A DNA stretch of 55,448 nt, from the IMG/VR virus record IMGVR_UViG_3300027747_000926, positions 1-55,448 of that record; one strand, 5' to 3'. This document shows, in pieces, positions 1-55,448 of the stretch. The DNA comes from a virus. Taxonomy: Duplodnaviria > Caudoviricetes. Numbering within the stretch: the first letter of the stretch is position 1; each line of letters begins with the position of its first letter. Under the pieces are notes generated by a model. That model saw nothing but the letters and a program-made list of their open reading frames with translations. It made no database searches and was not told the DNA's origin. A program made the translations under genes and the position numbers.

Positions 1-141
1 AACACATAGAGGGCTCGGAAGTTCTGAGATGCACCCTTCATGTTGAAGTTAACTGTCAATTCTTTGACGTATTTTGCAGCTTTCTCATCAGCCCAACCAT
101 TCTTAATAAGGACTTTAAACATAGCTAGGCGAGGCGCAGTT
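1..141. repeat. Terminal overlap, left copy (circular contig)
   Basis: Matches 55308-55448 except T15 vs G55322 (CGA/CGC, synonymous Arg on the minus strand). It lies inside a CDS that reads in frame across the junction. Confidence 0.97.
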
Positions 142-3100
142 TCCATTGGCATACTCATGAGTTCCATCAGGTCGCCAACTCCTTCTAGCTTGTCCTGAAC
201 ATTCTCAAGCACCCCTTGTGGGCCATACATGTGACGATTCAACTTCTCTAGGGAAGCTTCTACACCCTTGCGATCTAAGAAGTAGGTCTGAGCACCAGCA
301 TCTAAGTAACGCTGATAGATCTTGGCTTCCTCAGGATCAATGGGCTTTTTCTTTTTTTGACTATTTAAATATTTGCCCATGAAACCAGACTTAGTATCAG
401 CCTGATCAGCTACTAGGTAACGGAAAGCAGTAGACAAAGATGGATACCAATTCTTAAGCATCTCTTTTGCCATAGCTGGACCGATCTCTGGGTCAGCCGC
501 CGCATTGGAGAACGCTAACTGAGCATCTCGCCAGCCGTTAGGAATAATCCAAGCGGGGTTCCAGCTAGTAACCATCTGACTAAACAATCTATTCCATGCA
601 CCTACGGCATTAACTAGATCAGATCTTGTTTCACGACCACCTGAGATTGACTTAACAAACTCTTGACCCCTGTCTGTAAATCTCATGACAATAGGTACGC
701 CATCACGACGAGCAATCAAAACATTGGGATCACGCAGTAGATTAGCATCTTCTACCATGCTGACGTATCCATCTGGCGAAAGCCTGCCTGACATGACGGC
801 CTCTTCAGTTACCTTGCGGTTAGCGGCAATAGCTTCTGCTGGGGTAATATCCCTACGCTTTTCTGCATCTGAGATACGTTTCAGTAACTCTAGCTGTGCA
901 GCATCGCCATCTTTAACGCCATCCTTTAACTCTTGTTTGAGCTTGTCAAGGAACTGGTGTCCTGAGGCTTCTGTAGGTTTATCGCCAATCGCTTTAAGAA
1001 TCTTACGATCTGATATTAGCTTCTCTAGATTCAGCTTTTTCTTCTCAACGATAGGATTGATCTGAACATAGGTAGCATCAGGATTAGACTCAAACATAGC
1101 CAATATAGAACGCTGAACAATAGCCTTCTGACCACGAATCAAGGTTGAAAGGTAAGCATTCATTGTGTTCTGAATAATGTCTACTGGTTCTGTTCCGCGC
1201 CCTGTAGCAGTCTTAACCTCTTTGCCTTTGAAATTAAATCCATTGGGTCCAAGATTGGTCTTGTCATATTCATCTAACTTCAACTCATTGTTACCTGAAA
1301 GGTTTACATAATTGTCGTAGTTATTTAAGGCGTTACCAGTAGCCTCATTAATTAACCCGGTCTTGACCATATAAGCTACGTGATTGGCGCTCATGCGATC
1401 CATTAGAGAACCTAGCTTATCTAAGTCTTCACGATAACTTGTCCATAGACCATCACTGTTGCTAGACATTAATTCTTTTGCCAGCTTAGTTGACATGCCA
1501 GAACCGCTAGGATTCTTAGGGTTGATTTTATGGATTTGTTCGTTACGCTCTGGCGCATGACGAGCCAATAGGAATCGGTCTGCCTGCTCTACGCTTCCAC
1601 CCTTATCGCCTATAGATTTAAGTATCTTTTCTAGTGGCTCTTGGAATTCCTTACGCATGCCTTCAATCAACGGCGCTGTACGACCTTCATACAGAACAAG
1701 ATCATCAACTACAGTATTTTCCTTGCCATTCTTAGATAGGAATTTGGCTACCTCCATCACTGGTAGGTATTGGTTTTGGAAAGCAATGACTGAATCCCGC
1801 AAGCGCTTAGACCAACCTTTAACATCATTAAATGCTGGGATCTGCAACACTTGGTCTGGGTTTACTTCTTGTCTTGATGAACGATCTGTGGCACGGAACG
1901 GCTTACCAACTTTATCTAGTAGTGCTTTAGCTTGAGCATAATCATCTACTGCAATAGCACCCCACTCGCCCTTGTCGTTCTTAGTGAAGACTGTCCAGTT
2001 ACTTTGGATAGGGTTGATGCGGGCATAGCCTGTGGTTTGACCATCACGAGTAGCAAAGATCTCTACGGCTGGCTTGTTGTATGCATACTTAACAGACTCA
2101 GGCGCCCCATTCATAGGTGAGATGCCGTTTGTCTTGGCGGCTTTCTTGGCTTGGCCTAAAACATAGGCTAACTGAGAATCGCCAGTGCTATCAATCCACT
2201 CAGCAACAGCATTAAAGCCATTCTCACGTAGCCACTGCGCCAGCTTCCCAATGATCTCTCTAAAGGTATTGCCATCACCCTTGGCGGCTAAATCTGAAAT
2301 GGCTTCTTCGATAGACTCAAGACGAGTCATAGGCTGGTTATTATTCTGAGCTTCTGCAAATGAGGCATCCGCTAACTCACGTACTTTTTTATTCAGTTTG
2401 TACTGGTTCTCAAGGAATGAATTAAGTTTCTCACCTAAGAAAGCTTTTAATCCCCAGTGACCATAGAGTTCATGGAACATAACAAACTCAGCATCCTGTA
2501 CTGATTCCATCATCTCAGAGAACAGGTAGATGTGTCCTGTCTTAGGGTCGATAGCACCCTTAAAGTTGCCATGCTCTAGCACTGAGGTAAATCTTTCAGC
2601 TACATCTGTAGGTAACATACGAGAACTACTTAGTACTGTATAGCTAGGCTTTACATCCCACTTGGAGAAGATCCTTGTTAGGAATTCTTGGATGGTCATC
2701 GATGGAACTACATTGGAGTAGCGCCCACGCTTAAACCGAGGGGGATCTTGGAAGGCTACGTCTAATGGAACTTCACCTTCAGCCTCAACATTTGCTTCAG
2801 ACTCTTCATTTAACCTAGCTAGTTCTTCTGGGTTAATTGACCAGCCTTCATCTTGCATCATGATGCGTGACATCTGATAGTCAATGGTATTGGTTGGGTC
2901 AGCACCAGCAGCAATAGCAGCTTCCGCGCGGTCATTCATCTCGGATGCTTCATGCAAGATGGCTGACAATTCACGTTCATCAGCTAGGCGAATGTCTGCC
3001 TGATACTGGTAGTACAGGTCTGGACTGAGGAAGCGTAGTTGGTTTAACTGAGAATAGGCAGGAGATTTAACCATCATCTCAGCCGCTCTCTTGTCTGCCT

Positions 3101-6100
3101 CTAGTTTACGTAGGGCAAACTCCATGACTTCATTCTTATCTGAAGGGGTAAGGTTATCCATTACCTCAGCTTTAAAGTCAGGTCTGATATTCATAATATC
3201 CAGAACATCTTGCTTCCAGGCGGCAACTGGATCTGAGAATAGATCGGTAATAGTTGAACGCATAGGCTCAGGCAATAAGTTTGGATTCTTCATCTCATTC
3301 AATGTGTAATGCACAAAGAGAGAGTTCGGGAATACATCCTCGTAGCTAGTAAAGACCTCAGATTCTTCTGTGCTATTGGCTAGACGATTGAGATAGTTCT
3401 CACGGTTCTTTTTCCAACCAGCATAAAAGGTCTTCTCAGATTCAGTCAGCGTATTTTCAAACTGAGCCAGTTGCGCTGGAGTATTAGCCAAGTCATTAAG
3501 CGTGGAGTCCAAAGACTTCATCCACTGTTCTCTAGCTAATGCAGTATCACCTTTGCTGATATAGTCAGCCAGCCTAAAGTTCACAGCTAAGCGGCCAGAT
3601 AAATCAATCTGAGTTTTAGTAACCTCAATACCCTTACGTCTTAAGGCATCCATGAGATACATATATCCAATACGCTCTTGGGCTACCTGCTTAAGGGCTT
3701 CCTCCATGTTTAATTCACCCTTGCTAATAGCATCAGCTAGTTGAAGAGCGGCTACTTGTCTGTCATTCTCAAGGTCAAGACCACCTTGGGTAGCATCATT
3801 ACCCTCTGGCAATTCAGTTGCATCACCCTTCTCAATGGTTGGCTCTGAGATATAAGTAGTGTCATCAGCCAATTGTTCTTTAGTCAGATTGATTAACTCA
3901 TCTTGCTGGGCTTTTAGGAAATCCTCTACCGATCCTACTGTTGCATCAATCTCTGAGTCTTGTGCGCCATTGGACTTCATCTCATTACGAACGGCCTCTA
4001 ATTCAGCAAGCTTTTCGGATACCTGAGAATCCATCCTACTCTTGATTTCTTCTACTTTCTTCTTGGCTTCAGCACTTTGAGCAGCAGTCTTATTCTCTTT
4101 TCTTTTTAACTCAGCCGAAGCATCAACCCCCATAGCGCCTGATCGCGCCAGATTGCCCATAACACCACCAGTATCATCAGCAAACATACCAGTCTCTGAT
4201 TTAAATGGCTTCTTGAAAGCGGCTTGTTTGTCTGCATCTGCTTTTTTTTGTCTATCAAACTCATCGTTTATCTTTTGTTGTTTAGCGCTTACTGGAGTAG
4301 GTGAAACTTTCTCAACTGGCTTAGCCTTAGGTTTATTTTGTTTGACTGCTATGTCTAAACTATCCTGACCTTTGCCAGCCTTGCGTAATTGAAGATCGCC
4401 AAGCTTGCCAACGGACTGCATCATCGTGCCACCCTTAGTGGTGATAAATGATTGCGCTCCATCAATGGCGCCCTTAGCATTCTTAAAGGTGTACCAAGAA
4501 TCCTTGCCCTTAGCTGTAGTAGAGAATACTTTCCCAACTACTTCCCCAGCCTTATTCACTAGGCTGTAAGCAAGGGTAGCCTTAGCTCCAAATCCAAGAC
4601 CTTTTTTATCGGTAGCCTTGTCAATAATGACAGCTGCCTTGGTATCTGAGAATGGCTCTGCGGCAAACTTCTTCTGATTGTCAACGGCTCTTTGCTTGGC
4701 CTCTTTAGCCATAGATTCGCTTTGCTTAACATCAGGAGCAACATCTTTTGGCGCTGGGTTGGTGCTGCCAACATATACGTTAGGGTTGCCTGACTTACCA
4801 AGGACATCAGTTTCTTTGCGATTAGTTGGCTCTGAGTTCTCTCTTGGGTCATAGCCATACTGAATTGATTTTGTATTACCATCAGCATCAGTAACATTTT
4901 TGTTACCTTGCAAGGTGCTGGCAATCTCCTCATCAGTTAATCCATAGCCACGAAGGTCTTCAGCATATCCCTTTAAGGTATTAGATATGTCATTGAGTGG
5001 AAGTCCTGAGATTGATTGTGCCTTCTCCTGAAACAGCGAAATGTATTCAGACTTTTGCTCTGGAGTGATACCAGTAGATTGTTGCTTTACCGCGGGGGAA
5101 TGCTTAACCTCAGGTTGGTTATTGGAAACTTCTTGTTTTGGCGTAATAACTTTAATGCTAAGGCCATCAATCACTTCTTGTATTGCGGCAAAATCCTCAG
5201 GCGTTGAAGCCTCTCTTCTTGTGGCTTTGGGTGATGGGTTCTGAACTGTGGGAGGCTGGCTATTAATACGTGTCTCAGCCTGAGATAACTGCTCTAAGTT
5301 ACTAGCCTGTGGTGGGATATTGATCTGCTCAGATGGGGCTTGAACTACTGCCTCTGGTTTCTTAGTCTCTAGGTTCTTGCTGGTGAGTTTACCTTCGGCT
5401 ATTAACTGTTCTTCAACAGCCATATCTTTAGCTAGGCGAATCTGCTCTTCAATAGGAACTGGGTTCTTTGGGGGATTGCTAATATCAACAGTAGATGGCG
5501 CTTGATCTCTGGACTTGGTGCGCTCATAGAACTGGCCTAGGCGCTCTTGGAATTGTCCAGCAATAGTCGGGCTTACGTTAATAATCTTCTCGCCCTGTGA
5601 TACCAATGATTGGTTCTTGGAGGCAGACTCTAGGTCTAACTTCATACCAGTCTTGGTAACGTAGTTCTGAATCTGAGCTTTGGTGGAGTCATCTGACCTG
5701 GCATACATAGCCGCCAAGAAAGCAGAACCTTCTTTGACTTTTTGAATACCAAAGAACTCTTGATCTGTCATGCCAAAACTTGGTGTATCGGTAGGCTTGG
5801 CATCTTCTAATTGAGTAGTGTCAGACGGTGCTTTTGGAGGGATGGTTTCTTTAGGTTTCTTGATAGCGCTAGAGCCAGTAGCTAATTCAACTGGGGCAAA
5901 CGCGGCCTCACCTAACATCTCAGCAATTAACTCACCACGACCAGCGGGATCACCGACTGCTTCGCCAGCTTGGTATGCACCTAATGCACCACCAGTACCT
6001 TGAACACCAGCTTGGAATACGGCATTACCTACATTAGAGCCAACAGGATACTTACCTGCAACTTTAGCCAAAGGGTTGACACCCATAAATAAGCCTGCGA

Positions 6101-6947
6101 CAGCATTTGCCGGGACTTCGGAAACTGTTTTAAGGGTTGCATAATCTTTTGCTGCATCCCTGTCGCCTTTAAATTTATCTAAACCTTCTACATAGTTTGT
6201 TCCCAAAGAACCCAGAACTACGGCAGAGGAATTAGTAGCGGCTCCAAATCCAGCCATACCTACAGCTTCGGCAGTAGCTCCCTTCAGCGCCGTCTTGGTT
6301 GCTATTCCAGTAGCAATACGACCACCTACCCCACCCAAGGGGATTGAAGCGGCCATCGGTGCGGCTTGTTCAGCTAGGAAGTTAACGCCCATACCTGGGT
6401 TATCAATCAGGTAACCAAGCATTGCTTTAGTTGCAGAGTAAGTATCAGGTGCATCGTTACCTAGACGGATGAATTCCTGAATCTTAGGGTCAGAGGCAAT
6501 GTTCTTGTACTCGTTAACACTCTTCTCTAGGATAGGAGCGGTATCAGTTTCCTTGCCAGTAACAGCCTTCTCTAGCTTATTAGCCAAGAAGTCCCAAGTT
6601 ACCATCACGCTCTTGTAACCCTTCTTCAGAGAATCCATAGTAGATGGATCAGCAACAGGCTGTGAAACTGGCTCTACTGGAGCAATAGGTTTACCTGAGA
6701 GATAGGCATCCATCACTGGATCACCAGAGCCTTGCGCCTCAACTGGCTGAGATGGTGTGTTGGCTATGTAAGCATCCATTACTGGATCACCAGAGCCTTT
6801 AACAGGTTGAGGTGTTGGCTCAGGTGGAGGTGCTATACCTCTAGCTGGGGTGACTGGCTTAGGTGCATCGGTAGGAACTGTTCCTGTTTGACCAGCACTT
6901 CTTACCTGTGACCCTGCTTCTGCGGATGTCTTATAGAGTTCGGCCAT
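1..6947 (-). CDS. Giant polyvalent virion/ejection protein, N-terminal part (2723 aa in total, continues at 54083-55448), with a zincin-like metallopeptidase motif and an LPD38-like C-terminus
   Basis: Manual translation from ATG 6947 (MAELYKTSAEAG...) is open and in frame with MFKVLIKNG at position 122 (=55429). Motifs are FHELYGHWGL (about 2450-2477), WNPAWIIPNGWRD and ETAPRLAMFK. It is the last gene of the ejection cluster. Confidence 0.85.
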   Translation of the reverse strand, partial: MAELYKTSAEAGSQVRSAGQTGTVPTDAPKPVTPARGIAPPPEPTPQPVKGSGDPVMDAYIANTPSQPVEAQGSGDPVMDAYLSGKPIAPVEPVSQPVADPSTMDSLKKGYKSVMVTWDFLANKLEKAVTGKETDTAPILEKSVNEYKNIASDPKIQEFIRLGNDAPDTYSATKAMLGYLIDNPGMGVNFLAEQAAPMAASIPLGGVGGRIATGIATKTALKGATAEAVGMAGFGAATNSSAVVLGSLGTNYVEGLDKFKGDRDAAKDYATLKTVSEVPANAVAGLFMGVNPLAKVAGKYPVGSNVGNAVFQAGVQGTGGALGAYQAGEAVGDPAGRGELIAEMLGEAAFAPVELATGSSAIKKPKETIPPKAPSDTTQLEDAKPTDTPSFGMTDQEFFGIQKVKEGSAFLAAMYARSDDSTKAQIQNYVTKTGMKLDLESASKNQSLVSQGEKIINVSPTIAGQFQERLGQFYERTKSRDQAPSTVDISNPPKNPVPIEEQIRLAKDMAVEEQLIAEGKLTSKNLETKKPEAVVQAPSEQINIPPQASNLEQLSQAETRINSQPPTVQNPSPKATRREASTPEDFAAIQEVIDGLSIKVITPKQEVSNNQPEVKHSPAVKQQSTGITPEQKSEYISLFQEKAQSISGLPLNDISNTLKGYAEDLRGYGLTDEEIASTLQGNKNVTDADGNTKSIQYGYDPRENSEPTNRKETDVLGKSGNPNVYVGSTNPAPKDVAPDVKQSESMAKEAKQRAVDNQKKFAAEPFSDTKAAVIIDKATDKKGLGFGAKATLAYSLVNKAGEVVGKVFSTTAKGKDSWYTFKNAKGAIDGAQSFITTKGGTMMQSVGKLGDLQLRKAGKGQDSLDIAVKQNKPKAKPVEKVSPTPVSAKQQKINDEFDRQKKADADKQAAFKKPFKSETGMFADDTGGVMGNLARSGAMGVDASAELKRKENKTAAQSAEAKKKVEEIKSRMDSQVSEKLAELEAVRNEMKSNGAQDSEIDATVGSVEDFLKAQQDELINLTKEQLADDTTYISEPTIEKGDATELPEGNDATQGGLDLENDRQVAALQLADAISKGELNMEEALKQVAQERIGYMYLMDALRRKGIEVTKTQIDLSGRLAVNFRLADYISKGDTALAREQWMKSLDSTLNDLANTPAQLAQFENTLTESEKTFYAGWKKNRENYLNRLANSTEESEVFTSYEDVFPNSLFVHYTLNEMKNPNLLPEPMRSTITDLFSDPVAAWKQDVLDIMNIRPDFKAEVMDNLTPSDKNEVMEFALRKLEADKRAAEMMVKSPAYSQLNQLRFLSPDLYYQYQADIRLADERELSAILHEASEMNDRAEAAIAAGADPTNTIDYQMSRIMMQDEGWSINPEELARLNEESEANVEAEGEVPLDVAFQDPPRFKRGRYSNVVPSMTIQEFLTRIFSKWDVKPSYTVLSSSRMLPTDVAERFTSVLEHGNFKGAIDPKTGHIYLFSEMMESVQDAEFVMFHELYGHWGLKAFLGEKLNSFLENQYKLNKKVRELADASFAEAQNNNQPMTRLESIEEAISDLAAKGDGNTFREIIGKLAQWLRENGFNAVAEWIDSTGDSQLAYVLGQAKKAAKTNGISPMNGAPESVKYAYNKPAVEIFATRDGQTTGYARINPIQSNWTVFTKNDKGEWGAIAVDDYAQAKALLDKVGKPFRATDRSSRQEVNPDQVLQIPAFNDVKGWSKRLRDSVIAFQNQYLPVMEVAKFLSKNGKENTVVDDLVLYEGRTAPLIEGMRKEFQEPLEKILKSIGDKGGSVEQADRFLLARHAPERNEQIHKINPKNPSGSGMSTKLAKELMSSNSDGLWTSYREDLDKLGSLMDRMSANHVAYMVKTGLINEATGNALNNYDNYVNLSGNNELKLDEYDKTNLGPNGFNFKGKEVKTATGRGTEPVDIIQNTMNAYLSTLIRGQKAIVQRSILAMFESNPDATYVQINPIVEKKKLNLEKLISDRKILKAIGDKPTEASGHQFLDKLKQELKDGVKDGDAAQLELLKRISDAEKRRDITPAEAIAANRKVTEEAVMSGRLSPDGYVSMVEDANLLRDPNVLIARRDGVPIVMRFTDRGQEFVKSISGGRETRSDLVNAVGAWNRLFSQMVTSWNPAWIIPNGWRDAQLAFSNAAADPEIGPAMAKEMLKNWYPSLSTAFRYLVADQADTKSGFMGKYLNSQKKKKPIDPEEAKIYQRYLDAGAQTYFLDRKGVEASLEKLNRHMYGPQGVLENVQDKLEGVGDLMELMSMPMETAPRLAMFKVLIKNGWADEKAAKYVKELTVNFNMKGASQNFRALYV

Positions 6948-6949
6948 AG

Positions 6950-7972
6950 TTAGTTCTTAGGTTTTAATCCTAGTGGTTTGGTATCAATGCCTTGTGCTGT
7001 AAAGGTCATCTGCTGTGCGGCATCCAAAGCTTTATTTGGGGTGAATCCTTTTTCACGTACAAGGTATTCAGCACGACTCATAATTTCACCCTCGATCACA
7101 TTACGGCGATCTGACTCAAGCCCAGCCATAGCGTTTCTGCCAAGAGTAGTGAAGCGGGTTTTAGCCATTTCATTGAGATCATCAATGTCTTTTCTGGCAT
7201 TAGTTACCCTTAACTTTTCGAGATCAGTAGCCCTACCAATTAATGCTCGGTTATTTGCCCCACCTTCTGAGATAGCTGTGCGGTTATTAGCGCCCTGCTG
7301 TTCCATCTCAGTCTTTTTAAATTCAGTCATCGTTTTAGCGTAGGCTTCAGCACTCATGGATGGCATGATGATGTCTCTAAATCCATCAAAGACTTGTTGC
7401 TTTTGACCATTAGCTCCAACTCTATATCCAACAACAGTCGGACCAAACATGCCTTGCTCGATACCAACCTGAACATCCTTACCCAATTTGACATCGCCCT
7501 TCTCGTTAAAGATCTTGCGGATACCTTCTTGGTCTTGAGGATTAGTCATGGCATAGCGCATTGCTTCCATAGCGCCCTCGCCCTTAACCTTCTTGCCAAA
7601 CTCCATAGATTGATTCAGCATTTCTAGGTTGACTTTGCCGTATTTAAACGCAACTTCCTTAAGCGTATCTGCCGCCTTTTGTTGAAGTAACAACGGGTCC
7701 ATTCCAGGGCGCTGAGTGACTTGACCTGTAGCTGGATCTGTAACTTCAATAGGCTTAGATTGCTGTGCTAACTCAGACATACTCCTTGCTAGGTCATCCT
7801 TATATGCGATGTCCTTTTGCTTCTCGCTTAACTCAAGCTGAGCGTTCTGCATGGCAATACCATGAGCTTCACTCTCTCGTTTATCTTTAGCTTGAAGCGT
7901 ATTGATCTTTACCTGAGAGTCATAACCCTCACCCATACCTTGGGCAAATGCGCCAATTCCTAAAGCACTCAT
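6950..7972 (-). CDS. Internal virion/ejection protein
   Basis: 340 aa, helical, Gly-rich N-terminus (ALGIGAFAQGMGEG), located between other ejection genes. Confidence 0.6.
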   Translation of the reverse strand: MSALGIGAFAQGMGEGYDSQVKINTLQAKDKRESEAHGIAMQNAQLELSEKQKDIAYKDDLARSMSELAQQSKPIEVTDPATGQVTQRPGMDPLLLQQKAADTLKEVAFKYGKVNLEMLNQSMEFGKKVKGEGAMEAMRYAMTNPQDQEGIRKIFNEKGDVKLGKDVQVGIEQGMFGPTVVGYRVGANGQKQQVFDGFRDIIMPSMSAEAYAKTMTEFKKTEMEQQGANNRTAISEGGANNRALIGRATDLEKLRVTNARKDIDDLNEMAKTRFTTLGRNAMAGLESDRRNVIEGEIMSRAEYLVREKGFTPNKALDAAQQMTFTAQGIDTKPLGLKPKN

Positions 7973-9150
7973 TATTTTTTCCCTTTCAATGCTTTGCGTC
8001 TTTGCTCAGCGGCAGGCGTGTGTGTTTTCTTAACTACTTTGTCTAGCTTCTTGACACCTATCTTCTTAACGGTATCAGCTGGTAATACGTACTCACCATT
8101 ACTTAGCATGGCTGGGATCTTGTCATCTACTGGACCGCCTGGGCCACGAATAGCGCCGCCTCCAGCTCGATGAACTGGACCACCATCGGCTGATTTCATT
8201 AGCCCACCAGCTGCTAATGAAGCTCCACCAGTCATATAAGCCGCACCAAGACGACCAACTAAACCACCGATGCCTGACATCATGGAACTATTAGCTTGTT
8301 GATTAGCTTGATACCCTTGCATACGACCATTAAATTCTTGGCCATAGATATTGCCTGCTGTTCCATAACCACCAATAGCCCCATTGTTAGCTGAGATACC
8401 AGTGTTAAATCCTTGTTGCATACCAGCGCCTGAGGATTGCATAGCTCCTGTAGCCGCACCCCCAGCATTGATAGATGTCCCATAAGCAGCAACCGAGTTA
8501 CCAGCCAAACCATTTCCAATTGCGGCGGCGTCCATCTTCTTGGCATAACCTAAGTTTTCTGCGTTTACTCTGGCAGTATTTTGTGCGCCAGCTTTACTTA
8601 AAGCTTCTTGAGTTAATAAGTCATTATTAAGAGCGGCAAATCTACCTGAGTCTGGGCGAATACCAGCTGCGGCAAATTGTCTTTCTTGCTGTTGCCGGGC
8701 TACGCCAAAGGCTTGGGTAATATCACCTGATGCTTGGGTGGCAAGACGCTCTCTGTGACCTTCTGTGTCATATGCTTTAGCATCATCAACGATCTGCTGT
8801 TGAAGCGGCTGAAAAGTATCTCTTTGAAAATCGTTGTAGCGCTTTGCGTTTTCTGCCGTAGCTTTCTGAGTCTCTGTATCAGAAGCCACAATCTGGTCGT
8901 ATAAGGGCTTCATTTCAGCATACTGTTGCTTGGCAAAATCTAATGAGTTCTTAGCAATCTCACGCTGTGCATCAGCAGTTTCTTTAGCCGCTTGAGCAGA
9001 AGCTAGCATTCCTGGATTTGGATCAGGAGCGCCTCCGCCTTTACCACCGCCGCCCTCTAAAGTCATGCCGCGTGCAAATGGACCAGTACCTCTAGGTTGG
9101 AATGCTCTTTCAGGGAGCATGTCAAAATCAGTTATATGCCATCTAGACAT
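7972..9150 (-). CDS. DNA ejection/pilot-type internal virion protein
   Basis: Ala/Gly/Gln-rich with GGGGKGG near the N-terminus and C-terminal GPGGPVDDKIPAMLSNGEYVLPA. Follows the GNAT gene as in podovirus ejection clusters. Confidence 0.65.
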   Translation of the reverse strand: MSRWHITDFDMLPERAFQPRGTGPFARGMTLEGGGGKGGGAPDPNPGMLASAQAAKETADAQREIAKNSLDFAKQQYAEMKPLYDQIVASDTETQKATAENAKRYNDFQRDTFQPLQQQIVDDAKAYDTEGHRERLATQASGDITQAFGVARQQQERQFAAAGIRPDSGRFAALNNDLLTQEALSKAGAQNTARVNAENLGYAKKMDAAAIGNGLAGNSVAAYGTSINAGGAATGAMQSSGAGMQQGFNTGISANNGAIGGYGTAGNIYGQEFNGRMQGYQANQQANSSMMSGIGGLVGRLGAAYMTGGASLAAGGLMKSADGGPVHRAGGGAIRGPGGPVDDKIPAMLSNGEYVLPADTVKKIGVKKLDKVVKKTHTPAAEQRRKALKGKK

Positions 9151-9161
9151 CTTTGTTACCT

Positions 9162-9584
9162 TTACTTAGCTTGTAAAATAAAGCGGCACTCATCTTTAAA
9201 CATTCGATAGATGATCACATCACCGCCATCTCGAGCTGCGCTTGCAAGAACTGCCTCAGGTGTAAACCCAAGGTGTTCATCGAAACGTCTAGCCTCGGCA
9301 TTGCTTACTTCAACCCATCCTGATACACGTTGACAGTTGAGTTGAATAAATGGATAGGAAAAACAAGCCCTCAGAAACATTCTGTTAAGCCAAGTCTTTC
9401 CTGGTTTTGCTGCTACATGCATCCAGATATTGGAGCCGTTAAAGCCTTCATATAAAACACCTGCGATGATCTCACCATCTTTGACAAGACCAATTCCTTG
9501 CTGACACTCTGATCTAGGCACTGGCATGAACCCAGTTACAAAGTCATAGACTGGTTGTGCCTCTAAGATCAGCTGTGTTGTCAT
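9162..9584 (-). CDS. GNAT-fold acetyltransferase (virion module)
   Basis: FSYPFIQLNCQRVSGWVEVSNAEARRFDEHLGFTPEAVL is a typical RimJ/RimL-type GNAT signature. Confidence 0.8.
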   Translation of the reverse strand: MTTQLILEAQPVYDFVTGFMPVPRSECQQGIGLVKDGEIIAGVLYEGFNGSNIWMHVAAKPGKTWLNRMFLRACFSYPFIQLNCQRVSGWVEVSNAEARRFDEHLGFTPEAVLASAARDGGDVIIYRMFKDECRFILQAK

Positions 9585-9772
9585 GCATTTAACCTATTAA
9601 TAACTTCATTTAGCTTGCTAATAACATCACTCAATGTAGCAGTCGTAGATACTTTTGTTAAGCTACCTGCACGCACACCGTTCATGATTTCAATGTTCTC
9701 TTTAATCGGTCTGAGTAATGCGGCAACCTTAGGATCATCAGCACTAACCGCTGGGATAGCTGGCTTTTTCAT
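9581..9772 (-). CDS. Small tail-associated protein
   Basis: 63 aa, translationally coupled to both neighbours, C-terminal helix LSDVISKLNEVINRL. Confidence 0.6.
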   Translation of the reverse strand: MKKPAIPAVSADDPKVAALLRPIKENIEIMNGVRAGSLTKVSTTATLSDVISKLNEVINRLNA

Positions 9773-11571
9773 AGGGCTTTAAGCTCCTTAGATGTTTCTG
9801 CCATCTTGATATATCTCAATTCGATATTGCCGTTAATTTTTACAGAGAAGATCTGGCCTTTGAATCCTGATGGCAGTCTATAAACCCCACGTTTGGTGTA
9901 TTGACTAGTGTTGATGAGCTTGTCATCGCAGTAGACGGATACCAGAACATAACGATCGTCGATAATCCCTGGCAATGCCTGCAATATCGAGCCGTTGATG
10001 TTGTAAGTATTCATTGAGGTAGCATTTAATGCACCCTTTAAATTACCATTAGCAGAAAACAAAGCTTGATTAACCAGTGCTAGTTGAGCAATACGATTTT
10101 GAATGGCAACCGCATCCCCGATACCATCAAAGTTTGCCTCTACTTCAATTGACCCTAGATTGGTTGGAGCTGTAAAGACAAAGTTCTTAGAGCGCCATTC
10201 GTATGGAAGGGTATTGTTCTCATCGCCTTCCCAAGACATGATCTCAGTGCCTTGGACTAGGAACATATTAGCGGTCTCAGAGTCTACAAAAGTAGCAACT
10301 GAATTCAAACTGGTGATGGTTAAGGGCGTTCCTGAAATATTACTATCGAGAATAAAAGCGCCTGTAGTAACGTCGCCAGTTCCCGCATCAAAGAATCCAA
10401 AGTACTTACCAGCAAAGAAAGATGCCCTGATAGATGCTGGGTTGTACTTGGCAAAGTCATCTCGAAGCATGACGTTCCCCGTTAATAACCCTACGCTTGG
10501 GTTAACTAGCCCGTTAGGGCTAGCATAGGTCACACCTGTTGCGGTAGAAACAATAGATCTTTTTGAGATACATGGTTCTAAAGTTGGGATCTTTTCAACC
10601 GACATTGATGCTGGAGTAACACCGCTTACTATATGTGGATACCCACTAGTCATCACTGCAACAGATTGACCAAACGCGGCAATTCCTACGATGTCTGTAC
10701 CAATACTCAGCTGATAGGATACGGGCCATGCATGCGGTGCATTGACTTCGGAGAAGCATAAAGTCTGTCCAAAGAACCCAGCCAAGAACCCGTTGGGAAG
10801 GGCTATAACACCCTTTAAATTAGATGGTGGCTCAGACCATAGCTGGCTGGTTAAAGTCTCTCCTAAGCCAGCAGATAGTACGTTATCGGTAAATGTCGTA
10901 GTTGCGATTGGGATCTCTGCTACAAACTGAAACTGTGTAGAGCTTGTTCCTGAAACTGATCTATAAATCCTACGCTTGGTAATGTTATAACCCGTTGTCG
11001 GGACTGTCTCAAAACCACTTACAGTAACTGTATCACCCGATCCACATAGCACTAGAGCGGATGCTGGGCTTGGCATGCTTTGTTCTTCGATATCACCGTA
11101 CGTATTAACGTACGTATAGACATACACCCGAGTCTCAGGGGTAGTACCAGATCCAACTCGAGTGACCGTTGGGGCTACTGCTGGACCCTTAACGCCCATA
11201 TATAGGTAGGATGCTGGGGCTGTACCATTGGTGCTACCCGCTAAGGTAGAGTTGGTTTTCTTGGGTACGCCATCGCCTGTGTAGAAGATGTTCATGTACT
11301 GAGATCCCAAGATGGGACTTTTAGCTACATCCACATCTGTATTCCATGCGATCCAGCGCACATCACTTGAGGTATTTTTACCGCGATAGATAGTTTGGGT
11401 ATCTGATGGGACAAATACTCTAGGCACTAATTGCCCTGGCTTTTTCCAAGACTGCAATGATCCTGAATAGAGCTTTGCATTTAGGGCTTTTTGCGCCTCA
11501 TTATCATTTAATAGATGTGGTGCTACCCGGGGGACAAATCCCCCATACGTCATGATCTTTAAACCTGACAT
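9769..11571 (-). CDS. Tail nozzle/tubular (stabilization) protein
   Basis: 600 aa, beta-rich, with RVYVYTYV, RRIYRS and LCFSEVNAPHAWP. Lies just before the GNAT and ejection genes. Confidence 0.7.
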   Translation of the reverse strand: MSGLKIMTYGGFVPRVAPHLLNDNEAQKALNAKLYSGSLQSWKKPGQLVPRVFVPSDTQTIYRGKNTSSDVRWIAWNTDVDVAKSPILGSQYMNIFYTGDGVPKKTNSTLAGSTNGTAPASYLYMGVKGPAVAPTVTRVGSGTTPETRVYVYTYVNTYGDIEEQSMPSPASALVLCGSGDTVTVSGFETVPTTGYNITKRRIYRSVSGTSSTQFQFVAEIPIATTTFTDNVLSAGLGETLTSQLWSEPPSNLKGVIALPNGFLAGFFGQTLCFSEVNAPHAWPVSYQLSIGTDIVGIAAFGQSVAVMTSGYPHIVSGVTPASMSVEKIPTLEPCISKRSIVSTATGVTYASPNGLVNPSVGLLTGNVMLRDDFAKYNPASIRASFFAGKYFGFFDAGTGDVTTGAFILDSNISGTPLTITSLNSVATFVDSETANMFLVQGTEIMSWEGDENNTLPYEWRSKNFVFTAPTNLGSIEVEANFDGIGDAVAIQNRIAQLALVNQALFSANGNLKGALNATSMNTYNINGSILQALPGIIDDRYVLVSVYCDDKLINTSQYTKRGVYRLPSGFKGQIFSVKINGNIELRYIKMAETSKELKAL

Positions 11572-11581
11572 TTATTTCTCT

Positions 11582-12007
11582 TTATGAATAGATTCTGGTG
11601 CCGCTTTTATCAATGATTAAGGCTTGATTGCGGGGCTTGTCGTAATATGAATTTGCTACGCTAATGTGAACCCATGAATTAAACTCACGGATCAGTTGAT
11701 CGTATGGCAGACCTGCTGATATAACTGCTTTAACTACCTCGTCTGGTGTCATGCCGATAATATGAAAGTCTGCGGCGCACCCTAAGCGGTGTTGGCTAGT
11801 GTCTTTAGACCCCACTGAATCGTTTACTTGTTTGGATCTATAACCGCTGTTAATCAACATTGGCTTGTTTATGACTGTTCTTACCTTCTCTAATAGTCCA
11901 GCCAAGCGGGTTAAGTTGGCAATAGCGGATGCTGGTGGAGTATTGTCAAACTCTCTATGAGAAGTGGCAATGAGCTCTTCTAAAGTAAAGTTTGGAGAGA
12001 GGTTCAT
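11582..12007 (-). CDS. Endolysin, peptidase M15A family
   Basis: LSPNFTLEEL, INSGYRS, SQHRLGCAAD and WVHIS zinc-ligand motifs. Confidence 0.92.
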   Translation of the reverse strand: MNLSPNFTLEELIATSHREFDNTPPASAIANLTRLAGLLEKVRTVINKPMLINSGYRSKQVNDSVGSKDTSQHRLGCAADFHIIGMTPDEVVKAVISAGLPYDQLIREFNSWVHISVANSYYDKPRNQALIIDKSGTRIYS

Positions 12008-12498
12008 TTAATAGGGGCGCTCTCAAATAACATCTGATCCTTCTTCTGACTACCATTGGTAGAGCCAAACCAAAATGCCACTACCGAAATCCAAGCAGTT
12101 CCTAGGCTACCCAACATGATCAATACAGGTTGGTTTTCATGGACTTGTCCTGACATGAATCCAAAAAGAATGCCAAAGAACCCAATAGTAATTCCGTATG
12201 ACAGAATTGCTGGCACGCTAGACTTGACTACTGTCTGCATATCTCTAGCAGACTTGCGATCTTCTACTGCTAGTTGCTCAAAGTTCAGACCAAGCGCCTG
12301 AGTTTGTTCTTTAAATTTAATCTCTTCTATTTGCAGTGCAGCTAACTGATCTGCTGATAACTTGTTACTAGCAATCAAGTCCTTAACTTCATTAGGCGCA
12401 ACGCCAAAGAGTTTGGATAAGGCTGTAACAGCCAGTCCAGCCAATGGGCCACCAAGACAAGTAGCAATGGTAGGCGCTATTTGTGTGAGCCAATCCAT
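12004..12498 (-). CDS. Holin-like membrane protein
   Basis: APTIATCLGGPLAG, DRKSARDMQ, two C-terminal TM helices ending FWFGS; adjacent to the endolysin. Confidence 0.75.
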   Translation of the reverse strand: MDWLTQIAPTIATCLGGPLAGLAVTALSKLFGVAPNEVKDLIASNKLSADQLAALQIEEIKFKEQTQALGLNFEQLAVEDRKSARDMQTVVKSSVPAILSYGITIGFFGILFGFMSGQVHENQPVLIMLGSLGTAWISVVAFWFGSTNGSQKKDQMLFESAPIK

Positions 12499-12653
12499 TA
12501 CTTCGCCTTTTTCTTGGCTACTTTCTTTAAAGCCATTGGTGCTTTTTTAGGGCGACCACGCTTTGGTGCTGGGAAATCAGGTGCTACAGAAGTTGGCGCT
12601 ATTGGGGTAGTGATAAAGAACTCTTTAATAGAGTTGATCAGTTTTAAAAACAT
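12498..12653 (-). CDS. Small basic protein with an AT-hook-like KRGRPK motif (51 aa, not in ORF track)
   Basis: MFLKLINSIKEFFITTPIAPTSVAPDFPAPKRGRPKKAPMALKKVAKKKAK. AAGGA RBS upstream and TAATG coupling to the holin. Confidence 0.7.
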   Translation of the reverse strand: MFLKLINSIKEFFITTPIAPTSVAPDFPAPKRGRPKKAPMALKKVAKKKAK

Positions 12654-12664
12654 TTTTAATATCC

Positions 12665-13606
12665 TTAAATTAATACTTGTTTGCCACGGAAGTAAGCCTT
12701 CTCATTCACCACAAAGCAAAACTCAGGGTGCAATAAAACGCCATCTTCAATTGTGAGTACTACAAAACCAGAGCAATGATTGGCTGGGTTATCTTCCCCA
12801 TAATGCATATGGTCGCCATGCACCTCGCCTAATGTTCCGCAGTCGATACCCCAACGTATACCGCCATAGTCATTCAATAATGTCGCCTGCAATCGGTGCA
12901 AGTGACCCGTGCAAATATTGACCCCGCTATAGAGGGTGTTGTTCCAGGTTGCATGAGTGCCATTACGAAAACGGTGCTTGATCATGAGACTGTCATTCAC
13001 AAATAAGCTAATGCTCATGTTCCAGTCTGGAAATTGTTCTTGTAGGGTGAATCCTTTTACGCCCTCAAACTCAGGCACCTGATTACACAACTTCATTTCG
13101 TAGCGCATGTCGTGATTACCAAGCGTCCACCAAGTTTTTGCGCTACCGGCTGCTTGCTTAATTTCAAACAAGCGATCGGTAACGGCATCTAATTCTTCCT
13201 TCACGGAAGGGGTTCTAAGCCAAGATGATTTGGGGTATCTGCTGATATTGGAGCCATCAAAAAGGTCTCCGTTCATGACTACTAATTCAGGTTTTAATTC
13301 TTTTATTACTTTTACAAATGCTTTATGAGCGGTACTGATAATGCCAGGCCAGTAATGCGCATCTGATCCTACGATGATGGTTCCCGATTGCATATTGCAG
13401 TCAACTCTAGGGGAGTGTTCTCTTCGCACAAAGGTTGGTGACAATGGGCTTAATGACGTAAGATTAATTCCATACTTTTGCTCAATACCTTTTCTTCGTC
13501 GATGCACCTGGCGAAGGTCTAGATCTAATTTCTTAGCAACATGCGCGGCGTTTTGAAGTTCGTTCCATGTTTTAATAAAAACATCATCAGTGACTTTAGT
13601 TGACAT
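12665..13606 (-). CDS. Calcineurin-like metallophosphoesterase with N-terminal HTH-like segment
   Basis: SDAH, NGDLFD, GNHD, KH and GHLH motifs. Confidence 0.9.
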   Translation of the reverse strand: MSTKVTDDVFIKTWNELQNAAHVAKKLDLDLRQVHRRRKGIEQKYGINLTSLSPLSPTFVRREHSPRVDCNMQSGTIIVGSDAHYWPGIISTAHKAFVKVIKELKPELVVMNGDLFDGSNISRYPKSSWLRTPSVKEELDAVTDRLFEIKQAAGSAKTWWTLGNHDMRYEMKLCNQVPEFEGVKGFTLQEQFPDWNMSISLFVNDSLMIKHRFRNGTHATWNNTLYSGVNICTGHLHRLQATLLNDYGGIRWGIDCGTLGEVHGDHMHYGEDNPANHCSGFVVLTIEDGVLLHPEFCFVVNEKAYFRGKQVLI

Positions 13607-13895
13607 AACGTGTAATTGCTTTTTGAAGTGTGGTTATTTTGATAATCATTCCTTTTGGGATGATCAAAGTTTGCGCATGGTTCTCATTAGAGAATGTTTG
13701 GCAGACTTTTACTTGAGTCTTGGTAGACTTTAATATCCAACCAACAGTTAGGCAGTTAAGGACGGAATCTTTTTCGTCAATATCATTGCCATCCTGCCAG
13801 CCAAATTCATGCTCGGCATCTAACCATTCAATCAACACAATCTCTGGTGTTTTGATTGAGGGTTTCTTTACAGGTTTCACAGCCTTGGTATCCAT
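13596..13895 (-). CDS. Hypothetical phage protein
   Basis: 99 aa (IEWLDA...CLTVGW...IPKGMI), overlaps the phosphoesterase start. Confidence 0.65.
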   Translation of the reverse strand: MDTKAVKPVKKPSIKTPEIVLIEWLDAEHEFGWQDGNDIDEKDSVLNCLTVGWILKSTKTQVKVCQTFSNENHAQTLIIPKGMIIKITTLQKAITRYVN

Positions 13896-13952
13896 ATATA
13901 TATACCTTATTAATTGACGGTTAAGTATGAATGATTATTGATCAAGTGTTAA

Positions 13953-14144
13953 CTATTTAGGTAGGGACCAACCATGTGAGGTGATCCAAAGATAGCCAAT
14001 AGCAGCAACAAAAAGATAAAAGATTGTCTTAATGGAGAACCAACCAAACTGGGTTACCTTTTCATTAAGCCACTCTTTAATTGCTTCTTTCACTATGTCT
14101 TTATTGAGAGAGCCATCTTCAGGAAGATTATCCAAAGAAGTCAT
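13953..14144 (-). CDS. Small membrane protein (holin/antiholin-like)
   Basis: 63 aa with one C-terminal TM helix, at the head of the lysis cluster. Confidence 0.55.
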   Translation of the reverse strand: MTSLDNLPEDGSLNKDIVKEAIKEWLNEKVTQFGWFSIKTIFYLFVAAIGYLWITSHGWSLPK

Positions 14145-14169
14145 TTTTTAATCCTAGATTAATGGGCGT

Positions 14170-14192
14170 AAAAATACCCGCCGTAGCGGGTT
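14170..14192 (-). terminator. Rho-independent terminator after the tail fibre module
   Basis: Minus strand ACCCGC-TACG-GCGGGT followed by ATTTTT (C-UACG-G tetraloop). Confidence 0.75.
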
Positions 14193-14214
14193 GTTAATTT
14201 GATTATTTAAAAGG

Positions 14215-14496
14215 TTACTGCTTGCCTTGTGCAAATACATTTACAAAAACTGTGCCATCTTCTAATGCTTCTATTTCATGCCACTCACCAGCAGGCAAAT
14301 TTAAAGGTTGACTATCTTTATTAATAGTATGGCTGCGACCTTCAAGACTTACTAAACAACTTCCAGCATTACACATACAGGCGTGAGCATAAGAATGACT
14401 ATGACTAGGCAATCCTTCACCTTTGTCTGCATGGTACACATTTAACTGAGCCCCATCGTAGGTAAAGCTATGTCTAAGATTTGCTGGGTTTACCAT
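14215..14496 (-). CDS. Cupin-domain protein (93 aa, start reassigned to 14496)
   Basis: LPSHSHSYAH...LPAGEWHEIEALED cupin motifs; TAATG overlap with the upstream stop. Confidence 0.8.
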   Translation of the reverse strand: MVNPANLRHSFTYDGAQLNVYHADKGEGLPSHSHSYAHACMCNAGSCLVSLEGRSHTINKDSQPLNLPAGEWHEIEALEDGTVFVNVFAQGKQ

Positions 14497-14780
14497 TATG
14501 CAGATTGTGTGCCAATTGTTATTGGCTGGTCTTGTGCTTGTACGGGAATTGGAGGTGTCCAAGCGTTATAAACATCTACACAATTAGTAGCCCAAACTGG
14601 TAATTCTGTAATAGTTTCATTCTGGGGTTTTGGTCTGCCATTAAACTCTACTTCACCTTCTGTTTCATACCATTGCACAGCATGAATATTTGCTGGAATA
14701 CCACATTGGCTTAAATCTAAAATACGGCTAGAACCATCAACATATACTGCGTTGTCATCAACAATAATAGTTAATTTCAT
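14496..14780 (-). CDS. Tail fibre-associated small protein
   Basis: 94 aa, coupled within the tail fibre operon. Confidence 0.55.
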   Translation of the reverse strand: MKLTIIVDDNAVYVDGSSRILDLSQCGIPANIHAVQWYETEGEVEFNGRPKPQNETITELPVWATNCVDVYNAWTPPIPVQAQDQPITIGTQSA

Positions 14781-15091
14781 TATTCATTCTCCAAAATCAT
14801 TTTTTGTGTGTGTTGTGGGATACCAGCAGTTGCTAGTAATACTCTTTGTCCTACTTCATTATTCTTAACCATTTCATTTCTAAATGATTCAACGGCAGCA
14901 GCAGTACTATGTTGTTGTCTTGCATTTTCAATTAACATCATCGGCATCATTGCCATAGAGCAACCCCAATCCTTTAAAGGTTCTCCAGTATTCGGATGTG
15001 TTCCATGAATTTCAATAAACCAAGCGCAATCTAATTGCTTGCAAGGCTCAAAATTATTTAAAGGGCAGTTGTTTTTAGGTTCAATTTTCAT
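14780..15091 (-). CDS. Cys-rich hypothetical protein
   Basis: CPL...CKQLDCAWF...WGC, coupled to the tail fibre gene. Confidence 0.6.
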   Translation of the reverse strand: MKIEPKNNCPLNNFEPCKQLDCAWFIEIHGTHPNTGEPLKDWGCSMAMMPMMLIENARQQHSTAAAVESFRNEMVKNNEVGQRVLLATAGIPQHTQKMILENE

Positions 15092-15987
15092 TAGTTTTTA
15101 GAACAGATGATTATGTTAGCGTAACGAACATTTAAAGTAACAGCAGACGATGTACCTGAACCTGAGCCAGAAAAACTATGGGTATGAGAACCGCCACCAC
15201 CAGTACTATTTGTATAGTAGGTAAATTGCGGATTGTATCCTTGAGAACCATTCCAAGAGGGATAACCACTAGAACATCCTGTATTGTCTAATGAATAAGA
15301 ATGGTTGTGACTAGGCATCTGTGCAGTAGAAAGCGTTGTTGCCCCAGTAGTTCCACTTATTGAAACAGTTGTAGATACAGTTTGATTAGTAAATACAGTT
15401 GAGTAAGCAGTAGTACCACCAGTAGTTCCACCAGTACCAGACACTAATCGCAAAGCATAATCATCAAGTGTTGTTACTTGTGTCCAACCAGTAGGTGCGG
15501 CTGCTTGATAGAATAAAAGAACTGTGCCAGTTGGAAAAACACCAGTAGTATTGCCTGTTCCGCCTTGAGCTACAGAGAGTGGTGTAGTTAAACCACTTAG
15601 AGAAGTAATGTTAGAGTTGGCACCAGATGTTGCAATTCCAGTCACCGCACCAGTTGATCCATTAACGGATTGAACGCCACCGTTGTTATTAACATCCGTT
15701 AAGCCTTGTGCGGTTACACGCAATTCAATCTTATCTCCAGCGGCATAAGCTCTAGCGGCTGTACCGTCTTGACCTCTTACTACCGTTAAGGTATCTGATG
15801 ATCTCGCTGTAACCTTAACTATTTCTAGGTTATTACTAGAGTCAATCAAAGTAGCATAGAAATAATCACTAGCTGTCAGCGCTGGAAAGTAAGCGCCCTG
15901 CCCAGCCGTGACATAGATCGTAGTTGATGATGCCGAGATAGACGAAGCTAAAGCACCAACTGCATTGTTGGTAAATTTAATACCCAT
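15091..15987 (-). CDS. Tail fibre protein with collar-like domain
   Basis: N-terminal EIVKVTARSSDTLTVVRGQDGT; C-terminal FYQAAAPTGW, LSTAQMPSHNH, HTHSF and IIICSK. Confidence 0.8.
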   Translation of the reverse strand: MGIKFTNNAVGALASSISASSTTIYVTAGQGAYFPALTASDYFYATLIDSSNNLEIVKVTARSSDTLTVVRGQDGTAARAYAAGDKIELRVTAQGLTDVNNNGGVQSVNGSTGAVTGIATSGANSNITSLSGLTTPLSVAQGGTGNTTGVFPTGTVLLFYQAAAPTGWTQVTTLDDYALRLVSGTGGTTGGTTAYSTVFTNQTVSTTVSISGTTGATTLSTAQMPSHNHSYSLDNTGCSSGYPSWNGSQGYNPQFTYYTNSTGGGGSHTHSFSGSGSGTSSAVTLNVRYANIIICSKN

Positions 15988-16053
15988 TTTTACTCCTATT
16001 TAAGTTAATTCAAATACTATTTAATAGTAAATTCTTATGGCTCTTAGAATTTT

Positions 16054-19000
16054 TTAGGCTGCTTTTTTATAAACATAAAAATCTAATTTTTCTGCCGATG
16101 CATAAATTCGATCAACATCTATATCAAATCTTATTGATCCATCAAGAACCTGAATAGCTAATGAATTTATTGGTTCATCACTAAATCTTGTGTAATGCAG
16201 TTTTCCATCAATTGATATAAGTACCGGAACATTTCCAAATAATGGGTTGTAATTAATAACCCCAAAAACTGAAGACTTAGATGGCGCCGATCCATTTAAT
16301 GGAACGATATCTGCTAAGTAACTTGATGCACTTGATTTAGATTGAACTGCACTAGAAAGAATAATTTGTTGAGGTGTAATTAGAACGCTACTAGCTAATG
16401 AGCTAATCTTTATTTCACCGTTCAAATTAACAACATGCTGTAATGCTTCAATCGTTTTCGAGTTAACTACTGCCAAACAATCTAGTAACTTATTTATTAG
16501 CAAGCTACTACTTGTTGTGACACTAGCTGAATTGCTAGATTCTATAGAAACTATTTTATTGATTGATGCTGATGCTAAAGAAACAGCGTTAGTGCTTGAT
16601 GCAATTGTTGCTACTTTTGAAACCAAAGCATTAAAACTTGTGACACTAGTTACAGCAGAAGACAGTTTATAACTTACACTAGTATTTGCAGTTATAACAT
16701 TAGTAACCGCAGCAACACCTGTAAGTGCAGCTAGTGGAACAGTATCGTAAAGACTACCATTTATAAATACAATACTATTAGTTGTAGAGGATAACGGAGT
16801 TACTTTAGAAACCGATCCAGCAGAATTGTTGCTTACAAATCCTGAACCAGCCAATGGAATAACATTGTTAATATTTGCAGAGTAAGCAACAGTTGTAGCT
16901 ACTAAACTGGTTAAAGAAATACTATTTTTAATAGTACTCGAGCAGTTGCTAATTACGGCTACTGAACTTGCTAACGATACAACATGGTCTATTGATGCAG
17001 ATGAGCTGCTAATTAATCCTATCGAAGCAGCTAATGGGCTAGTATCAGAGATAGATCCGGCAGATGTGCTTGTTGAAAGTATTAATCCAATTAATGGAAT
17101 AATCCTACTATCAGAACCGACAAAAGTACTATATACAAACAATGACCCTGAAAGAGGAATTCTATTTGTAATGGCGCCAGTAGAATTATTCGTTACTGCT
17201 ACTGCGCTAAGTAAGTTAACTACATTTTTTAAAGCTGCTGAGCTATCTGCATTAACATTGGTTAATGATGATAAAGCTATGGTATCAACAACAGAACTAA
17301 TACCAATCGAATTTACTGCGGAGCTTCCAGATAAATAAACAGTTGATAGGAAATTACCAATAGCATAAGTATTTACAGATAAATTACTATCAAGGACAAC
17401 AATATGGCTTAAGGCAGAAGTAGTTGCAACAAGTCCAACTGCCGAGCTAGATAGTGGAGATACATCGGTAATGCCCCCAGTGGAAATACTAGTTACAGCT
17501 GCTGAACTAGCCAGAGGGGATACATCGGTAATAGCTCCAGTAGAGGTAGATACTGCGTTAACACTTGATGCAAAACTATAAGCAACGCTGGTATTTGCTT
17601 TCACAACATTAGTAACTGCAGCCACGCCTGTAAGTGCAGCGAGCGGAATGGTATCGTAAATACCTGCAGTACCAGCAACGGCAATATTAGCTGTAACAGC
17701 TAGCGGAATATTGTCGGTAATAGCTCCAGAAGCTGTTGAGGTTGATAAACCACTTCCATACAAAGAAATGCCAATTAGAACAGCTCCATTGGCGCTAACT
17801 TTTACCGAGACTCCAGATGGTTCACTATTAATAGCAGCTGAGTTAAGGGTCTGTAAACCCAAAGTTCCATAGGAGTAGTTGCTATTTAGAGTGACAGCTT
17901 TATTAATATTAGCCGTGACTGTATCTATTGTTGTACCTGAACCAACCAAAAAAATGGTGTCGGTAATGGCTCCGGTGGAGAAACTGGTCGCTACTACAGA
18001 ACTAGCTAATGCAGCAACTTTAGTAATAGCTCCAGTAGAATTAACTATTGACCCGATACTTGAAGCAAATTTATAAGCTACGCTAGTGTTGGCTGTAACT
18101 ATGTTTGTTACTGATGCCGTACCAGCTAATGATGCCAGTGGTATTAAATCTAATAAACTAGATGAACTAGTCACATAACTATTAGAAGATGCAGATAAAA
18201 CATTAACTTTATTTAATAAAGCCGATCCTGTGGCATTAACTGTAACACTGCTAGTCAATACATTGATTTTAATTAAAAGACTGGCGGAGCTTACAATTAC
18301 ACTAGCAGAGGTCAACCCATTATTAATAGCGCCAGAGTTCAACAGCGTTGTATTTAATGGGCCTGTGGTGAACCATGAATCTAGATTTACTACATGATTT
18401 AATGCTTGTGATACGTTATTACAAACGACATATGCATTAGATGCCAGAGTAATTGAATTATTAATCGCTCCAGCTGAATTGCTAGTTACACCTATAGAGC
18501 TAGCTAGTGGGGATACATCGGTAATATCTCCAGTGACAGTACTGGTTACAACTGCTGAGCTAGCTAATCGAATGACATCGGTAATAGCTCCAGTGGAAGA
18601 GCTAGCTATAACCGCTGAACTAGCTAATCGAACTACATCGGTAATAGTTCCAGTGGAGGTACTAGTTACAACTGCTGAGCTAGCTAGTGGGGATACATCG
18701 GTAATGCCCCCAGTGGAGGTAGCTAATGCACTGGTGTTTGAAGCAAATTTATAAGCAACGCTGGTGTTGGCAGTTACCAAGTTAGTAACAGCGGCTACCC
18801 CAGAGAGTGTAGCTAGCGGGATAATATCGTATAGGCCAGCAGTACCAGTAACAGCTATGTTAGATGTAGCTCCTAAGCTTGCAGTTTTAGCAATAACTCC
18901 AGAAGCATTTGAGGTAGCTACTCCATTTCCGTAAATAGCATTGACAATTAGAGCAGTACCCAAAGCTGACGAGCTTACCGCCCCGCTGATAACGGAATTA

Positions 19001-19548
19001 TTTAACGCTAGTGTATTTAAAGGTAAGGCATTAACTACTCCAAGTGAAGTAGTGTTGTCTACATTTACAATCCTGTAAATAGTAGCTTGCGAACTCGCAG
19101 TTACTGTTATTTCACCAGTCAAAACATAGCTAGTACTAATTTGTGATGCTGATGCGCTAGTACAGTTAATTGATCCTGCTAATAGAACTTGATGATAAAG
19201 ATCAGAAGTTGCTGTAGCAGACGAATTTGAACTAGACGCAATCTTATAAGAAACGCTAGTGTTGGCTATAACAGAGCTAGTGCATAATAATGAGCCAGCC
19301 ATGGGAGCTGACCCACCAAGCAAAGAAGCGCCAGCTACTACTACTTGTGCAGTTGCATTTAAATTTACTACATGCAGAATAGCCCCTGAACTTGATGAGA
19401 CTGCTGCTATAGACGAAGCTAATATTGGTGTTAGACCCAGGGAACTACTAGAAGTAGTTATGCTGCTAGCAGATGTACTGAGCTGTTGTAAAACTCCAGC
19501 TGTGCCGTTTAAAGCAACGGTGTTTAATGCCGCCGCGTTAAGCAACAT
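16054..19548 (-). CDS. Long Ser/Ala/Thr/Val-rich repeat fibre protein
   Basis: 1164 aa built from about 20-aa repeats (e.g. GAITDVSPLASSAVVTSTST). Confidence 0.7.
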   Translation of the reverse strand: MLLNAAALNTVALNGTAGVLQQLSTSASSITTSSSSLGLTPILASSIAAVSSSSGAILHVVNLNATAQVVVAGASLLGGSAPMAGSLLCTSSVIANTSVSYKIASSSNSSATATSDLYHQVLLAGSINCTSASASQISTSYVLTGEITVTASSQATIYRIVNVDNTTSLGVVNALPLNTLALNNSVISGAVSSSALGTALIVNAIYGNGVATSNASGVIAKTASLGATSNIAVTGTAGLYDIIPLATLSGVAAVTNLVTANTSVAYKFASNTSALATSTGGITDVSPLASSAVVTSTSTGTITDVVRLASSAVIASSSTGAITDVIRLASSAVVTSTVTGDITDVSPLASSIGVTSNSAGAINNSITLASNAYVVCNNVSQALNHVVNLDSWFTTGPLNTTLLNSGAINNGLTSASVIVSSASLLIKINVLTSSVTVNATGSALLNKVNVLSASSNSYVTSSSSLLDLIPLASLAGTASVTNIVTANTSVAYKFASSIGSIVNSTGAITKVAALASSVVATSFSTGAITDTIFLVGSGTTIDTVTANINKAVTLNSNYSYGTLGLQTLNSAAINSEPSGVSVKVSANGAVLIGISLYGSGLSTSTASGAITDNIPLAVTANIAVAGTAGIYDTIPLAALTGVAAVTNVVKANTSVAYSFASSVNAVSTSTGAITDVSPLASSAAVTSISTGGITDVSPLSSSAVGLVATTSALSHIVVLDSNLSVNTYAIGNFLSTVYLSGSSAVNSIGISSVVDTIALSSLTNVNADSSAALKNVVNLLSAVAVTNNSTGAITNRIPLSGSLFVYSTFVGSDSRIIPLIGLILSTSTSAGSISDTSPLAASIGLISSSSASIDHVVSLASSVAVISNCSSTIKNSISLTSLVATTVAYSANINNVIPLAGSGFVSNNSAGSVSKVTPLSSTTNSIVFINGSLYDTVPLAALTGVAAVTNVITANTSVSYKLSSAVTSVTSFNALVSKVATIASSTNAVSLASASINKIVSIESSNSASVTTSSSLLINKLLDCLAVVNSKTIEALQHVVNLNGEIKISSLASSVLITPQQIILSSAVQSKSSASSYLADIVPLNGSAPSKSSVFGVINYNPLFGNVPVLISIDGKLHYTRFSDEPINSLAIQVLDGSIRFDIDVDRIYASAEKLDFYVYKKAA
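18470..18730. repeat. Degenerate 60-bp tandem repeat (4 or more units) inside the fibre gene; related copies at about 17440-17560
   Basis: Successive 60-nt lines from 18481 to 18720 align (gctagctaRtNN...acatcggtaat...ccagtg). Confidence 0.9.
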
Positions 19549-19552
19549 TTAC

Positions 19553-19990
19553 TTAGTTATCAATTTGAATAGATAAAGAAGCCGCAGGGAATGTAACTGT
19601 ATCGCCTTGGTTAATCGTCTTACTGATTGATAAGTTTCCGTAAAACAATAAGTTACCAGCAGAAGCCGCATCAAATAGTCCGAATGCAACTACTGTACCC
19701 CAACTAGCTGATGGTGTAGCGAAGGTAATAGAGGCATTATTTGAAGTCGTACCACTAGTTCCAGTAGATGCAGTAGTGCTGGCGCTTGATTGTGTACCAG
19801 CCCAGTTTGCAAGGCTGTTAGTTACAGAAACACGGGAATAGTTATTGCCTGAAATTTCTGTTCCGCCAGAAGCGTCTGAAGGGGATACTGAGTAAAGACC
19901 TACATAAAGAGTTGTTGGGAATGAATAAGCCTGACCACGAAATACTTGGTCGATAATTTTATTCTCTAGATAGTCTGACATTGCAGCCAT
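19553..19990 (-). CDS. Tail fibre-associated structural protein
   Basis: MSDYLENKIID...LYVGLY...GGTEISGNNYSR...FGLFDAASAGNLLFYG, a common phage tail family pattern. Confidence 0.75.
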   Translation of the reverse strand: MAAMSDYLENKIIDQVFRGQAYSFPTTLYVGLYSVSPSDASGGTEISGNNYSRVSVTNSLANWAGTQSSASTTASTGTSGTTSNNASITFATPSASWGTVVAFGLFDAASAGNLLFYGNLSISKTINQGDTVTFPAASLSIQIDN

Positions 19991-20017
19991 GTGCTTCTCC
20001 TTTTTAAAAAATTAAAC

Positions 20018-23000
20018 CTAAGCAGCAATTGCCATAGGCGTGTATATAAGTTGAGCAGTCATCTTGAAGTATGAAATACTGATAGAAGCGCTCACTATAT
20101 TTGGGTTAACATCTAGATATATTTTTTTAATATCAATAGATGATGATTGTTCTAGTAATTCTGCGGTAGCTGAAAGCTCATTAACATACATGTCTGCATT
20201 CATGCCACGCTGTTGTACTGCATTTACATCAATCAATTGCGTTTTAATAAGCAATCCAATTAACTGAGCTTGACTGTTAGCAGAGCTTTTAACAACATAT
20301 AAAGCATTGTTACTTGTTTGATCTGTTACAAATCTTGGCTCAACTACTTGTACGTTATAGATTGATGGCGCCACATTGTATTGATCTAGTACTTTAGACG
20401 GCTCTTGAACCTGGGCGACTGCAAAGTTCAGTACGGTAGATGCGTCTATTCCAGTTGATGATTCTGCAATATTAGCTGGCCTTACTATAATCCTGTTTGA
20501 TACTTCTGTTAATGAACTTGCTTCATTAATATAGACAATAGTATTTAAAGCATTGAATACTAGGTCTAATAGACTAGAAGATTCCTTAATGCTTTGATTG
20601 ATAATGAAGGTAGCAGATACAGTATCTAAGACAGAATGTAGCTCTAGGACTAATACATTAGCTATGTAATTAGCTTGTGTGCTATCTATGGCAGCTCCAG
20701 ATTCCTGTCTGGATACTAGTTGTGATGCAAAGTTATCCAGCTTATCTAGTAGTGTTACAGATTCAGACTGGTTTGCTGCGGTTTTATAAAAATAATCGTA
20801 CTGGTCTGCGGCTGTCAGAGAATCTAGTACTAAGCCAATAGCGGTTAATAAGGTAGAAACAGTATCGGAACTATCGCCAGACTCTTGGGTGTCTGCCGAA
20901 GTAGAGATGACATTAAAAGTCTGGTCGTTTGCACTGCTTGATTCCGTCAGATCTTTGGCAGACGCTAGTGTTTTATTTGTCTCATCTAAAGCGTTAACAG
21001 ATTCAGACAAGAAGTTAACTAAAGATAGTTGATTAAATTGCGAGTCATTAGTAGCTACAGGTTCATTAACAGCATCGTAGTAATCATATAACCAGCCTGA
21101 GTTATTACCAGCATTAACTGAGTTAGCCGCTCTCCATGTTGCACCACCTGTAGCATTACTATCTTGTATGCTTAAATACTGAGCGTTCACTGATCCAGTA
21201 GTTTTACTAATAGTAGCCTGTGTACCTGCAGTAGTGCTATTAAATGTTACTAAATTACCAGCCGTACCTGCCAAGTTAAAGTTTGTTATTCCAAGTATGC
21301 CAAACCCCGAAACTATTGAAACAGTACAAGGTGTTACAGTATTGGTTAATGTAGTTATATTAGAGTTACCACCAGAAACACCTAAAATTAATTGACCTGA
21401 ACCGCTCATGGTTACTTGAGATATATATCCAGCCGCAGTTCCTATGTAATAGTTTGTGATAGATGCCGTTGTAAATATGACGTTTAACCCTGTAACATTG
21501 TACGTTGTTCCTGTACTACTACCAACAAATCCAGTAGAAGATGTTCCTCCAGTAACTGTAACAGTACTATTGGTTAAAGTAAGTGTTTTAGTGCTGGCAG
21601 TATTGTAGTTAAATGTATTGCAGGTAATGTTTTTACTATTACTGTTAAGTACGCCAGAAGTTAAATTAAATTGTCCAGTACTTACAGAGGAAGTAAGGTT
21701 AAGGTCTCCAGCTAACTGCAACGTACCTGCACCAGACCTTGTAATGGTAGTATCCATTGGATAACCGTTGGTAGTTAATATCTGTGTAGCTGATGCAGAA
21801 CCAAAATTAAGTCCATAAACACTTGATGCTAGCCAACCTGGAGAAGCTCCTGCTGCTGGCATAGTAAAGTTGCCATATATGGTTGCGCTACCTGAGCTAA
21901 TAGAAGCTAATGAAACATATCCTGTGAAGCCAGTAAAGTCTATATTTTTATATTGCCTACTACCTTGAATAGCAAATATATCTGAACCAGAAGGTATATT
22001 AAAACTTAATGCGTTAGCTTCTGTTGTTATTATGGATGCTATTAATCTTGTTCCTGTTGAACCACTATAAGTGCAGTTTACTATTCCTGTGCCTGTGTAA
22101 GTAAATGGATTTGCGGAACCACTTGAGTTAGTCCAAACTGTTAAGTTACTGCCTGTAACATTAATTTGAGCAGTACCAAATAAAATACTGTGCGATGAGG
22201 TATTGGTAGCTGTAAAATTACCACAAGAAAATGTTTTATTGTTAAGGTCCAAAGTATTGCCACCACAATTAAAAGCCCTTGTAGAACCTAATGTAAGAGC
22301 ATCTTGAAGCTGAAACGTAATACCTTGGGTTGTAATACTACCCGCAACAGTTTGTGCTCCTGTGGTTGTATTGGCATAGGATACCGAAGTTAATGATGAA
22401 GCTGTTACTGTATATGTTCCGTTGTAACCTGTTGGTGTCATACCTGTTACAAAAATAGTTGAACCTACTGCTGGATATGAACTAGTTGATGGAAAGGTTA
22501 ATGTTGCTACTGAACCTGTACCAGATGCTGCTGTAGAGGTTGTACTGAATCCAAAACTTATAGGAAAATCTAACAGTTGCCCAGCGGATGTAATGTTTTG
22601 TTGTGTTGTTAAACTAGACATGAAGCTAGTTGTATTTGCTCCACCAGTTACAGTCATACCCGAAGATAAGACTAAACTACCATATATAAGTCTTTGAGAA
22701 AGTGATAATGTTCCATTAAACCCAGTAAAGTCTAAATTTTTTAAAAAACTAGCGGTAGTTGTAACAACAACATCTGAACCCGCAGAAATATTGAAAGAAA
22801 CACTAACTGTTTCGCCACCGCCTGCTGTTGCCCCATGATTTATTGTGCGTGTTCCAGTAGAGCCTGAATAAGTACAATTTACTGTTGGTGTGCCTGTGTA
22901 GGTAAACCCTGTTAGAGTTGCCATGCTCCATATTGTTGTGGCACTACCTGTTAGCGTAATGTTACCTGTGCCAAATAATATAGAGCGTGTGTTTGTATTA

Positions 23001-23746
23001 GATGAACTAAAAATACCAGCAGTTAGCGTCTTGTTGTTTAAACTTAGCGTTCCACTAGTTAGTATTAGTGATCTTGTTGAACCTATTGTAAGGTCATCTT
23101 GTAACTGATAAGTAGCAGTTCCAGCAAAAGTAATGGGGAAATCTTGTGTTTGCCCTGCTGAAGTAATTGTTTGTGTTCCGCTTGTTGCCGCAAAAGTTGT
23201 TATAGCCCCACCAGCATTAATAGTCATTCCTGAAGCAAGAGTTAAATTTCCATATATTGTTTTAGTAGTATTAATTAAAGTTCCAGTAAACCCTGTGAAA
23301 TTAAGACTTTTTACAGACATATTTGCTGAAATAGTCACTTGTCCTGTGCCAGCGCTAATATTAAAACTAATAGAGTTGGCTTCTGTAGTTGCGGCAGGAC
23401 TTATTGTTCTTGCAGCAACAGAGCCTGAATAAGTGCAATCAATTAATGGTGTTCCTGTAACTGAAAAAGTAGTAGCTCCTGTATAAATTGTTCCACCGCC
23501 AGCTATTGTGATGCTGTTTGTTCCAAAGGCTATTGTCCCTGTAAAACCTGTCATGGTAAGTTGATTACAGGTTGCAGTTCCAGCGCCAATGGTTACAGTA
23601 TTAGCGCCTGAAGCGGCATCAAAAAACACATTGTCCGCAGAAGTAGGCACAGCTTGACCGCCAGCACCGCCAGAAGTCAATGCCCATTTAGAACCAGCGG
23701 TAGCATCCCATGTGCCTGTACCGCCAACCCAATATCTGTTAGCCAT
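20018..23746 (-). CDS. Large adhesin/tail spike-like protein (beta-helix-like repeats plus acidic repeat stalk)
   Basis: MANRYWVGGTGTW start, threefold internal repeat CTYSGSxxxRxI...SFNI...FTGF, C-terminal ESxxxxD repeats. Confidence 0.75.
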   Translation of the reverse strand: MANRYWVGGTGTWDATAGSKWALTSGGAGGQAVPTSADNVFFDAASGANTVTIGAGTATCNQLTMTGFTGTIAFGTNSITIAGGGTIYTGATTFSVTGTPLIDCTYSGSVAARTISPAATTEANSISFNISAGTGQVTISANMSVKSLNFTGFTGTLINTTKTIYGNLTLASGMTINAGGAITTFAATSGTQTITSAGQTQDFPITFAGTATYQLQDDLTIGSTRSLILTSGTLSLNNKTLTAGIFSSSNTNTRSILFGTGNITLTGSATTIWSMATLTGFTYTGTPTVNCTYSGSTGTRTINHGATAGGGETVSVSFNISAGSDVVVTTTASFLKNLDFTGFNGTLSLSQRLIYGSLVLSSGMTVTGGANTTSFMSSLTTQQNITSAGQLLDFPISFGFSTTSTAASGTGSVATLTFPSTSSYPAVGSTIFVTGMTPTGYNGTYTVTASSLTSVSYANTTTGAQTVAGSITTQGITFQLQDALTLGSTRAFNCGGNTLDLNNKTFSCGNFTATNTSSHSILFGTAQINVTGSNLTVWTNSSGSANPFTYTGTGIVNCTYSGSTGTRLIASIITTEANALSFNIPSGSDIFAIQGSRQYKNIDFTGFTGYVSLASISSGSATIYGNFTMPAAGASPGWLASSVYGLNFGSASATQILTTNGYPMDTTITRSGAGTLQLAGDLNLTSSVSTGQFNLTSGVLNSNSKNITCNTFNYNTASTKTLTLTNSTVTVTGGTSSTGFVGSSTGTTYNVTGLNVIFTTASITNYYIGTAAGYISQVTMSGSGQLILGVSGGNSNITTLTNTVTPCTVSIVSGFGILGITNFNLAGTAGNLVTFNSTTAGTQATISKTTGSVNAQYLSIQDSNATGGATWRAANSVNAGNNSGWLYDYYDAVNEPVATNDSQFNQLSLVNFLSESVNALDETNKTLASAKDLTESSSANDQTFNVISTSADTQESGDSSDTVSTLLTAIGLVLDSLTAADQYDYFYKTAANQSESVTLLDKLDNFASQLVSRQESGAAIDSTQANYIANVLVLELHSVLDTVSATFIINQSIKESSSLLDLVFNALNTIVYINEASSLTEVSNRIIVRPANIAESSTGIDASTVLNFAVAQVQEPSKVLDQYNVAPSIYNVQVVEPRFVTDQTSNNALYVVKSSANSQAQLIGLLIKTQLIDVNAVQQRGMNADMYVNELSATAELLEQSSSIDIKKIYLDVNPNIVSASISISYFKMTAQLIYTPMAIAA

Positions 23747-23748
23747 TA

Positions 23749-23922
23749 TTAAGCTGCTTCTAATTCATCCACTAGAAAGAAACGCTCTTGAGCTATACCT
23801 TCTGCATCTTCAAAAGAAACACGTAATAAGAAATTAGAATCCTCATCTACTGCGGCACCTTGAACTACGCCAGCCACTAAAGAGTTTTTTACTTTAATTG
23901 CATCACCTGTTTTAAATGACAT
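23749..23922 (-). CDS. Small protein (57 aa, not in ORF track)
   Basis: MSFKTGDAIKVKNSLVAGVVQGAAVDEDSNFLLRVSFEDAEGIAQERFFLVDELEAA. AAGGA RBS; fills the intergenic gap. Confidence 0.7.
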   Translation of the reverse strand: MSFKTGDAIKVKNSLVAGVVQGAAVDEDSNFLLRVSFEDAEGIAQERFFLVDELEAA

Positions 23923-23931
23923 GATTATTCC

Positions 23932-24480
23932 TTAGACTGAAGCTGTGTAAGTTACGTTTAGAGTATCGCCGTTGGCTACTGATTTGTTGCCGCCAGTAAA
24001 TGAACCTGCTGAATACAAAACGCCTGTTGTTCCTGATTTAGCATTACTAGCAGTTAAAAATGTTCCTGCAATTGTTGCTGTACCATTAATGTTAAATGCA
24101 GTAGCTGTTGTTGCTTTTGATGCAGATGCTGCAGAATTCCAAGCTGGAGTTGGGCGATTAGTATTCGAGTAAGCTACGTTCTCAGTCCAGCCTGTATGAC
24201 TGGCAGCTGTATCTGTAAGTGCATAAGTCGGGGTTGATGCTCCGTCTACTAAGCCAACATACCAAGCGGCTGTATAAGCTGAGCCAGTAAAGTATTTATC
24301 TAATAAGTCGTTCTTACCTACAGTAGTAACTAGGTTTTGAATGGTATCTTCCCACTTTATCTGACCATCAGGACCTGTACAAGTGACGTGATAAGTACCA
24401 GTGGCCATTACTAATTCTTGTGAACTACTTGACTGAGATACCCCAGCACCAGTAAATTCGTTTGCGTAAACCTTTTCCAT
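23932..24480 (-). CDS. Tail structural protein
   Basis: NLVTTVGKNDLL...WYVGLV...GDTLNVTYT pattern of phage tail/fibre anchor proteins. Confidence 0.7.
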   Translation of the reverse strand: MEKVYANEFTGAGVSQSSSSQELVMATGTYHVTCTGPDGQIKWEDTIQNLVTTVGKNDLLDKYFTGSAYTAAWYVGLVDGASTPTYALTDTAASHTGWTENVAYSNTNRPTPAWNSAASASKATTATAFNINGTATIAGTFLTASNAKSGTTGVLYSAGSFTGGNKSVANGDTLNVTYTASV

Positions 24481-24493
24481 ATTGTTTCCTTAA

Positions 24494-24817
24494 TTAAAAT
24501 TGTGCGCGAACACTAAACTTCAAGATGTCATAAACCGTAGCAATGTCGTTACCAAAGTTAATCTCTACTTCACCCTCGTAAGATCCAGGTGGCACGCTCA
24601 AGGTAGTTCCCGGGAAATTGAAGATCACTACGCCATCAGTACCACCATTGGTCTTTGAGCAAGTAATAGTTGAAAGTGTTTGTGTTGTGCCAGCGGCTCT
24701 AAATTTCACAACGACTGTAGCTGCGCTTACGTCAACTGGTGTGTTATCCGAATTTTTAAGGGACAGTCTGATATAGGGTCTGTTATCGCCTTGTACTAAT
24801 TTGATTTTGTCAGCCAT
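24494..24817 (-). CDS. BppU-like Ig-fold tail adaptor
   Basis: IKLVQGDNRP...PVDVSAATV...GSYEGEVEI. Confidence 0.65.
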   Translation of the reverse strand: MADKIKLVQGDNRPYIRLSLKNSDNTPVDVSAATVVVKFRAAGTTQTLSTITCSKTNGGTDGVVIFNFPGTTLSVPPGSYEGEVEINFGNDIATVYDILKFSVRAQF

Positions 24818-25464
24818 TAGATCCGCCTAAATTGAACTTGTTTGCTAGAACGTACGTACCCCTTGAGTGCTCTGTCTCTAGCTACGTTTACTCCAGCCAT
24901 ATATTTAGCGGCACTCATAGCAGATTGCTGGGCGCTTGAATATGGTTTACCTGGAGAAATGAAAAGTCTTGAGGTGGCCCCGTGTCCAATAATCTCGGCG
25001 TACTCTTCGTAGATAAGGTCGTCGATTGTGGAAGCTGACCGAGTTGGCTTTAGAGCCACCCGCAAGGTTAATGATTGTGAATCGGTATTTACTGGAACTG
25101 GATACAAGGAGAATGATCTAAGATCTTTTTGAATATAAAACTGTGGATCTGCTTTCTCTACTACTGCTCCAGAGTTCTGGTTATAGATAGATGGGGTGTA
25201 AACAGTATCAGGCGCCCTTGGATCTAGAAGTTTTCCTTTAAACCATAAGCGCATGATCTTTACTATTAAGGTATTGGATGGGGGGTCTAAGTCGTAATCA
25301 ACTATCCCCGCAACTGAAGTCACAGGATCATGATCAACTTGGAGGATTAGAGTCTTCTCACAAAAATCAATGATGGTGTTCTCTATCTCCATTAGCGCCA
25401 TCTCATTTGTGCAACCTGGCACATGAGGCAATACATAGTCTAAGAAAGCTGTGTAATTGGTCAT
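24817..25464 (-). CDS. Head-tail adaptor protein
   Basis: VLPHVPGC...IDFCEKT...ALKPTR; located downstream of the capsid gene. Confidence 0.65.
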   Translation of the reverse strand: MTNYTAFLDYVLPHVPGCTNEMALMEIENTIIDFCEKTLILQVDHDPVTSVAGIVDYDLDPPSNTLIVKIMRLWFKGKLLDPRAPDTVYTPSIYNQNSGAVVEKADPQFYIQKDLRSFSLYPVPVNTDSQSLTLRVALKPTRSASTIDDLIYEEYAEIIGHGATSRLFISPGKPYSSAQQSAMSAAKYMAGVNVARDRALKGYVRSSKQVQFRRI

Positions 25465-25787
25465 GATTTCAATTCCGATACAAACAGATTCATCAATGCA
25501 GCGGCGCGACCATCTTGTGAATACTCGTCATCACGCAACTCAGCTCTTGCTGAAACGTAATGGATCAATAGCATTTGATACTGCGCTGGCAATGGCACTG
25601 TGTCAGTTAGGCCATAGACAGGCGTTGCAGTGGTATAAGTCCCAAGACGAAAGTCAGGACGCTTACGAAATGCTCCCTGAATACCATCGTTTGCAAAGCC
25701 GAGTAACTGGCTATTGGAATATCGAATGGCATCGGCGTCTTGCAAGTCAACGCGAACGCTATTAATGACGTCTTGTAATGTAGACAT
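25461..25787 (-). CDS. Head-tail adaptor-like protein
   Basis: VRVDLQDADAIRYSNSQLLGFANDG...RPD. Confidence 0.6.
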   Translation of the reverse strand: MSTLQDVINSVRVDLQDADAIRYSNSQLLGFANDGIQGAFRKRPDFRLGTYTTATPVYGLTDTVPLPAQYQMLLIHYVSARAELRDDEYSQDGRAAALMNLFVSELKS

Positions 25788-25996
25788 TATTCTGTGGTGT
25801 TTTGTTTAGGTTGTTTTTTTAATAAAACAGTTCTTGCCATGTCTTTAATATCTGGCTCAGCAACTTCTTCGATTGCTGGTTCTGGCGTGACAACTTCTTG
25901 AGCTGTCTCGGTGTACTCTTCCATATCTTCTTGCTTAGCAAGCTTTTCTGTCCAAGTGTAAATACCGCCGGTCTTTTTATTTTTTAATATTTTCAT
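25787..25996 (-). CDS. Hypothetical protein downstream of the capsid gene
   Basis: 69 aa, coupled to the next gene. Confidence 0.6.
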   Translation of the reverse strand: MKILKNKKTGGIYTWTEKLAKQEDMEEYTETAQEVVTPEPAIEEVAEPDIKDMARTVLLKKQPKQNTTE

Positions 25997-26035
25997 AGGT
26001 ATTGGGGGAAAGTTTTACCTCTCCCCCTCAATTAA

Positions 26036-26989
26036 TTACTTCTTAATGTAGGCTGTTACTAATGCTTCTGGCTTAACAACTTGATAGCCATAAACATTCA
26101 AACCACGAACTACGTTGCCAAATGTAGACTGACTACGGATGGTTTCTACGTTAGTGATTTGTGATGCAAAAGAAATTGCATCGCGTGTACCAGCAATGAT
26201 GTTCAAACATGTGTTTGCACCGTCTGTAACTCTTGTGAAGTTATTAGATACATACAATGTGAAACGATCGATCATGCCTAACTTACCATTGCGCAATGGA
26301 GACTCGTTATCACCAGTCAAGTACGCTTGCTTCAGATCAGAGTTCTTGAGCTTAGCGGCAACTGCTGGAGGAATAACTAACCAACGACCATCTTCTGGTA
26401 CGTTTTGCTCATCCAAGCACTGACCCATGTTCAAGATCAAATCGAGAACAGAAGTTGTGCTAGATGCGCCATCTTTGGTAACTGTCAATGGAGATCCAGC
26501 AACACCTAAGTTGATGTTGCCACTATCCTTACCAGCTGTCGTACCATAGTTACCTGTGGCGGCAGAGCTGTAAACAGAACCAAGAACATCACCGTCAATA
26601 GCGATCTTCATTTGCTCAGATGCATCACCTGTGAACATGTCCATCAAGCGAACATCAGCCTGTACTTCATCAACGTCGTCAACTACAACGGCAAAGTATT
26701 TACCCTTGCTGATGTTTAACTCGATTGGTGTAGATGTTGGAACTTCAGTGGTGAGGTTCAAGCCTTTGGTGTAATCACGGATAGTGATGGTTGGGATTGA
26801 ACGGATACGGACTTTATCGCCAGAACCTTTGATCTCGCCTTCCCAATCGTTATTGGTGATTTCGCCCAATACGGTGGATTTATAAAATTTGACTTGCAAC
26901 TTACCAGACCAAATCTCTGGAATAAATTGTGCGCCGCTTGTGTTGCTATACGAATACTGGGTATACCCAGATGAGACTGCTATAGACAT
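26036..26989 (-). CDS. Major capsid protein
   Basis: FIPEIWSGKL, WEGEIKGSGDKVRI, LDEQNVPEDGRWLVIPP and VRGLNVYGYQVVKPEAL. Confidence 0.92.
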   Translation of the reverse strand: MSIAVSSGYTQYSYSNTSGAQFIPEIWSGKLQVKFYKSTVLGEITNNDWEGEIKGSGDKVRIRSIPTITIRDYTKGLNLTTEVPTSTPIELNISKGKYFAVVVDDVDEVQADVRLMDMFTGDASEQMKIAIDGDVLGSVYSSAATGNYGTTAGKDSGNINLGVAGSPLTVTKDGASSTTSVLDLILNMGQCLDEQNVPEDGRWLVIPPAVAAKLKNSDLKQAYLTGDNESPLRNGKLGMIDRFTLYVSNNFTRVTDGANTCLNIIAGTRDAISFASQITNVETIRSQSTFGNVVRGLNVYGYQVVKPEALVTAYIKK

Positions 26990-27005
26990 TTTGTTTCCTT
27001 ATATA

Positions 27006-27022
27006 TATTAACGCTACTGATA
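27006..27022. promoter_or_regulatory. Putative 17-bp repressor operator upstream of the capsid gene
   Basis: TATTAACGCTACTGATA, 16/17 identical to 45425-45441. Confidence 0.55.
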
Positions 27023-27030
27023 TAGGAGAT

Positions 27031-27987
27031 CTAACGAATTCGACCTTCTACCGTAGCAAGATGTATTTCTGATTCGACGGAAACCATATCAGCATTTGAT
27101 ACTTCTCCACGCCTTGCACGCTGATAAAAATCAGCAATCTCTGCGCGAGTAAAGAATCGTTTTGTCTGCGGTGGAGTGACAACCTTATTGGTGTCAGGTA
27201 CCACTTGTGCGGCCAATGCTTTATTGGTTGTTGTCGTACTTACCTGCTGTTGACTTTTCCATGTTCCAAAGAACCGGGCAACTCTATCGGCGTCTCTAGA
27301 ATTCTCAGCATCTGAGAGAAGGTCTTGGCGGCGCTTACCTGTGAGTGCATCATATTCATCTAGCCATTTGAGGAAGCTTGGATCATCATTAATTGCTACC
27401 CAATCAGGCATCATTTGAGATAAGCGATCATAGAAAACAACTTCTGCATTCTTAGCGGTATCCGTATGGACATCATCTAATCTACGCTTGAGCTGTTCAA
27501 TCTCACTATCTTTTGCTGATACTTGTTCTTGGGCAGAACGCTTGATTACATCCAAGAGATCATCGCCATACTTCTCGCGATCCTCGGCACTAATGAGTGG
27601 TGTACTTGGTGTTGCGGCCTTACTCTTAAAACTCTCAAAATCTTGCGTGAGTCCTTCTAGCTTTTGACGCAGTTCCCGATTTTCAGCAGCGAGTCTTGGC
27701 ACCTCAGCACGATACTTCCCTTCCATTACCTTGTACTTGTGTTCCCAAGGATCTTCCTTAACTTGCTGGTCTGGCAGCTCACTGTTAGGTGGAACTACAG
27801 CATCATCTACTGGTTGATCTTGTAGACCTTCCGGTAGATTTGGAGGATCACTAGGAGCTAGCGCTGGGTCTGGTTGAGGGTCGGCTTGAGGCTCTTCATT
27901 CTTCTGCTCATACAGTTGCTTATGAAGTGCTTCTGCTCGTTCTTCTGCTTCTCTTACTTTTCTTGGAATTGCCAAAATATTCTCCAT
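27031..27987 (-). CDS. Capsid scaffolding protein
   Basis: Acidic Pro-rich N-terminus, coiled coils, WEHKYKVMEGKY; directly upstream of the capsid gene. Confidence 0.8.
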   Translation of the reverse strand: MENILAIPRKVREAEERAEALHKQLYEQKNEEPQADPQPDPALAPSDPPNLPEGLQDQPVDDAVVPPNSELPDQQVKEDPWEHKYKVMEGKYRAEVPRLAAENRELRQKLEGLTQDFESFKSKAATPSTPLISAEDREKYGDDLLDVIKRSAQEQVSAKDSEIEQLKRRLDDVHTDTAKNAEVVFYDRLSQMMPDWVAINDDPSFLKWLDEYDALTGKRRQDLLSDAENSRDADRVARFFGTWKSQQQVSTTTTNKALAAQVVPDTNKVVTPPQTKRFFTRAEIADFYQRARRGEVSNADMVSVESEIHLATVEGRIR

Positions 27988-28086
27988 GAGCTACATAGAT
28001 GTGCGTAAGCCTTGCGGTAATTGCGCAATCATTTGCAGTCTTCGATTTCCCGACTCACCCAGTCGGGTTGGGTTTAGTCCTAAGGA

Positions 28087-28317
28087 CTAGAACTTGCGTA
28101 GAGTTTCTCTAGCTTCTGAAGCCTTACTAAGAAACTCTGTAATAGTTTGACTAGCACCTTGATACCAGCGAGTTTGAATCTCGTCTTTGGTATAGGGTTC
28201 GTCATGTTGTATTTGAATTAATGTTTCTTTAAGCCAAAGTTTAATTTGCTCAAAGTCAGCATCACCATCTAATGTGGCTAATGCTTGAATAGTTCTTTTG
28301 GATGGTTGCTCTAGCAC
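28087..28317 (-). CDS. Small head-module protein
   Basis: 76 aa helical (TRWYQGASQ), between portal and scaffold. Confidence 0.6.
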   Translation of the reverse strand: MLEQPSKRTIQALATLDGDADFEQIKLWLKETLIQIQHDEPYTKDEIQTRWYQGASQTITEFLSKASEARETLRKF

Positions 28318-28319
28318 GA

Positions 28320-29012
28320 TTAATCGTCTTTAGATTTATTGGCTGCTTTAGTGCGCTGTGACTGTGATCCAACTAATTTTTTAAAGAATGAACCTGCTGG
28401 ACTTTCAGCGTCATCTCGATATTGTCGCATTCCAGTATTGTTCTTTGGAATGTCAATATACTTTTTAGACTCTTTTGCTGGAGCAGATGGCGCCGCTGGA
28501 GCGCGTGCTTTCATGCGATCATCCGAAGCCTTAGGTGAAGTAGTTCCGTCATCAGGTGCATCAAAGTCTCTTGATGAGCTTGCTGTAGATGATGGCTTAG
28601 GTGTGGATTTAGTGTAGCTAGGTTTAGCATCACTCGACTTAGGGCTGGTAGATAAGTTAGGGCCAGCATCAAAGTCTCTGCTTGGGGTTTTAGCTGAGGT
28701 ATCAATATCCATTCCAGCATCGCTATCACGATCTGAGGATACGGTGTCCTTAGTAAACTTAGAGCGTAAATCATTACCCTTGTCATCGATCTGATTCATG
28801 CGGTACTTGACGATCTCATCATCGCCGCTGTACTCACCCATCGTTTCGCCTTTAATGTTTACGTCCCCGCCATCGGCAAATTTCTGCTTAGGCGCATTAT
28901 GAAACAATTCTCTACTAACAATTCCATACTTGATTCCTGATGGGGCGCTATCCGAAGAAGTGGTAGAGTTTTTGGCGTGATTGGCACGCAACCAGTCTGG
29001 TACATATCCCAT
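28320..29012 (-). CDS. Low-complexity probable internal head protein with KFADGG motif
   Basis: 230 aa, Ser/Lys/Asp-rich, with the SRDFDA...SPK..D segment repeated twice. Confidence 0.6.
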   Translation of the reverse strand: MGYVPDWLRANHAKNSTTSSDSAPSGIKYGIVSRELFHNAPKQKFADGGDVNIKGETMGEYSGDDEIVKYRMNQIDDKGNDLRSKFTKDTVSSDRDSDAGMDIDTSAKTPSRDFDAGPNLSTSPKSSDAKPSYTKSTPKPSSTASSSRDFDAPDDGTTSPKASDDRMKARAPAAPSAPAKESKKYIDIPKNNTGMRQYRDDAESPAGSFFKKLVGSQSQRTKAANKSKDD

Positions 29013-29014
29013 TT

Positions 29015-29281
29015 TTATTTCCCGTAATCTTGCATTGATCTACGTCCGCCAGTGCAATATCCGCCATCAGCCATCTTTTTTGACTCTTTATTTGCATATG
29101 CATTGGCAGTCATTTTTCCTGATTTGATAGCGTTGGCATTCTTTTTAGCTTCTTTTGAGTCTTCGCCCTCAGACTTTTCACCAGCGATGTACTGAGCTTT
29201 GCTTATTTTCCCAGACTTAAGACCTTTTGCCTCAGCCATTTCTTCTGCTTTATCGTCTTTACCACCGAACATTTTTGCCAT
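29015..29281 (-). CDS. Small Lys-rich head protein with KMADGG motif
   Basis: 88 aa with an internal repeat (KSGK twice). Confidence 0.6.
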   Translation of the reverse strand: MAKMFGGKDDKAEEMAEAKGLKSGKISKAQYIAGEKSEGEDSKEAKKNANAIKSGKMTANAYANKESKKMADGGYCTGGRRSMQDYGK

Positions 29282-29289
29282 TTGTTTTC

Positions 29290-31419
29290 CTATAGAGCGT
29301 CATACGCCATGAGTTCATCTTGTAATGCCTGTGTATACGGCCCAATTGGTCCGCCATCAGCCATCTTGATTGGTTGCATCGTGTTTGCTGCTTGCCCACC
29401 AGCGGGTTCACCCGAGGGTAATTGGGCTTGTGGTGCTGGAGGTTGCGGCGCTTGTGACATCGCTTGCTGTGGTTGGGCTTGCTGTGATAATTGCTCTACC
29501 ATTTGCTGTGCTAAGGCTTGTGCCTTTGATTGAATTTGCATTTGCTGAAGGCTATCATCCGATGGGACAATTTTTTCAGTATCCATTTGCAGACCCCTGG
29601 CTACCTCACGCAAGATGTATGCGCGCCCCTCTGTTCCAACAATCTGAGAATCAAGAGGATTGGCAGTAGCTATAAGGAATTCATTACGGCGTAACTGGAG
29701 AGCTTCTTTTTGAATTAAGCCGATTGCGCCTTTGGCAACCACTTTGAAATCACCCTTAATGTAAGGGTCATCGTCGTACATCATATTGTGCAGATATAGT
29801 CTCTGTACAATACCAGATACTATTTTATCAATGTTTGCTACTCCTTGCTTGATACCCTTACTGGCATTGTCCATAAGCATAGATAAACCACTTGCAGTGC
29901 GTCCAGCTCCGCTTACAGCACTACTACCGTATACATAATTAGGTATACCAGTAATCTCATCAGCCTGTTTTGCAAACTGTGCATAGACACCCATCAAGAC
30001 ATCGGCATTCATATTGGGCTGGAAGAAGCGAACAGCAGGTTGTCCACCACCAGTACGATCAGTAGTGACTTGCCAAATCTTCCAAGGATAGATCTGAGTT
30101 AAGTCTTCACCATCAGGCAATCGGTCTACTGTGACTTCGACCTGTGGACCTGAAGCAATACCCATGTTGTTAGCTAATGACCGAGCCGCTGCGTTACACA
30201 TTGTTTGTGAATCACGCATAACCTCAGGCAAGGCTACACCCCAAAAACTATGGGGAACTTCTTCCCAGCTACTAATATTATATGGACGAGCGCCCAATGG
30301 ATCAGGGTTAATAATGCAACGGAATAAGACATTGGCTGTCATCCAAGCTGTGACCTCATACTCCTGGTCTTCCTGAATCATTTTGTCTTTCATGCCCCAC
30401 TGCAATAACCACTCACCACGCACAGAACCCCAGAACTCAATAGCTTCAATCAGGTCATTATGCAAAGGCCCACGGAAGGGCTTTCCCTCAAGCACACGGC
30501 GCTCATTGTCACCTTGCTGGAATGATGTATACCCTGTCTTTCCATAGCGTTCTAAGAGCGTTTCAACGGCTTCATCATCGGTGCCTTCAATTCCCTTCAT
30601 AGAAGACAATGCTTCACGGGTGAACTTATGGCGCTGGATTAAGAAGCCATCATTTACATCAACCGAAGAAGGGGCTGGGAAAATATCATAAGGAGATACG
30701 CGCTCTACCTCACGAACAAACTCTGTGACTACAATAGGCTCAAAGTTAGGACCCCATTGCAAAGCTTTGCGACGCTTAACTACTGGACCCTTAATGATTG
30801 CCGTTGGAAATGTAACGAAATCAGTAATGTAATTCTTGAGTTCTTCAGTAAACTTTCCTTGATTAAGTTGGTCTTGAATCTTATCTGCCATACGACGAGC
30901 GGCATCGACTGATTCTTGTTGCAACTTTTTCATGATTGCTTCATGAACTTCTTCCATGCGGGCGCGAAATGCCTCAGGATGGAGCTGTTGTCCCTGGGAG
31001 ATATACTCCATTGCCTCTTGTTTAACTAGGTCAATGATTGCCATCTTCATCTCAGCTGGTAATACTGGGCTACTAGCTGGGTCTAATTCAAAGACACGCT
31101 CTTGTTGACTGAGCATCACGTCTTTAATCCACGCTTCAGCTGCCCTACACTTCACATCAGTCACCATCATGAAGATGTCAGAGCCACCAGTCTTAGTAAT
31201 CTCAGACATTTTATCGGGGTCATATTCCCCACGGCGCTGGCGTTCACACTTTAATAAACGCTCAGTGATCTGATTCTTAGCAGTTCTAGCCTGATCCCAA
31301 CACTTTTTTACATAGGCCGATAGGTTTGTCTCAAGCAATAGGTTCTCTTGACCATTACTATCCTCTTTAACGTCTACTTCTACTGCGGGTTTTTTATACG
31401 TATAACTCATTAAGTCCAT
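29290..31419 (-). CDS. Portal protein
   Basis: 709 aa following TerL; PHSFWGVALPEVMRDSQ, DEITGIP and RTASGLSML podovirus portal patterns. Confidence 0.9.
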   Translation of the reverse strand: MDLMSYTYKKPAVEVDVKEDSNGQENLLLETNLSAYVKKCWDQARTAKNQITERLLKCERQRRGEYDPDKMSEITKTGGSDIFMMVTDVKCRAAEAWIKDVMLSQQERVFELDPASSPVLPAEMKMAIIDLVKQEAMEYISQGQQLHPEAFRARMEEVHEAIMKKLQQESVDAARRMADKIQDQLNQGKFTEELKNYITDFVTFPTAIIKGPVVKRRKALQWGPNFEPIVVTEFVREVERVSPYDIFPAPSSVDVNDGFLIQRHKFTREALSSMKGIEGTDDEAVETLLERYGKTGYTSFQQGDNERRVLEGKPFRGPLHNDLIEAIEFWGSVRGEWLLQWGMKDKMIQEDQEYEVTAWMTANVLFRCIINPDPLGARPYNISSWEEVPHSFWGVALPEVMRDSQTMCNAAARSLANNMGIASGPQVEVTVDRLPDGEDLTQIYPWKIWQVTTDRTGGGQPAVRFFQPNMNADVLMGVYAQFAKQADEITGIPNYVYGSSAVSGAGRTASGLSMLMDNASKGIKQGVANIDKIVSGIVQRLYLHNMMYDDDPYIKGDFKVVAKGAIGLIQKEALQLRRNEFLIATANPLDSQIVGTEGRAYILREVARGLQMDTEKIVPSDDSLQQMQIQSKAQALAQQMVEQLSQQAQPQQAMSQAPQPPAPQAQLPSGEPAGGQAANTMQPIKMADGGPIGPYTQALQDELMAYDAL

Positions 31420-32837
31420 CCATTCGCGGATTTTTTAACCAATTGCCTAGCCCTTGGAGGGGTTAAGCCGCTTCTGACCCGTAAGCATGCGTACTGCAAA
31501 GCATCTTGAATATGTGACGACATGTCTTTAACGGGTCTGTCTTTAAATCTTGCAGCGCCTGCTACTTTTAAACGCTCATATTTATATCTGCCAGAGAAGC
31601 CTTTTCTCAGGTTGGTGCATCGTGGGTTTAATGCAAATGCAGGGTCGCCGTCTGCCAACTTAGTCAGAAAGAAGGCTACCGATTCTCTACGTGGAATAAA
31701 GTCATTGGTTGGCGCTGGTTCTGTGGTGATTCCAGCTTCCAATAATTCTTGAAGACAGGTTCTTTCATCAGTTTGCGCCCTAATGTTTCCAGCTGGGTCG
31801 CCTGCTGAATACCATGTAAATCCACTGTACTTGTTTACTAGATGTGGCTTAACCATCTCATTAGTAAACTGTCTAATACCCATATCTTCAGAAATAATTT
31901 CATCAAGAATGATGATCTTGCCCCTGGCGGTAACCTGAAGGATTACACATGCTGGGGTTAATCCAAAGTCCCAGCCCAATACAATCGGTAGACCACGCTC
32001 TGCTTCCACATTCTTTGGAAGACAGTGAACTTTGTCGTTGTACTCTGGATAAACAGGCTTACCTGTGGAGGTTGACCCGTAATTTCCTAGAAGGAAGACG
32101 TTAATCCAGTCATCCGTCTTGGACGCTAACTGACGTAAGTAGTAATTGTGTCCGTCAGGCAGATTAATAATGTTCTCTGCGTCAGGATTGGGTTTATATT
32201 CCTCGCCTTCGCGATATAAGCCACCCGGCTGGCGGAAAAACAACCAGTCCTCAGGCTTTTCTTCCTCGGCTACCTTGTAATACCAGTGATCATCATCGGG
32301 AGGATTGGTGTCAAGGATGATCCCAGACCAGCTAGGGCCACCTTGCAGCTTGGAAGGGTAGCGACCGACACGCTGAGTAACCATATCGAATATTTCTTTA
32401 GGGATTTCAGATGCTTCATTAATCCATGCTCCAGTAAGTTCCAAAGATCTCAATTTCCCCGTTTCAGTGGGTCGATCGAGCGCCATAAATAACACTTCTA
32501 ATTCCATTCCAGTACCATCGCCAATGTCATTGATCTTCATCGTGGAAGTAATGGGCGTATCCCACTTAATCGGGGCTACGTTAGATGGAAACCAAGTTTC
32601 CCAAGTCTTAATCGTGGTCGATTTCAACTCAGGATAGGTATTACGAATGATCAGCCAGCGGCTTTTACGTATGCCATCGTTAGCTGGTCTTTGTCTTAGC
32701 GCCCTACCAACGATTTCTACACAGCAAGAGGAGGATTTTCCAGAGCCAACAGGCCCCATTAGTCCTCTAACGAAGTTATCAGCGATATGAAACTCTCTTG
32801 CGACTGGTCCAGGTGGTGAGTATTTGACTAATTCCAC
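31410..32837 (-). CDS. terL: Terminase large subunit
   Basis: Walker A GPVGSGKS, Walker B AWINE, nuclease motifs LGWDFG and HIQDALQY. Confidence 0.95.
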   Translation of the reverse strand: MELVKYSPPGPVAREFHIADNFVRGLMGPVGSGKSSSCCVEIVGRALRQRPANDGIRKSRWLIIRNTYPELKSTTIKTWETWFPSNVAPIKWDTPITSTMKINDIGDGTGMELEVLFMALDRPTETGKLRSLELTGAWINEASEIPKEIFDMVTQRVGRYPSKLQGGPSWSGIILDTNPPDDDHWYYKVAEEEKPEDWLFFRQPGGLYREGEEYKPNPDAENIINLPDGHNYYLRQLASKTDDWINVFLLGNYGSTSTGKPVYPEYNDKVHCLPKNVEAERGLPIVLGWDFGLTPACVILQVTARGKIIILDEIISEDMGIRQFTNEMVKPHLVNKYSGFTWYSAGDPAGNIRAQTDERTCLQELLEAGITTEPAPTNDFIPRRESVAFFLTKLADGDPAFALNPRCTNLRKGFSGRYKYERLKVAGAARFKDRPVKDMSSHIQDALQYACLRVRSGLTPPRARQLVKKSANGWT

Positions 32838-32842
32838 GGGAT

Positions 32843-33076
32843 TTACTTCTTACCTAGGTCAAGTTGGAAGGTAATTGGCTGAGAATCTACTTCCATACGT
32901 ACATCGGATAGGTCAGGAAGGATCTTGCGGAGCAAAATTTCAATTGCTCGTACCTGAGTTGGGGTCAAATCTACTGCGCCATTGGCATGTCCAGTCAATC
33001 GGTTGATCAACTGAGCTGCTTGAATCTTTTTACGGGTGTCTTCGTCGTGGCGAATCTTCTTAATTCGTGCGGCCAT
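32843..33076 (-). CDS. terS: Terminase small subunit
   Basis: RKKIQAAQLINRL...TQVRAIEILLRKILPDL; immediately upstream of terL. Confidence 0.75.
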   Translation of the reverse strand: MAARIKKIRHDEDTRKKIQAAQLINRLTGHANGAVDLTPTQVRAIEILLRKILPDLSDVRMEVDSQPITFQLDLGKK

Positions 33077-33326
33077 TGTGTTCCTCTGCTTTATCGAACG
33101 CCTGCAAGATGGCTTTTGCCAATCTCATGCAGTCATCATGGGTTTTGAAATCGTTTAGATTGATTTCGGATTCAAAGTAATGCGGTTCTCCGTGGATATG
33201 GATTGCTCCCGTTAACAGCATGAGCTGAGGTGCGATCTGTTTAGATAAACCTTCTGGGTAAACCACAGAAATTCCACGTAATGATTCAAATTGATTTAAA
33301 AACTTCTCTAGTTCTTTGCCTGTCAT
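33060..33326 (-). CDS. Hypothetical protein
   Basis: 88 aa, overlaps the terS start. Confidence 0.55.
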   Translation of the reverse strand: MTGKELEKFLNQFESLRGISVVYPEGLSKQIAPQLMLLTGAIHIHGEPHYFESEINLNDFKTHDDCMRLAKAILQAFDKAEEHNGRTN

Positions 33327-33339
33327 AGCTTTTCTTAGT

Positions 33340-33414
33340 TGGTTGCGGGGGGTGGGGTCGAACCACCGACATCTGGGTTATGAGTCCAGCGCTCTTCCAC
33401 TGAGCTACCCCGCG
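33340..33414 (-). tRNA. tRNA-Met(CAT) with initiator-like acceptor stem and encoded CCA
   Basis: CGCGGGG TA GCTC AGTGGAA GAGC G CTGGA CTCATAA CCCAG ATGTC GGTGG TTCGACC CCACC CCCCGCA A CCA folds as a 75-nt cloverleaf. Confidence 0.92.
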
Positions 33415-33418
33415 ATTG

Positions 33419-33673
33419 TTAACATTTCCAGCGTTTTAGTGCAGCTGCTTTACGAGTTGGTTTACCGTTCTCATCTTTCATGGGGCCGGGCATGCCACCC
33501 ATCCGAGCGCAGAATGAATCCCGCCTTGGACCACCCTCAGGTTGTGGTGCTTTTAGGTTAGATCCAGTAGCGGCGTTGTATTTCGCTCGACCCTTGGCGG
33601 TAAGCCCAGCACCCTTGGATACGGGAAGCTTCTCGCCACGACCTACAGATAGGTTTACTTTTTTAGTTGCCAT
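33419..33673 (-). CDS. Small basic phage protein (DUF6321-like)
   Basis: GLTAKGRAKYN...RRDSFCARM...AALKRWKC. Confidence 0.7.
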   Translation of the reverse strand: MATKKVNLSVGRGEKLPVSKGAGLTAKGRAKYNAATGSNLKAPQPEGGPRRDSFCARMGGMPGPMKDENGKPTRKAAALKRWKC

Positions 33674-33689
33674 GATCTCTCTTTGTTAT

Positions 33690-34228
33690 CAGCAGATTGG
33701 TTGACAATATGTAGGGTAATCTGCACTTTGGTTGACAGTTTTGTACAGAATGAGAAACAAACTGCACTTTGGTTGACATGGCTTATAAATAAGTCATTAA
33801 GTAGATAATGAGTTATTAATGAATCATTCTTAAGCTGTTAACATACTTTTTTACGATTAACATACAGCGTGTTATAGGAATGTTATGTAGGTTTATCCTT
33901 TTTACATAACCTTACAAAATACCCCGATCGGGAATATTTTTATACATTTGCCTACTTTTTCATCAAAATTGCCCGTTCGGGAAACTTTTTTATTTACTTT
34001 GTTATCGTCGCCAAATTTACTTGGCTAGTGTCAGCTGACCTTTTGCCCAATCGCCCGGCAACTCAATAGTTATATGGCGCAATCATGCAAACATGAGACA
34101 TCGTTGTCCGAAATTTGTATATCTTTTTCAACCTATAAGTAACAAATTTGTTAACAATCTAATACCTATAGGTTGTAAAACTTTACAAAAAAATATTTTC
34201 ACTTTACAAACACACCCCCATAGGGGAA
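33690..34228. repeat. Non-coding array of multiple distinct palindromes and short repeats
   Basis: CTGCACTTTGGTTGACA x2, AATGANTCATT-like x3, CCCGWTCGGGAA x2, ACCTATA x2, ACTTTACAAA x2 and several single palindromes (see findings). Confidence 0.8.
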
Positions 34229-34231
34229 AAA

Positions 34232-34402
34232 TTATTGGTCCAGCGTAGTACTAGCCAATACAACCTGCGGCGAAGTTTGCTCAACGATCTTTAAAGTGAG
34301 CTTACTAGGAGCCGCACCACTCAAAGTTAAGCGTCTCTCTAGCAAAGTAATACGCGCTTCTAATGTAGCGATACGTATCAATAGCGATTCGTTATTAGTC
34401 AT
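34232..34402 (-). CDS. Small coiled-coil protein (56 aa, not in ORF track)
   Basis: MTNNESLLIRIATLEARITLLERRLTLSG... with a heptad pattern; RBS is weak. Confidence 0.5.
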   Translation of the reverse strand: MTNNESLLIRIATLEARITLLERRLTLSGAAPSKLTLKIVEQTSPQVVLASTTLDQ

Positions 34403-34658
34403 ATATGAATGTGATGAGTTAGGTAAAAAAATTAGATTGAAGACCCGTGTGTGTGAAGGTAATACAGTGGAGCCTCAACCCCCCAGTGTTGCACTTCGTG
34501 GTCCCGTGCCACCCCTGTTAACTATCAGGGTTCTAACCACTAAAGACAGTTCAACTGATCGGTAATCCGTAGCTCAACCCTGTATCTATTAGGTCAGAAG
34601 GCTATCTGTGACTAGCTTGTGACTTTCCTTCGATAACTTCTCCCTCAGTTTGGGTATC

Positions 34659-34698
34659 AGCGTGTCCCTCTTTTCTTCCTACGGAAGGGGACAGCGCT
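34659..34698 (+). promoter_or_regulatory. Bulged hairpin element H1 upstream of the first early gene
   Basis: TGTCCC-tctttt-CTTCC-tac-GGAAG-GGGACA. Confidence 0.6.
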
Positions 34699-34759
34699 TA
34701 TGTGGTGTTGATCAACTCTTTCATTTCATTGACTTTTTTCCCACTGACTAGGAGCAAAC

Positions 34760-34900
34760 ATGCCTACTTATCAAGAGTATCTATATCACGCAGCTAAACA
34801 GGGTTTTCAACCTTGGTCTGAACCTACCTTCAATGCATTACTTAAAGCTCGGTTTAACCCGATTACTTCTGAATACATCAGAGGAGGTAAACATGCTTGA
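34760..34900 (+). CDS. Small early protein (46 aa)
   Basis: AGGAG RBS; MPTYQEYLYHAAKQGFQPWSEPTFNALLKARFNP... Confidence 0.65.
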   Translation: MPTYQEYLYHAAKQGFQPWSEPTFNALLKARFNPITSEYIRGGKHA

Positions 34901-34976
34901 GCTTATCTCTCACGTATTCATCGTTGTATCTGCTGTAACTGCTGTTGTTGCTTTGTATCTCTCTAAGGATTTCTAA
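34893..34976 (+). CDS. 27-aa single-TM peptide
   Basis: GGAGG RBS; MLELISHVFIVVSAVTAVVALYLSKDF. Confidence 0.55.
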   Translation: MLELISHVFIVVSAVTAVVALYLSKDF

Positions 34977-34990
34977 GTCCTTTAACCAAC

Positions 34991-35030
34991 GGTTATTTCC
35001 CTCTCTCCTTCTACGAAGGGGGAAACAACC
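34991..35030 (+). promoter_or_regulatory. Bulged hairpin element H2
   Basis: TTTCCC-tctct-CCTTC-tac-GAAGG-GGGAAA, preceded by AACCAACG. Confidence 0.6.
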
Positions 35031-35078
35031 TCTTCTTTCTTTTTTAACTACGTCTTACCTTTTACTAGGAGAATTACT

Positions 35079-35414
35079 ATGTCTACTATCACTGCTAAAC
35101 CTGCTTCACCTGCTCAAATCAAACGTATTGGCTATGCCGTTGAGTATGGTCTCTTGCCTGCCGACTTTGTTGTTCCTGGCGATTCTTACGCTTGCTCAGG
35201 GATTATCGGCAACTTACCCGCTAGTAAGCGTGACAAACAAGCGTTGATTGACGCTGGTGGTTCTGTTAAACCCAAGATGACAGCACGTGAATGTGAACGT
35301 GCCATGTTGGTTATTAAGTCTGTGAATGCTATCGATGCTTCAGGTGTTAAATCTGAGGCTGTGATTGCAGCTATCCAAGAACTTCGTAAAGAGTTCTTCC
35401 GTAAGCAGTCTTAA
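35079..35414 (+). CDS. Early hypothetical protein
   Basis: AGGAG RBS, 111 aa, two PAS-x-x-Q/D modules. Confidence 0.75.
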   Translation: MSTITAKPASPAQIKRIGYAVEYGLLPADFVVPGDSYACSGIIGNLPASKRDKQALIDAGGSVKPKMTARECERAMLVIKSVNAIDASGVKSEAVIAAIQELRKEFFRKQS

Positions 35415-35418
35415 TACA

Positions 35419-35465
35419 TAGGCAGGCATGAGGCTAACTACCTTGTGTCTGCCTAACCTTTTTTT
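35419..35465 (+). terminator. Probable terminator hairpin
   Basis: TAGGCAGGCATGAGG / CCTTGTGTCTGCCTA stem followed by a T run. Confidence 0.6.
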
Positions 35466-35467
35466 AT

Positions 35468-35672
35468 CAGGGTTACTGCGGTATCCGATCGGATGTTCTT
35501 TCCGTGCCTTACGACTGAGATTGCAGTGAACGGTCTGGCGGGTGTAACCAGGCCAGACGGTGAACCAATCTCAGGAAGTAATCCTGTTGTCTAGTTTCCC
35601 CGCGAATGAATAGGTAGCTCCCTAGCTGTAACGACATCCTCACTTGTGAGGTGGAGTGAAAGCGTATGGGGA
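35468..35672 (+). ncRNA. Candidate structured RNA
   Basis: Nested stems CAGGGTTACT/AGTAATCCTG, CTGAGATTG/CAATCTCAG and GTCTGGC/GCCAGAC, plus a second domain. Confidence 0.4.
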
Positions 35673-35724
35673 GCAGCCAGTGAATGAGTGGGTTTATCCA
35701 GCTGTATATCAATCAGGAGGTGTT

Positions 35725-35901
35725 ATGTGTTTCCCTAAAGAGTATTACGCATTACTTAATGATCTCAGAGAGTCAGGTGAGATCAATATGTTTGCTGCTG
35801 GTCCTTACTTGCAGTCTGAGTTTGGATTAGATAAGCAAGAGGCCAAGCGTGTAGTTCTGCATTGGATGTCTACCTATAAACAACATCAGGAGGTTGCATG
35901 A
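35725..35901 (+). CDS. Small protein, DUF5049-like (start reassigned to ATG 35725)
   Basis: AGGAGG RBS; LRESGEINMF motif. Confidence 0.7.
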   Translation: MCFPKEYYALLNDLRESGEINMFAAGPYLQSEFGLDKQEAKRVVLHWMSTYKQHQEVA

Positions 35902-36110
35902 GAACTTATCAATGTTGTCAGGCTAAATTCTATCCTCTGGACTTTTGTAATACATACATCAGGCTAAAGGATTTGAAAGATCTCTTTGACTTCAAACGAG
36001 AGATCAACCCTAAGGGTTATGTCCTTTGGGTTAAGCGTTATCCATACGATCTGTTTAATGTATGTGCTGGCGGAACCTCTGTTCGCTACACGGTGAAGGA
36101 TCAATCATGA
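35898..36110 (+). CDS. Hypothetical protein
   Basis: ATGA overlap and AGGAGG RBS. Confidence 0.6.
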   Translation: MRTYQCCQAKFYPLDFCNTYIRLKDLKDLFDFKREINPKGYVLWVKRYPYDLFNVCAGGTSVRYTVKDQS

Positions 36111-36199
36111 TCAATCAATACTTTAAACAATGCAGTATCTGCGGCAAGCCTGGTGTTAGCCGTTGTCATCAATGTTCTAAATACATAAGGAGTAATTAA
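36107..36199 (+). CDS. 30-aa CxxC..CxxC micro zinc-finger protein (not in ORF track)
   Basis: MINQYFKQCSICGKPGVSRCHQCSKYIRSN, coupled at both ends (ATGA and TAATG). Confidence 0.55.
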   Translation: MINQYFKQCSICGKPGVSRCHQCSKYIRSN

Positions 36200-36441
36200 T
36201 GCATCTTATCGAACATAAAGCAGTAGCCTGTTACCTATCTGACTGGAATCCAAAAGCTAGTTACGACCAGATCATTGATGCTTTGAGATCTAGCCCTCGT
36301 GAACATGGCTGGATTGATGCGCATGACATCAGCGTTTGGTATCCATTTGAGAACGAGTTCTTAGAAAAGGTAGCGGACTACATCGAGCAAGAGTTTTCAT
36401 CTCTTACTGTAATTTTTAACCATTTAAAGGAGCAGTCATGA
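36199..36441 (+). CDS. Hypothetical protein
   Basis: AAGGAG RBS, 80 aa. Confidence 0.65.
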   Translation: MHLIEHKAVACYLSDWNPKASYDQIIDALRSSPREHGWIDAHDISVWYPFENEFLEKVADYIEQEFSSLTVIFNHLKEQS

Positions 36442-36764
36442 ATCTATCTCAATTTACAGGTACTGAACAATGGTATCGCCATCCCTTTAGTAAGGTTACA
36501 TATACCGATGGGGTTAAGTACTTTGCTGATCAAGCGGGCGCCTATTGGTTTCTAGATATTGCTGTTTGCCTGCCAATGGAATTCCCTAACGAAAAGTTCT
36601 ACTCTGTTTGCCTTGATGTATCAGATGGTAAAGCTAAGCTCGTTGTCGATGATGGCAACGATAACGTACTCATGAATAAGGACATTGACTTTACTGACTG
36701 TCCCAATGGCGAGTACCGTTTCTTTCTAACCAATGATGTTTTGATGCTTACTTCGGAGTACTAA
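36438..36764 (+). CDS. DUF6876-like protein
   Basis: LSQFTGTEQWYRH...YTDGVKYFADQAGAYWFLD...IDFTDCP...LMLTSEY. Confidence 0.8.
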   Translation: MNLSQFTGTEQWYRHPFSKVTYTDGVKYFADQAGAYWFLDIAVCLPMEFPNEKFYSVCLDVSDGKAKLVVDDGNDNVLMNKDIDFTDCPNGEYRFFLTNDVLMLTSEY

Positions 36765-36766
36765 TC

Positions 36767-36940
36767 ATGTCTAAATTCAATGAAGACTTACTCGAAGAGT
36801 TGTACGAGCTAAAGACTTACATCCCTGTACCAGCTAGAGCTTTTGCTCTGGCATCAGAGGCTAAAGAAGATGACTACGAATGTATGTCTATCTCAGACGC
36901 CGCTGATTTAATCATTGCACTATCTCAAGTAAAGGAGTAA
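36767..36940 (+). CDS. Small acidic protein (57 aa, not in ORF track)
   Basis: GGAG RBS; MSKFNEDLLEELYELKTYIP... Confidence 0.6.
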   Translation: MSKFNEDLLEELYELKTYIPVPARAFALASEAKEDDYECMSISDAADLIIALSQVKE

Positions 36941-36942
36941 TC

Positions 36943-37176
36943 ATGCAACCCAGTATATTAGATCCCCGCTTTAAATATGTACCCTCAGCTAAGACCAATA
37001 TCGCTAAGACTTTTAAAAGAATCAAGCGCGAACTTGCGTCTAACTATATCAGCAATGTTGATAACGCTTCACAAATACACATATCTTCTGCAATGTTAGG
37101 TGCCGCAGATGAAGATGAACTTGTGGAGTGTCAGCGTTTGCTACGTGACGATATGTTTTTTAACTACCCTTACTAA
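36943..37176 (+). CDS. Hypothetical protein
   Basis: SILDPRFKYVPSAKTNIAKTF; AAGGAG RBS. Confidence 0.65.
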   Translation: MQPSILDPRFKYVPSAKTNIAKTFKRIKRELASNYISNVDNASQIHISSAMLGAADEDELVECQRLLRDDMFFNYPY

Positions 37177-37184
37177 GGACAACC

Positions 37185-37517
37185 ATGAAACCTAAATTTA
37201 TTGCAGATTTAGAAACCCGCATTAATGAATCCATGAATAGCATTCGTGCTATCAAAGGAGAAAAGTTTGCGGCTGCTACCCACTGCTTATTTCGTGGAAC
37301 CCACGCCACATCCAACCTGAATCTCCTGCTAAGCCATTCTGACATTGATGCATCTATCCGTGCCAAGATGACTGACCAGTTGACCAGCTGCATGTCTACT
37401 CATATGAATCTGATCGTTAACCTTGGCGAGTTAAATGATGACGATGTTCTTGAGATGATGAACTGGGTTGATGTCCTACATAAACATGTTCATACCGCAA
37501 TGGAGGAGGCATTATGA
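37185..37517 (+). CDS. Hypothetical protein
   Basis: 110 aa helical, AAGGA RBS. Confidence 0.65.
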   Translation: MKPKFIADLETRINESMNSIRAIKGEKFAAATHCLFRGTHATSNLNLLLSHSDIDASIRAKMTDQLTSCMSTHMNLIVNLGELNDDDVLEMMNWVDVLHKHVHTAMEEAL

Positions 37518-37834
37518 GTTGGCATAACGCTTTCGAACCCTGGGAAATTTATGAATTTACCTCTGAAGTAAATGAATTTATCAGATCATTTGGGTTTAAC
37601 ACCGTTGTTGACGATGACGGTGACTGTTCTTGGATTGCCTACATTGAAGATGAGAATGGCGATGACATCTACGACAGAGATAACGGTAGTGAATGGACAG
37701 AAATTGACCGGTATTTACCTGATGATTTGCTGGCCCTGCTAAACGCTGTTCAAGACTGGAGTAACCCAGCTAGTCGTATCTTTAAGAAACGAAAAACCGT
37801 AGTAGGTGCTATGGCTATCCTTCCCCTGCCTTAA
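37514..37834 (+). CDS. Acidic hypothetical protein
   Basis: Asp/Glu- and aromatic-rich core, GGAGG RBS. Confidence 0.65.
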   Translation: MSWHNAFEPWEIYEFTSEVNEFIRSFGFNTVVDDDGDCSWIAYIEDENGDDIYDRDNGSEWTEIDRYLPDDLLALLNAVQDWSNPASRIFKKRKTVVGAMAILPLP

Positions 37835-37847
37835 TCATGTCCATATA

Positions 37848-37904
37848 TATCAGTAATGGTGATACATGTGCATAGTTAACGCTATTTTATTAGTAATAGT
37901 AACA
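37848..37904. promoter_or_regulatory. Two putative 17-bp operators upstream of the amidoligase operon
   Basis: TATCAGTAATGGTGATA (37848-37864) and TATTAGTAATAGTAACA (37888-37904). Confidence 0.5.
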
Positions 37905-37936
37905 CAGTTGTTTGCTTTTAATAGTCATCAACCAAC

Positions 37937-37974
37937 GTCTATCGCCTCTCTTTCCTTTAGGAAAGGCGATTGAC
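37937..37974 (+). promoter_or_regulatory. Bulged hairpin element H3
   Basis: ATCGCC-tctc-TTTCC-ttta-GGAAA-GGCGAT, preceded by AACCAACG. Confidence 0.6.
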
Positions 37975-38003
37975 TTTTCTTTTTCTCAACCTCAGGAGGT
38001 TTT

Positions 38004-39503
38004 ATGTCCAGTAAATTGTATTTTTATGCAAGAAAACGGGTGTATCGAGATGATATGGGTGGCAATGAGTTCGTCCGTATCCTCGTAAAGCGTGTCCTTA
38101 AATCAGTAGCTCGGTCTACTGGCGGTAGGATTCACACCAACCGTTGGCTCAGGTTAATCAATGAACTAGCAGCTGCTCACCCAACAGATGGTGAAGGTCA
38201 GAAGTTTATGGAAAACCTGACAGCCTATGTCATGTCATTTAAAAAGACTCATCCATTAACAGTGGTTCGGATGGCCTTGATGCTTGACATTATTAAAGGT
38301 CGTGTATTTACCCGTGAAAATGATTCGTTTGATTACGGCGCATTACTTCAGTCTCACTTAACCTTGTTTGAAACAGTCAATGATGTATCTTGGATTGATT
38401 CTGTTGGCGTAAAAATGGGCATAGATAGAGCTGGTTGCGGTCACTTTGCTATGGTAACTAACACGTTGTTTGGCGATGATGACAGCGTTACTGCTAGATC
38501 TACTGTATGTTCGCATTGTACAAACCAATTAATAGATGATGGCACTCGTCAAATGGCTAGTGATAGCACGCTAATACTATCTAAGTATGCAGTATCTTAT
38601 CTAGATCCAAGCAATCATATACGTATCGCTGATCGACGCAGGGATTACCTTCGTCAGTTAGATGATGGCCGCTGGGTTCACATTGACTGGACTCCATATC
38701 GCGGCCTGGTTGCTGGCTACCACAGTAGCAAGTCTAAAGGGTTTGACGTCATTGATAGCCCTTGGTTTAGACAGAATCGCCGTGCCTTTGGTCTTGAGTT
38801 AGAAGTTCAGGTGACATCTGGCTCTGCAAACTTAGATGCAATGGCTGGCCGGGTTCATGATCTGTTTAATCCTAACGGTGCAGTTGGTGAGTACTGCTTC
38901 TTCGAGCGTGATGGTTCTATTGGTCATGGCTTTGAGATTGTTACTCAACCAGCAGGCATGGACATACACCGAGATAAGTTTGCATTGTTCTTAAACAATC
39001 CTGAAACTAAAAAAGGTATGCGTTCTCATGAAGGTGGTAGCTGTGGTTTGCACATACACGTAGGTAGACAGTACCTTACGCAAGCTCAGATCTTTAGAGT
39101 TCAATCCTTTCTCAACGATGTCAGAAACGAAGGGATTATTCGTATGATTGCCCGTCGTTATGGTGCTGGTTATTGCAGGGTTAAACCTGAGATGGCTAAG
39201 TTCACACCTTACAACAAGCAAAACGGAGATCGTTACGAGATGCTGAACATTCAGAACAGAGATACCGTTGAGTTTCGTATCTTCAGGGGTTCACTGCGTT
39301 ATGAATCTGTGATGGCAGCTCTTGAGTTCTGTAATGCGCTGCTTACTTTCTGTCAGCCAGGTGAGGTGTCATTCACCCAGTTCAATGCTGTTGGTTTTAA
39401 GACTTACATTCAGAGTCAATCAATGAAGCAAGACACTAAGTTCTTGCGTAGTTATTTACGCATGAGTGAAGACACCGACAACGAAAGGCAGGTTGCTGCA
39501 TGA
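38004..39503 (+). CDS. Putative amidoligase (COOH-NH2 ligase fold) with long N-terminal extension
   Basis: FGLELEV, ERDGSI...FEIVTQP, CGLHIHVG, RYEMLN and TVEFRIFRG. Confidence 0.88.
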   Translation: MSSKLYFYARKRVYRDDMGGNEFVRILVKRVLKSVARSTGGRIHTNRWLRLINELAAAHPTDGEGQKFMENLTAYVMSFKKTHPLTVVRMALMLDIIKGRVFTRENDSFDYGALLQSHLTLFETVNDVSWIDSVGVKMGIDRAGCGHFAMVTNTLFGDDDSVTARSTVCSHCTNQLIDDGTRQMASDSTLILSKYAVSYLDPSNHIRIADRRRDYLRQLDDGRWVHIDWTPYRGLVAGYHSSKSKGFDVIDSPWFRQNRRAFGLELEVQVTSGSANLDAMAGRVHDLFNPNGAVGEYCFFERDGSIGHGFEIVTQPAGMDIHRDKFALFLNNPETKKGMRSHEGGSCGLHIHVGRQYLTQAQIFRVQSFLNDVRNEGIIRMIARRYGAGYCRVKPEMAKFTPYNKQNGDRYEMLNIQNRDTVEFRIFRGSLRYESVMAALEFCNALLTFCQPGEVSFTQFNAVGFKTYIQSQSMKQDTKFLRSYLRMSEDTDNERQVAA

Positions 39504-39624
39504 GTATCAGAACAGATGCAAAAGTTTGGACAAATCTCACCGAGGCTGAGGCTTCATCTCTCATCAGTTGTTTAGTGGCTAATCGTATTAGCTATGCTAT
39601 TTTAAATTAAGAAAGGTAATAATT

Positions 39625-40656
39625 ATGTGTATATTAATTCACCATCCAGTAGGTTCTGTATTAACTGACGCTCACTTTGAGGACTTCTATGATCGTAATC
39701 CTGATGGTTTTGGCGCCATTGTTAACAACGCTCATGGTGTAAATGTCATCAAGCATGTCGGTACATTAGAAGAAGTTCAACAGTTATATCGTGACCACGT
39801 TATGGGTTTTGATGCGGTTATCCATATGCGCTGGCGTACTCACGGCGATGTCAATCTAGATAACTGCCACCCTTATGAGGTTGTTCCTGGCATGTGGATG
39901 TCTCACAATGGGATACTTAGTACGGGTAATGCAGCTGATCAAACTCGATCTGATACTTGGCATTACATTCAGAACTATCTGCGACCTTTGCTGCTAGAAA
40001 ATCCAGAGCTTATTCATATACCAGCATTTCAGGCTTATGTTGGTAGCCATATTGGTTACAACAATAAGTTTGGCTTTATGACAGAGGATGGTCGTAGCGT
40101 CATCATCAATCGCAGTGCTGGTATCGAGCATGAAGGTGTGTGGTTTTCTAATACCTATGCTTGGACTCCTCATAAGTTTGGCTACAGAACAGCGTATCAG
40201 TATGGTTCATCACCTAATTATGCTACGCAAACTACGTATGCCAAGCCTACCACCCAAGCTGGTTTTGACTTTACCAAGCCAGCCAAATACCAAAAGCCTA
40301 AAGCTAAATCCAAGACAGCTAAGAAAGCTACTACCAAGAAATCTATAGCCAATGCTATAGGAAAGATCAGTGAAGATTCTTACAAGAGAATCATTCGATC
40401 TTGCTTTAATGAGATTGAGTTGGATGGATTTCACGGCGCCTTGCGCTGGTGTACTGACAATCCAATGAAAGCTATGCACTTTATCTATAACGGTATGCCT
40501 AGCGAAAATCCTCAGGAAGTTTCTGACATGGTAAATGAGACGCCTGATTTAGCTGCCGACCACATCATGGAGATCTGGGATATGTATGGCGAGGACTTAG
40601 CTGAGATGGCTGGCATTCAACAATCTTTTACAGGAGTTAATTACTATGATATTTAA
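39625..40656 (+). CDS. Class II (Ntn) glutamine amidotransferase
   Basis: Cys2, NPDGFG, HMRWRTHG, NCHPY, HNG and SDT. Confidence 0.9.
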   Translation: MCILIHHPVGSVLTDAHFEDFYDRNPDGFGAIVNNAHGVNVIKHVGTLEEVQQLYRDHVMGFDAVIHMRWRTHGDVNLDNCHPYEVVPGMWMSHNGILSTGNAADQTRSDTWHYIQNYLRPLLLENPELIHIPAFQAYVGSHIGYNNKFGFMTEDGRSVIINRSAGIEHEGVWFSNTYAWTPHKFGYRTAYQYGSSPNYATQTTYAKPTTQAGFDFTKPAKYQKPKAKSKTAKKATTKKSIANAIGKISEDSYKRIIRSCFNEIELDGFHGALRWCTDNPMKAMHFIYNGMPSENPQEVSDMVNETPDLAADHIMEIWDMYGEDLAEMAGIQQSFTGVNYYDI

Positions 40657-40975
40657 TCAGAGAATCAATCGTACCTTTGCTGAATTTAACGCAAACGACT
40701 ACGACTTTAATGAGTTCAAGCGTGCCTTGAATCTTTCAAGGTCAGGCACTGACATTACTCTGGGCTATTCTGACAAGGTATTTTTTCAAATACCAGACAG
40801 TGTATTTAGATGTCAGACAGATGATCAGCAAAGGGTACTTGGCATTTCAACCAGTAGCTTTATGAAGTTTGCTATGTATGCATACCTTCAAGAGCTGGGT
40901 AAGGTCAATGACTTTATGAACTATGCCAAGCGTCATGGCTACTCGGTTCGCAATACTGCAAGTAGTTTCTACTAA
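40646..40975 (+). CDS. Hypothetical protein
   Basis: AGGAG RBS, overlaps the amidotransferase stop. Confidence 0.6.
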   Translation: MIFNQRINRTFAEFNANDYDFNEFKRALNLSRSGTDITLGYSDKVFFQIPDSVFRCQTDDQQRVLGISTSSFMKFAMYAYLQELGKVNDFMNYAKRHGYSVRNTASSFY

Positions 40976-41031
40976 ACCAATGGGGTTGGTATGCCTATGC
41001 GTATCAGCCCCGCTAATAAAGGAGTTGTTAT

Positions 41032-41202
41032 ATGTCTAAGTATAAATATTACCTCATAGAAAAAACCGTCTTACACGTAACGGTGGAAGCCAACGATCGT
41101 GATGAGGCAGATGAAAAGGTCGAAGGTATCTTGGAAGATGATCCCGACTGGGGTATGGGTGGCATGGAAGTTACCTATGAATTTGCGGGGGAGGAATCAT
41201 GA
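41032..41202 (+). CDS. Small acidic protein (56 aa, not in ORF track)
   Basis: AAGGAG RBS; ...VTVEANDRDEADEKVEGILEDD... Confidence 0.65.
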   Translation: MSKYKYYLIEKTVLHVTVEANDRDEADEKVEGILEDDPDWGMGGMEVTYEFAGEES

Positions 41203-41465
41203 ACGCAATCGAAGATCATGTTGAAGTATTCCAACGTAGGAAAGGTATGAAGGTTTACCTTGACACCGTTGATAATGGAACTCATCAGTATATTCACCTA
41301 TGCTTTGATGATGACCTTAACGAAACCTGTGGTGGCTATGTTTCAATCAAGCTTGATGACGATGGAGTTATCGTGGATATCATTAATGAAGGGGATGTTC
41401 TTAGTTCATCTTGGGTATCATATGATGAATTACTACCGCCATCCATGAGAAAGGAGTCTGTATGA
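41199..41465 (+). CDS. Acidic hypothetical protein
   Basis: 88 aa, coupled to neighbours. Confidence 0.6.
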   Translation: MNAIEDHVEVFQRRKGMKVYLDTVDNGTHQYIHLCFDDDLNETCGGYVSIKLDDDGVIVDIINEGDVLSSSWVSYDELLPPSMRKESV

Positions 41466-41737
41466 AATTTCTATTTATTCTTTTTGCATTGATCAGTCTG
41501 CAAGTTAACGCTAAAGCTATTGGAGAACTTCCCAATAACTCGGGTGGCAAGATCATATTTACTGATGATGTATGTCAGTACCACCCCGCTGCGAGAAGGG
41601 TTTATTCTTATAGCGGGACTGGTAATACTATGGAAGGATGCTGGTTTATCGAAGATGAAACAGTAGTTGTTCGCTACGAAGATATCAAGCAACCATATCG
41701 ATACCCTTTAAATAAAGTATTAACCCCATCTAAGTAA
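41462..41737 (+). CDS. Secreted protein with signal peptide
   Basis: MKFLFILFALISLQVNA signal peptide; two Cys. Confidence 0.7.
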   Translation: MKFLFILFALISLQVNAKAIGELPNNSGGKIIFTDDVCQYHPAARRVYSYSGTGNTMEGCWFIEDETVVVRYEDIKQPYRYPLNKVLTPSK

Positions 41738-41743
41738 CTAGTC

Positions 41744-42226
41744 CTATGCACTGTGCAAGTTTGGTTCCAGCCATTCCCACAGTGCATCCATCAATCTATC
41801 CTGTATCGGACTCAGGATCTCGGCTAACTCACCTCTGAGTTTCCACGCTTTGTTCGTGGATATGCCAGCTATCTTTGCAGAATCCCTGCTACTTCTCCCA
41901 AGCAATACATTTCTGAGTTGTACTTTATCTAAACCATATTTAGATAGGGTTCCCCTATGTTTTTTCACGATAAGATTGGCGGCCAGTTTTCGTTCCCGCA
42001 TATTTCCGTACACATAAAATGCATACAGCTGCAGATCCTCAGGTTGCCTTGTTAGAAAGTTAAAGATCATTCCTACCTGGGCATGCATGTCATATGAGGT
42101 CAGCCTATCGCTGGTACTTTGGTTGTCTATCTTGTTTGCAAGGTAGGTAGATGATGGCAAGCTAATCACATGACTGTGACGCATACGAAATGCAAATCTT
42201 AAGGCATGCTCAGGTGAGTTAAACAT
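41744..42226 (-). CDS. Putative transcription regulator (late activator/antiterminator-like)
   Basis: C-terminal HTH-like SSRDSAKIAGISTNKAWK; last gene of the replication operon. Confidence 0.45.
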   Translation of the reverse strand: MFNSPEHALRFAFRMRHSHVISLPSSTYLANKIDNQSTSDRLTSYDMHAQVGMIFNFLTRQPEDLQLYAFYVYGNMRERKLAANLIVKKHRGTLSKYGLDKVQLRNVLLGRSSRDSAKIAGISTNKAWKLRGELAEILSPIQDRLMDALWEWLEPNLHSA

Positions 42227-42614
42227 TCCAATCTTCCTTGACTAAGTGTGCAAACAACTTCAGGGATATCTCAGATGTCCATTCATATTCATCCCCATAC
42301 CCCATTGTTACTACCGCCCTCCACTCTCTTCTGTCTTGTCTAAAGACGAGCGCGGGTCGTTTCGCATCGTTCCGTGCCTGAGTTAATGTCTGCTCCCAGA
42401 ATCTTTCCATGTCAGCAGGTTTAATCTCAGCATACCTTTTCACCTCAAGCGCCCAGTTACCTAAGCCTAGGATGTCATGTCCACCATCTCTGGTCTGGTC
42501 AAGGTTTCGGGTCAGTTCAGATGTCATCTCAGGTGGCAATAGCTTCTTGAGTTCATCGATTACTTCTCGCTCTCCAGCCTTACCCTTAGCTCTGCTATTG
42601 ATCTTGCCCATCAT
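42219..42614 (-). CDS. PD-(D/E)XK Holliday junction resolvase-like nuclease
   Basis: NSRAKGKAGERE...GGHDI...ALEVKR...PALVFRQDRREW. Confidence 0.8.
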   Translation of the reverse strand: MMGKINSRAKGKAGEREVIDELKKLLPPEMTSELTRNLDQTRDGGHDILGLGNWALEVKRYAEIKPADMERFWEQTLTQARNDAKRPALVFRQDRREWRAVVTMGYGDEYEWTSEISLKLFAHLVKEDWNV

Positions 42615-42970
42615 TCATTCCAATTCATAATCGCATCACCCTTAACAGCCCTACTCCAAAAGCGACTGACATTTGATACGCCTATTACTTCAGTCTCCCC
42701 ACTTCTGCTGCGCCAGATAACAAACCTCGTCTCAGGATGGGCGCATCTACCTTGACTCATCATGTCCTCTTTGTGAGATTGCACACAGTCAATGCAGTAC
42801 CCGTTGTCTTGTGGTGAATTCGATTGCTTCATCAGCCAAAGGTAATCACGGTATTGTTTTGAATCATTGAAACAATCAGGATGAGACTCTCCATGCGGTG
42901 CATTTAGCACTTTGCGTGGGTCGGTATGATTCATCTTATGTGCCATAGACTTTCTTCTCTGCACGCTCAT
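42611..42970 (-). CDS. Cys-containing hypothetical protein
   Basis: PDCF...YCIDC...GRC. Confidence 0.6.
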   Translation of the reverse strand: MSVQRRKSMAHKMNHTDPRKVLNAPHGESHPDCFNDSKQYRDYLWLMKQSNSPQDNGYCIDCVQSHKEDMMSQGRCAHPETRFVIWRSRSGETEVIGVSNVSRFWSRAVKGDAIMNWNE

Positions 42971-43280
42971 CTGCCTTCATCGTTCGCCATGCTTCAAAGG
43001 CCATCTCATCTGCCTTCATGTCATATCTGAGGCGCTCTTCCTCTTCTACCGCAGCAAGCACACCCTCTAACATTGTCTTGTGATACATCTCAGATGCATA
43101 TGCCTCGCGCTCCTGGGCCGCAGCAGTCTTGTAACCCTGCACCTCAGCCTCACGCATGAGCATGGCAAACTTAGACTTCTTAAACTCTTCTAGGTAAGTG
43201 CGTCTTGCCCTAGCCTTAGCAAACAATGCGCCCTTCTCTCGGTACTCTTGAAGCAACAGCTCAATATCTCTTTCCATCAC
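42936..43280 (-). CDS. Coiled-coil protein (UvsY-like architecture)
   Basis: YLEEFKKSK...QEREAYAS...FEAWRT. Confidence 0.55.
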   Translation of the reverse strand: MMERDIELLLQEYREKGALFAKARARRTYLEEFKKSKFAMLMREAEVQGYKTAAAQEREAYASEMYHKTMLEGVLAAVEEEERLRYDMKADEMAFEAWRTMKADERAEKKVYGT

Positions 43281-43571
43281 TTATCCTTTCGTTTTGATTA
43301 AGCCCTTGTCCCACAACCTCATATAAGTTCTGCTAATAGCGGTGAGCATGAGTTCTCGTCGCTCTTCTTTTGTCTGATTCTTTCCTTGATCTAACTCAGC
43401 GTGACATCGATAGCACAACCACGCATGCATTCCATCGTGAGCCTTCATCCCTCTGCCCTTGCCATGCTCTAGCAAATTAGAATGAGCGGCAACCACAGTA
43501 CCGTCATCTGAGTCACACATGACACACGCTTGCCCTCTTGCAAAGGCGAGGAGCTTAGGCGATCTAAACAC
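43281..43571 (-). CDS. DUF1364/YbcO-like HNH-fold nuclease
   Basis: ARGQACVMC...TVVAAHSN...GKGRGMKAHD...LCYRCHAELD. Confidence 0.8.
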   Translation of the reverse strand: MFRSPKLLAFARGQACVMCDSDDGTVVAAHSNLLEHGKGRGMKAHDGMHAWLCYRCHAELDQGKNQTKEERRELMLTAISRTYMRLWDKGLIKTKG

Positions 43572-43696
43572 TAAACACCAAGCTGATGTAATCCATCAAC
43601 TCAAACAGAAGGTGGGCAAACAAAACACCAAGCAATGAAAATAAACAGACAATACCTACTGAATAAATTATTTCTTTATATGCACTCATATGATTC

Positions 43697-45388
43697 CTAT
43701 CGGATGTAAACAGAAGAAAGTTCTGGTATGTTGAATTGACCTGAGTTCATATCCCACTCGAGCTTAGTCACACCTATCTGACCTAACCAGCGGCTGCGAA
43801 TCTTTTGAATATGAATCTCAGAATAGGCATACGGATCTGACTTATCTCTATGTACGGCAATGATGTTGTCTGCCTTATTAAAGAAGTGAGCCGAACCTGC
43901 TACGTCATAGCCTGTAGGTACTGGGTACTTGCCATCCATTCCCTTTTGCAACTTTGTTGGGTGCGCCACTAACCAAATGTGTACGTTAAATTCCCGTGCA
44001 AACCCACGTATTCTTGCTAAGAAATCTGAGACGTACTCAGTCTCGGAGATACCTTCCTTGCGATTGGTATGGGTGATCTCGTTATAAGGATCAACTATTA
44101 ATCCCTTCATGCCATAGCGTCTGACTAATAGCTTGGCTTTTGTCAGTAAGGAATCTAAGGTTCTGTCCTCAGGTAAGATAAATTTAAAGAACGCATTGAC
44201 CCACTCCTTAGCCTCAGCAAATTCCTCAGGTGACATCTTGTTGAGACGCTTGCCAATATACTTTTCCATCAGCTTAGTCGCGTGATATGAGACAGGCTGG
44301 TTCTCAGGTGAGCATACCCCGATGACCCAACTGTTGTGCTTGGTCAGGTTCATGGCTAAGGCATCGAGCCACTCAGATTTACCCATGCCTGGAACACCAG
44401 TTACCAGAGTCCACTGCCCCTCAGATGGGCGATAGAATTGATCTACGTTTTCCCAGCCAGTAGGGATGCCAACAGGTAGACCATCCTCATAGATAGTATC
44501 GAGTTCACTATTGAAATCTTCTAACTGATATACACCATCAACTGGATAGGGTTTTGCAAATGAGATGACATCACGGAGAATGTCAGGTCCGTGCTTAAGC
44601 AATGTGTCATTAGCATCCTTGCATCCCTCAGGCCACGTTACCCGCCAGCATCTATCCTTGCCAAGCCTTCTCGCAAGTTCCTCTTCTAATCTTTTGCCGG
44701 GTAGATCGTTGTCAACTGCAAGAACAAACTTCTCTACGTTCTCAATGAACGGATCTTCTACATCGATGTAGGTAAATTTATTTTCTAAGTTCTTTGACTG
44801 AGGTGTTGGCGCCCCATCAGGCACTGAAATGGCATGACGAAGACCAGCAACCTCAAGGGCTAGAGCATCGAACTCACCTTCGGTAATGATGGTGCATTTC
44901 GGATCGATGTCGTCGTACTTATACCAACACTTTTCTGCGCCCCCTTCTTGGGTGAAATATTTATTGCGATCACGGTACTTGACATTGACAACTACGCCAT
45001 CCTTAATGAATGGGAATGCCATGCAAGTCACCTCTTCCTCACGCTGAGGCATATAGTGCGTGGTCATTGTGATCTGGTTACGAGCTGCAACCTCAGGTGT
45101 AATACCTCTATCCGCTAGTACATCTAAACCCTTCTGTTCTAAGGGTGCGCTACGAAATTCTGGGCGACGATATTCCTTTTTCGCCGTGATTGGCCGCATA
45201 TAGTTTCCTTTTTTTATTGACCCTGACCAACCGCAATGCCAGCAGTTGTAGACACCAAGATCTAGGCTGACGTTCAAACAGGGGTATGATTTCTTTTTGC
45301 GTGTGTGTGAGCAATTAGGACAGATCGTCTTGATCTCGCCTGATGTTTGGTTTTTCACATCGATGTTAAGTTCACGCCAACTTTGCAT
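43697..45388 (-). CDS. Primase-helicase (T7 gp4/Twinkle-like)
   Basis: Zn finger CPNC..CWHC, TOPRIM ITEGEFDAL/DND/KDAND, Walker A GVPGMGKS, VAHP and GSAHFFNKAD. Confidence 0.93.
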   Translation of the reverse strand: MQSWRELNIDVKNQTSGEIKTICPNCSHTRKKKSYPCLNVSLDLGVYNCWHCGWSGSIKKGNYMRPITAKKEYRRPEFRSAPLEQKGLDVLADRGITPEVAARNQITMTTHYMPQREEEVTCMAFPFIKDGVVVNVKYRDRNKYFTQEGGAEKCWYKYDDIDPKCTIITEGEFDALALEVAGLRHAISVPDGAPTPQSKNLENKFTYIDVEDPFIENVEKFVLAVDNDLPGKRLEEELARRLGKDRCWRVTWPEGCKDANDTLLKHGPDILRDVISFAKPYPVDGVYQLEDFNSELDTIYEDGLPVGIPTGWENVDQFYRPSEGQWTLVTGVPGMGKSEWLDALAMNLTKHNSWVIGVCSPENQPVSYHATKLMEKYIGKRLNKMSPEEFAEAKEWVNAFFKFILPEDRTLDSLLTKAKLLVRRYGMKGLIVDPYNEITHTNRKEGISETEYVSDFLARIRGFAREFNVHIWLVAHPTKLQKGMDGKYPVPTGYDVAGSAHFFNKADNIIAVHRDKSDPYAYSEIHIQKIRSRWLGQIGVTKLEWDMNSGQFNIPELSSVYIR

Positions 45389-45424
45389 ACACCCCTTATC
45401 TTTATATCAATAATAATAATACTT

Positions 45425-45441
45425 TATTAGCGCTACTGATA
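45425..45441. promoter_or_regulatory. Putative 17-bp operator upstream of the primase-helicase
   Basis: TATTAGCGCTACTGATA. Confidence 0.6.
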
Positions 45442-45805
45442 TTAGTGTAAACCCTTGTTTGCCCTATAGCAATAGGATGTAACAAGTTTTTTATTAGTAA
45501 TTATTAGGGTAAACAGAACCCCCTTTTCCCTTTGGGCGGGGGCATTGACCTGGATGTTTAGTAACAATATGTAACTAGTAATTATGTTTACCTTAGATCC
45601 GAACGTACCTCCCCTATCCTACCTAGAAAGAGAGGTTCGTTCAGCATGGGCTTTACCTTGAGTCCATTAGCACCCGACAGACTTTCACACTAGAGGTTCT
45701 ATCTTCCCCGCCTCTTCTCGCATTACAAGTGTTTATCCCGTGGCTCGAGTAACTACAAGAACTGACGCCACCGTTGTTGTACCCGTCCATCAATTCTTGG
45801 AAAGA

Positions 45806-45887
45806 TATTAGCACAACTAATATTGTATTTGCAAACATTGATTTGTTCACACTAACTATTGACTATCAGTCATTAGGTTGTTAGTAT
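45806..45887 (+). promoter_or_regulatory. Operator TATTAGCACAACTAATA and sigma70-like promoter for the repressor
   Basis: Perfect half-site symmetry at 45806-45822; TTGACT (45859) -17 bp- TAGTAT (45882). Confidence 0.5.
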
Positions 45888-45983
45888 GTAGGCGTTAGTG
45901 TTACTTCATATGCATGAAGTAATTTTTATAAGTATTTAACAATCTTAGATAGCATTAAACAATAATCTATCAGCTGATAGAAT

Positions 45984-46655
45984 ATGGAGGGTACAAAAAT
46001 GATCGAAAGATATATGGATGAACAGTCATTAGCCGATGCAAAGCGTCTTAAAAAACTATGGCTAGAAAAGAAAGATGAACTTCATCTATCTCAAGTCAAG
46101 GCTGCTAAAGAGTTCGGTTACAGTAGCCAAGGAGCAGTCTCACAATATTTAAATGGTAAGGCCGCATTAAACATGAGTGCGGTTGCTAAGTTTGCTCAAT
46201 TACTAAAGGTCAATGTTGCTGATATTTCTCCACGCTTTGGATCTATGGTTGCCAATCAAAAGCCCACCCCATTAGATAGCTATTGCGCCCCTGCCATAGG
46301 TTCTATTAATGGTCGTAATACCGACATCTGCCTAGACTGGTTTGCGTTCTCCAAAGGATTTCTGAAATCAATTAACTCCAATCCTGAGCATATCAAAACA
46401 GTGCGCCTAGACGATGGATCATTTAATGAATACCCAACTGGTACTTTGTTGATGGTAGATGACAGCCACCAATCATCCCCTAAGGATGGAGTCTATCTAA
46501 TGGAAATGAATGGCGGAATTGTGGCGCGCAGAATTCATGTGGTGTCAGATGTCATCACCATTTCTGGTGGGAAGAAAGATATCAAGGTCAGCGCAGATAC
46601 ATTTGAAATGCTACGTATATTAGCTAAAGTGATCTTAGTGTTAACCCCAGTATAA
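45984..46655 (+). CDS. cI: Lambda CI-like repressor (HTH plus degenerate S24 domain)
   Basis: DAKRLKKLWLEKKDELHLSQ...SQGAVSQYLNGKAALN parallels the lambda CI N-domain; the C-terminus is S24-like. Confidence 0.85.
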   Translation: MEGTKMIERYMDEQSLADAKRLKKLWLEKKDELHLSQVKAAKEFGYSSQGAVSQYLNGKAALNMSAVAKFAQLLKVNVADISPRFGSMVANQKPTPLDSYCAPAIGSINGRNTDICLDWFAFSKGFLKSINSNPEHIKTVRLDDGSFNEYPTGTLLMVDDSHQSSPKDGVYLMEMNGGIVARRIHVVSDVITISGGKKDIKVSADTFEMLRILAKVILVLTPV

Positions 46656-46687
46656 ATATATAAGCAGTAAAAATATTTGCTGATATG

Positions 46688-46717
46688 TATTGACTCTGCT
46701 AATAATTTAGATATACT
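46688..46717 (+). promoter_or_regulatory. Promoter of the recombination operon, overlapped by an operator
   Basis: TTGACT (46690) -16 bp- TATACT (46712); operator TATTGACTCTGCTAATA at 46688-46704. Confidence 0.55.
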
Positions 46718-46743
46718 CCTAGATATGCACTACCGCATATTGA

Positions 46744-47412
46744 TTGAAAGGGTATATGGAAAACACAAAGCCAACACAAGTTCTTGTAGGAATCCAGCTT
46801 GTCACCGCCGCCTTCTCGAAGGATGGGATTAGCAAGAGTCACAAGAACGAATCACAAGGTTTTGCTTTCCGTGGAATTGACGATGTTCTTAATCGCATGT
46901 CCAAGGAATTGGTTGAAGCAAACCTTGTCATCATCCCAAAGGTGACATCAAGAGAAGTTCACGAACGAATTAATTCTCGTGGCAATCCCCTATTTTATGT
47001 AGTCCTTACTGTTGACTACACCATCGCATCATCACTAGACGGATCATCTGTGGTCTGCACTGTGGTCGGTGAAGCTATGGACTCAGGTGATAAGGCAACC
47101 AACAAAGCCTTGTCTATCGCCTACAAATACATGGCGTTTCAGTTGTTCAGCATTCCAATTGCTGAAGATCCTGACCGCACAACACATACGCTTGAACCCA
47201 ACAAGCCACCCGAGCAAAAGAAGAAGTTAAGTCAGACAGACATAGGATCAATTGAAACTCTAGCTAATCAAGCAGGGATTACGAGTGAGTTCATCTGCAA
47301 CCTATACAAGATTGAAGACATAACGGAGTTGCCACCTTCTAAATTAAATGAAGTGATAACTAATTTGCAAAAGAAAATCAAAGTTAAATCTAAAGAAAAG
47401 GAAACTGTATGA
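46744..47412 (+). CDS. erf: ERF family single-strand annealing protein (true start probably ATG 46756)
   Basis: GFAFRGIDDV...GEAMDSGDKATNKALSIAYKY...FSIP..EDPD. Confidence 0.88.
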   Translation: MKGYMENTKPTQVLVGIQLVTAAFSKDGISKSHKNESQGFAFRGIDDVLNRMSKELVEANLVIIPKVTSREVHERINSRGNPLFYVVLTVDYTIASSLDGSSVVCTVVGEAMDSGDKATNKALSIAYKYMAFQLFSIPIAEDPDRTTHTLEPNKPPEQKKKLSQTDIGSIETLANQAGITSEFICNLYKIEDITELPPSKLNEVITNLQKKIKVKSKEKETV

Positions 47413-47639
47413 ACGAAGCACAAATTGCATTACGAAATAAACCAATTGTTTTCAGTGAGGTCTACTCAAACCCAATAGCTCAAAAGATTGATGTTCTTTT
47501 TGATGCGCTGGTTGATGAGTGGTGTCACTCCCAAGGAATTAAAGAAGATGATTTAGATGGTGATAAATCTTTTATTTTGGACAGCCTCTACAGTGCGTTG
47601 AAATTATTTAAAAAACTTGAAGAAGAGGAAACTGTATGA
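47409..47639 (+). CDS. Hypothetical protein
   Basis: 76 aa, flanked by a 14-bp direct repeat. Confidence 0.6.
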   Translation: MNEAQIALRNKPIVFSEVYSNPIAQKIDVLFDALVDEWCHSQGIKEDDLDGDKSFILDSLYSALKLFKKLEEEETV

Positions 47640-47872
47640 GCCAGTACAACAACATCTCCGTATTTAAAGCCAAGCCTAGCGAGAACCCAAAGGCACCAGC
47701 ATTTAACGTCATCATTGAGATGGCTAATGGTGAGAAGTTTCGTGGTGGATTGTGGAAAAAAACATCTGCCAAAGGCACGGACTATTTAGCTGGGGCATTA
47801 GAGCCTGACACAGGTGAGTCCAAGCAACGTCAGCCAAAGCCTGAGCCTAAGCAAGACTTGGTTGACTGGTAA
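47636..47872 (+). CDS. Small OB-fold/SSB-like protein (DUF736-like)
   Basis: NPKAPAF...GGLWKKTSAKGTDYLAG; C-terminal DW tail. Confidence 0.65.
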   Translation: MSQYNNISVFKAKPSENPKAPAFNVIIEMANGEKFRGGLWKKTSAKGTDYLAGALEPDTGESKQRQPKPEPKQDLVDW

Positions 47873-48030
47873 AAAATATTTGGCTGTGCATCCATATTGC
47901 AGATGTGGCGCACCGATAAAAAGGTGCGAGTAATACCTCCTTGAAGGCGACTTCATAACAAATCTAACGTCAAGATAATCTGCTGGGGCGTGACAACGGA
48001 GAGAGATCCGTTCTAATTAAAGGACATTGT

Positions 48031-48903
48031 GTGAACTTAACTAACTTGCATGACCTACCTGAGGCTCTCGTTCTAGCAGTATCGAATGACCCTTACACAG
48101 GTGGCGGTGACATCTCAGTTACCAAACTAATAGACTCACCTCAGATACGTTTACTACGTGCTGAATATAAAGATGCAATCGTAGAAGATGTAAGCGATCG
48201 TATTTGGTCTTTGCTTGGTCAGGCTACTCACACAATTCTAGAGAGAGCTGGATCAGCTACCTCAGATGTGCAAGAGGAAAGACTGTATGCCGAGGTCGAT
48301 GGCTGGAAATTGTCAGGTCAGTTTGACCGCATGGATTTACGAGTCAAGACTTTAGATGATTACAAAGTCACCAGCACCTACAAAGTATCGGGAGACCATA
48401 CAGATTGGGAGCGCCAGTTAAATGTATTGCGTTGGCTTGCCATTCAAAACGGATATGAGGTTGAGCAGTTAAGAATCGTTGCCATCCTTCGGGATTTTAG
48501 TAAGGCAAAGGGATTGCGCGATCCTGATTATCCAAAACGACCTGTTGCTGTTATCCCAATAACGGTGTGGCCGCTTGAGGAAACGTATCAGTACATCAAA
48601 AGTCGTATCAGCATTCACCAATCTGCATCAGCAGGAGAGAAGATTGAATGCACTGATGATGAGCGTTGGTTCTCAGGTGACAAGTTTGCATTAATGAAGA
48701 AAGGCGCTAAGAGAGCGATCAAATTATATGAATCAAAAGACGAACTTCCGAATCCCCTCCCTGACGGAACTTTTATTGAGCAGAGACCAGGAGTGTACCG
48801 TCGGTGCGCAGAGTATTGCGAAGTCGCACCATTCTGTGAGCAGTATCGACCAATTAGGGAAGCGATTTCTGCTTCCGTCTGGGAGAGTGCTGACAGTGAT
48901 TGA
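48031..48903 (+). CDS. PD-(D/E)XK (Cas4/RecB-like) exonuclease
   Basis: LGQATH, EERL, SGQFD...DDYKVT, QLN and C-terminal RCAEYCEVAPFCEQ. Confidence 0.85.
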   Translation: MNLTNLHDLPEALVLAVSNDPYTGGGDISVTKLIDSPQIRLLRAEYKDAIVEDVSDRIWSLLGQATHTILERAGSATSDVQEERLYAEVDGWKLSGQFDRMDLRVKTLDDYKVTSTYKVSGDHTDWERQLNVLRWLAIQNGYEVEQLRIVAILRDFSKAKGLRDPDYPKRPVAVIPITVWPLEETYQYIKSRISIHQSASAGEKIECTDDERWFSGDKFALMKKGAKRAIKLYESKDELPNPLPDGTFIEQRPGVYRRCAEYCEVAPFCEQYRPIREAISASVWESADSD

Positions 48904-49050
48904 AGACACAGGGTATGACAGTTACCTATGCGTGTATGACATGCCTGATATGAAAGATGTAAAGGGTCTTAATAAAAAAGAGATCGAAGAAATCAGGCAA
49001 GTGGAGTTTAGAAAATCTTTTATTTGGAAGTATGGAAAGGAACAAATGTA

Positions 49051-49236
49051 ATGGATTCAAAACCGATGGACATCAAAGAGGCGGCAACCTATCTTGGTTT
49101 GTCAGTATTTACAGTAAGGAAGCTAGCAAAAAATAAGGGGTTACCAGCCGCAAAGATTGGCAGAGCGTATCGCTTTATTAGAGACGACCTAGATTCATAT
49201 ATTCGCACTCAGTATAAAAATGCAGAACCAGTCTAA
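49051..49236 (+). CDS. xis: Excisionase-like MerR/HTH_17 protein
   Basis: EAATYLGLSVFTVRKLAKNKGLPAAKIGRAYRF; AAGGA RBS before ATG 49051. Confidence 0.75.
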   Translation: MDSKPMDIKEAATYLGLSVFTVRKLAKNKGLPAAKIGRAYRFIRDDLDSYIRTQYKNAEPV

Positions 49237-49468
49237 GCAAGTACGTTTAGAGGAATTTATTTTAGCGTGGGTTAAGCACACTGTTGAGAACCCTGACATC
49301 ACACTAAATGATTGGCTTAAAACATTTGGTGTTTTGACTGGGGTGGCAATGAACTTAGCAGATGTAAATGGAGAGCTTGTTGATAAAGCAATTCATTCAG
49401 TTGGAGAGGTAGCAAAAAAATCGTACCTTGATTCTAAGGATCATATTAAACCGAGTACTTTGCAATAG
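49220..49468 (+). CDS. Hypothetical protein
   Basis: 82 aa within the operon. Confidence 0.55.
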   Translation: MQNQSKQVRLEEFILAWVKHTVENPDITLNDWLKTFGVLTGVAMNLADVNGELVDKAIHSVGEVAKKSYLDSKDHIKPSTLQ

Positions 49469-49476
49469 GAAAAATC

Positions 49477-49674
49477 GTGGCGAAATTTACTTTAACAATA
49501 GAAGATTTACCTGAAGGCAGTGAAGATCTTTTGACTATTAAGATGGATGTAATCGAGAAGTCTGATGATGAGACTCCGACACCAGCAGAATATATCACCT
49601 GTCTTATCTTAGAAATAGTTGACCAAATTCAGAAAGGGGCTTCAATTGATTCCCTGTCAGAAGTGCAAAACTAG
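49477..49674 (+). CDS. Acidic hypothetical protein
   Basis: 65 aa, AGGA RBS. Confidence 0.55.
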   Translation: MAKFTLTIEDLPEGSEDLLTIKMDVIEKSDDETPTPAEYITCLILEIVDQIQKGASIDSLSEVQN

Positions 49675-49978
49675 AACTGATGTATATGACTCTCGCTTTA
49701 ATCATGAAGGTTTGATCAGGCGTAAAAGAATTTGTGGTGGGTGTGGGTTTAGATTTGCCACGCTTGAAATAATGGATAACGAAAACACCTTGAGTCAGGT
49801 AAAGCGTATACCAAAACCTAAAGTGGTTAAGCCTAAGGTAAACCGCAAACCTAAGCCAGCAAAGGCGCAGAGGGTTGCTAGTAAATCTGTCATGGCAAAT
49901 AACTTTATGGATGACTTTGAAAGTTTTGAAACCGATAGCGATGTTCAAGAGTTTATGAAAGGGATTTCGCTTGACTAA
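49619..49978 (+). CDS. NrdR-like zinc-ribbon protein (start uncertain)
   Basis: CQKC..TDVYDSR...IRRKRICGGCGFRFATLE. Confidence 0.75.
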   Translation: MTKFRKGLQLIPCQKCKTRTDVYDSRFNHEGLIRRKRICGGCGFRFATLEIMDNENTLSQVKRIPKPKVVKPKVNRKPKPAKAQRVASKSVMANNFMDDFESFETDSDVQEFMKGISLD

Positions 49979-50001
49979 GCGTATCAGCACAGGAGATATA
50001 T

Positions 50002-50580
50002 ATGACGTCAGTTGATAGAGGAACAGAAGCAATACATGATTTTGTAATGGAAGTTGCAAAACAAATGGATGAGAAAGATCGTTTGATTTGTGAGTTAAGG
50101 GCTGAGCTGCAAGATGTAGAAAGTCTGTATCTACATGACAGATTTAAACCGGCAAGTGACTCTAAGGCTACCAATCCAAAGGATATTGTTGGCACACAGA
50201 AAGCACCGATGAGTACGGTATCAGCGCCAGTTATGGCAGAGGTGGGTGTAGCTATGTTAGAAGGTGCTTGTAAGTATGGGCGCCACAACTATCGTGCAGT
50301 AGGTGTAAGAGCATCTGTGTATTACGACGCTACGATGCGCCACCTGATGAGCTGGTGGGAAGGTGAGGACATTGATCCTGATAGTGGCATGAGCCATGTA
50401 ACTAAGGCCATAACATCGTTAGTCGTATTGCGTGATGCCATGATTCAAGGAATGGTAACGGATGATCGCCCTCCTTCCAGTGTCCAGTTTTATCACTCAT
50501 TAAATCAGACTGCCTCTGAAATTATTAATCGCCACAAGGACAAGAGTCCTAGGCACTACACCATTGAGGATTCATTATGA
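50002..50580 (+). CDS. dATP/dGTP diphosphohydrolase-domain protein (DUF5664-like)
   Basis: EGACKYGRHNYR...YYDATMRHL..WWEGEDIDPDSGMSH. Confidence 0.85.
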   Translation: MTSVDRGTEAIHDFVMEVAKQMDEKDRLICELRAELQDVESLYLHDRFKPASDSKATNPKDIVGTQKAPMSTVSAPVMAEVGVAMLEGACKYGRHNYRAVGVRASVYYDATMRHLMSWWEGEDIDPDSGMSHVTKAITSLVVLRDAMIQGMVTDDRPPSSVQFYHSLNQTASEIINRHKDKSPRHYTIEDSL

Positions 50581-50729
50581 AAAAAGAAAAGCCAGGTTTG
50601 TATGCCAACATCGCCGCAAAGAAAGAGCGTATTAAGGATGGGTCAGGCGAGAAGATGCGTAAGGTAGGTACCAAGGGAGCGCCCACTAAGCAAGACTTTA
50701 TTAACTCCGCAAAGACTGCAAAGAAATGA
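50577..50729 (+). CDS. Small basic phage protein (50 aa, not in ORF track)
   Basis: MKKEKPGLYANIAAKKERIKDGSGEKMRKVGTKGAPTKQDFINSAKTAKK, ATGA-coupled at both ends. Confidence 0.75.
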   Translation: MKKEKPGLYANIAAKKERIKDGSGEKMRKVGTKGAPTKQDFINSAKTAKK

Positions 50730-50980
50730 GTCAGTCTAAGTATGGAAGTTTAATTGAGGCGGCGGCACATACTTGCATTGGTTATGTTCTCAGTTTAGGT
50801 GTGCAACTTATTGTCTACCCGATTTATGGGGCAACCTTTACGGTCATGCAAAACATTGAGATTGGTTTGATCTTTATGGTGGTCAGCTTGGTGCGGGGTT
50901 ACGTTATCCGCAGATGGTTTGAGGCAAGGATTCATCGGGCGGTAGAAAAGTTTGCGGGTGGTGATGAGCGACCTGTTTGA
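50726..50980 (+). CDS. Small membrane protein (DUF7220-like)
   Basis: MSQSKYGSLIEA...IGY...SLVRGYVIRRWF. Confidence 0.7.
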   Translation: MSQSKYGSLIEAAAHTCIGYVLSLGVQLIVYPIYGATFTVMQNIEIGLIFMVVSLVRGYVIRRWFEARIHRAVEKFAGGDERPV

Positions 50981-51224
50981 ATCTGAGTTAACACAAGAGC
51001 AGCGCTGGAGTTTAGAGATTAAAGAATGTCAGATCAGAGTACAAATGCGGGTCGAGCAAGCAATAGCAACTCGGAGTAAAGTAAAACGTAAGGACTTGTA
51101 CAAGTCGTGGCGTCAGGTTTACGGCGATGATATTGCAAGGGAATCTGCAAAGTTGGCTGAGTTAATCTTGACAGGAGCAAGACCTAGACCCAAGTGGTTT
51201 GAAAAGAAGTATGAAATTTATTAA
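50952..51224 (+). CDS. Hypothetical protein (start probably 50964)
   Basis: Located in the operon. Confidence 0.55.
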   Translation: MRVVMSDLFESELTQEQRWSLEIKECQIRVQMRVEQAIATRSKVKRKDLYKSWRQVYGDDIARESAKLAELILTGARPRPKWFEKKYEIY

Positions 51225-51230
51225 GGAGAG

Positions 51231-51539
51231 ATGATGAAAAAACTAATGTTCGCACTAGCTTTCTACTCTGCCCTATCTCAGGCGCAGGTATATAACTATA
51301 GCGGTACCTATAGTAAGACTACCCCTGCCCCAGCTGAAACTACCGGGCGCACAACTACCTACACAGATAAGTTCGGTAGACCAACTGGCTATGCCAATAG
51401 CTACGGCTCTACTACTTACTATGCTGATAAGAATGGCAACAGCACAGGTTCAGCAACGACCTACACAGCACCTGTTGGTGGCACGGTTAGCCCTACTTAC
51501 GATCCTTACCTAGTAGCCCCCGCAAGACCTCTTAAATAA
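51231..51539 (+). CDS. Secreted protein with beta-hairpin repeats
   Basis: Signal peptide; TTYTDKFGRPTG / TTYYADKNGNSTG. Confidence 0.7.
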   Translation: MMKKLMFALAFYSALSQAQVYNYSGTYSKTTPAPAETTGRTTTYTDKFGRPTGYANSYGSTTYYADKNGNSTGSATTYTAPVGGTVSPTYDPYLVAPARPLK

Positions 51540-51672
51540 GGGTTTTTGTGTGGGATATTTATCGACTAGGAGTATCAGCAGTGCTACTTAACTATATATT
51601 TACTAATTACTATTGCCTTTTACTACTACCTAAGGTAAGCTACTTGTGCGTGGCCTTGCTTAAGGAGGTTGT

Positions 51673-52746
51673 ATGAATATGTATAAGCGAGGTGATGTAT
51701 GGAATGCTTCTTGGTATGTAGATGGCAAGCGGTTTCGATACAGTTCAAAGACATCGGATAAGAATGAGGCGAGAGAGTTTTTCGCCAACCTGTATGCCAA
51801 GTCTTTGGATGTGCGTGGCATGGACAGTAAAGTCAGGCGCACGTGGATCGAAGCGGCAACTCGGTATATTGAAGAGCATCAGCATTTGAAGTCGATCGAT
51901 ACGTATGAGCATCAGTTTGCGTGGTGGAGTCAAGCATTTCACGCCGAGCGGATTGTGTACTTAGATCAGATTTCACCTGATGTAGTCAAAGATATTCGAG
52001 ATAAGGAGTTACAACGCCCTCTCTCACGTTGCAAGGACAAGCGTCGTAGTCCTGGTGATGTGAATAACAAGTTGTCTTTCTTGCGTGCAGTAGTGAATGC
52101 AGCTTGTCGTGAGTATCGCTGGATAGATGTGGCGCCTTTGTATCGGTTCTTACCGCATAACGGAGAGCGTCGCAGATGGTTAACTCCTACCGAACTCAAT
52201 CGTTTGTTACAAGCTTTGCCTGAACCCTACAGTTCGATGGCGGAGTTCTCGGTAGCAACGGGTTTACGACAGGCAAATGTTTTGGGTTTGCGCTGGGGTG
52301 ATATTGATCTTCAGAACAGGACTGCGACATTTAAGGATAAGGTCATGAAGAACGGAGAACCCTTCTCCATTCCTTTAAACCAAACTGCATTGACTGTACT
52401 GCGTCGCTGGTTAGGCAAGCATGAAGAGTTGGTCTTCCAAAGAAGTGATGGCAAGGAAGCAAAAGGTGTGCCATCAAAGACCTGGAGTACGGCAATTGCA
52501 AAGGCGGGAATTGATAATTTCCACTGGCATGACCTGAGACATACCTGGGCCAGTTTGCTGCGGCAGTCTGGCAAAGTAGATCTCAGTTTGTTGCAAGAGC
52601 TAGGTGGCTGGAAGAGTGCAAAGATGGTGCAGCGGTATGCCCATTTGTCAGTTGAACATCTGTCTTCTTCGGCGGACATTCTAGACAGTGTATTATCTGT
52701 GTCTGGACAAAAACCGCAGTTGGTTCAGATACAATCGAGCGCTTAG
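51673..52746 (+). CDS. int: Tyrosine integrase
   Basis: TGLR, K, HDLRH, GGW and RYAH catalytic residues; N-terminal arm-binding domain. Confidence 0.96.
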   Translation: MNMYKRGDVWNASWYVDGKRFRYSSKTSDKNEAREFFANLYAKSLDVRGMDSKVRRTWIEAATRYIEEHQHLKSIDTYEHQFAWWSQAFHAERIVYLDQISPDVVKDIRDKELQRPLSRCKDKRRSPGDVNNKLSFLRAVVNAACREYRWIDVAPLYRFLPHNGERRRWLTPTELNRLLQALPEPYSSMAEFSVATGLRQANVLGLRWGDIDLQNRTATFKDKVMKNGEPFSIPLNQTALTVLRRWLGKHEELVFQRSDGKEAKGVPSKTWSTAIAKAGIDNFHWHDLRHTWASLLRQSGKVDLSLLQELGGWKSAKMVQRYAHLSVEHLSSSADILDSVLSVSGQKPQLVQIQSSA

Positions 52747-53098
52747 TCACAGTTTGGTCACAGCAGTAGGTTTTATTGGCAGTGTGAATAAGTTTTGATT
52801 GTGGTAAGTTGTTGATTTACAAAGGTTAAATTTTCAATTCCTCGATAGCTCAGTCGGTAGAGCGCCGGACTGTTAATTTTTCCAGAGCGTATTAACAACG
52901 CAACACTAAAGATAAGTAAGTGCTTTTAAATTAACTTTTAACAGGCTCGGTCACGCAACTTACAAGGCTTTGTGTAGCTTTAGATACCATTTGCTTTGGT
53001 CACAACTTAGTCACACTTTTAGCAAATTTTAGAACGACGGATTGTCGGTAATTTTTTGCTCAGTCACAGTTTAGACACAGATTTTGAGCGACGGATTG
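52744..53098 (+). other. attP: 5' half of tRNA-Asn(GTT) core (52839-52877), arm-type GTCACA pairs and an IHF site
   Basis: Core TCCTCGATAGCTCAGTCGGTAGAGCGCCGGACTGTTAAT. GTCACA pairs 11 bp apart at 52746/52757, 52999/53010 and 53063/53074 (last one GACACA). Minus-strand AATCAACAACTTA at 52805-52817 fits WATCAANNNNTTR. Confidence 0.88.
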
Positions 53099-53127
53099 CT
53101 GATCATCCCCCTCTAAGGGAGAAGTGT

Positions 53128-53391
53128 ATGACTGCAATTCGGTTTGATGACATAGTTTTTATTAAGTGGGCTGGAACAATCCTATGCCTGATAGGGATTG
53201 GATTAACTAGCTGGAATATCTATCCGTTAAATATTATTTTTGGGTTGGTTGGCTCTGGCCTATGGGCTATGTCAGGCTACGCTCAGGATGATACCCCCCT
53301 GTTCTTGGTGGAAATCGTAGCGGCATCCCTGTATTTATTAGGGCTTGTATCTTATATCTACCAAGCGCTAAGACTTTGGGGTATTTTTTAA
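53128..53391 (+). CDS. Small multi-TM membrane protein (start reassigned to ATG 53128)
   Basis: IKWAGT...NIYPLN...LW, three hydrophobic helices, GGAG RBS. Confidence 0.7.
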   Translation: MTAIRFDDIVFIKWAGTILCLIGIGLTSWNIYPLNIIFGLVGSGLWAMSGYAQDDTPLFLVEIVAASLYLLGLVSYIYQALRLWGIF

Positions 53392-53494
53392 TGAGCTTCA
53401 CTATCACTACGCATGAAGGCATGAAAGTGATTCAATGGTTTAACTCTATTGATGATTTACTAAAGTCAATCTTAGCAAACCCTAAAGATAGGTA

Positions 53495-53689
53495 TTGGAG
53501 GAACACATGAACAATGAACCAGTAGCGTTGATGACTGCATATGGAATACACCCATTGTATGAAGGTGCATTACAAGAAGGCATGTTTCTCTACGCTCATC
53601 CAGCAGAACACGACTTGGGAATTGCTGAAGCGATTGGGTTTGAGAAAGGGTATAACGCTGGTTTAAGAAGGGTAAAAGATAATGATTGA
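53495..53689 (+). CDS. Hypothetical protein (start probably 53507)
   Basis: GGAGG RBS; EPVA...LYAHP. Confidence 0.55.
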   Translation: MEEHMNNEPVALMTAYGIHPLYEGALQEGMFLYAHPAEHDLGIAEAIGFEKGYNAGLRRVKDND

Positions 53690-53826
53690 AGCCTTGGTAA
53701 AGCCGCAAGCTTTGGATAATGACATAGCAGTGATGAAGATTCTGCAACTAATGGGGCAGATAAGTCTTAACGATATTCAATATGTGTTACAAATTACACA
53801 AAAAATTTATGGGGAGGTGAAGGCAA

Positions 53827-54138
53827 ATGACAGCATTAACTGACGCTTATGCAAAGGCGCGCATCGAAGGACAGATGGCAGAAGACGAAGCTAAAGTCAC
53901 CATATCTCACATGAAAGTAGATCAACTACGTGAGGAATGGGTTAGCTTGATGGGGATGGTTGCGTACTACTCGAAACTGGAACGGTTGCTGTACTCCAAC
54001 CCCCGTAGCCAGTTCGATAAAGCAAGGGAATACTTAGAACTTATTGAAAAGAACCCTGATAACTGGGAAGCTATACAAGGTCTTATTCTTCTAGTTCAGG
54101 GGATGGTTGACTACGAGCCAAGCGACCAATCTTATTAA
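53827..54138 (+). CDS. Hypothetical protein
   Basis: 103 aa, convergent with and overlapping the end of the giant gene. Confidence 0.55.
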   Translation: MTALTDAYAKARIEGQMAEDEAKVTISHMKVDQLREEWVSLMGMVAYYSKLERLLYSNPRSQFDKAREYLELIEKNPDNWEAIQGLILLVQGMVDYEPSDQSY

Positions 54139-55448
54139 GGTTAGATCCGTCTGTGCCGTTAGAGATAATGGCATCACGGAAACCAGCCCTTAATGCGGCA
54201 TTGACCACTCGGTTCTGAATCAACTTCTCCTGCTCTGCCACCTTATTTCTGGCGGCAGTCTTGTAATCATCTGTGTATCTTGGGTTAGATTCAATAGCTT
54301 GTAGACCGATACGCATCTGTTTAATCATCTGATCTGCACCTGAGATGATGGCTTTTGCCCCGCCCAGATTAGGATGTTCAGTCATGATCTCTCTACGTCT
54401 TGCCTCAGATGTAGCTGGTGACATCATTTCACGGTACTTAGTCTGCACAACCTCAGCGGCATTGCGCATAGCTCCAGCATCGTAGCCCTCAGGGATTTTG
54501 GCTGTTAGGCGATCAACTAGTGGGATTGCCATATCCTTAGTCTTCTCACCTCTAGCTGCTTGAATCGTTATTCCCGCGCCCTTATAGAGTTCTGAGAATA
54601 GTCCAGGCAAGTAGGACTGTATGAAGTAATCTGCCTTGCTAGGGTTGATGTCTAAGATTCCACTACTGTATTGGCTACCTCCAGTAGCTGAGTTCAATCC
54701 TCTGAATACCCCAACTGAGATTGGATTGGCAGTCTTAAAGTTCATGTAAGCCTGAGCCTCTTTGACATCACTAAAGGCGCTATCACCCTTAGATATTGGG
54801 CCACCAAAGCGGTTCTCATTAGCGCCTAACTCATAGATAGGAACCAACGGTGAAGGCAGTATGGTTTTTAGTAAGGCGCCAGTCGTTGTCTTAGACTCAG
54901 CACCTGAGCCTACTGGGGCAAAAGAATCAAAGGCGACTGAGAGTACTCTGCCAGCAGCTTCTTCCGCTTTGAGCTTACCGCCCCATACATCAGCTAAGTA
55001 GTGACCCATAGCAAATGGTACGTTCCATCCATAGGCAATAGGGATAGCGCCGCCAGGAACATCAGGGGCAAATATCAAAGCAGTAGCTCTCTTGTAGTTT
55101 GGAATCATGTCTAGCTTATCAATGCCAGGCTTATCATCATCCTCGCCGCCGATAGCCCTAGCCATCATGTTGCCCATCATGCCAAGTACCATCCATACGC
55201 CAGCAGTAGCGGCAAACTGGTTGCTAGGTAAGAACTTAGCAATGCCCTCCTCACCCCGACTGTAGTTCTGGAACATACGGAAAGTACCTTGGATTGCTGG
55301 GTTAGCAAACACATAGAGGGCGCGGAAGTTCTGAGATGCACCCTTCATGTTGAAGTTAACTGTCAATTCTTTGACGTATTTTGCAGCTTTCTCATCAGCC
55401 CAACCATTCTTAATAAGGACTTTAAACATAGCTAGGCGAGGCGCAGTT
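54083..55448 (-). CDS. C-terminal part of the giant polyvalent protein (LPD38-like region)
   Basis: LTVNFNMKG, LYVFANPAIQG, IPIAYGWNVPF and NENRFGGPI; in frame with 1-6947 across the overlap. Confidence 0.85.
   Translation of the reverse strand, partial: TAPRLAMFKVLIKNGWADEKAAKYVKELTVNFNMKGASQNFRALYVFANPAIQGTFRMFQNYSRGEEGIAKFLPSNQFAATAGVWMVLGMMGNMMARAIGGEDDDKPGIDKLDMIPNYKRATALIFAPDVPGGAIPIAYGWNVPFAMGHYLADVWGGKLKAEEAAGRVLSVAFDSFAPVGSGAESKTTTGALLKTILPSPLVPIYELGANENRFGGPISKGDSAFSDVKEAQAYMNFKTANPISVGVFRGLNSATGGSQYSSGILDINPSKADYFIQSYLPGLFSELYKGAGITIQAARGEKTKDMAIPLVDRLTAKIPEGYDAGAMRNAAEVVQTKYREMMSPATSEARRREIMTEHPNLGGAKAIISGADQMIKQMRIGLQAIESNPRYTDDYKTAARNKVAEQEKLIQNRVVNAALRAGFRDAIISNGTDGSNLNKIGRLARSQPSPELEE
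55308..55448. repeat. Terminal overlap, right copy
   Basis: 140/141 identical to positions 1-141. Confidence 0.97.

Follow-up and report, generated by a model that had tools for sequence, protein, structure and literature searches.

A predicted orphan hipBA operator pair in a mosaic non-coding module of phages

The non-coding region 33674–34231 of the window (the whole stretch of 55,448 nt of phage DNA analysed here) is, as judged by sequence comparison, one copy of a mosaic module built of short conserved cassettes. Two TTCCCG-NN-CGGGAA-type dyads, at a distance of 49 nt, make up the most conserved cassette of the module. This pair, CCCGATCGGGAA / CCCGTTCGGGAA, matches in sequence and spacing the operator pair of hipB–hipA loci, and its bacterial counterpart brackets the promoter of Y4mF-type hipB–hipA loci in many phyla. 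Since HipB and HipA are absent from the phage, the pair (cassette E) is a predicted orphan operator pair, not a hipBA locus; the original prediction of captured host operators was thus borne out for this cassette. The best explanation that we can offer, held tentatively and with somewhat less than even confidence, is that the pair acts as a sink for HipB/HipA.

The locus and its cassettes

The module and its flanks comprise the following features (positions are those of the window; ‘no strand’ marks features to which no strand is assigned).

33340–33673, minus: left flank, tRNA-Met (33340–33414) and an 84-aa DUF6321 gene (33419–33673)
33674–34231, no strand: mosaic module, free of ORFs of 60 aa or longer
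33687–33778, plus: cassette B, three 20-nt direct repeats ending in TTGACA (33687–33706, 33718–33737, 33759–33778)
33781–33835, no strand: cassette C, an inverted repeat with 20-nt arms, 80% complementary, with the palindrome AATGAATCATT (33818–33828) and two degenerate copies
33838–33913, no strand: cassette D, TTAACATAC twice (33838, 33857) and the inverted repeat GTTATGTA-N13-TACATAAC (33879–33913)
33921–33934, no strand: cassette E box 1, ACCCCGATCGGGAA, predicted operator of HipB(Y4mF) type
33970–33983, no strand: cassette E box 2, TGCCCGTTCGGGAA, predicted operator of HipB(Y4mF) type, 49 nt start-to-start from box 1
33992–34032, plus: cassette F remnant, direct repeats ATTTACTTTGTTATCGTC / ATTTACTTGGCTAGTGTC, 23 nt apart
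34006–34082, no strand: 77-nt segment with GCCAA-N6-TTGGC, GTCAGCTGAC (34030) and TTGCC-N9-GGCAA
34084–34124, plus: cassette G, a conserved block with promoter-like GAGACA (34095–34100), a 17-nt spacer and TATATC (34118–34123)
34131–34173, no strand: cassette A, ACCTATAAGT (34131) and ACCTATAGGT (34164), 33 nt apart, with TAACAAATTTGTTA (34140–34153) between them
34173–34210, no strand: TTGTAAAACTTTACAA dyad and ACTTTACAAA twice (34180, 34201), inverted copies of the TTGTAAAG cassette
34215–34228, minus: CCCCTATGGGGG hairpin, terminator-like, the right module boundary just past the stop codon of the 56-aa gene
34232–34402, minus: conserved 56-aa gene, right flank of the module

Three short ORFs overlap the module (38, 41 and 51 aa, at 33663–33779 minus, 33683–33808 plus and 34093–34248 plus, respectively). 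The tRNA-Met and DUF6321 genes are the first of the minus-strand packaging/structural operon, which runs downstream of the module in the order DUF6321, tRNA-Met, an 88-aa gene, a 77-aa gene and TerL. A tRNA-Met occupies this locus in 24 of 27 relatives; DUF6321 was found in none of the 80 TerL relatives. On the right, the 56-aa gene has counterparts with 58–60% identity (tblastn) in relatives L002, L003, L004 and L006 and a colinear copy, by hand translation, in L005. Its protein, for which no family match was found, reads as coiled-coil-like. The hairpin next to it has counterparts in L002 and L005 and a weak fold (−7.1 kcal/mol, z 0.16). In the terminase lineage of the window, the module is inserted with the tRNA-Met/DUF6321 genes on one side and this hairpin on the other. 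The region had been placed at the divergence of early and late genes: it does lie upstream of the packaging/structural operon, but the 56-aa minus-strand gene separates it from the plus-strand genes. The phage is temperate, with a CI-type switch ∼12 kb from the module, at roughly 45.4–46.0 kb.

Searches of 33300–35200 for known RNA families matched the tRNA alone, and matches to DNA of cultured phages in INPHARED were limited to the DUF6321 gene and the tRNA. The conserved element CE1 (34425–34540) was considered as a structured RNA and rejected (consensus fold −4.03 kcal/mol, covariation term +0.34). In RNA run X3 six short contigs matched the flanking genes and 34540–34951 with 100% identity; none covers 33674–34231, but the library is thin and the gap carries no weight. 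A host could not be assigned from TerL (two loci, in a MAG labelled Actinomycetota with 67% identity and in a Burkholderiales MAG with 42%) or from the integrase (11 loci, all with ≤40% identity), and the hipBA loci that we sampled in one bacterial order, with 51–65% GC, give no pointer to it.

All motifs of the original prediction are present at the positions given there; AATGANTCATT is exact at 33818 only and degenerate at 33788 and 33807. TTGGTTGACA occurs at 33697, 33728 and 33769, the last two within the exact 17-mer CTGCACTTTGGTTGACA, which was found at two loci in viral contigs. Also confirmed were TTAACATA (twice), GTTATGTA and TACATAAC (33882 and 33903), CAAAAT-NN-CCCGWTCGGGAA-NN-TTTTT (33915 and 33964), GCCAA-N6-TTGGC, GTCAGCTGAC, TTGCC-N9-GGCAA, GACA-N4-TGTC, ACCTATA (twice) with ACCTATAGGT, TAACAAATTTGTTA, TTGTAAA-AC-TTTACAA and ACTTTACAAA (twice). 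Elsewhere in the 55,448-bp genome these motifs have chance-level near matches only.

The original prediction required palindromes to be denser than in shuffled sequence. Compared with 500 shuffles of the 558-nt region in which dinucleotides were preserved, some classes of repeats are indeed in excess. Perfect palindromes with arms of at least 5 and a spacer of 0–1 number 6 versus 1.42 ± 1.16 expected (no shuffle reached 6), inverted repeats with arms of at least 7 number 8 versus 2.23 (4 of 500 shuffles) and direct 10-mers within 100 nt number 3 versus 0.10 (0 of 500). Inverted repeats with 5-bp arms and spacers of 2–15, the class to which GCCAA-N6-TTGGC and TTGCC-N9-GGCAA belong, are at chance level (12 versus 10.06 expected, 162 of 500 shuffles), and palindromes with 4-bp arms are below expectation (2 versus 4.90, 480 of 500 shuffles). 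GACA-N4-TGTC is trivial by this test, yet real, because it lies in a block kept by other phages.

This block, cassette G, is kept in L176, L178, L179, L192, L193 and L196; its dyad (34097–34108) covers part of the −35-like hexamer and runs into the spacer. It may be read as a promoter, which the sigma-70 scan does not list. In cassette B the TTGACA copies, at a start-to-start spacing of 31 and 41 nt, recur with this spacing in L179 and in part in L178, L196 and L204; as tandem sigma-70 promoters they were rejected, having no −10 element at 16–18 nt. Copies of the ttattaatgagtcatt type lie at the equal relative place in other modules, and a cassette C-type site is also found within the short spacer of relatives L002 and L044. 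Segment gttatgtaggtttatcctttttacataac of cassette D is near-identical in L178, and the counterpart of cassette F in other modules is attactttgtt...aaatttactttgttattg. The 77-nt segment is missing from one contig (depth 9.93) of X2, a DNA run containing a close variant of this phage; the contig joins 34005 to 34083. The 33-nt spacing of cassette A recurs in L178, L179 and L198. In most other modules cassette A lies on the opposite side, left of B, and window positions 34127–34173 indeed align left of the B block in L178, i.e. cassette A is permuted. The TTGTAAAG(TT) repeats are spaced by 21–22 nt in other modules.

A module reshuffled among phages

Homologous non-coding modules exist in at least 30 other phage contigs, and window positions 33701–34173 align block by block, with 67–94% identity, to L176–L205. 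The pattern CAAAAT-NN-CCCGWTCGGGAA-NN-TTTTT matches 30 IMG/VR contigs, where by rough expectation <1 match would arise by chance; nearly all of these are tandem pairs with conserved flanks (the second box is lacking or cut off in 2 of the 30). From phage to phage, blocks have come and gone, changed order or been inverted, so that 77 non-redundant loci present 60 architectures, in line with the original prediction of an array of unrelated, independently assorting cassettes. The box pair stands alone, with no other cassette, in 15 of the 77 loci. Among 30 loci picked by a different cassette, 12 have the box pair, in either orientation.

None of the 80 TerL relatives (63–88% TerL identity), most of which also share two small upstream genes, and none of 80 DUF6321 loci has sequence similarity to the module; the closest relative, L002, has only ∼100 nt at its position. 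The comparison of the same locus in relatives, proposed along with the original prediction, thus found a region that is not fixed. The module lies between divergent operons in the window and in phages G001 and G002, and between convergent gene ends in G004; its position is therefore independent of the direction of neighbouring genes. It appears that freshwater phages exchange the cassettes of the module and reshuffle them. Contig ends inside the module were considered as physical genome ends and rejected: their stop positions differ and they were read as assembly breaks. Many contigs probably break here because the sequence is common to co-occurring phages; divergent contigs were seen.

The box pair and bacterial hipBA operators

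The search with CCCGTTCGGGAA-N30-45-CCCGTTCGGG returned at least 120 bacterial loci from many phyla. Among the matches listed, 104 of 120 have a span of 58–62 nt; an ORF with the Y4mF/HipB signature starts beside the pair in 79 of these 104, and a HipA kinase signature lies within 2.2 kb in 48. At the listed loci with other spans the HipB signature was seen in 1 of 16. The window boxes start at 33923 and 33972, 49 nt from each other, and together span 59 nt; a span of 59–60 nt is found in 87 of the 126 bacterial matches listed. Genes adjoining the pair match TIGR03070 (Y4mF-family antitoxin) with 69–85 bits, where two of three exceed the curated cut-off (71.65), and also TIGR03071, the N-terminal domain of HipA. 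In one order, for which 401 genomes were scanned, the pair is present in 14 and the reversed control in none; at 12 loci of this order HipB (E ≤ 2e-27) lies beside the boxes in 11 and HipA in 10. Both AT and TT box centres are natural in the sampled order, where three boxes 50 nt apart are frequent.

To score the boxes we used a weight matrix derived from 90 hipB-adjacent bacterial operator pairs (180 boxes). Box 1 scored 19.9 bits and box 2 21.7 bits, i.e. at the low end of the range of natural operators (minimum 13.4, 5th percentile 21.4, median 28.5 bits), and the next best site elsewhere in the genome scored −4.8 bits. Neither box has a mismatch in its inner 10 bp. Each box has one outer half-site without the TT that is conserved in 93–98% of bacterial boxes; in box 1 the right half-site is perfect and the left outer half-site is AC instead of TT. 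From adjacency and position, the window boxes are predicted to be HipB operators. We found no publication that prints the box motif, though supplementary files may hold Y4mF-type HipB operators. An alternative role as intrinsic terminators was rejected: T and A runs flank both boxes, but the boxes form 3-bp GC stems (−3.8 to −7.8 kcal/mol, z −0.5 to −1.4), 23–55 of 200 shuffles fold as well and the scan lists none.

The genes that go with such operators are missing from the phages. With HMMs of HipB and HipA (E ≤ 0.01), no match was obtained among 22,776 six-frame ORFs of the window and L001–L216, while the positive control gave 39 matches. In five phage genomes rated 100% complete (the window and four other module-bearing phages) TIGR03070 and PF07804 had no match even at E ≤ 1. 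The pair is present at no fewer than 122 viral loci, and hipBA adjoins it in 1 of the 122 listed. All six frames are closed at 91 of these; the remaining 31 matches sit inside ORFs, mostly of what reads as one conserved coding family, so the bare pair pattern can also arise otherwise.

A second dyad of the module zones, GTGTA-N6-TACAC, equals the published Shewanella HipB operator consensus. It was found in 13 of the 101 module zones, which total 138 kb, whereas 817 kb of background from the same loci gave 3 matches; it is absent from the window. Neither TATCC-N8-GGATA of E. coli type nor ACCT-N3/N4-AGGT was found in module zones; a presumed link of ACCT-N2-AGGT with MqsA-type operators was dropped.

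The original prediction regarded the whole region as a collection of captured host operators. The match to hipBA operators agrees with this for the box pair, but cassette G (GACA-N4-TGTC with its promoter-like flanks) has no exact match in 185,579 bacterial and archaeal genomes. Cassette A is nearly confined to phages: its pattern has no match in 5 bacterial genomes and 55 matches in metagenomes, mostly in phage modules, and pairs of the ACCTATAGGT type occur almost exclusively in phage modules, plus one plasmid Rep promoter. The general notion of a catalogue of host operators is therefore unproven. No host system was matched by the TTGGTTGACA repeats, AATGANTCATT, TAACAAATTTGTTA, GTCAGCTGAC or TTGTAAA..TTTACAA. 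Since the box pair with phage-type flanks, too, has no match in the 185,579 genomes, no donor was found and no capture event is documented.

Possible roles and known systems

HipA-family kinases are described as validated in phage defence (PMC13092281, accessible part), and HipB as binding palindromic operators and being degraded by Lon (PMC8262856, accessible part). If a host with hipBA is infected, its HipB, alone or with the HipA kinase, would be expected to bind the boxes on phage DNA. As the phage DNA multiplies, the boxes could become a sink for the antitoxin–toxin complex, and this sink might keep HipA bound to DNA and inactive, or interfere in some other way with an abortive-infection response based on HipA. 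Such binding may benefit the phage, but titration of HipB could equally free HipA or derepress hipBA, harming the phage; the direction is not predictable from sequence. The other cassettes may likewise be protein-binding sites.

A broader proposal, close to the titration of regulators that the original prediction suggested, is possible but in our opinion doubtful: that phages carry DNA-level decoys against toxin–antitoxin defence, in the form of gene-free arrays whose operator cassettes were copied from defence loci of hosts and soak up HipB–HipA. The kinase would be locked on DNA, or autoregulation blinded, and abortive infection would fail. On this view, the other conserved dyads of the module might serve as decoys or sensors of additional regulators of the host, and cassette reassortment among phages might be the counter-defence equivalent of a defence island.

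The pair and the neighbouring cassettes could instead be promoters and operators of a switch that takes host HipB, possibly along with other regulators, as its signal: HipB degraded under stress or upon toxin–antitoxin activation would release a phage promoter. The bacterial pair does bracket a sigma-70-type promoter (e.g. TTGCG-17-TATAAT, as we read it in L244 and L247). The phage inter-box spacer appears to keep a −10-like ATCAAT/CAAAAT by the box, with a TTGATA-/TTGATG-like −35 on the minus strand, and canonical modules seem to place box 1 in an 18-nt spacer between TTTACA and TATTTT. Cassette G reads as −35, 17 nt and −10 with an overlapping dyad, and the temperate nature of the phage and the position between divergent operons in the window, G001 and G002 would also suit a switch. 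Between the window boxes there are only weak −35/−10-like hexamers, and the consensus scan lists none there. We nevertheless find a switch somewhat unlikely. The sigma-70 scan of 33300–35200 gives only two sites, both within 34203–34258, where shuffles give 3.0 on average. Phages of the G004 type have the full module where neighbouring genes end convergently, and in L187 and L203 the pair alone is found between convergent genes, where a promoter would drive antisense RNA only. No cassette has a fixed downstream gene.

That the module is a neutral recombination patchwork, i.e. mobile regulatory or recombination sequences at gene-shuffling junctions, is in our view unlikely. The HipB-type pair would then be what is left of a hipBA promoter that was acquired on a single occasion and has since travelled with the module, and it would have no role in trans. 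Within the terminase lineage the locus is an insertion hot spot: the spacer measures between 852 and 2148 nt, and relatives differ in the extra ORFs, tRNAs and DUF6321 inserted there; HNH homing endonuclease genes adjoin the module in L196, L201 and L202. The permuted cassette order and the many contig breaks within the module fit as well, and PeSL cassettes offer a precedent (PMC2839356, PMC4122927; accessible parts). What speaks against neutrality is the pattern of conservation: the inner 10 bp of both boxes and the 49-nt spacing are kept in nearly all copies as flanks vary. The same conservation is seen when another cassette is used to pick the loci, and also in the second box, on which the initial search placed no constraint. 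In addition, L176, L468 and L490 have three boxes, and the second HipB-type dyad keeps its arms as its centre varies.

A cis-acting replication origin or packaging site, in which repeats, dyads and T-tracts would be iterons or bending sites for an initiator or the small terminase subunit, is very unlikely, given that the module is absent from all the TerL relatives, which argues against a terminase recognition site, that the five complete module-bearing genomes have no initiator or other protein family in common (an HNH homing endonuclease family links G001–G004 only and has no match to the window), that cassettes occur singly and in differing orders and that a DnaA-box-like TTTTGCACA, on our reading not conserved, is missing from the window. 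It would account for the three 20-nt direct repeats of cassette B and the TTGTAAAG repeats of other modules; for a GC content of 0.39–0.40 in the two 500-nt bins covering 33501–34500 versus ∼0.43–0.48 in most of the structural operon to the left; for neighbours that in other phages are mostly replication/recombination genes (exonucleases, a helicase, HNH endonucleases); for a position upstream of packaging genes in the window and independent of gene orientation; and for the TACCTATAGGTA dyad, which forms inverted half-iterons in a plasmid Rep promoter. The conservation with the terminase that is expected of a cos or pac site is seen nearby, at 34443–34516 and 34640–34812, instead of in the module. 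The spacer is thus shown not to be a packaging site or other fixed site of its lineage.

In T4-type phages, PeSLs are described as composite promoter–terminator motifs flanking individual mobile ORFs (PMC2839356, PMC4122927; accessible parts). As in that description, short conserved non-coding cassettes are common to otherwise different phages, lie at junctions of variable gene blocks and are tied to shuffling; the module is conserved between divergent phages at such junctions. It differs from PeSLs as there described in that about ten distinct cassettes are stacked in one gene-free 560-nt stretch, one of them a predicted toxin–antitoxin operator, no consensus promoters were detected and hairpins are weak. 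An early promoter with a stem–loop terminator was not seen: the two promoter-like sites are fewer than the shuffle mean, and neither lies in a cassette other than the right edge.

Iteron-type origins and Rep autoregulation sites are known from plasmids and lambdoid phages; one example was seen in L453, L456, L465 and L489. With them the module has in common clusters of at least three direct repeats at helical-phase spacing, inverted half-sites and the TACCTATAGGTA dyad. Unlike them, it has no cognate initiator gene, either adjoining or common to module-bearing phages, and in the window the half-site does not recur as iterons.

HipB operators are known in E. coli as TATCC-N8-GGATA, in four copies. 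Those of Shewanella oneidensis are reported as four GTGTA-N6-TACAC sites, 34 bp apart, with a spacer 2 bp shorter than in E. coli (PMC4150777, accessible part). The phage pair resembles operators of the Y4mF family (TIGR03070) in the 14-bp dyad with core CCCG(A/T)TCGGG flanked by TT/AA, in the number of boxes (two, or three in some phages as in some bacteria) and in the start-to-start spacing of 49–50 nt. It differs in having no hipB/hipA downstream, either in the window or at 121 of the 122 viral loci listed, in the one degenerate outer half-site per window box, in the weak or absent inter-box promoter of the window and in being embedded among unrelated cassettes. The cassette is small (60 bp) and widespread (at least 91 non-coding viral loci), and through it HipA-type kinases, whose role in phage defence was recently validated, are linked to a definite feature of phages. 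Comparing conserved dyad pairs with bacterial genomes and their neighbour genes also offers a method for reading ‘junk’ phage spacers.

The known phage answers to toxin–antitoxin defence work through proteins or RNAs, which either stand in for the antitoxin or block the toxin; pseudo-ToxI RNA is an example. Others are orphan DarG-like antitoxin enzymes (PMC11825919, accessible part) and TifA and own-antitoxin strategies, treated in the November 2026 overview (PMC13728456), whose accessible part does not mention a DNA-site decoy. Here too the phage has the ‘antitoxin side’ of a host system only, without the toxin. Antitoxin-supplying countermeasures act on the toxin as proteins or RNAs; the module would provide only the predicted DNA target of the antitoxin. 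A gene-free operator pair, if it acts in this manner, would belong to another class of countermeasures or sensors, namely plain DNA sites working through copy number.

Repeats and cassettes of the ORF-free stretch

The original prediction described the ORF-free stretch at 33674-34231 (558 nt) as a candidate array of captured host operators acting as DNA decoys. All motif positions claimed for it were confirmed; copies of AATGANTCATT were present at the sites proposed for them, though exact at one site only. Compared with 500 dinucleotide-preserving shuffles of the region, the stretch was enriched in tight palindromes with arms of at least 5 and a spacer of 0-1 (6 versus 1.42 ± 1.16 in shuffles; reached in 0 of 500), in inverted repeats with arms of at least 7 (8 versus 2.23; 4 of 500) and in direct 10-mers at most 100 nt apart (3 versus 0.10; 0 of 500). 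The density of dyads and repeats is therefore real. The excess did not extend to 5-bp arms with spacers of 2-15, such as GCCAA-N6-TTGGC and TTGCC-N9-GGCAA (12 versus 10.06; 162 of 500), or to palindromes with 4-bp arms (2 versus 4.90; 480 of 500), and roughly one third of the items originally listed are expected by chance.

A 27-nt pattern around both CCCGWTCGGGAA boxes, searched in IMG/VR, matched 30 contigs, with a rough chance expectation below one. Nearly all carry the boxes in tandem at a distance of 49 nt, and the flanking sequence is conserved (in two the second box is absent or beyond the contig cut). Their upstream flanks contain the other motifs of the window, and 33701-34173 aligns to them blockwise at 67-94% identity. 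No terminase relatives of the window are among these contigs; four are complete genomes of 35-67 kb with one copy per genome. Seven cassettes were distinguished.

Cassettes of the stretch
A, two TACCTATAGGTA-type dyads, 33 nt apart
B, three repeats ending TTGACA with 31- and 41-nt spacing, plus TTGTAAAG repeats
C, AATGAnTCATT dyad
D, TTAACAT repeats and the inverted repeat GTTATGTA...TACATAAC
E, box pair (33921-33934 and 33970-33983)
F, ATTTACTTTGTT repeats
G, promoter-like block with the dyad GACA-N4-TGTC

The cassettes assort freely. In the window, cassette A is to the right of G, and in two compared loci (L178, L179) it is to the left of B; among loci chosen by cassette A alone the box pair was present in 12 of 30, in either orientation; and 34006-34082 is missing from one contig of a DNA run with a close variant of the window phage. 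The predicted array of independent, unrelated cassettes is borne out by this permuted order and by the 60 architectures seen among 77 non-redundant non-coding loci, with E by itself in 15. The module lies between divergent operons in the window and in the complete module-bearing phages G001 and G002, between convergent gene ends in G004, and, as a lone box pair in L187 and L203, between genes for an acetyltransferase and an integrase. Genes for exonucleases, a helicase and HNH endonucleases make up most of its neighbours in other phages. The five complete genomes (the window and G001-G004) share no protein family; an HNH homing endonuclease family is common to G001-G004 only. That the stretch represents one copy of a non-coding element, mobile and modular, we regard as secure.

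The locus in the window phage and its terminase relatives

The phage is temperate, and its assembly length of 55,448 bp is the entire window. Erf, an exonuclease and a primase-helicase are encoded in addition to the features listed here.

Features of the window phage
31410-32837, minus, large terminase (TerL)
33340-33414, minus, tRNA-Met
33419-33673, minus, DUF6321 gene (84 aa)
34232-34402, minus, 56-aa gene, right of the stretch
45984-46655, CI-type repressor
51673-52746, integrase

The record start is arbitrary, because an ORF of ~2,770 aa on the minus strand crosses the contig ends (3-6947 joined with 54083-55447). The N-terminal segment of this ORF (54083-55447) aligns with the C termini of PHROG giant-protein models of ~2,800-4,650 positions, one weak hit being to a family of DarB-like antirestriction proteins; its larger segment (3-6947) had no Pfam match. 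The sole clue to the host group, a hint, is a Betaproteobacteria-1 RNA (RF02932; 68.5 bits, E 1.5e-10) at 45672-45797 on the minus strand, where the primase-helicase operon and the gene for the CI-type repressor diverge.

The packaging and structural operon begins at 33673 on the minus strand and runs through DUF6321 (84 aa), tRNA-Met, an 88-aa gene, a 77-aa gene, TerL and an SU10-type portal. The ~540 nt to the right of the 56-aa gene contain no convincing genes, and plus-strand genes begin at about 34945 or 35079; an Amidoligase_2-domain gene (499 aa) and a weak GATase-like gene (343 aa) lie in this plus-strand operon at 38004-40656.

TerL is shared at 63-88% identity by 80 loci; the 77-aa gene is present in most of these and the 88-aa gene in many, and tRNA-Met occupies the same locus in 24 of 27 relatives. 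The 56-aa gene is kept at 58-60% in L002, L003, L004 and L006 and, by reading, is colinear in L005. Similarity to 33700-34300 was absent from all 80 TerL relatives, even at E <= 0.1; a region fixed in relatives, which the original prediction had named as counter-evidence, was thus not seen. In the closest relative (L002) only ~100 nt separate the tRNA from the hairpin of the 56-aa gene, and in L005 and L001 an unrelated ORF occupies the position of the stretch. In 27 relatives, 852 to 2148 nt separate the 88-aa gene from the first conserved gene on the plus strand, and this spacer contains a few cassette motifs at most. The stretch is an acquisition at an insertion hot spot and no fixed site of the lineage; a terminase recognition site is therefore disfavoured. 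Candidates for a fixed cis site of the lineage (cos/pac or promoter) are instead the non-coding elements 34443-34516 and 34640-34812, which many TerL relatives keep (identity reaching 92% over 50 nt), with the core GATACAG(C)TGGAGCCTCAACCCC...GCACTTCGTGGTCCCGTGCC. RNA structure was unsupported for them (-4.03 kcal/mol, covariation +0.34); short contigs from a thin RNA library cover 34540-34951, and none of its contigs reaches the ORF-free stretch.

DUF6321 was found in none of the 80 TerL relatives. This small gene is highly conserved and very promiscuous among phages, with 83-92% protein identity among the best 80 of 597 IMG/VR relatives, and occurs in cyanophages too. Beside the tRNA-Met heading the packaging operon, some relatives have added tRNA-Asn or tRNA-Trp. 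The first acceptor-stem pair of the window tRNA-Met is a C-A mismatch, a feature of initiator tRNAs.

The box pair and bacterial hipBA operators

The pattern CCCGTTCGGGAA-N30-45-CCCGTTCGGG, sought across bacterial and archaeal species with a single genome for each, occurred at no fewer than 120 loci from many phyla. Among the matches listed, the span was 58-62 nt in 104 of 120; beside 79 of these 104 an ORF with the Y4mF/HipB signature starts, and a HipA kinase signature lies within 2.2 kb of 48, while loci of other spans had the HipB signature in 1 of 16. The neighbour genes match TIGR03071 (HipA N-terminal domain) and TIGR03070 (Y4mF-family antitoxin), the latter at 69-85 bits, with two of three matches exceeding the curated cut-off (71.65). 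On reading L244, L247 and the order-level loci, the dyads flank a sigma-70-type promoter, one upstream of the -35 element and the other abutting the -10 element.

In 401 genomes of the order that includes an Oxalobacteraceae genome, the pair was found in 14 (reversed control, 0); AT and TT centres were both seen, and three boxes 50 nt apart were common. HipB (E <= 2e-27) was present in 11 of 12 fetched loci, with HipA directly adjoining the boxes in 10. A weight matrix from 90 hipB-adjacent bacterial pairs gave the consensus AATTTTCCCG(A/T)TCGGGAAAATT. The window boxes score 19.9 and 21.7 bits (natural 5th percentile 21.4, median 28.5), at the low end of the natural range because one outer half-site of each lacks the conserved TT; no other site in the genome exceeded -4.8.

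Our literature search found no paper printing the box motif. HipB binds palindromic operators (PMC8262856), and hipBA loci typically have several regularly spaced ones in Shewanella and, by comparison, E. coli (PMC4150777). Judged by sequence, the identification of one cassette as a HipB-type operator pair in native geometry, with no genes, is secure. The proposed capture of host operators thus holds for the match of the box pair to hipBA promoters, but bacterial genomes yielded no match to cassette G, and none to a pair with phage-type flanks, so that no donor of the pair was found.

Fifty-five metagenome contigs contain cassette A, as part of a phage module in nearly every case; one group of matches falls in an autoregulated plasmid promoter, that of a Rep gene accompanied by iterons. 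The contigs L453, L456, L465 and L489 (~31 kb, metagenomic) represent a plasmid-like replicon with seven 22-bp iterons (..TATAGGTACCC..), in which two GGGTACCTATAGGTACCC dyads flank a TTGACA-18-TATATT promoter of a 380-aa gene, a putative Rep-like initiator by its position beside the iterons. The replicon shares the TACCTATAGGTA dyad with cassette A.

Orphan status and possible role of the pair

Profile HMMs built from the HipB and HipA neighbours of bacterial pairs had no match at E <= 0.01 among 22,776 ORFs from all six frames of the window and L001-L216, with 39 matches in the positive control; TIGR03070 and PF07804 were absent, even at E <= 1, from five phage genomes rated 100% complete. 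The generic pair pattern occurred at 122 or more viral loci. Among the matches listed, all six frames are closed at 91 of 122, a frame is open at 31, and hipB and hipA lie beside the pair in one (L410). By reading, most open-frame matches appear to come from a single conserved family of viral protein-coding genes, a coincidence of the coding sequence; this family (L338, L340, L348, L353, L359, L362 and others) mimics the operator pair with CCCGTTCGGGAA and CCCGTTCGGG exactly 60 nt apart. That pair-carrying phages do not encode the cognate binder is secure.

A second dyad, GTGTA-N6-TACAC, absent from the window, was found in 13 of 101 module zones, its arms conserved and its centre variable (background, three matches in 817 kb; spacing controls, 0 and 1). 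This dyad of the sister modules equals the HipB operator consensus published for Shewanella hipBA (PMC4150777).

A native-geometry pair without genes, in phages with no cognate binder, leads us to infer that host HipB, alone or with HipA, binds the box pair. Multiplying phage DNA would then become a sink for HipB or the HipB-HipA complex, the reading that fits best. A HipB-responsive promoter competes with it, as does a neutral relic that spread with PeSL-like recombination cassettes (PMC2839356 and PMC4122927); a replication origin is less likely. The sink is preferred because the placement of the module is independent of neighbouring genes, because some phages have three boxes and because sister modules contain a further HipB-type dyad. 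Action of the boxes as terminators is unlikely, since their hairpins fold weakly (-3.8 to -7.8 kcal/mol, z -0.5 to -1.4).

If HipA loses activity in higher-order complexes with HipB on neighbouring operators, phage sites at the proper spacing could trap this kinase. A role in defence against phages has been validated for kinases of the HipA family (PMC13092281). Our literature search, including the available text of PMC13728456, found no DNA-site decoy against toxin-antitoxin systems. The known phage counters to such systems are proteins or RNAs (PMC11825919, PMC13728456), whereas here they would be DNA operator sites.

Follow-up and report, generated by a model that had tools for sequence, protein, structure and literature searches.

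The locus considered here raises the question of why three hairpins of similar shape and different sequence, H1, H2 and H3, precede genes of one cluster in a temperate freshwater phage encoding an integrase, a CI-like repressor and Erf. The window, i.e. the whole stretch of DNA analysed, comprises 55,448 nucleotides of a caudoviricete virus record. A preliminary description, made from the letters alone, regarded the hairpins as an undescribed cis-element heading early transcription units, either as a DNA hairpin promoter of the phage N4 type or as a 5' RNA element. The analysis reported below reveals an element of defined structure, with covarying stems and constant strand and position, confined to a single gene cluster in a single clade of phages; we infer that it acts as RNA, almost certainly not as an N4-style DNA hairpin promoter.

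Fold of the hairpins and their leaders

All three hairpins were found with the sequences and at the coordinates previously reported, on the plus strand: H1 at 34659-34698 (AGCG/T/GTCCC/TCTTTT/CTTCC/TAC/GGAAG/GGGAC/AG/CGCT), H2 at 34991-35030 (GGTT/A/TTTCCC/TCTCT/CCTTC/TAC/GAAGG/GGGAAA/C/AACC) and H3 at 37937-37974 (GTC/T/ATCGCC/TCTC/TTTCC/TTTA/GGAAA/GGCGAT/T/GAC). Re-parsing recovered the outer stem, bulge, inner stem and loop named before, along with an extra basal clamp of 3-4 bp past a single mismatch that had been overlooked. Read from the base upwards, the three share a G-C basal clamp of 3-4 bp, a mismatch and a stem of 5-6 bp, which a pyrimidine bulge on the 5' side separates from an upper stem of 5 bp closing a loop of 3-4 nt (the 4-nt TTTA in H3); stem sequence differs among them. 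Seen on the minus strand, both H1 and H2 have the loop C-GTA-G, as described before. Plus-strand fold energies were -18.6, -17.0 and -18.2 kcal/mol for H1, H2 and H3, with z-scores of -3.4, -3.8 and -5.1, correspondingly, and 0/200 shuffles were as stable. What exceeds chance is the architecture common to the three and not the energy, which alone is unexceptional in this genome, with many coding-region windows at -15 to -23.

Each hairpin is followed, as had been described, by a Shine-Dalgarno (SD) sequence and an ATG. The H1 leader (34701-34759, plus strand, read directly) carries the pyrimidine-rich CTCTTTCATTTCATTGAC, T6, ACTGACTAG and the SD AGGAG at 34750-34754, and ends before an ATG at 34760; it is kept in six relatives, and ACTGACTAG holds stops in two frames in the window and in three in relatives. 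Its first cistron encodes 46 aa (34760-34900, plus strand, from the ORF list, with homologues in L010, L004 and L028), and a 27-aa hydrophobic ORF read directly at 34893-34976 (plus strand) follows; the H2 element begins 12 nt past the stop of this co-directional ORF. The H2 leader (35033-35078, plus strand) is a G-poor pyrimidine spacer with the SD AGGAG at 35067-35071, leading to the ATG at 35079 of g35079 (35079-35414, plus strand), a conserved 111-aa all-alpha protein (AF2 pLDDT 88.8), the fold of which had no match in PDB (best E 0.93). A canonical intrinsic terminator with a 15-bp perfect stem and T7 lies past this gene (35419-35465, plus strand), and long perfect hairpins with T runs also stand 3' of its homologues in relatives. 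Finally, the H3 leader (37977-38003, plus strand) comprises TTTTCTTTTTCTCAACC and the SD AGGAGG at 37994-37999, and precedes an amidoligase-like gene starting at 38004 (38004-39503, plus strand; PF12224 at 1e-06, phrog_2443).

The motif AACCAACG, previously noticed upstream of H2 and H3, indeed adjoins the 5' side of both (34984-34991 and 37930-37937, plus strand). It occurs in five copies in the window versus 1.13 expected, a count reached in 0/100 shuffles, and its variants CAACCA(A/C/T)CG(G/T) adjoin many members of the hairpin family.

Conservation and covariation in related phages

Two covariance models were used. Model R1 was seeded with hairpins from other phages only (L029:1410-1452 and L010:78-120), and in 933 kb it retrieved H3 with E 0.0017, H2 with 0.043 and, more weakly, H1 with 0.22; at E<=0.06 it gave 43 matches in the same 933 kb, 43/43 on the gene strand. 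The seed of model R2 excluded H1, and its E values in the window were 1.5e-8 for H3, 1.1e-7 for H2 and 2.2e-4 for H1, nothing else being matched on either strand of the 55-kb window. Its matches lay on the gene strand in 54/54 cases over 956 kb of this phage and related phage DNA, and in 41/41 cases in 35 loci fetched via the g35079 family. The leader stem-loop elements lie on the plus strand at 34657-34700 for H1 (fold, R2 match, compensated orthologues), 34989-35032 for H2 (fold, R1 and R2 matches) and 37935-37976 for H3 (fold, R1 and R2 matches, orthologues).

Whole relatives carried 3, 2 and 1 copies, every copy in the same cluster, and 51/51 locus matches fell on the terminase-gene side that holds this cluster. 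Two MAGs searched whole gave no match at E<=0.01, and 151 genomes sampled from the order to which one of these MAGs belongs gave none at E<=0.001. The search for relatives that the preliminary description had proposed ended with a family in related phages and no counterpart in Rfam. H1, H2 and H3 are members of a conserved, undescribed structured leader family, and the postulated cis-element is real.

Among 43 distinct sequences, 96.1% of cells were paired. Slid controls reached 54-69% and shuffled sequences 74.4%, with 0/500 shuffles attaining the observed value. For covariation the score was 0.598 versus 0.213 shuffled and 0.07-0.15 slid, and both sides were altered in 10/13 pairs; all these counts come from alignments fitted to the model structure and hence biased towards it. 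Part of the apparent covariation is moreover cheap: with pyrimidines in the 5' arm and purines in the 3' arm, three of four random Y/R combinations pair. A MAFFT alignment gave no covariation above slid controls. Compensated changes were found in H1 orthologues of L003-L007, L010, L012 and L013, and the stems of the H3 orthologues in L003 and L006 are wholly different. The structure is conserved in relatives, with compensatory changes.

The family has an invariant base, C-G-G / C-C-U, with the clamp pair G3-C69 being G-C in 40/42 cells and G4-C68 in 35/43, and also a pyrimidine-pyrimidine internal loop. The 5' pyrimidine bulge was called in 43/43 aligned distinct rows (modal length 3), and in a subclass with TCAC...GTGA upper stems a 3' purine bulge replaces it. 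Loop sequence is not conserved, and loop length ranges from 2 to 14 nt. As to the strand that folds, plus-strand stems hold 33 G.T versus 8 A.C pairs, 17 of these 33 being one junction pair beside the bulge, and a strand-neutral parse gives 10 G.T versus 14 A.C.

Position and associated genes

The start codon follows 21-60 nt past the element, mostly 27-46, in 40/40 elements with a usable start call; three of 43 were excluded from this spacing, namely L036 (no start), L013:2103 (379 nt) and L080 (148 nt), the last two having distrusted calls. The upstream stop is 1-317 nt away, and like H2 several relatives' elements begin 1-12 nt past a stop codon. The tails have T at +1 in 44/45 and at +3 in 36/45, with a mean of 4.8 T within the first 8 nt. 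They are broken by C, and pyrimidine richness continues far along the spacer in the direction of the SD; tails of the H1 class (TGATTGGG, TATGTGGT) have no T tract, with 2-5 T among their first 8 nt, and the fold is kept. A metatranscriptome contig spans 34540-34690, running from upstream into H1; this is weak evidence, the RNA data being five low-depth contigs of one metatranscriptome possibly containing DNA. Together with the position of H2 behind a co-directional stop, it speaks against the earlier notion that the hairpins head transcription units.

The gene with the tightest link to the element is g35079: the hairpin is present in 21/22 distinct upstream regions of its homologues, and R2 matched just upstream in 28/35 loci of the family. 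Upstream regions of amidoligase-like homologues in relatives contained it, by eye, in 7/10 distinct cases. The element recurs ahead of 4-5 unrelated gene families, and genes behind orthologous elements vary: in L003, L006 and L012 a membrane peptide takes the place of the window's 46-aa protein. One related contig leaves the window sequence exactly where the SD ends (34754) and returns to it at 34888, with 197 other letters between, and has further replaced segments at 36038-36425 and 36769-37108.

Possible modes of action

Our tentative preference is for a cis-acting stem-loop in the mRNA leader that controls the next cistron via stability, translation or attenuation; the 5' RNA element of the preliminary description fits the data in this sense. 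An imperfect stem-loop of ~40 nt would be transcribed within the mRNA as part of the following cistron's leader. The module starts with the C-G-G clamp and a mismatch or internal loop of pyrimidines facing pyrimidines; next come the G-C stem, bearing its pyrimidine bulge on the 5' side, the small loop and finally C-C-U, after which the G-poor pyrimidine spacer sets the distance to the start codon, with the SD just before the ATG. Most probably it would act in cis on the RNA and set the yield of the next cistron. We infer a mechanism of stability or translation, in which the stable hairpin might delimit an mRNA segment at its 5' side, protect it there and insulate an unstructured ribosome-loading spacer from upstream sequence; some copies may also weakly terminate or pause transcription. 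On the other hand, the invariant G-C clamp with a T-rich tail resembles an intrinsic terminator, and a specific factor recognising the bulge, the internal loop and the invariant CGG/CCU base would account for their conservation better than a passive stabiliser would.

The resemblance to a terminator underlies a possible, if rather doubtful, account in which every served cistron carries an attenuator in its leader, an intrinsic terminator that is leaky or works conditionally. The clamp and the U/C tract of a G-C-rich hairpin would release some polymerases, bulge and internal loop would tune the efficiency, and the purine arm could pair with the downstream pyrimidine tract into an alternative hairpin. 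The near-invariant clamp pairs, the frequencies of T at +1 and +3 and the copies immediately past stop codons agree with it; a scan also flagged an alternative hairpin at 35015-35035 (H2 purine arm plus CCTCTTC) followed by TTTCTTTTTT, but such pairing is predicted by composition alone. An internal loop of 2-3 nt right above a 3-bp base is expected to weaken termination, which counts against this account. The element is not a generic terminator, because long perfect T-run hairpins coexist with it and the H1 class folds without a T tract; bona fide terminators in these genomes are long and perfect, followed by T4-T7, whereas the imperfect stem here is interrupted by an internal loop and a conserved bulge, and the C-interrupted pyrimidines reach far towards the SD instead of forming a short U run. 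Furthermore, no element was found at an operon end, and its position is fixed to the next start codon, not to the previous stop.

An RNA operator bound by a specific factor, like nut/boxB-N, HIV TAR-Tat or put-RNAP, is unlikely. The factor might be RNA polymerase itself or a phage protein, perhaps the co-occurring one of the g35079 family or the small basic FDPxFKY protein, and a small regulon would be antiterminated or (auto)regulated at the level of translation. Such an operator would agree with a shape kept while stems change, with the ubiquitous bulge, the internal loop and the invariant base, with the tight link to one protein family despite occurrence ahead of unrelated ones, and with the strong terminator past g35079, which antiterminated polymerase would have to pass. 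However, none of the cluster genes was assigned to an N-like, Q-like or known RNA-binding family (at E<=0.01 in PHROGs, 9 of 11 had no family and 2 a weak match to a family of unknown function), g35079 has no PDB fold match, the loop is variable and unlike boxB, and the TCAC...GTGA subclass bulges on the other side. Put, nut and rrn boxB-boxA sites are likewise bulged nascent-RNA hairpins in phage operon leaders, and in rrn leaders of two Burkholderiales a hairpin is followed directly by boxA, as here by a pyrimidine tract. The present element, by contrast, adjoins start codons and has as many as three copies in 3.3 kb of a single cluster, a deployment foreign to nut and put sites. The boxA 12-mer was matched at just 6-8/12 positions, and identity with boxA/nut was rejected. 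The suggested analogy to HK022 put fails on anatomy, and identity was rejected too, put RNA having about 70 nt and two stem-loops (PMC9378689).

A template-strand hairpin promoter read by an injected phage RNA polymerase, the leading idea of the preliminary description, has become barely credible. Upper H1 and H2 do form a 5-bp stem with the C-GTA-G loop, the 3-nt loops TTC, TAC and TGC of relatives read GNA on the minus strand, the spacing to the ATG is compatible with a promoter, and the genome encodes a giant virion-type polyvalent protein of ~2770 aa. This protein had, however, only LPD38 in Pfam, DarB-like and unknown families in PHROGs, and no match of either piece to PDB sequences. The phage is temperate, and no RNA polymerase was detected in it by PHROGs, Pfam or PDB sequence search, in agreement with the earlier statement; a six-frame PF00940 search was empty in this genome and equally in control genomes. 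A 3-nt GNA-type loop occurs in only 11/43 distinct members, H3 not among them. No room is left for a promoter where H2 and several relatives begin 1-12 nt past a stop codon, H2 being within an operon, and the RNA-library contig enters H1 from upstream. N4 virion RNA polymerase promoters (PMC4496689) share with H1 and H2 the small stem, the G-N-A template-strand loop and the place upstream of genes, but require conserved bases at -11, -10, -8 and +1, which are lacking here, where stems differ and the element is much longer and bulged.

Also very improbable is a DNA-level homology patch for cassette swapping between phages, with no expression role of its own. It would be in line with the different genes behind orthologous elements and with the replaced segments of the related contig; any conserved leader, though, would favour swapping at its sequence, and neither stem covariation, which lowers homology, nor the strict orientation and start-codon spacing is explained. 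The T4-type PeSLs, for which such swapping has been proposed, are similarly repeated stem-loops followed by SD and start before small accessory ORFs of a plastic region, with adjacent cassettes varying among relatives; they have a sigma-70 -35/-10 promoter between stem-loop and SD (PMC4122927), whereas here 21-60 nt without visible promoter hexamers lead to the ATG, and PeSL cassette identity was rejected.

Resemblance to SAS/ESAS of cluster K mycobacteriophages should also be mentioned. These contain an imperfect inverted repeat with variable spacer before the starts of a gene subset, in a single orientation, accompany gene families across related phages while lacking in the host, and have a suspected role in translation initiation (PMC3203893). 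They belong to another host phylum and phage group, and the ESAS has 17-bp arms of consensus sequence, coupled to a conserved 13-bp SAS containing the RBS; the stems described here covary freely, the RBS has no conserved 13-mer, and only the CGG/CCU base and the pyrimidine spacer are kept.

Structure and conservation of the hairpin family

The hairpins H1 (34659-34698), H2 (34991-35030) and H3 (37937-37974), all on the plus strand, have the sequences attributed to them in the preliminary description, and on close reading each resolves into a basal clamp of 3-4 bp, one mismatch, a stem of 5-6 bp, a 5' pyrimidine bulge of 4-6 nt, an upper stem of 5 bp and a loop of 3-4 nt. The shared motif AACCAACG, noted earlier before H2 and H3, directly adjoins both. 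Start codons follow H1, H2 and H3 at 59, 46 and 27 nt, respectively, each as a Shine-Dalgarno sequence (SD) and ATG. Fold z-scores of the three against shuffles were between -3.4 and -5.1; in sliding-window energies the hairpins were no outliers, many coding windows folding equally well. With a strict descriptor (5-bp upper stem and short pyrimidine bulge) they were the sole matches in the window.

Relatives were collected with a terminase search, which returned 166 related viral contigs, and 80 loci were kept. In the orthologues of H1, H2 and H3, identified by BLASTN and reading, the stems are altered yet still complementary, e.g. CTTCC/GGAAG becomes TTTCC/GGAAA and, in H3, ATCGCC/GGCGAT becomes CGCCC/GGGCG. 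The hairpin was present in 21 of 22 distinct regions upstream of homologues of g35079, the gene of a 111-aa all-alpha protein right after H2 (35079..35414, plus strand), and, by eye, in 7 of 10 distinct regions upstream of amidoligase homologues; both sets were picked by the downstream gene, not by the hairpin, and neither figure counts the two regions of the window itself.

MAFFT alignments of the hairpins (A2-A7) were dropped, with bulge and loop gaps misplaced and pair counts on A2 no better than in slid controls. Because of these misplaced gaps, the covariance model R1 was seeded from two hairpins of other phages with identical geometry (A8), the remaining sequences being aligned by Infernal. 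In 933 kb, R1 had 43 matches at E ≤ 0.06, and every one was on the strand that corresponds to the plus strand of the window; H3 (0.0017) and H2 (0.043) were among them, and H1 scored 0.22. The model R2, rebuilt from these 43 matches, gave 54 at E ≤ 0.1 in 956 kb, again without exception (54/54) on that strand. It recovered H1, which was outside its seed, at 2.2e-4 and had no further match in the window. Its locus matches were all (51/51) on the terminase-proximal side, where the rightward gene cluster sits, and whole related records carried 3, 2 and 1 copies. Among 35 loci fetched via the g35079 family, an R2 match stood just upstream of the gene in 28, and 41/41 matches were on the gene strand; of the seven misses, the six inspected by eye carry a TCAC...GTGA upper-stem subclass, the other one being L114.

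Across the 43 distinct sequences, 96.1% of the cells were paired, against 74.4% in shuffled sequences (0/500 reached the observed value) and 54-69% in slid controls, and the covariation score was 0.598 against 0.213 and 0.07-0.15, respectively, in an alignment that was fitted to the model and with a pyrimidine/purine arm composition that makes pairing cheap. Both partners vary in ten of the 13 pairs, and in the basal part of the main stem C-G, G-C, U-A and A-U occur in comparable numbers; almost no variation occurs in the basal G-C pair or in the C...U that flanks it, which are therefore uninformative on pairing.

The element had been supposed to be undescribed, and this held against Rfam 15, no family of which matches it: a gathering search of the window returned only a tRNA and Betaproteobacteria-1, both elsewhere, and E-value searches of 34500-35120 and 37800-38020 gave chance-level hits only (best E 0.18). 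Comparative support for the element as a structured-RNA motif family is good, with covarying stems in 43 distinct sequences, and the family has no Rfam entry.

The phage genome and the genes behind the element

The window is the entire IMG/VR virus record of 55,448 bases. Its ends, 1-141 and 55308-55448, are identical at 140/141 bases and are a terminal direct repeat or a circular-assembly overlap, though the record is classed as 'linear'; from this identity it follows that the unit is ~55.3 kb and that the ORFs 54083-55447 (5'-open) and 3-6947 are one gene. The product, a giant protein of ~2770 aa, has no matches other than 'polyvalent protein' families (LPD38 in Pfam; DarB-like/unknown in PHROGs). 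The phage is a temperate tailed phage and encodes an integrase (51673-52746), a CI-like repressor (45984-46655), a primase/helicase (43697-45388, -), Erf and an exonuclease, together with terminase, portal and major head protein, these three on the minus strand. Its closest cultured phages share a terminase identity of ≤47%, megablast of 34000-39500 against GenBank phages gave no match, and a search with the amidoligase as lone protein query found no relatives. The host search by a terminase scan of genome contigs yielded two MAG contigs only, one labelled Actinomycetota and one Burkholderiales. It should be added that the Rfam motif Betaproteobacteria-1 RNA was matched full length at 45672-45797 (minus strand; 68.5 bits, gathering score 49.4), in a gap flanked by the primase/helicase operon on one side and the gene of the CI-like repressor on the other, likely the immunity region; this match hints at a betaproteobacterial host.

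H1-H3 sit in a rightward cluster (34760-41737), divergent from the packaging/structural operon and composed of small ORFs without known family, an amidoligase-like gene and a weak amidotransferase-like gene. In 40 of the 43 elements a usable SD and start codon lie 21-60 nt downstream; in the other three, no start was found (L036) or the start calls, at 379 nt (L013:2103) and 148 nt (L080), are untrusted. The upstream stop codon is 1-317 nt from the element. Behind it stand g35079-like proteins, amidoligase, a small membrane peptide, proteins like that of g34760 (the 46-aa ORF after H1) and a small basic FDPxFKY protein, the window homologue of which (36943-37176) has no element in front. The spacer after the clamp begins with T in nearly all tails and continues T/C-rich and G-poor. 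For the g35079 protein a confident AF2 model was obtained, with no PDB fold match, no Pfam or PHROG family and nothing from Atlas. The amidoligase-like gene (PF12224) and the gene after it, which weakly matches class-II glutamine amidotransferases (38004-40656, plus strand), form the largest cargo behind the element, a pair reminiscent of peptide-modification or conflict systems.

In a large, uncultured clade of temperate phages from fresh water, the element marks where a small number of accessory genes begin, and it offers a handle on the control of a cluster mostly of unknown-function genes together with the amidoligase/amidotransferase pair. Hairpin, G-poor spacer and SD make up a compact, testable leader module.

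Mode of action and comparison with known systems

Four observations, none of them proof, favour action of the element as plus-strand RNA. It points without exception in the direction of the genes; several copies have a stop codon 1-12 nt before their first base; G.T exceeds A.C in the stems (33 vs 8, an excess weakened by 17 of the 33 falling at one junction pair); and one metatranscriptome contig runs 34540-34690, into H1 from upstream, at low depth, with DNA carry-over possible and in a form, contigs, that cannot show RNA ends. A strand-neutral hairpin parser was uninformative as to G.T and A.C (10 vs 14, mostly spurious outer extensions). Of the sampled words, 12% were present in one RNA sequencing run; its five contigs are all within 34540-39223 and none at 33300-34539, at a depth of 2-4 that makes uncovered parts meaningless. 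By eye, no convincing sigma-70 hexamers were seen upstream of H1 and H3.

From N4-type hairpin promoters, transcripts start a fixed few nucleotides downstream of the hairpin, and the virion RNA polymerase is a T7-like domain in a giant virion protein. Promoters of this type, one of the options raised for early expression in the preliminary description, are characterised by a 5-7 bp stem, a 3-nt loop with central purine and conserved -11, -10, -8 and +1 on the template strand (PMC4496689). H1 and H2 fit this loop shape, whereas H3 has a 4-nt loop and the copies do not share their stem bases; the minus strand reads GNA in 11 of 43 distinct members only, with loops of 2-14 nt. Sequence-level searches for a virion RNA polymerase in the giant protein (3-6947 plus 54083-55447) gave no PDB sequence match and Pfam LPD38 only, and PF00940 had no match in six frames, control genomes giving no signal either. 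Since these searches found no polymerase, the genome is temperate, the loops vary and recognition bases are not conserved, the more exciting reading, in which a phage that has no polymerase of its own uses hairpin promoters like those of N4, is set aside as wrong, and we give it hardly any credence.

The put sites of HK022 occur once downstream of each early promoter, and put RNA acts on the RNAP beta' zinc-binding domain. The element is deployed differently, in ≤3 copies in one cluster and in some cases 1-12 nt after a stop, which argues against put. The analogy drawn earlier also fails in size and stem number, the element being a single stem-loop of 38-46 nt and put RNA ~70 nt with two stem-loops in a V shape (PMC9378689). 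A boxA reading was likewise rejected: two Burkholderiales rrn leaders show the 12-mer consensus, as TGCTCTTTAACAA and GATCTTTAACAA, but the 43 tails, compared with it without gaps, agreed at best at 6-8 of 12 positions (mean 7.2 vs 6.7 shuffled). No N-like arginine-rich antiterminator was recognised among the cluster proteins, which have no informative PHROG family; the basic FDPxFKY...RKRFKR family found after some elements has no recognised relation to N.

T4-type PeSL carry sigma-70-like -35/-10 boxes between stem-loop and SD (PMC4122927); this candidate was discarded, the spacer of 21-60 nt being too short to house a promoter, pyrimidine-rich and free of hexamers, and the promoter scan listing none between hairpin and SD. 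In placement, the closest analogy is the SAS/ESAS of cluster K, where the RBS carries a conserved start-associated sequence of 13 bp (PMC3203893), whereas the element's spacer has no fixed 13-mer by position-wise composition. Intramolecular triplex (strand polarity wrong for a pyrimidine-motif triplex) and integron attC-like sites (no inverted RYYYAAC/GTTRRRY boxes) were rejected as well.

Tentatively, we regard H1-H3 as cis-acting mRNA leader stem-loops that may set the output of the following cistron. Such a stem-loop would bound and protect the following mRNA segment and could keep the G-poor ribosome-loading spacer free of upstream pairing. A tuned, leaky intrinsic terminator or attenuator is a possible but rather doubtful alternative: the G-C clamp and T-rich tail (T at +1 in 44 of 45 tails, mean 4.8 T in the first 8 nt) agree with it, but the H1 class has no T tract (2-5 T in the first 8 nt), and the element tracks the next start codon, 21-60 nt downstream in 40 elements, and not the preceding stop. 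Nor does it stand at the 3' end of a transcription unit, whereas the terminators at the operon end and after g35079 (35419..35465, plus strand) are long perfect hairpins with T runs. Weak evidence against termination comes from R2, which had no match in two MAGs searched whole or in 151 genomes from the order of the Burkholderiales MAG, where 42 candidates per genome were scored and no known motif-bearing genome was included.

Of the readings compatible with the data, the most interesting is an RNA operator of nut/TAR/put type read by a factor, likened to Tat-TAR and N-boxB, which we consider unlikely. The conserved pyrimidine bulge, the internal loop, the CGG/CCU base and the tight link to the g35079 family speak for it. 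By this analogy, the element would belong to an undescribed phage regulatory system, itself an unlikely prospect, with the always-adjacent g35079-family protein, the basic FDPxFKY protein or RNA polymerase itself as the putative factor that would recognise bulge, internal loop and base; if true, a small regulon of accessory, possibly anti-defence, genes would be switched by antitermination of the strong post-g35079 terminator or by translational control. That the hairpin merely provides homology for cassette swapping appears highly improbable.

Further features of the leaders and the divergent region

In whole-leader folding the SD often pairs with a CUCUUC tract 3' of the hairpin, from which nothing is concluded, since any CU tract can pair with GGAG. 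The SD of the first gene is preceded at 34743-34754 by ACTGACTAG, the equivalents of which in L010, L012 and L013 are TAACTGACTAG or TAACTAACTAG, placing stop codons in all three frames directly before the ribosome-binding site of these relatives.

Where the packaging operon and the rightward cluster diverge, TGGTTGACA occurs three times at 33690-33785 (plus strand), twice in the form GCACTTTGGTTGACA, with spacings of 31 and 41 bp. Each copy includes a perfect TTGACA, so the copies may be repeated binding sites for a regulator or -35 boxes in tandem. At 33915-33990 (plus strand) there are mini-hairpins CCCGATCGGG and CCCGTTCGGG, A-rich before and with a T run after, like small bidirectional terminators, within a stretch of ~1 kb (33680-34650) that has ORFs of ≤89 aa only and no recognised gene. 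A strongly conserved non-coding block at 34440-34530 (plus strand; GACCCGTGTGTGTGAAGGTAATACAGTGGAGCCTCAACCCCCC...), ~190 nt upstream of H1, is common to six relatives, and more distant ones have a block akin to it (..CGCGTGCGTATTCCCCCGTAGATTCATAAG..) ~70 nt before the element; the block may be a promoter or another structured RNA. On the leftward packaging side, a tRNA-Met gene (anticodon CAT; 33340-33414, minus strand) lies between an 84-aa ORF (33419-33673) and an 88-aa ORF (33060-33326).

Operator-like inverted repeats GTTAACAGTGTGC ... GCACAGTTAAC are found ~60-110 nt upstream of the H3 orthologues in L006 and L003, and the window retains the right half only, ACATGTGCATAGTTAAC, at 37834-37850; the repeats suggest a repressor-controlled promoter before the amidoligase unit. 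Finally, a contig of run X5, from a related phage in another metagenome, has unrelated sequence for whole small genes (34754/34888, 36038/36425 and 36769/37108), one exchange joint falling exactly at the SD end after H1; these replacements are cassette exchange at conserved leader sequence.
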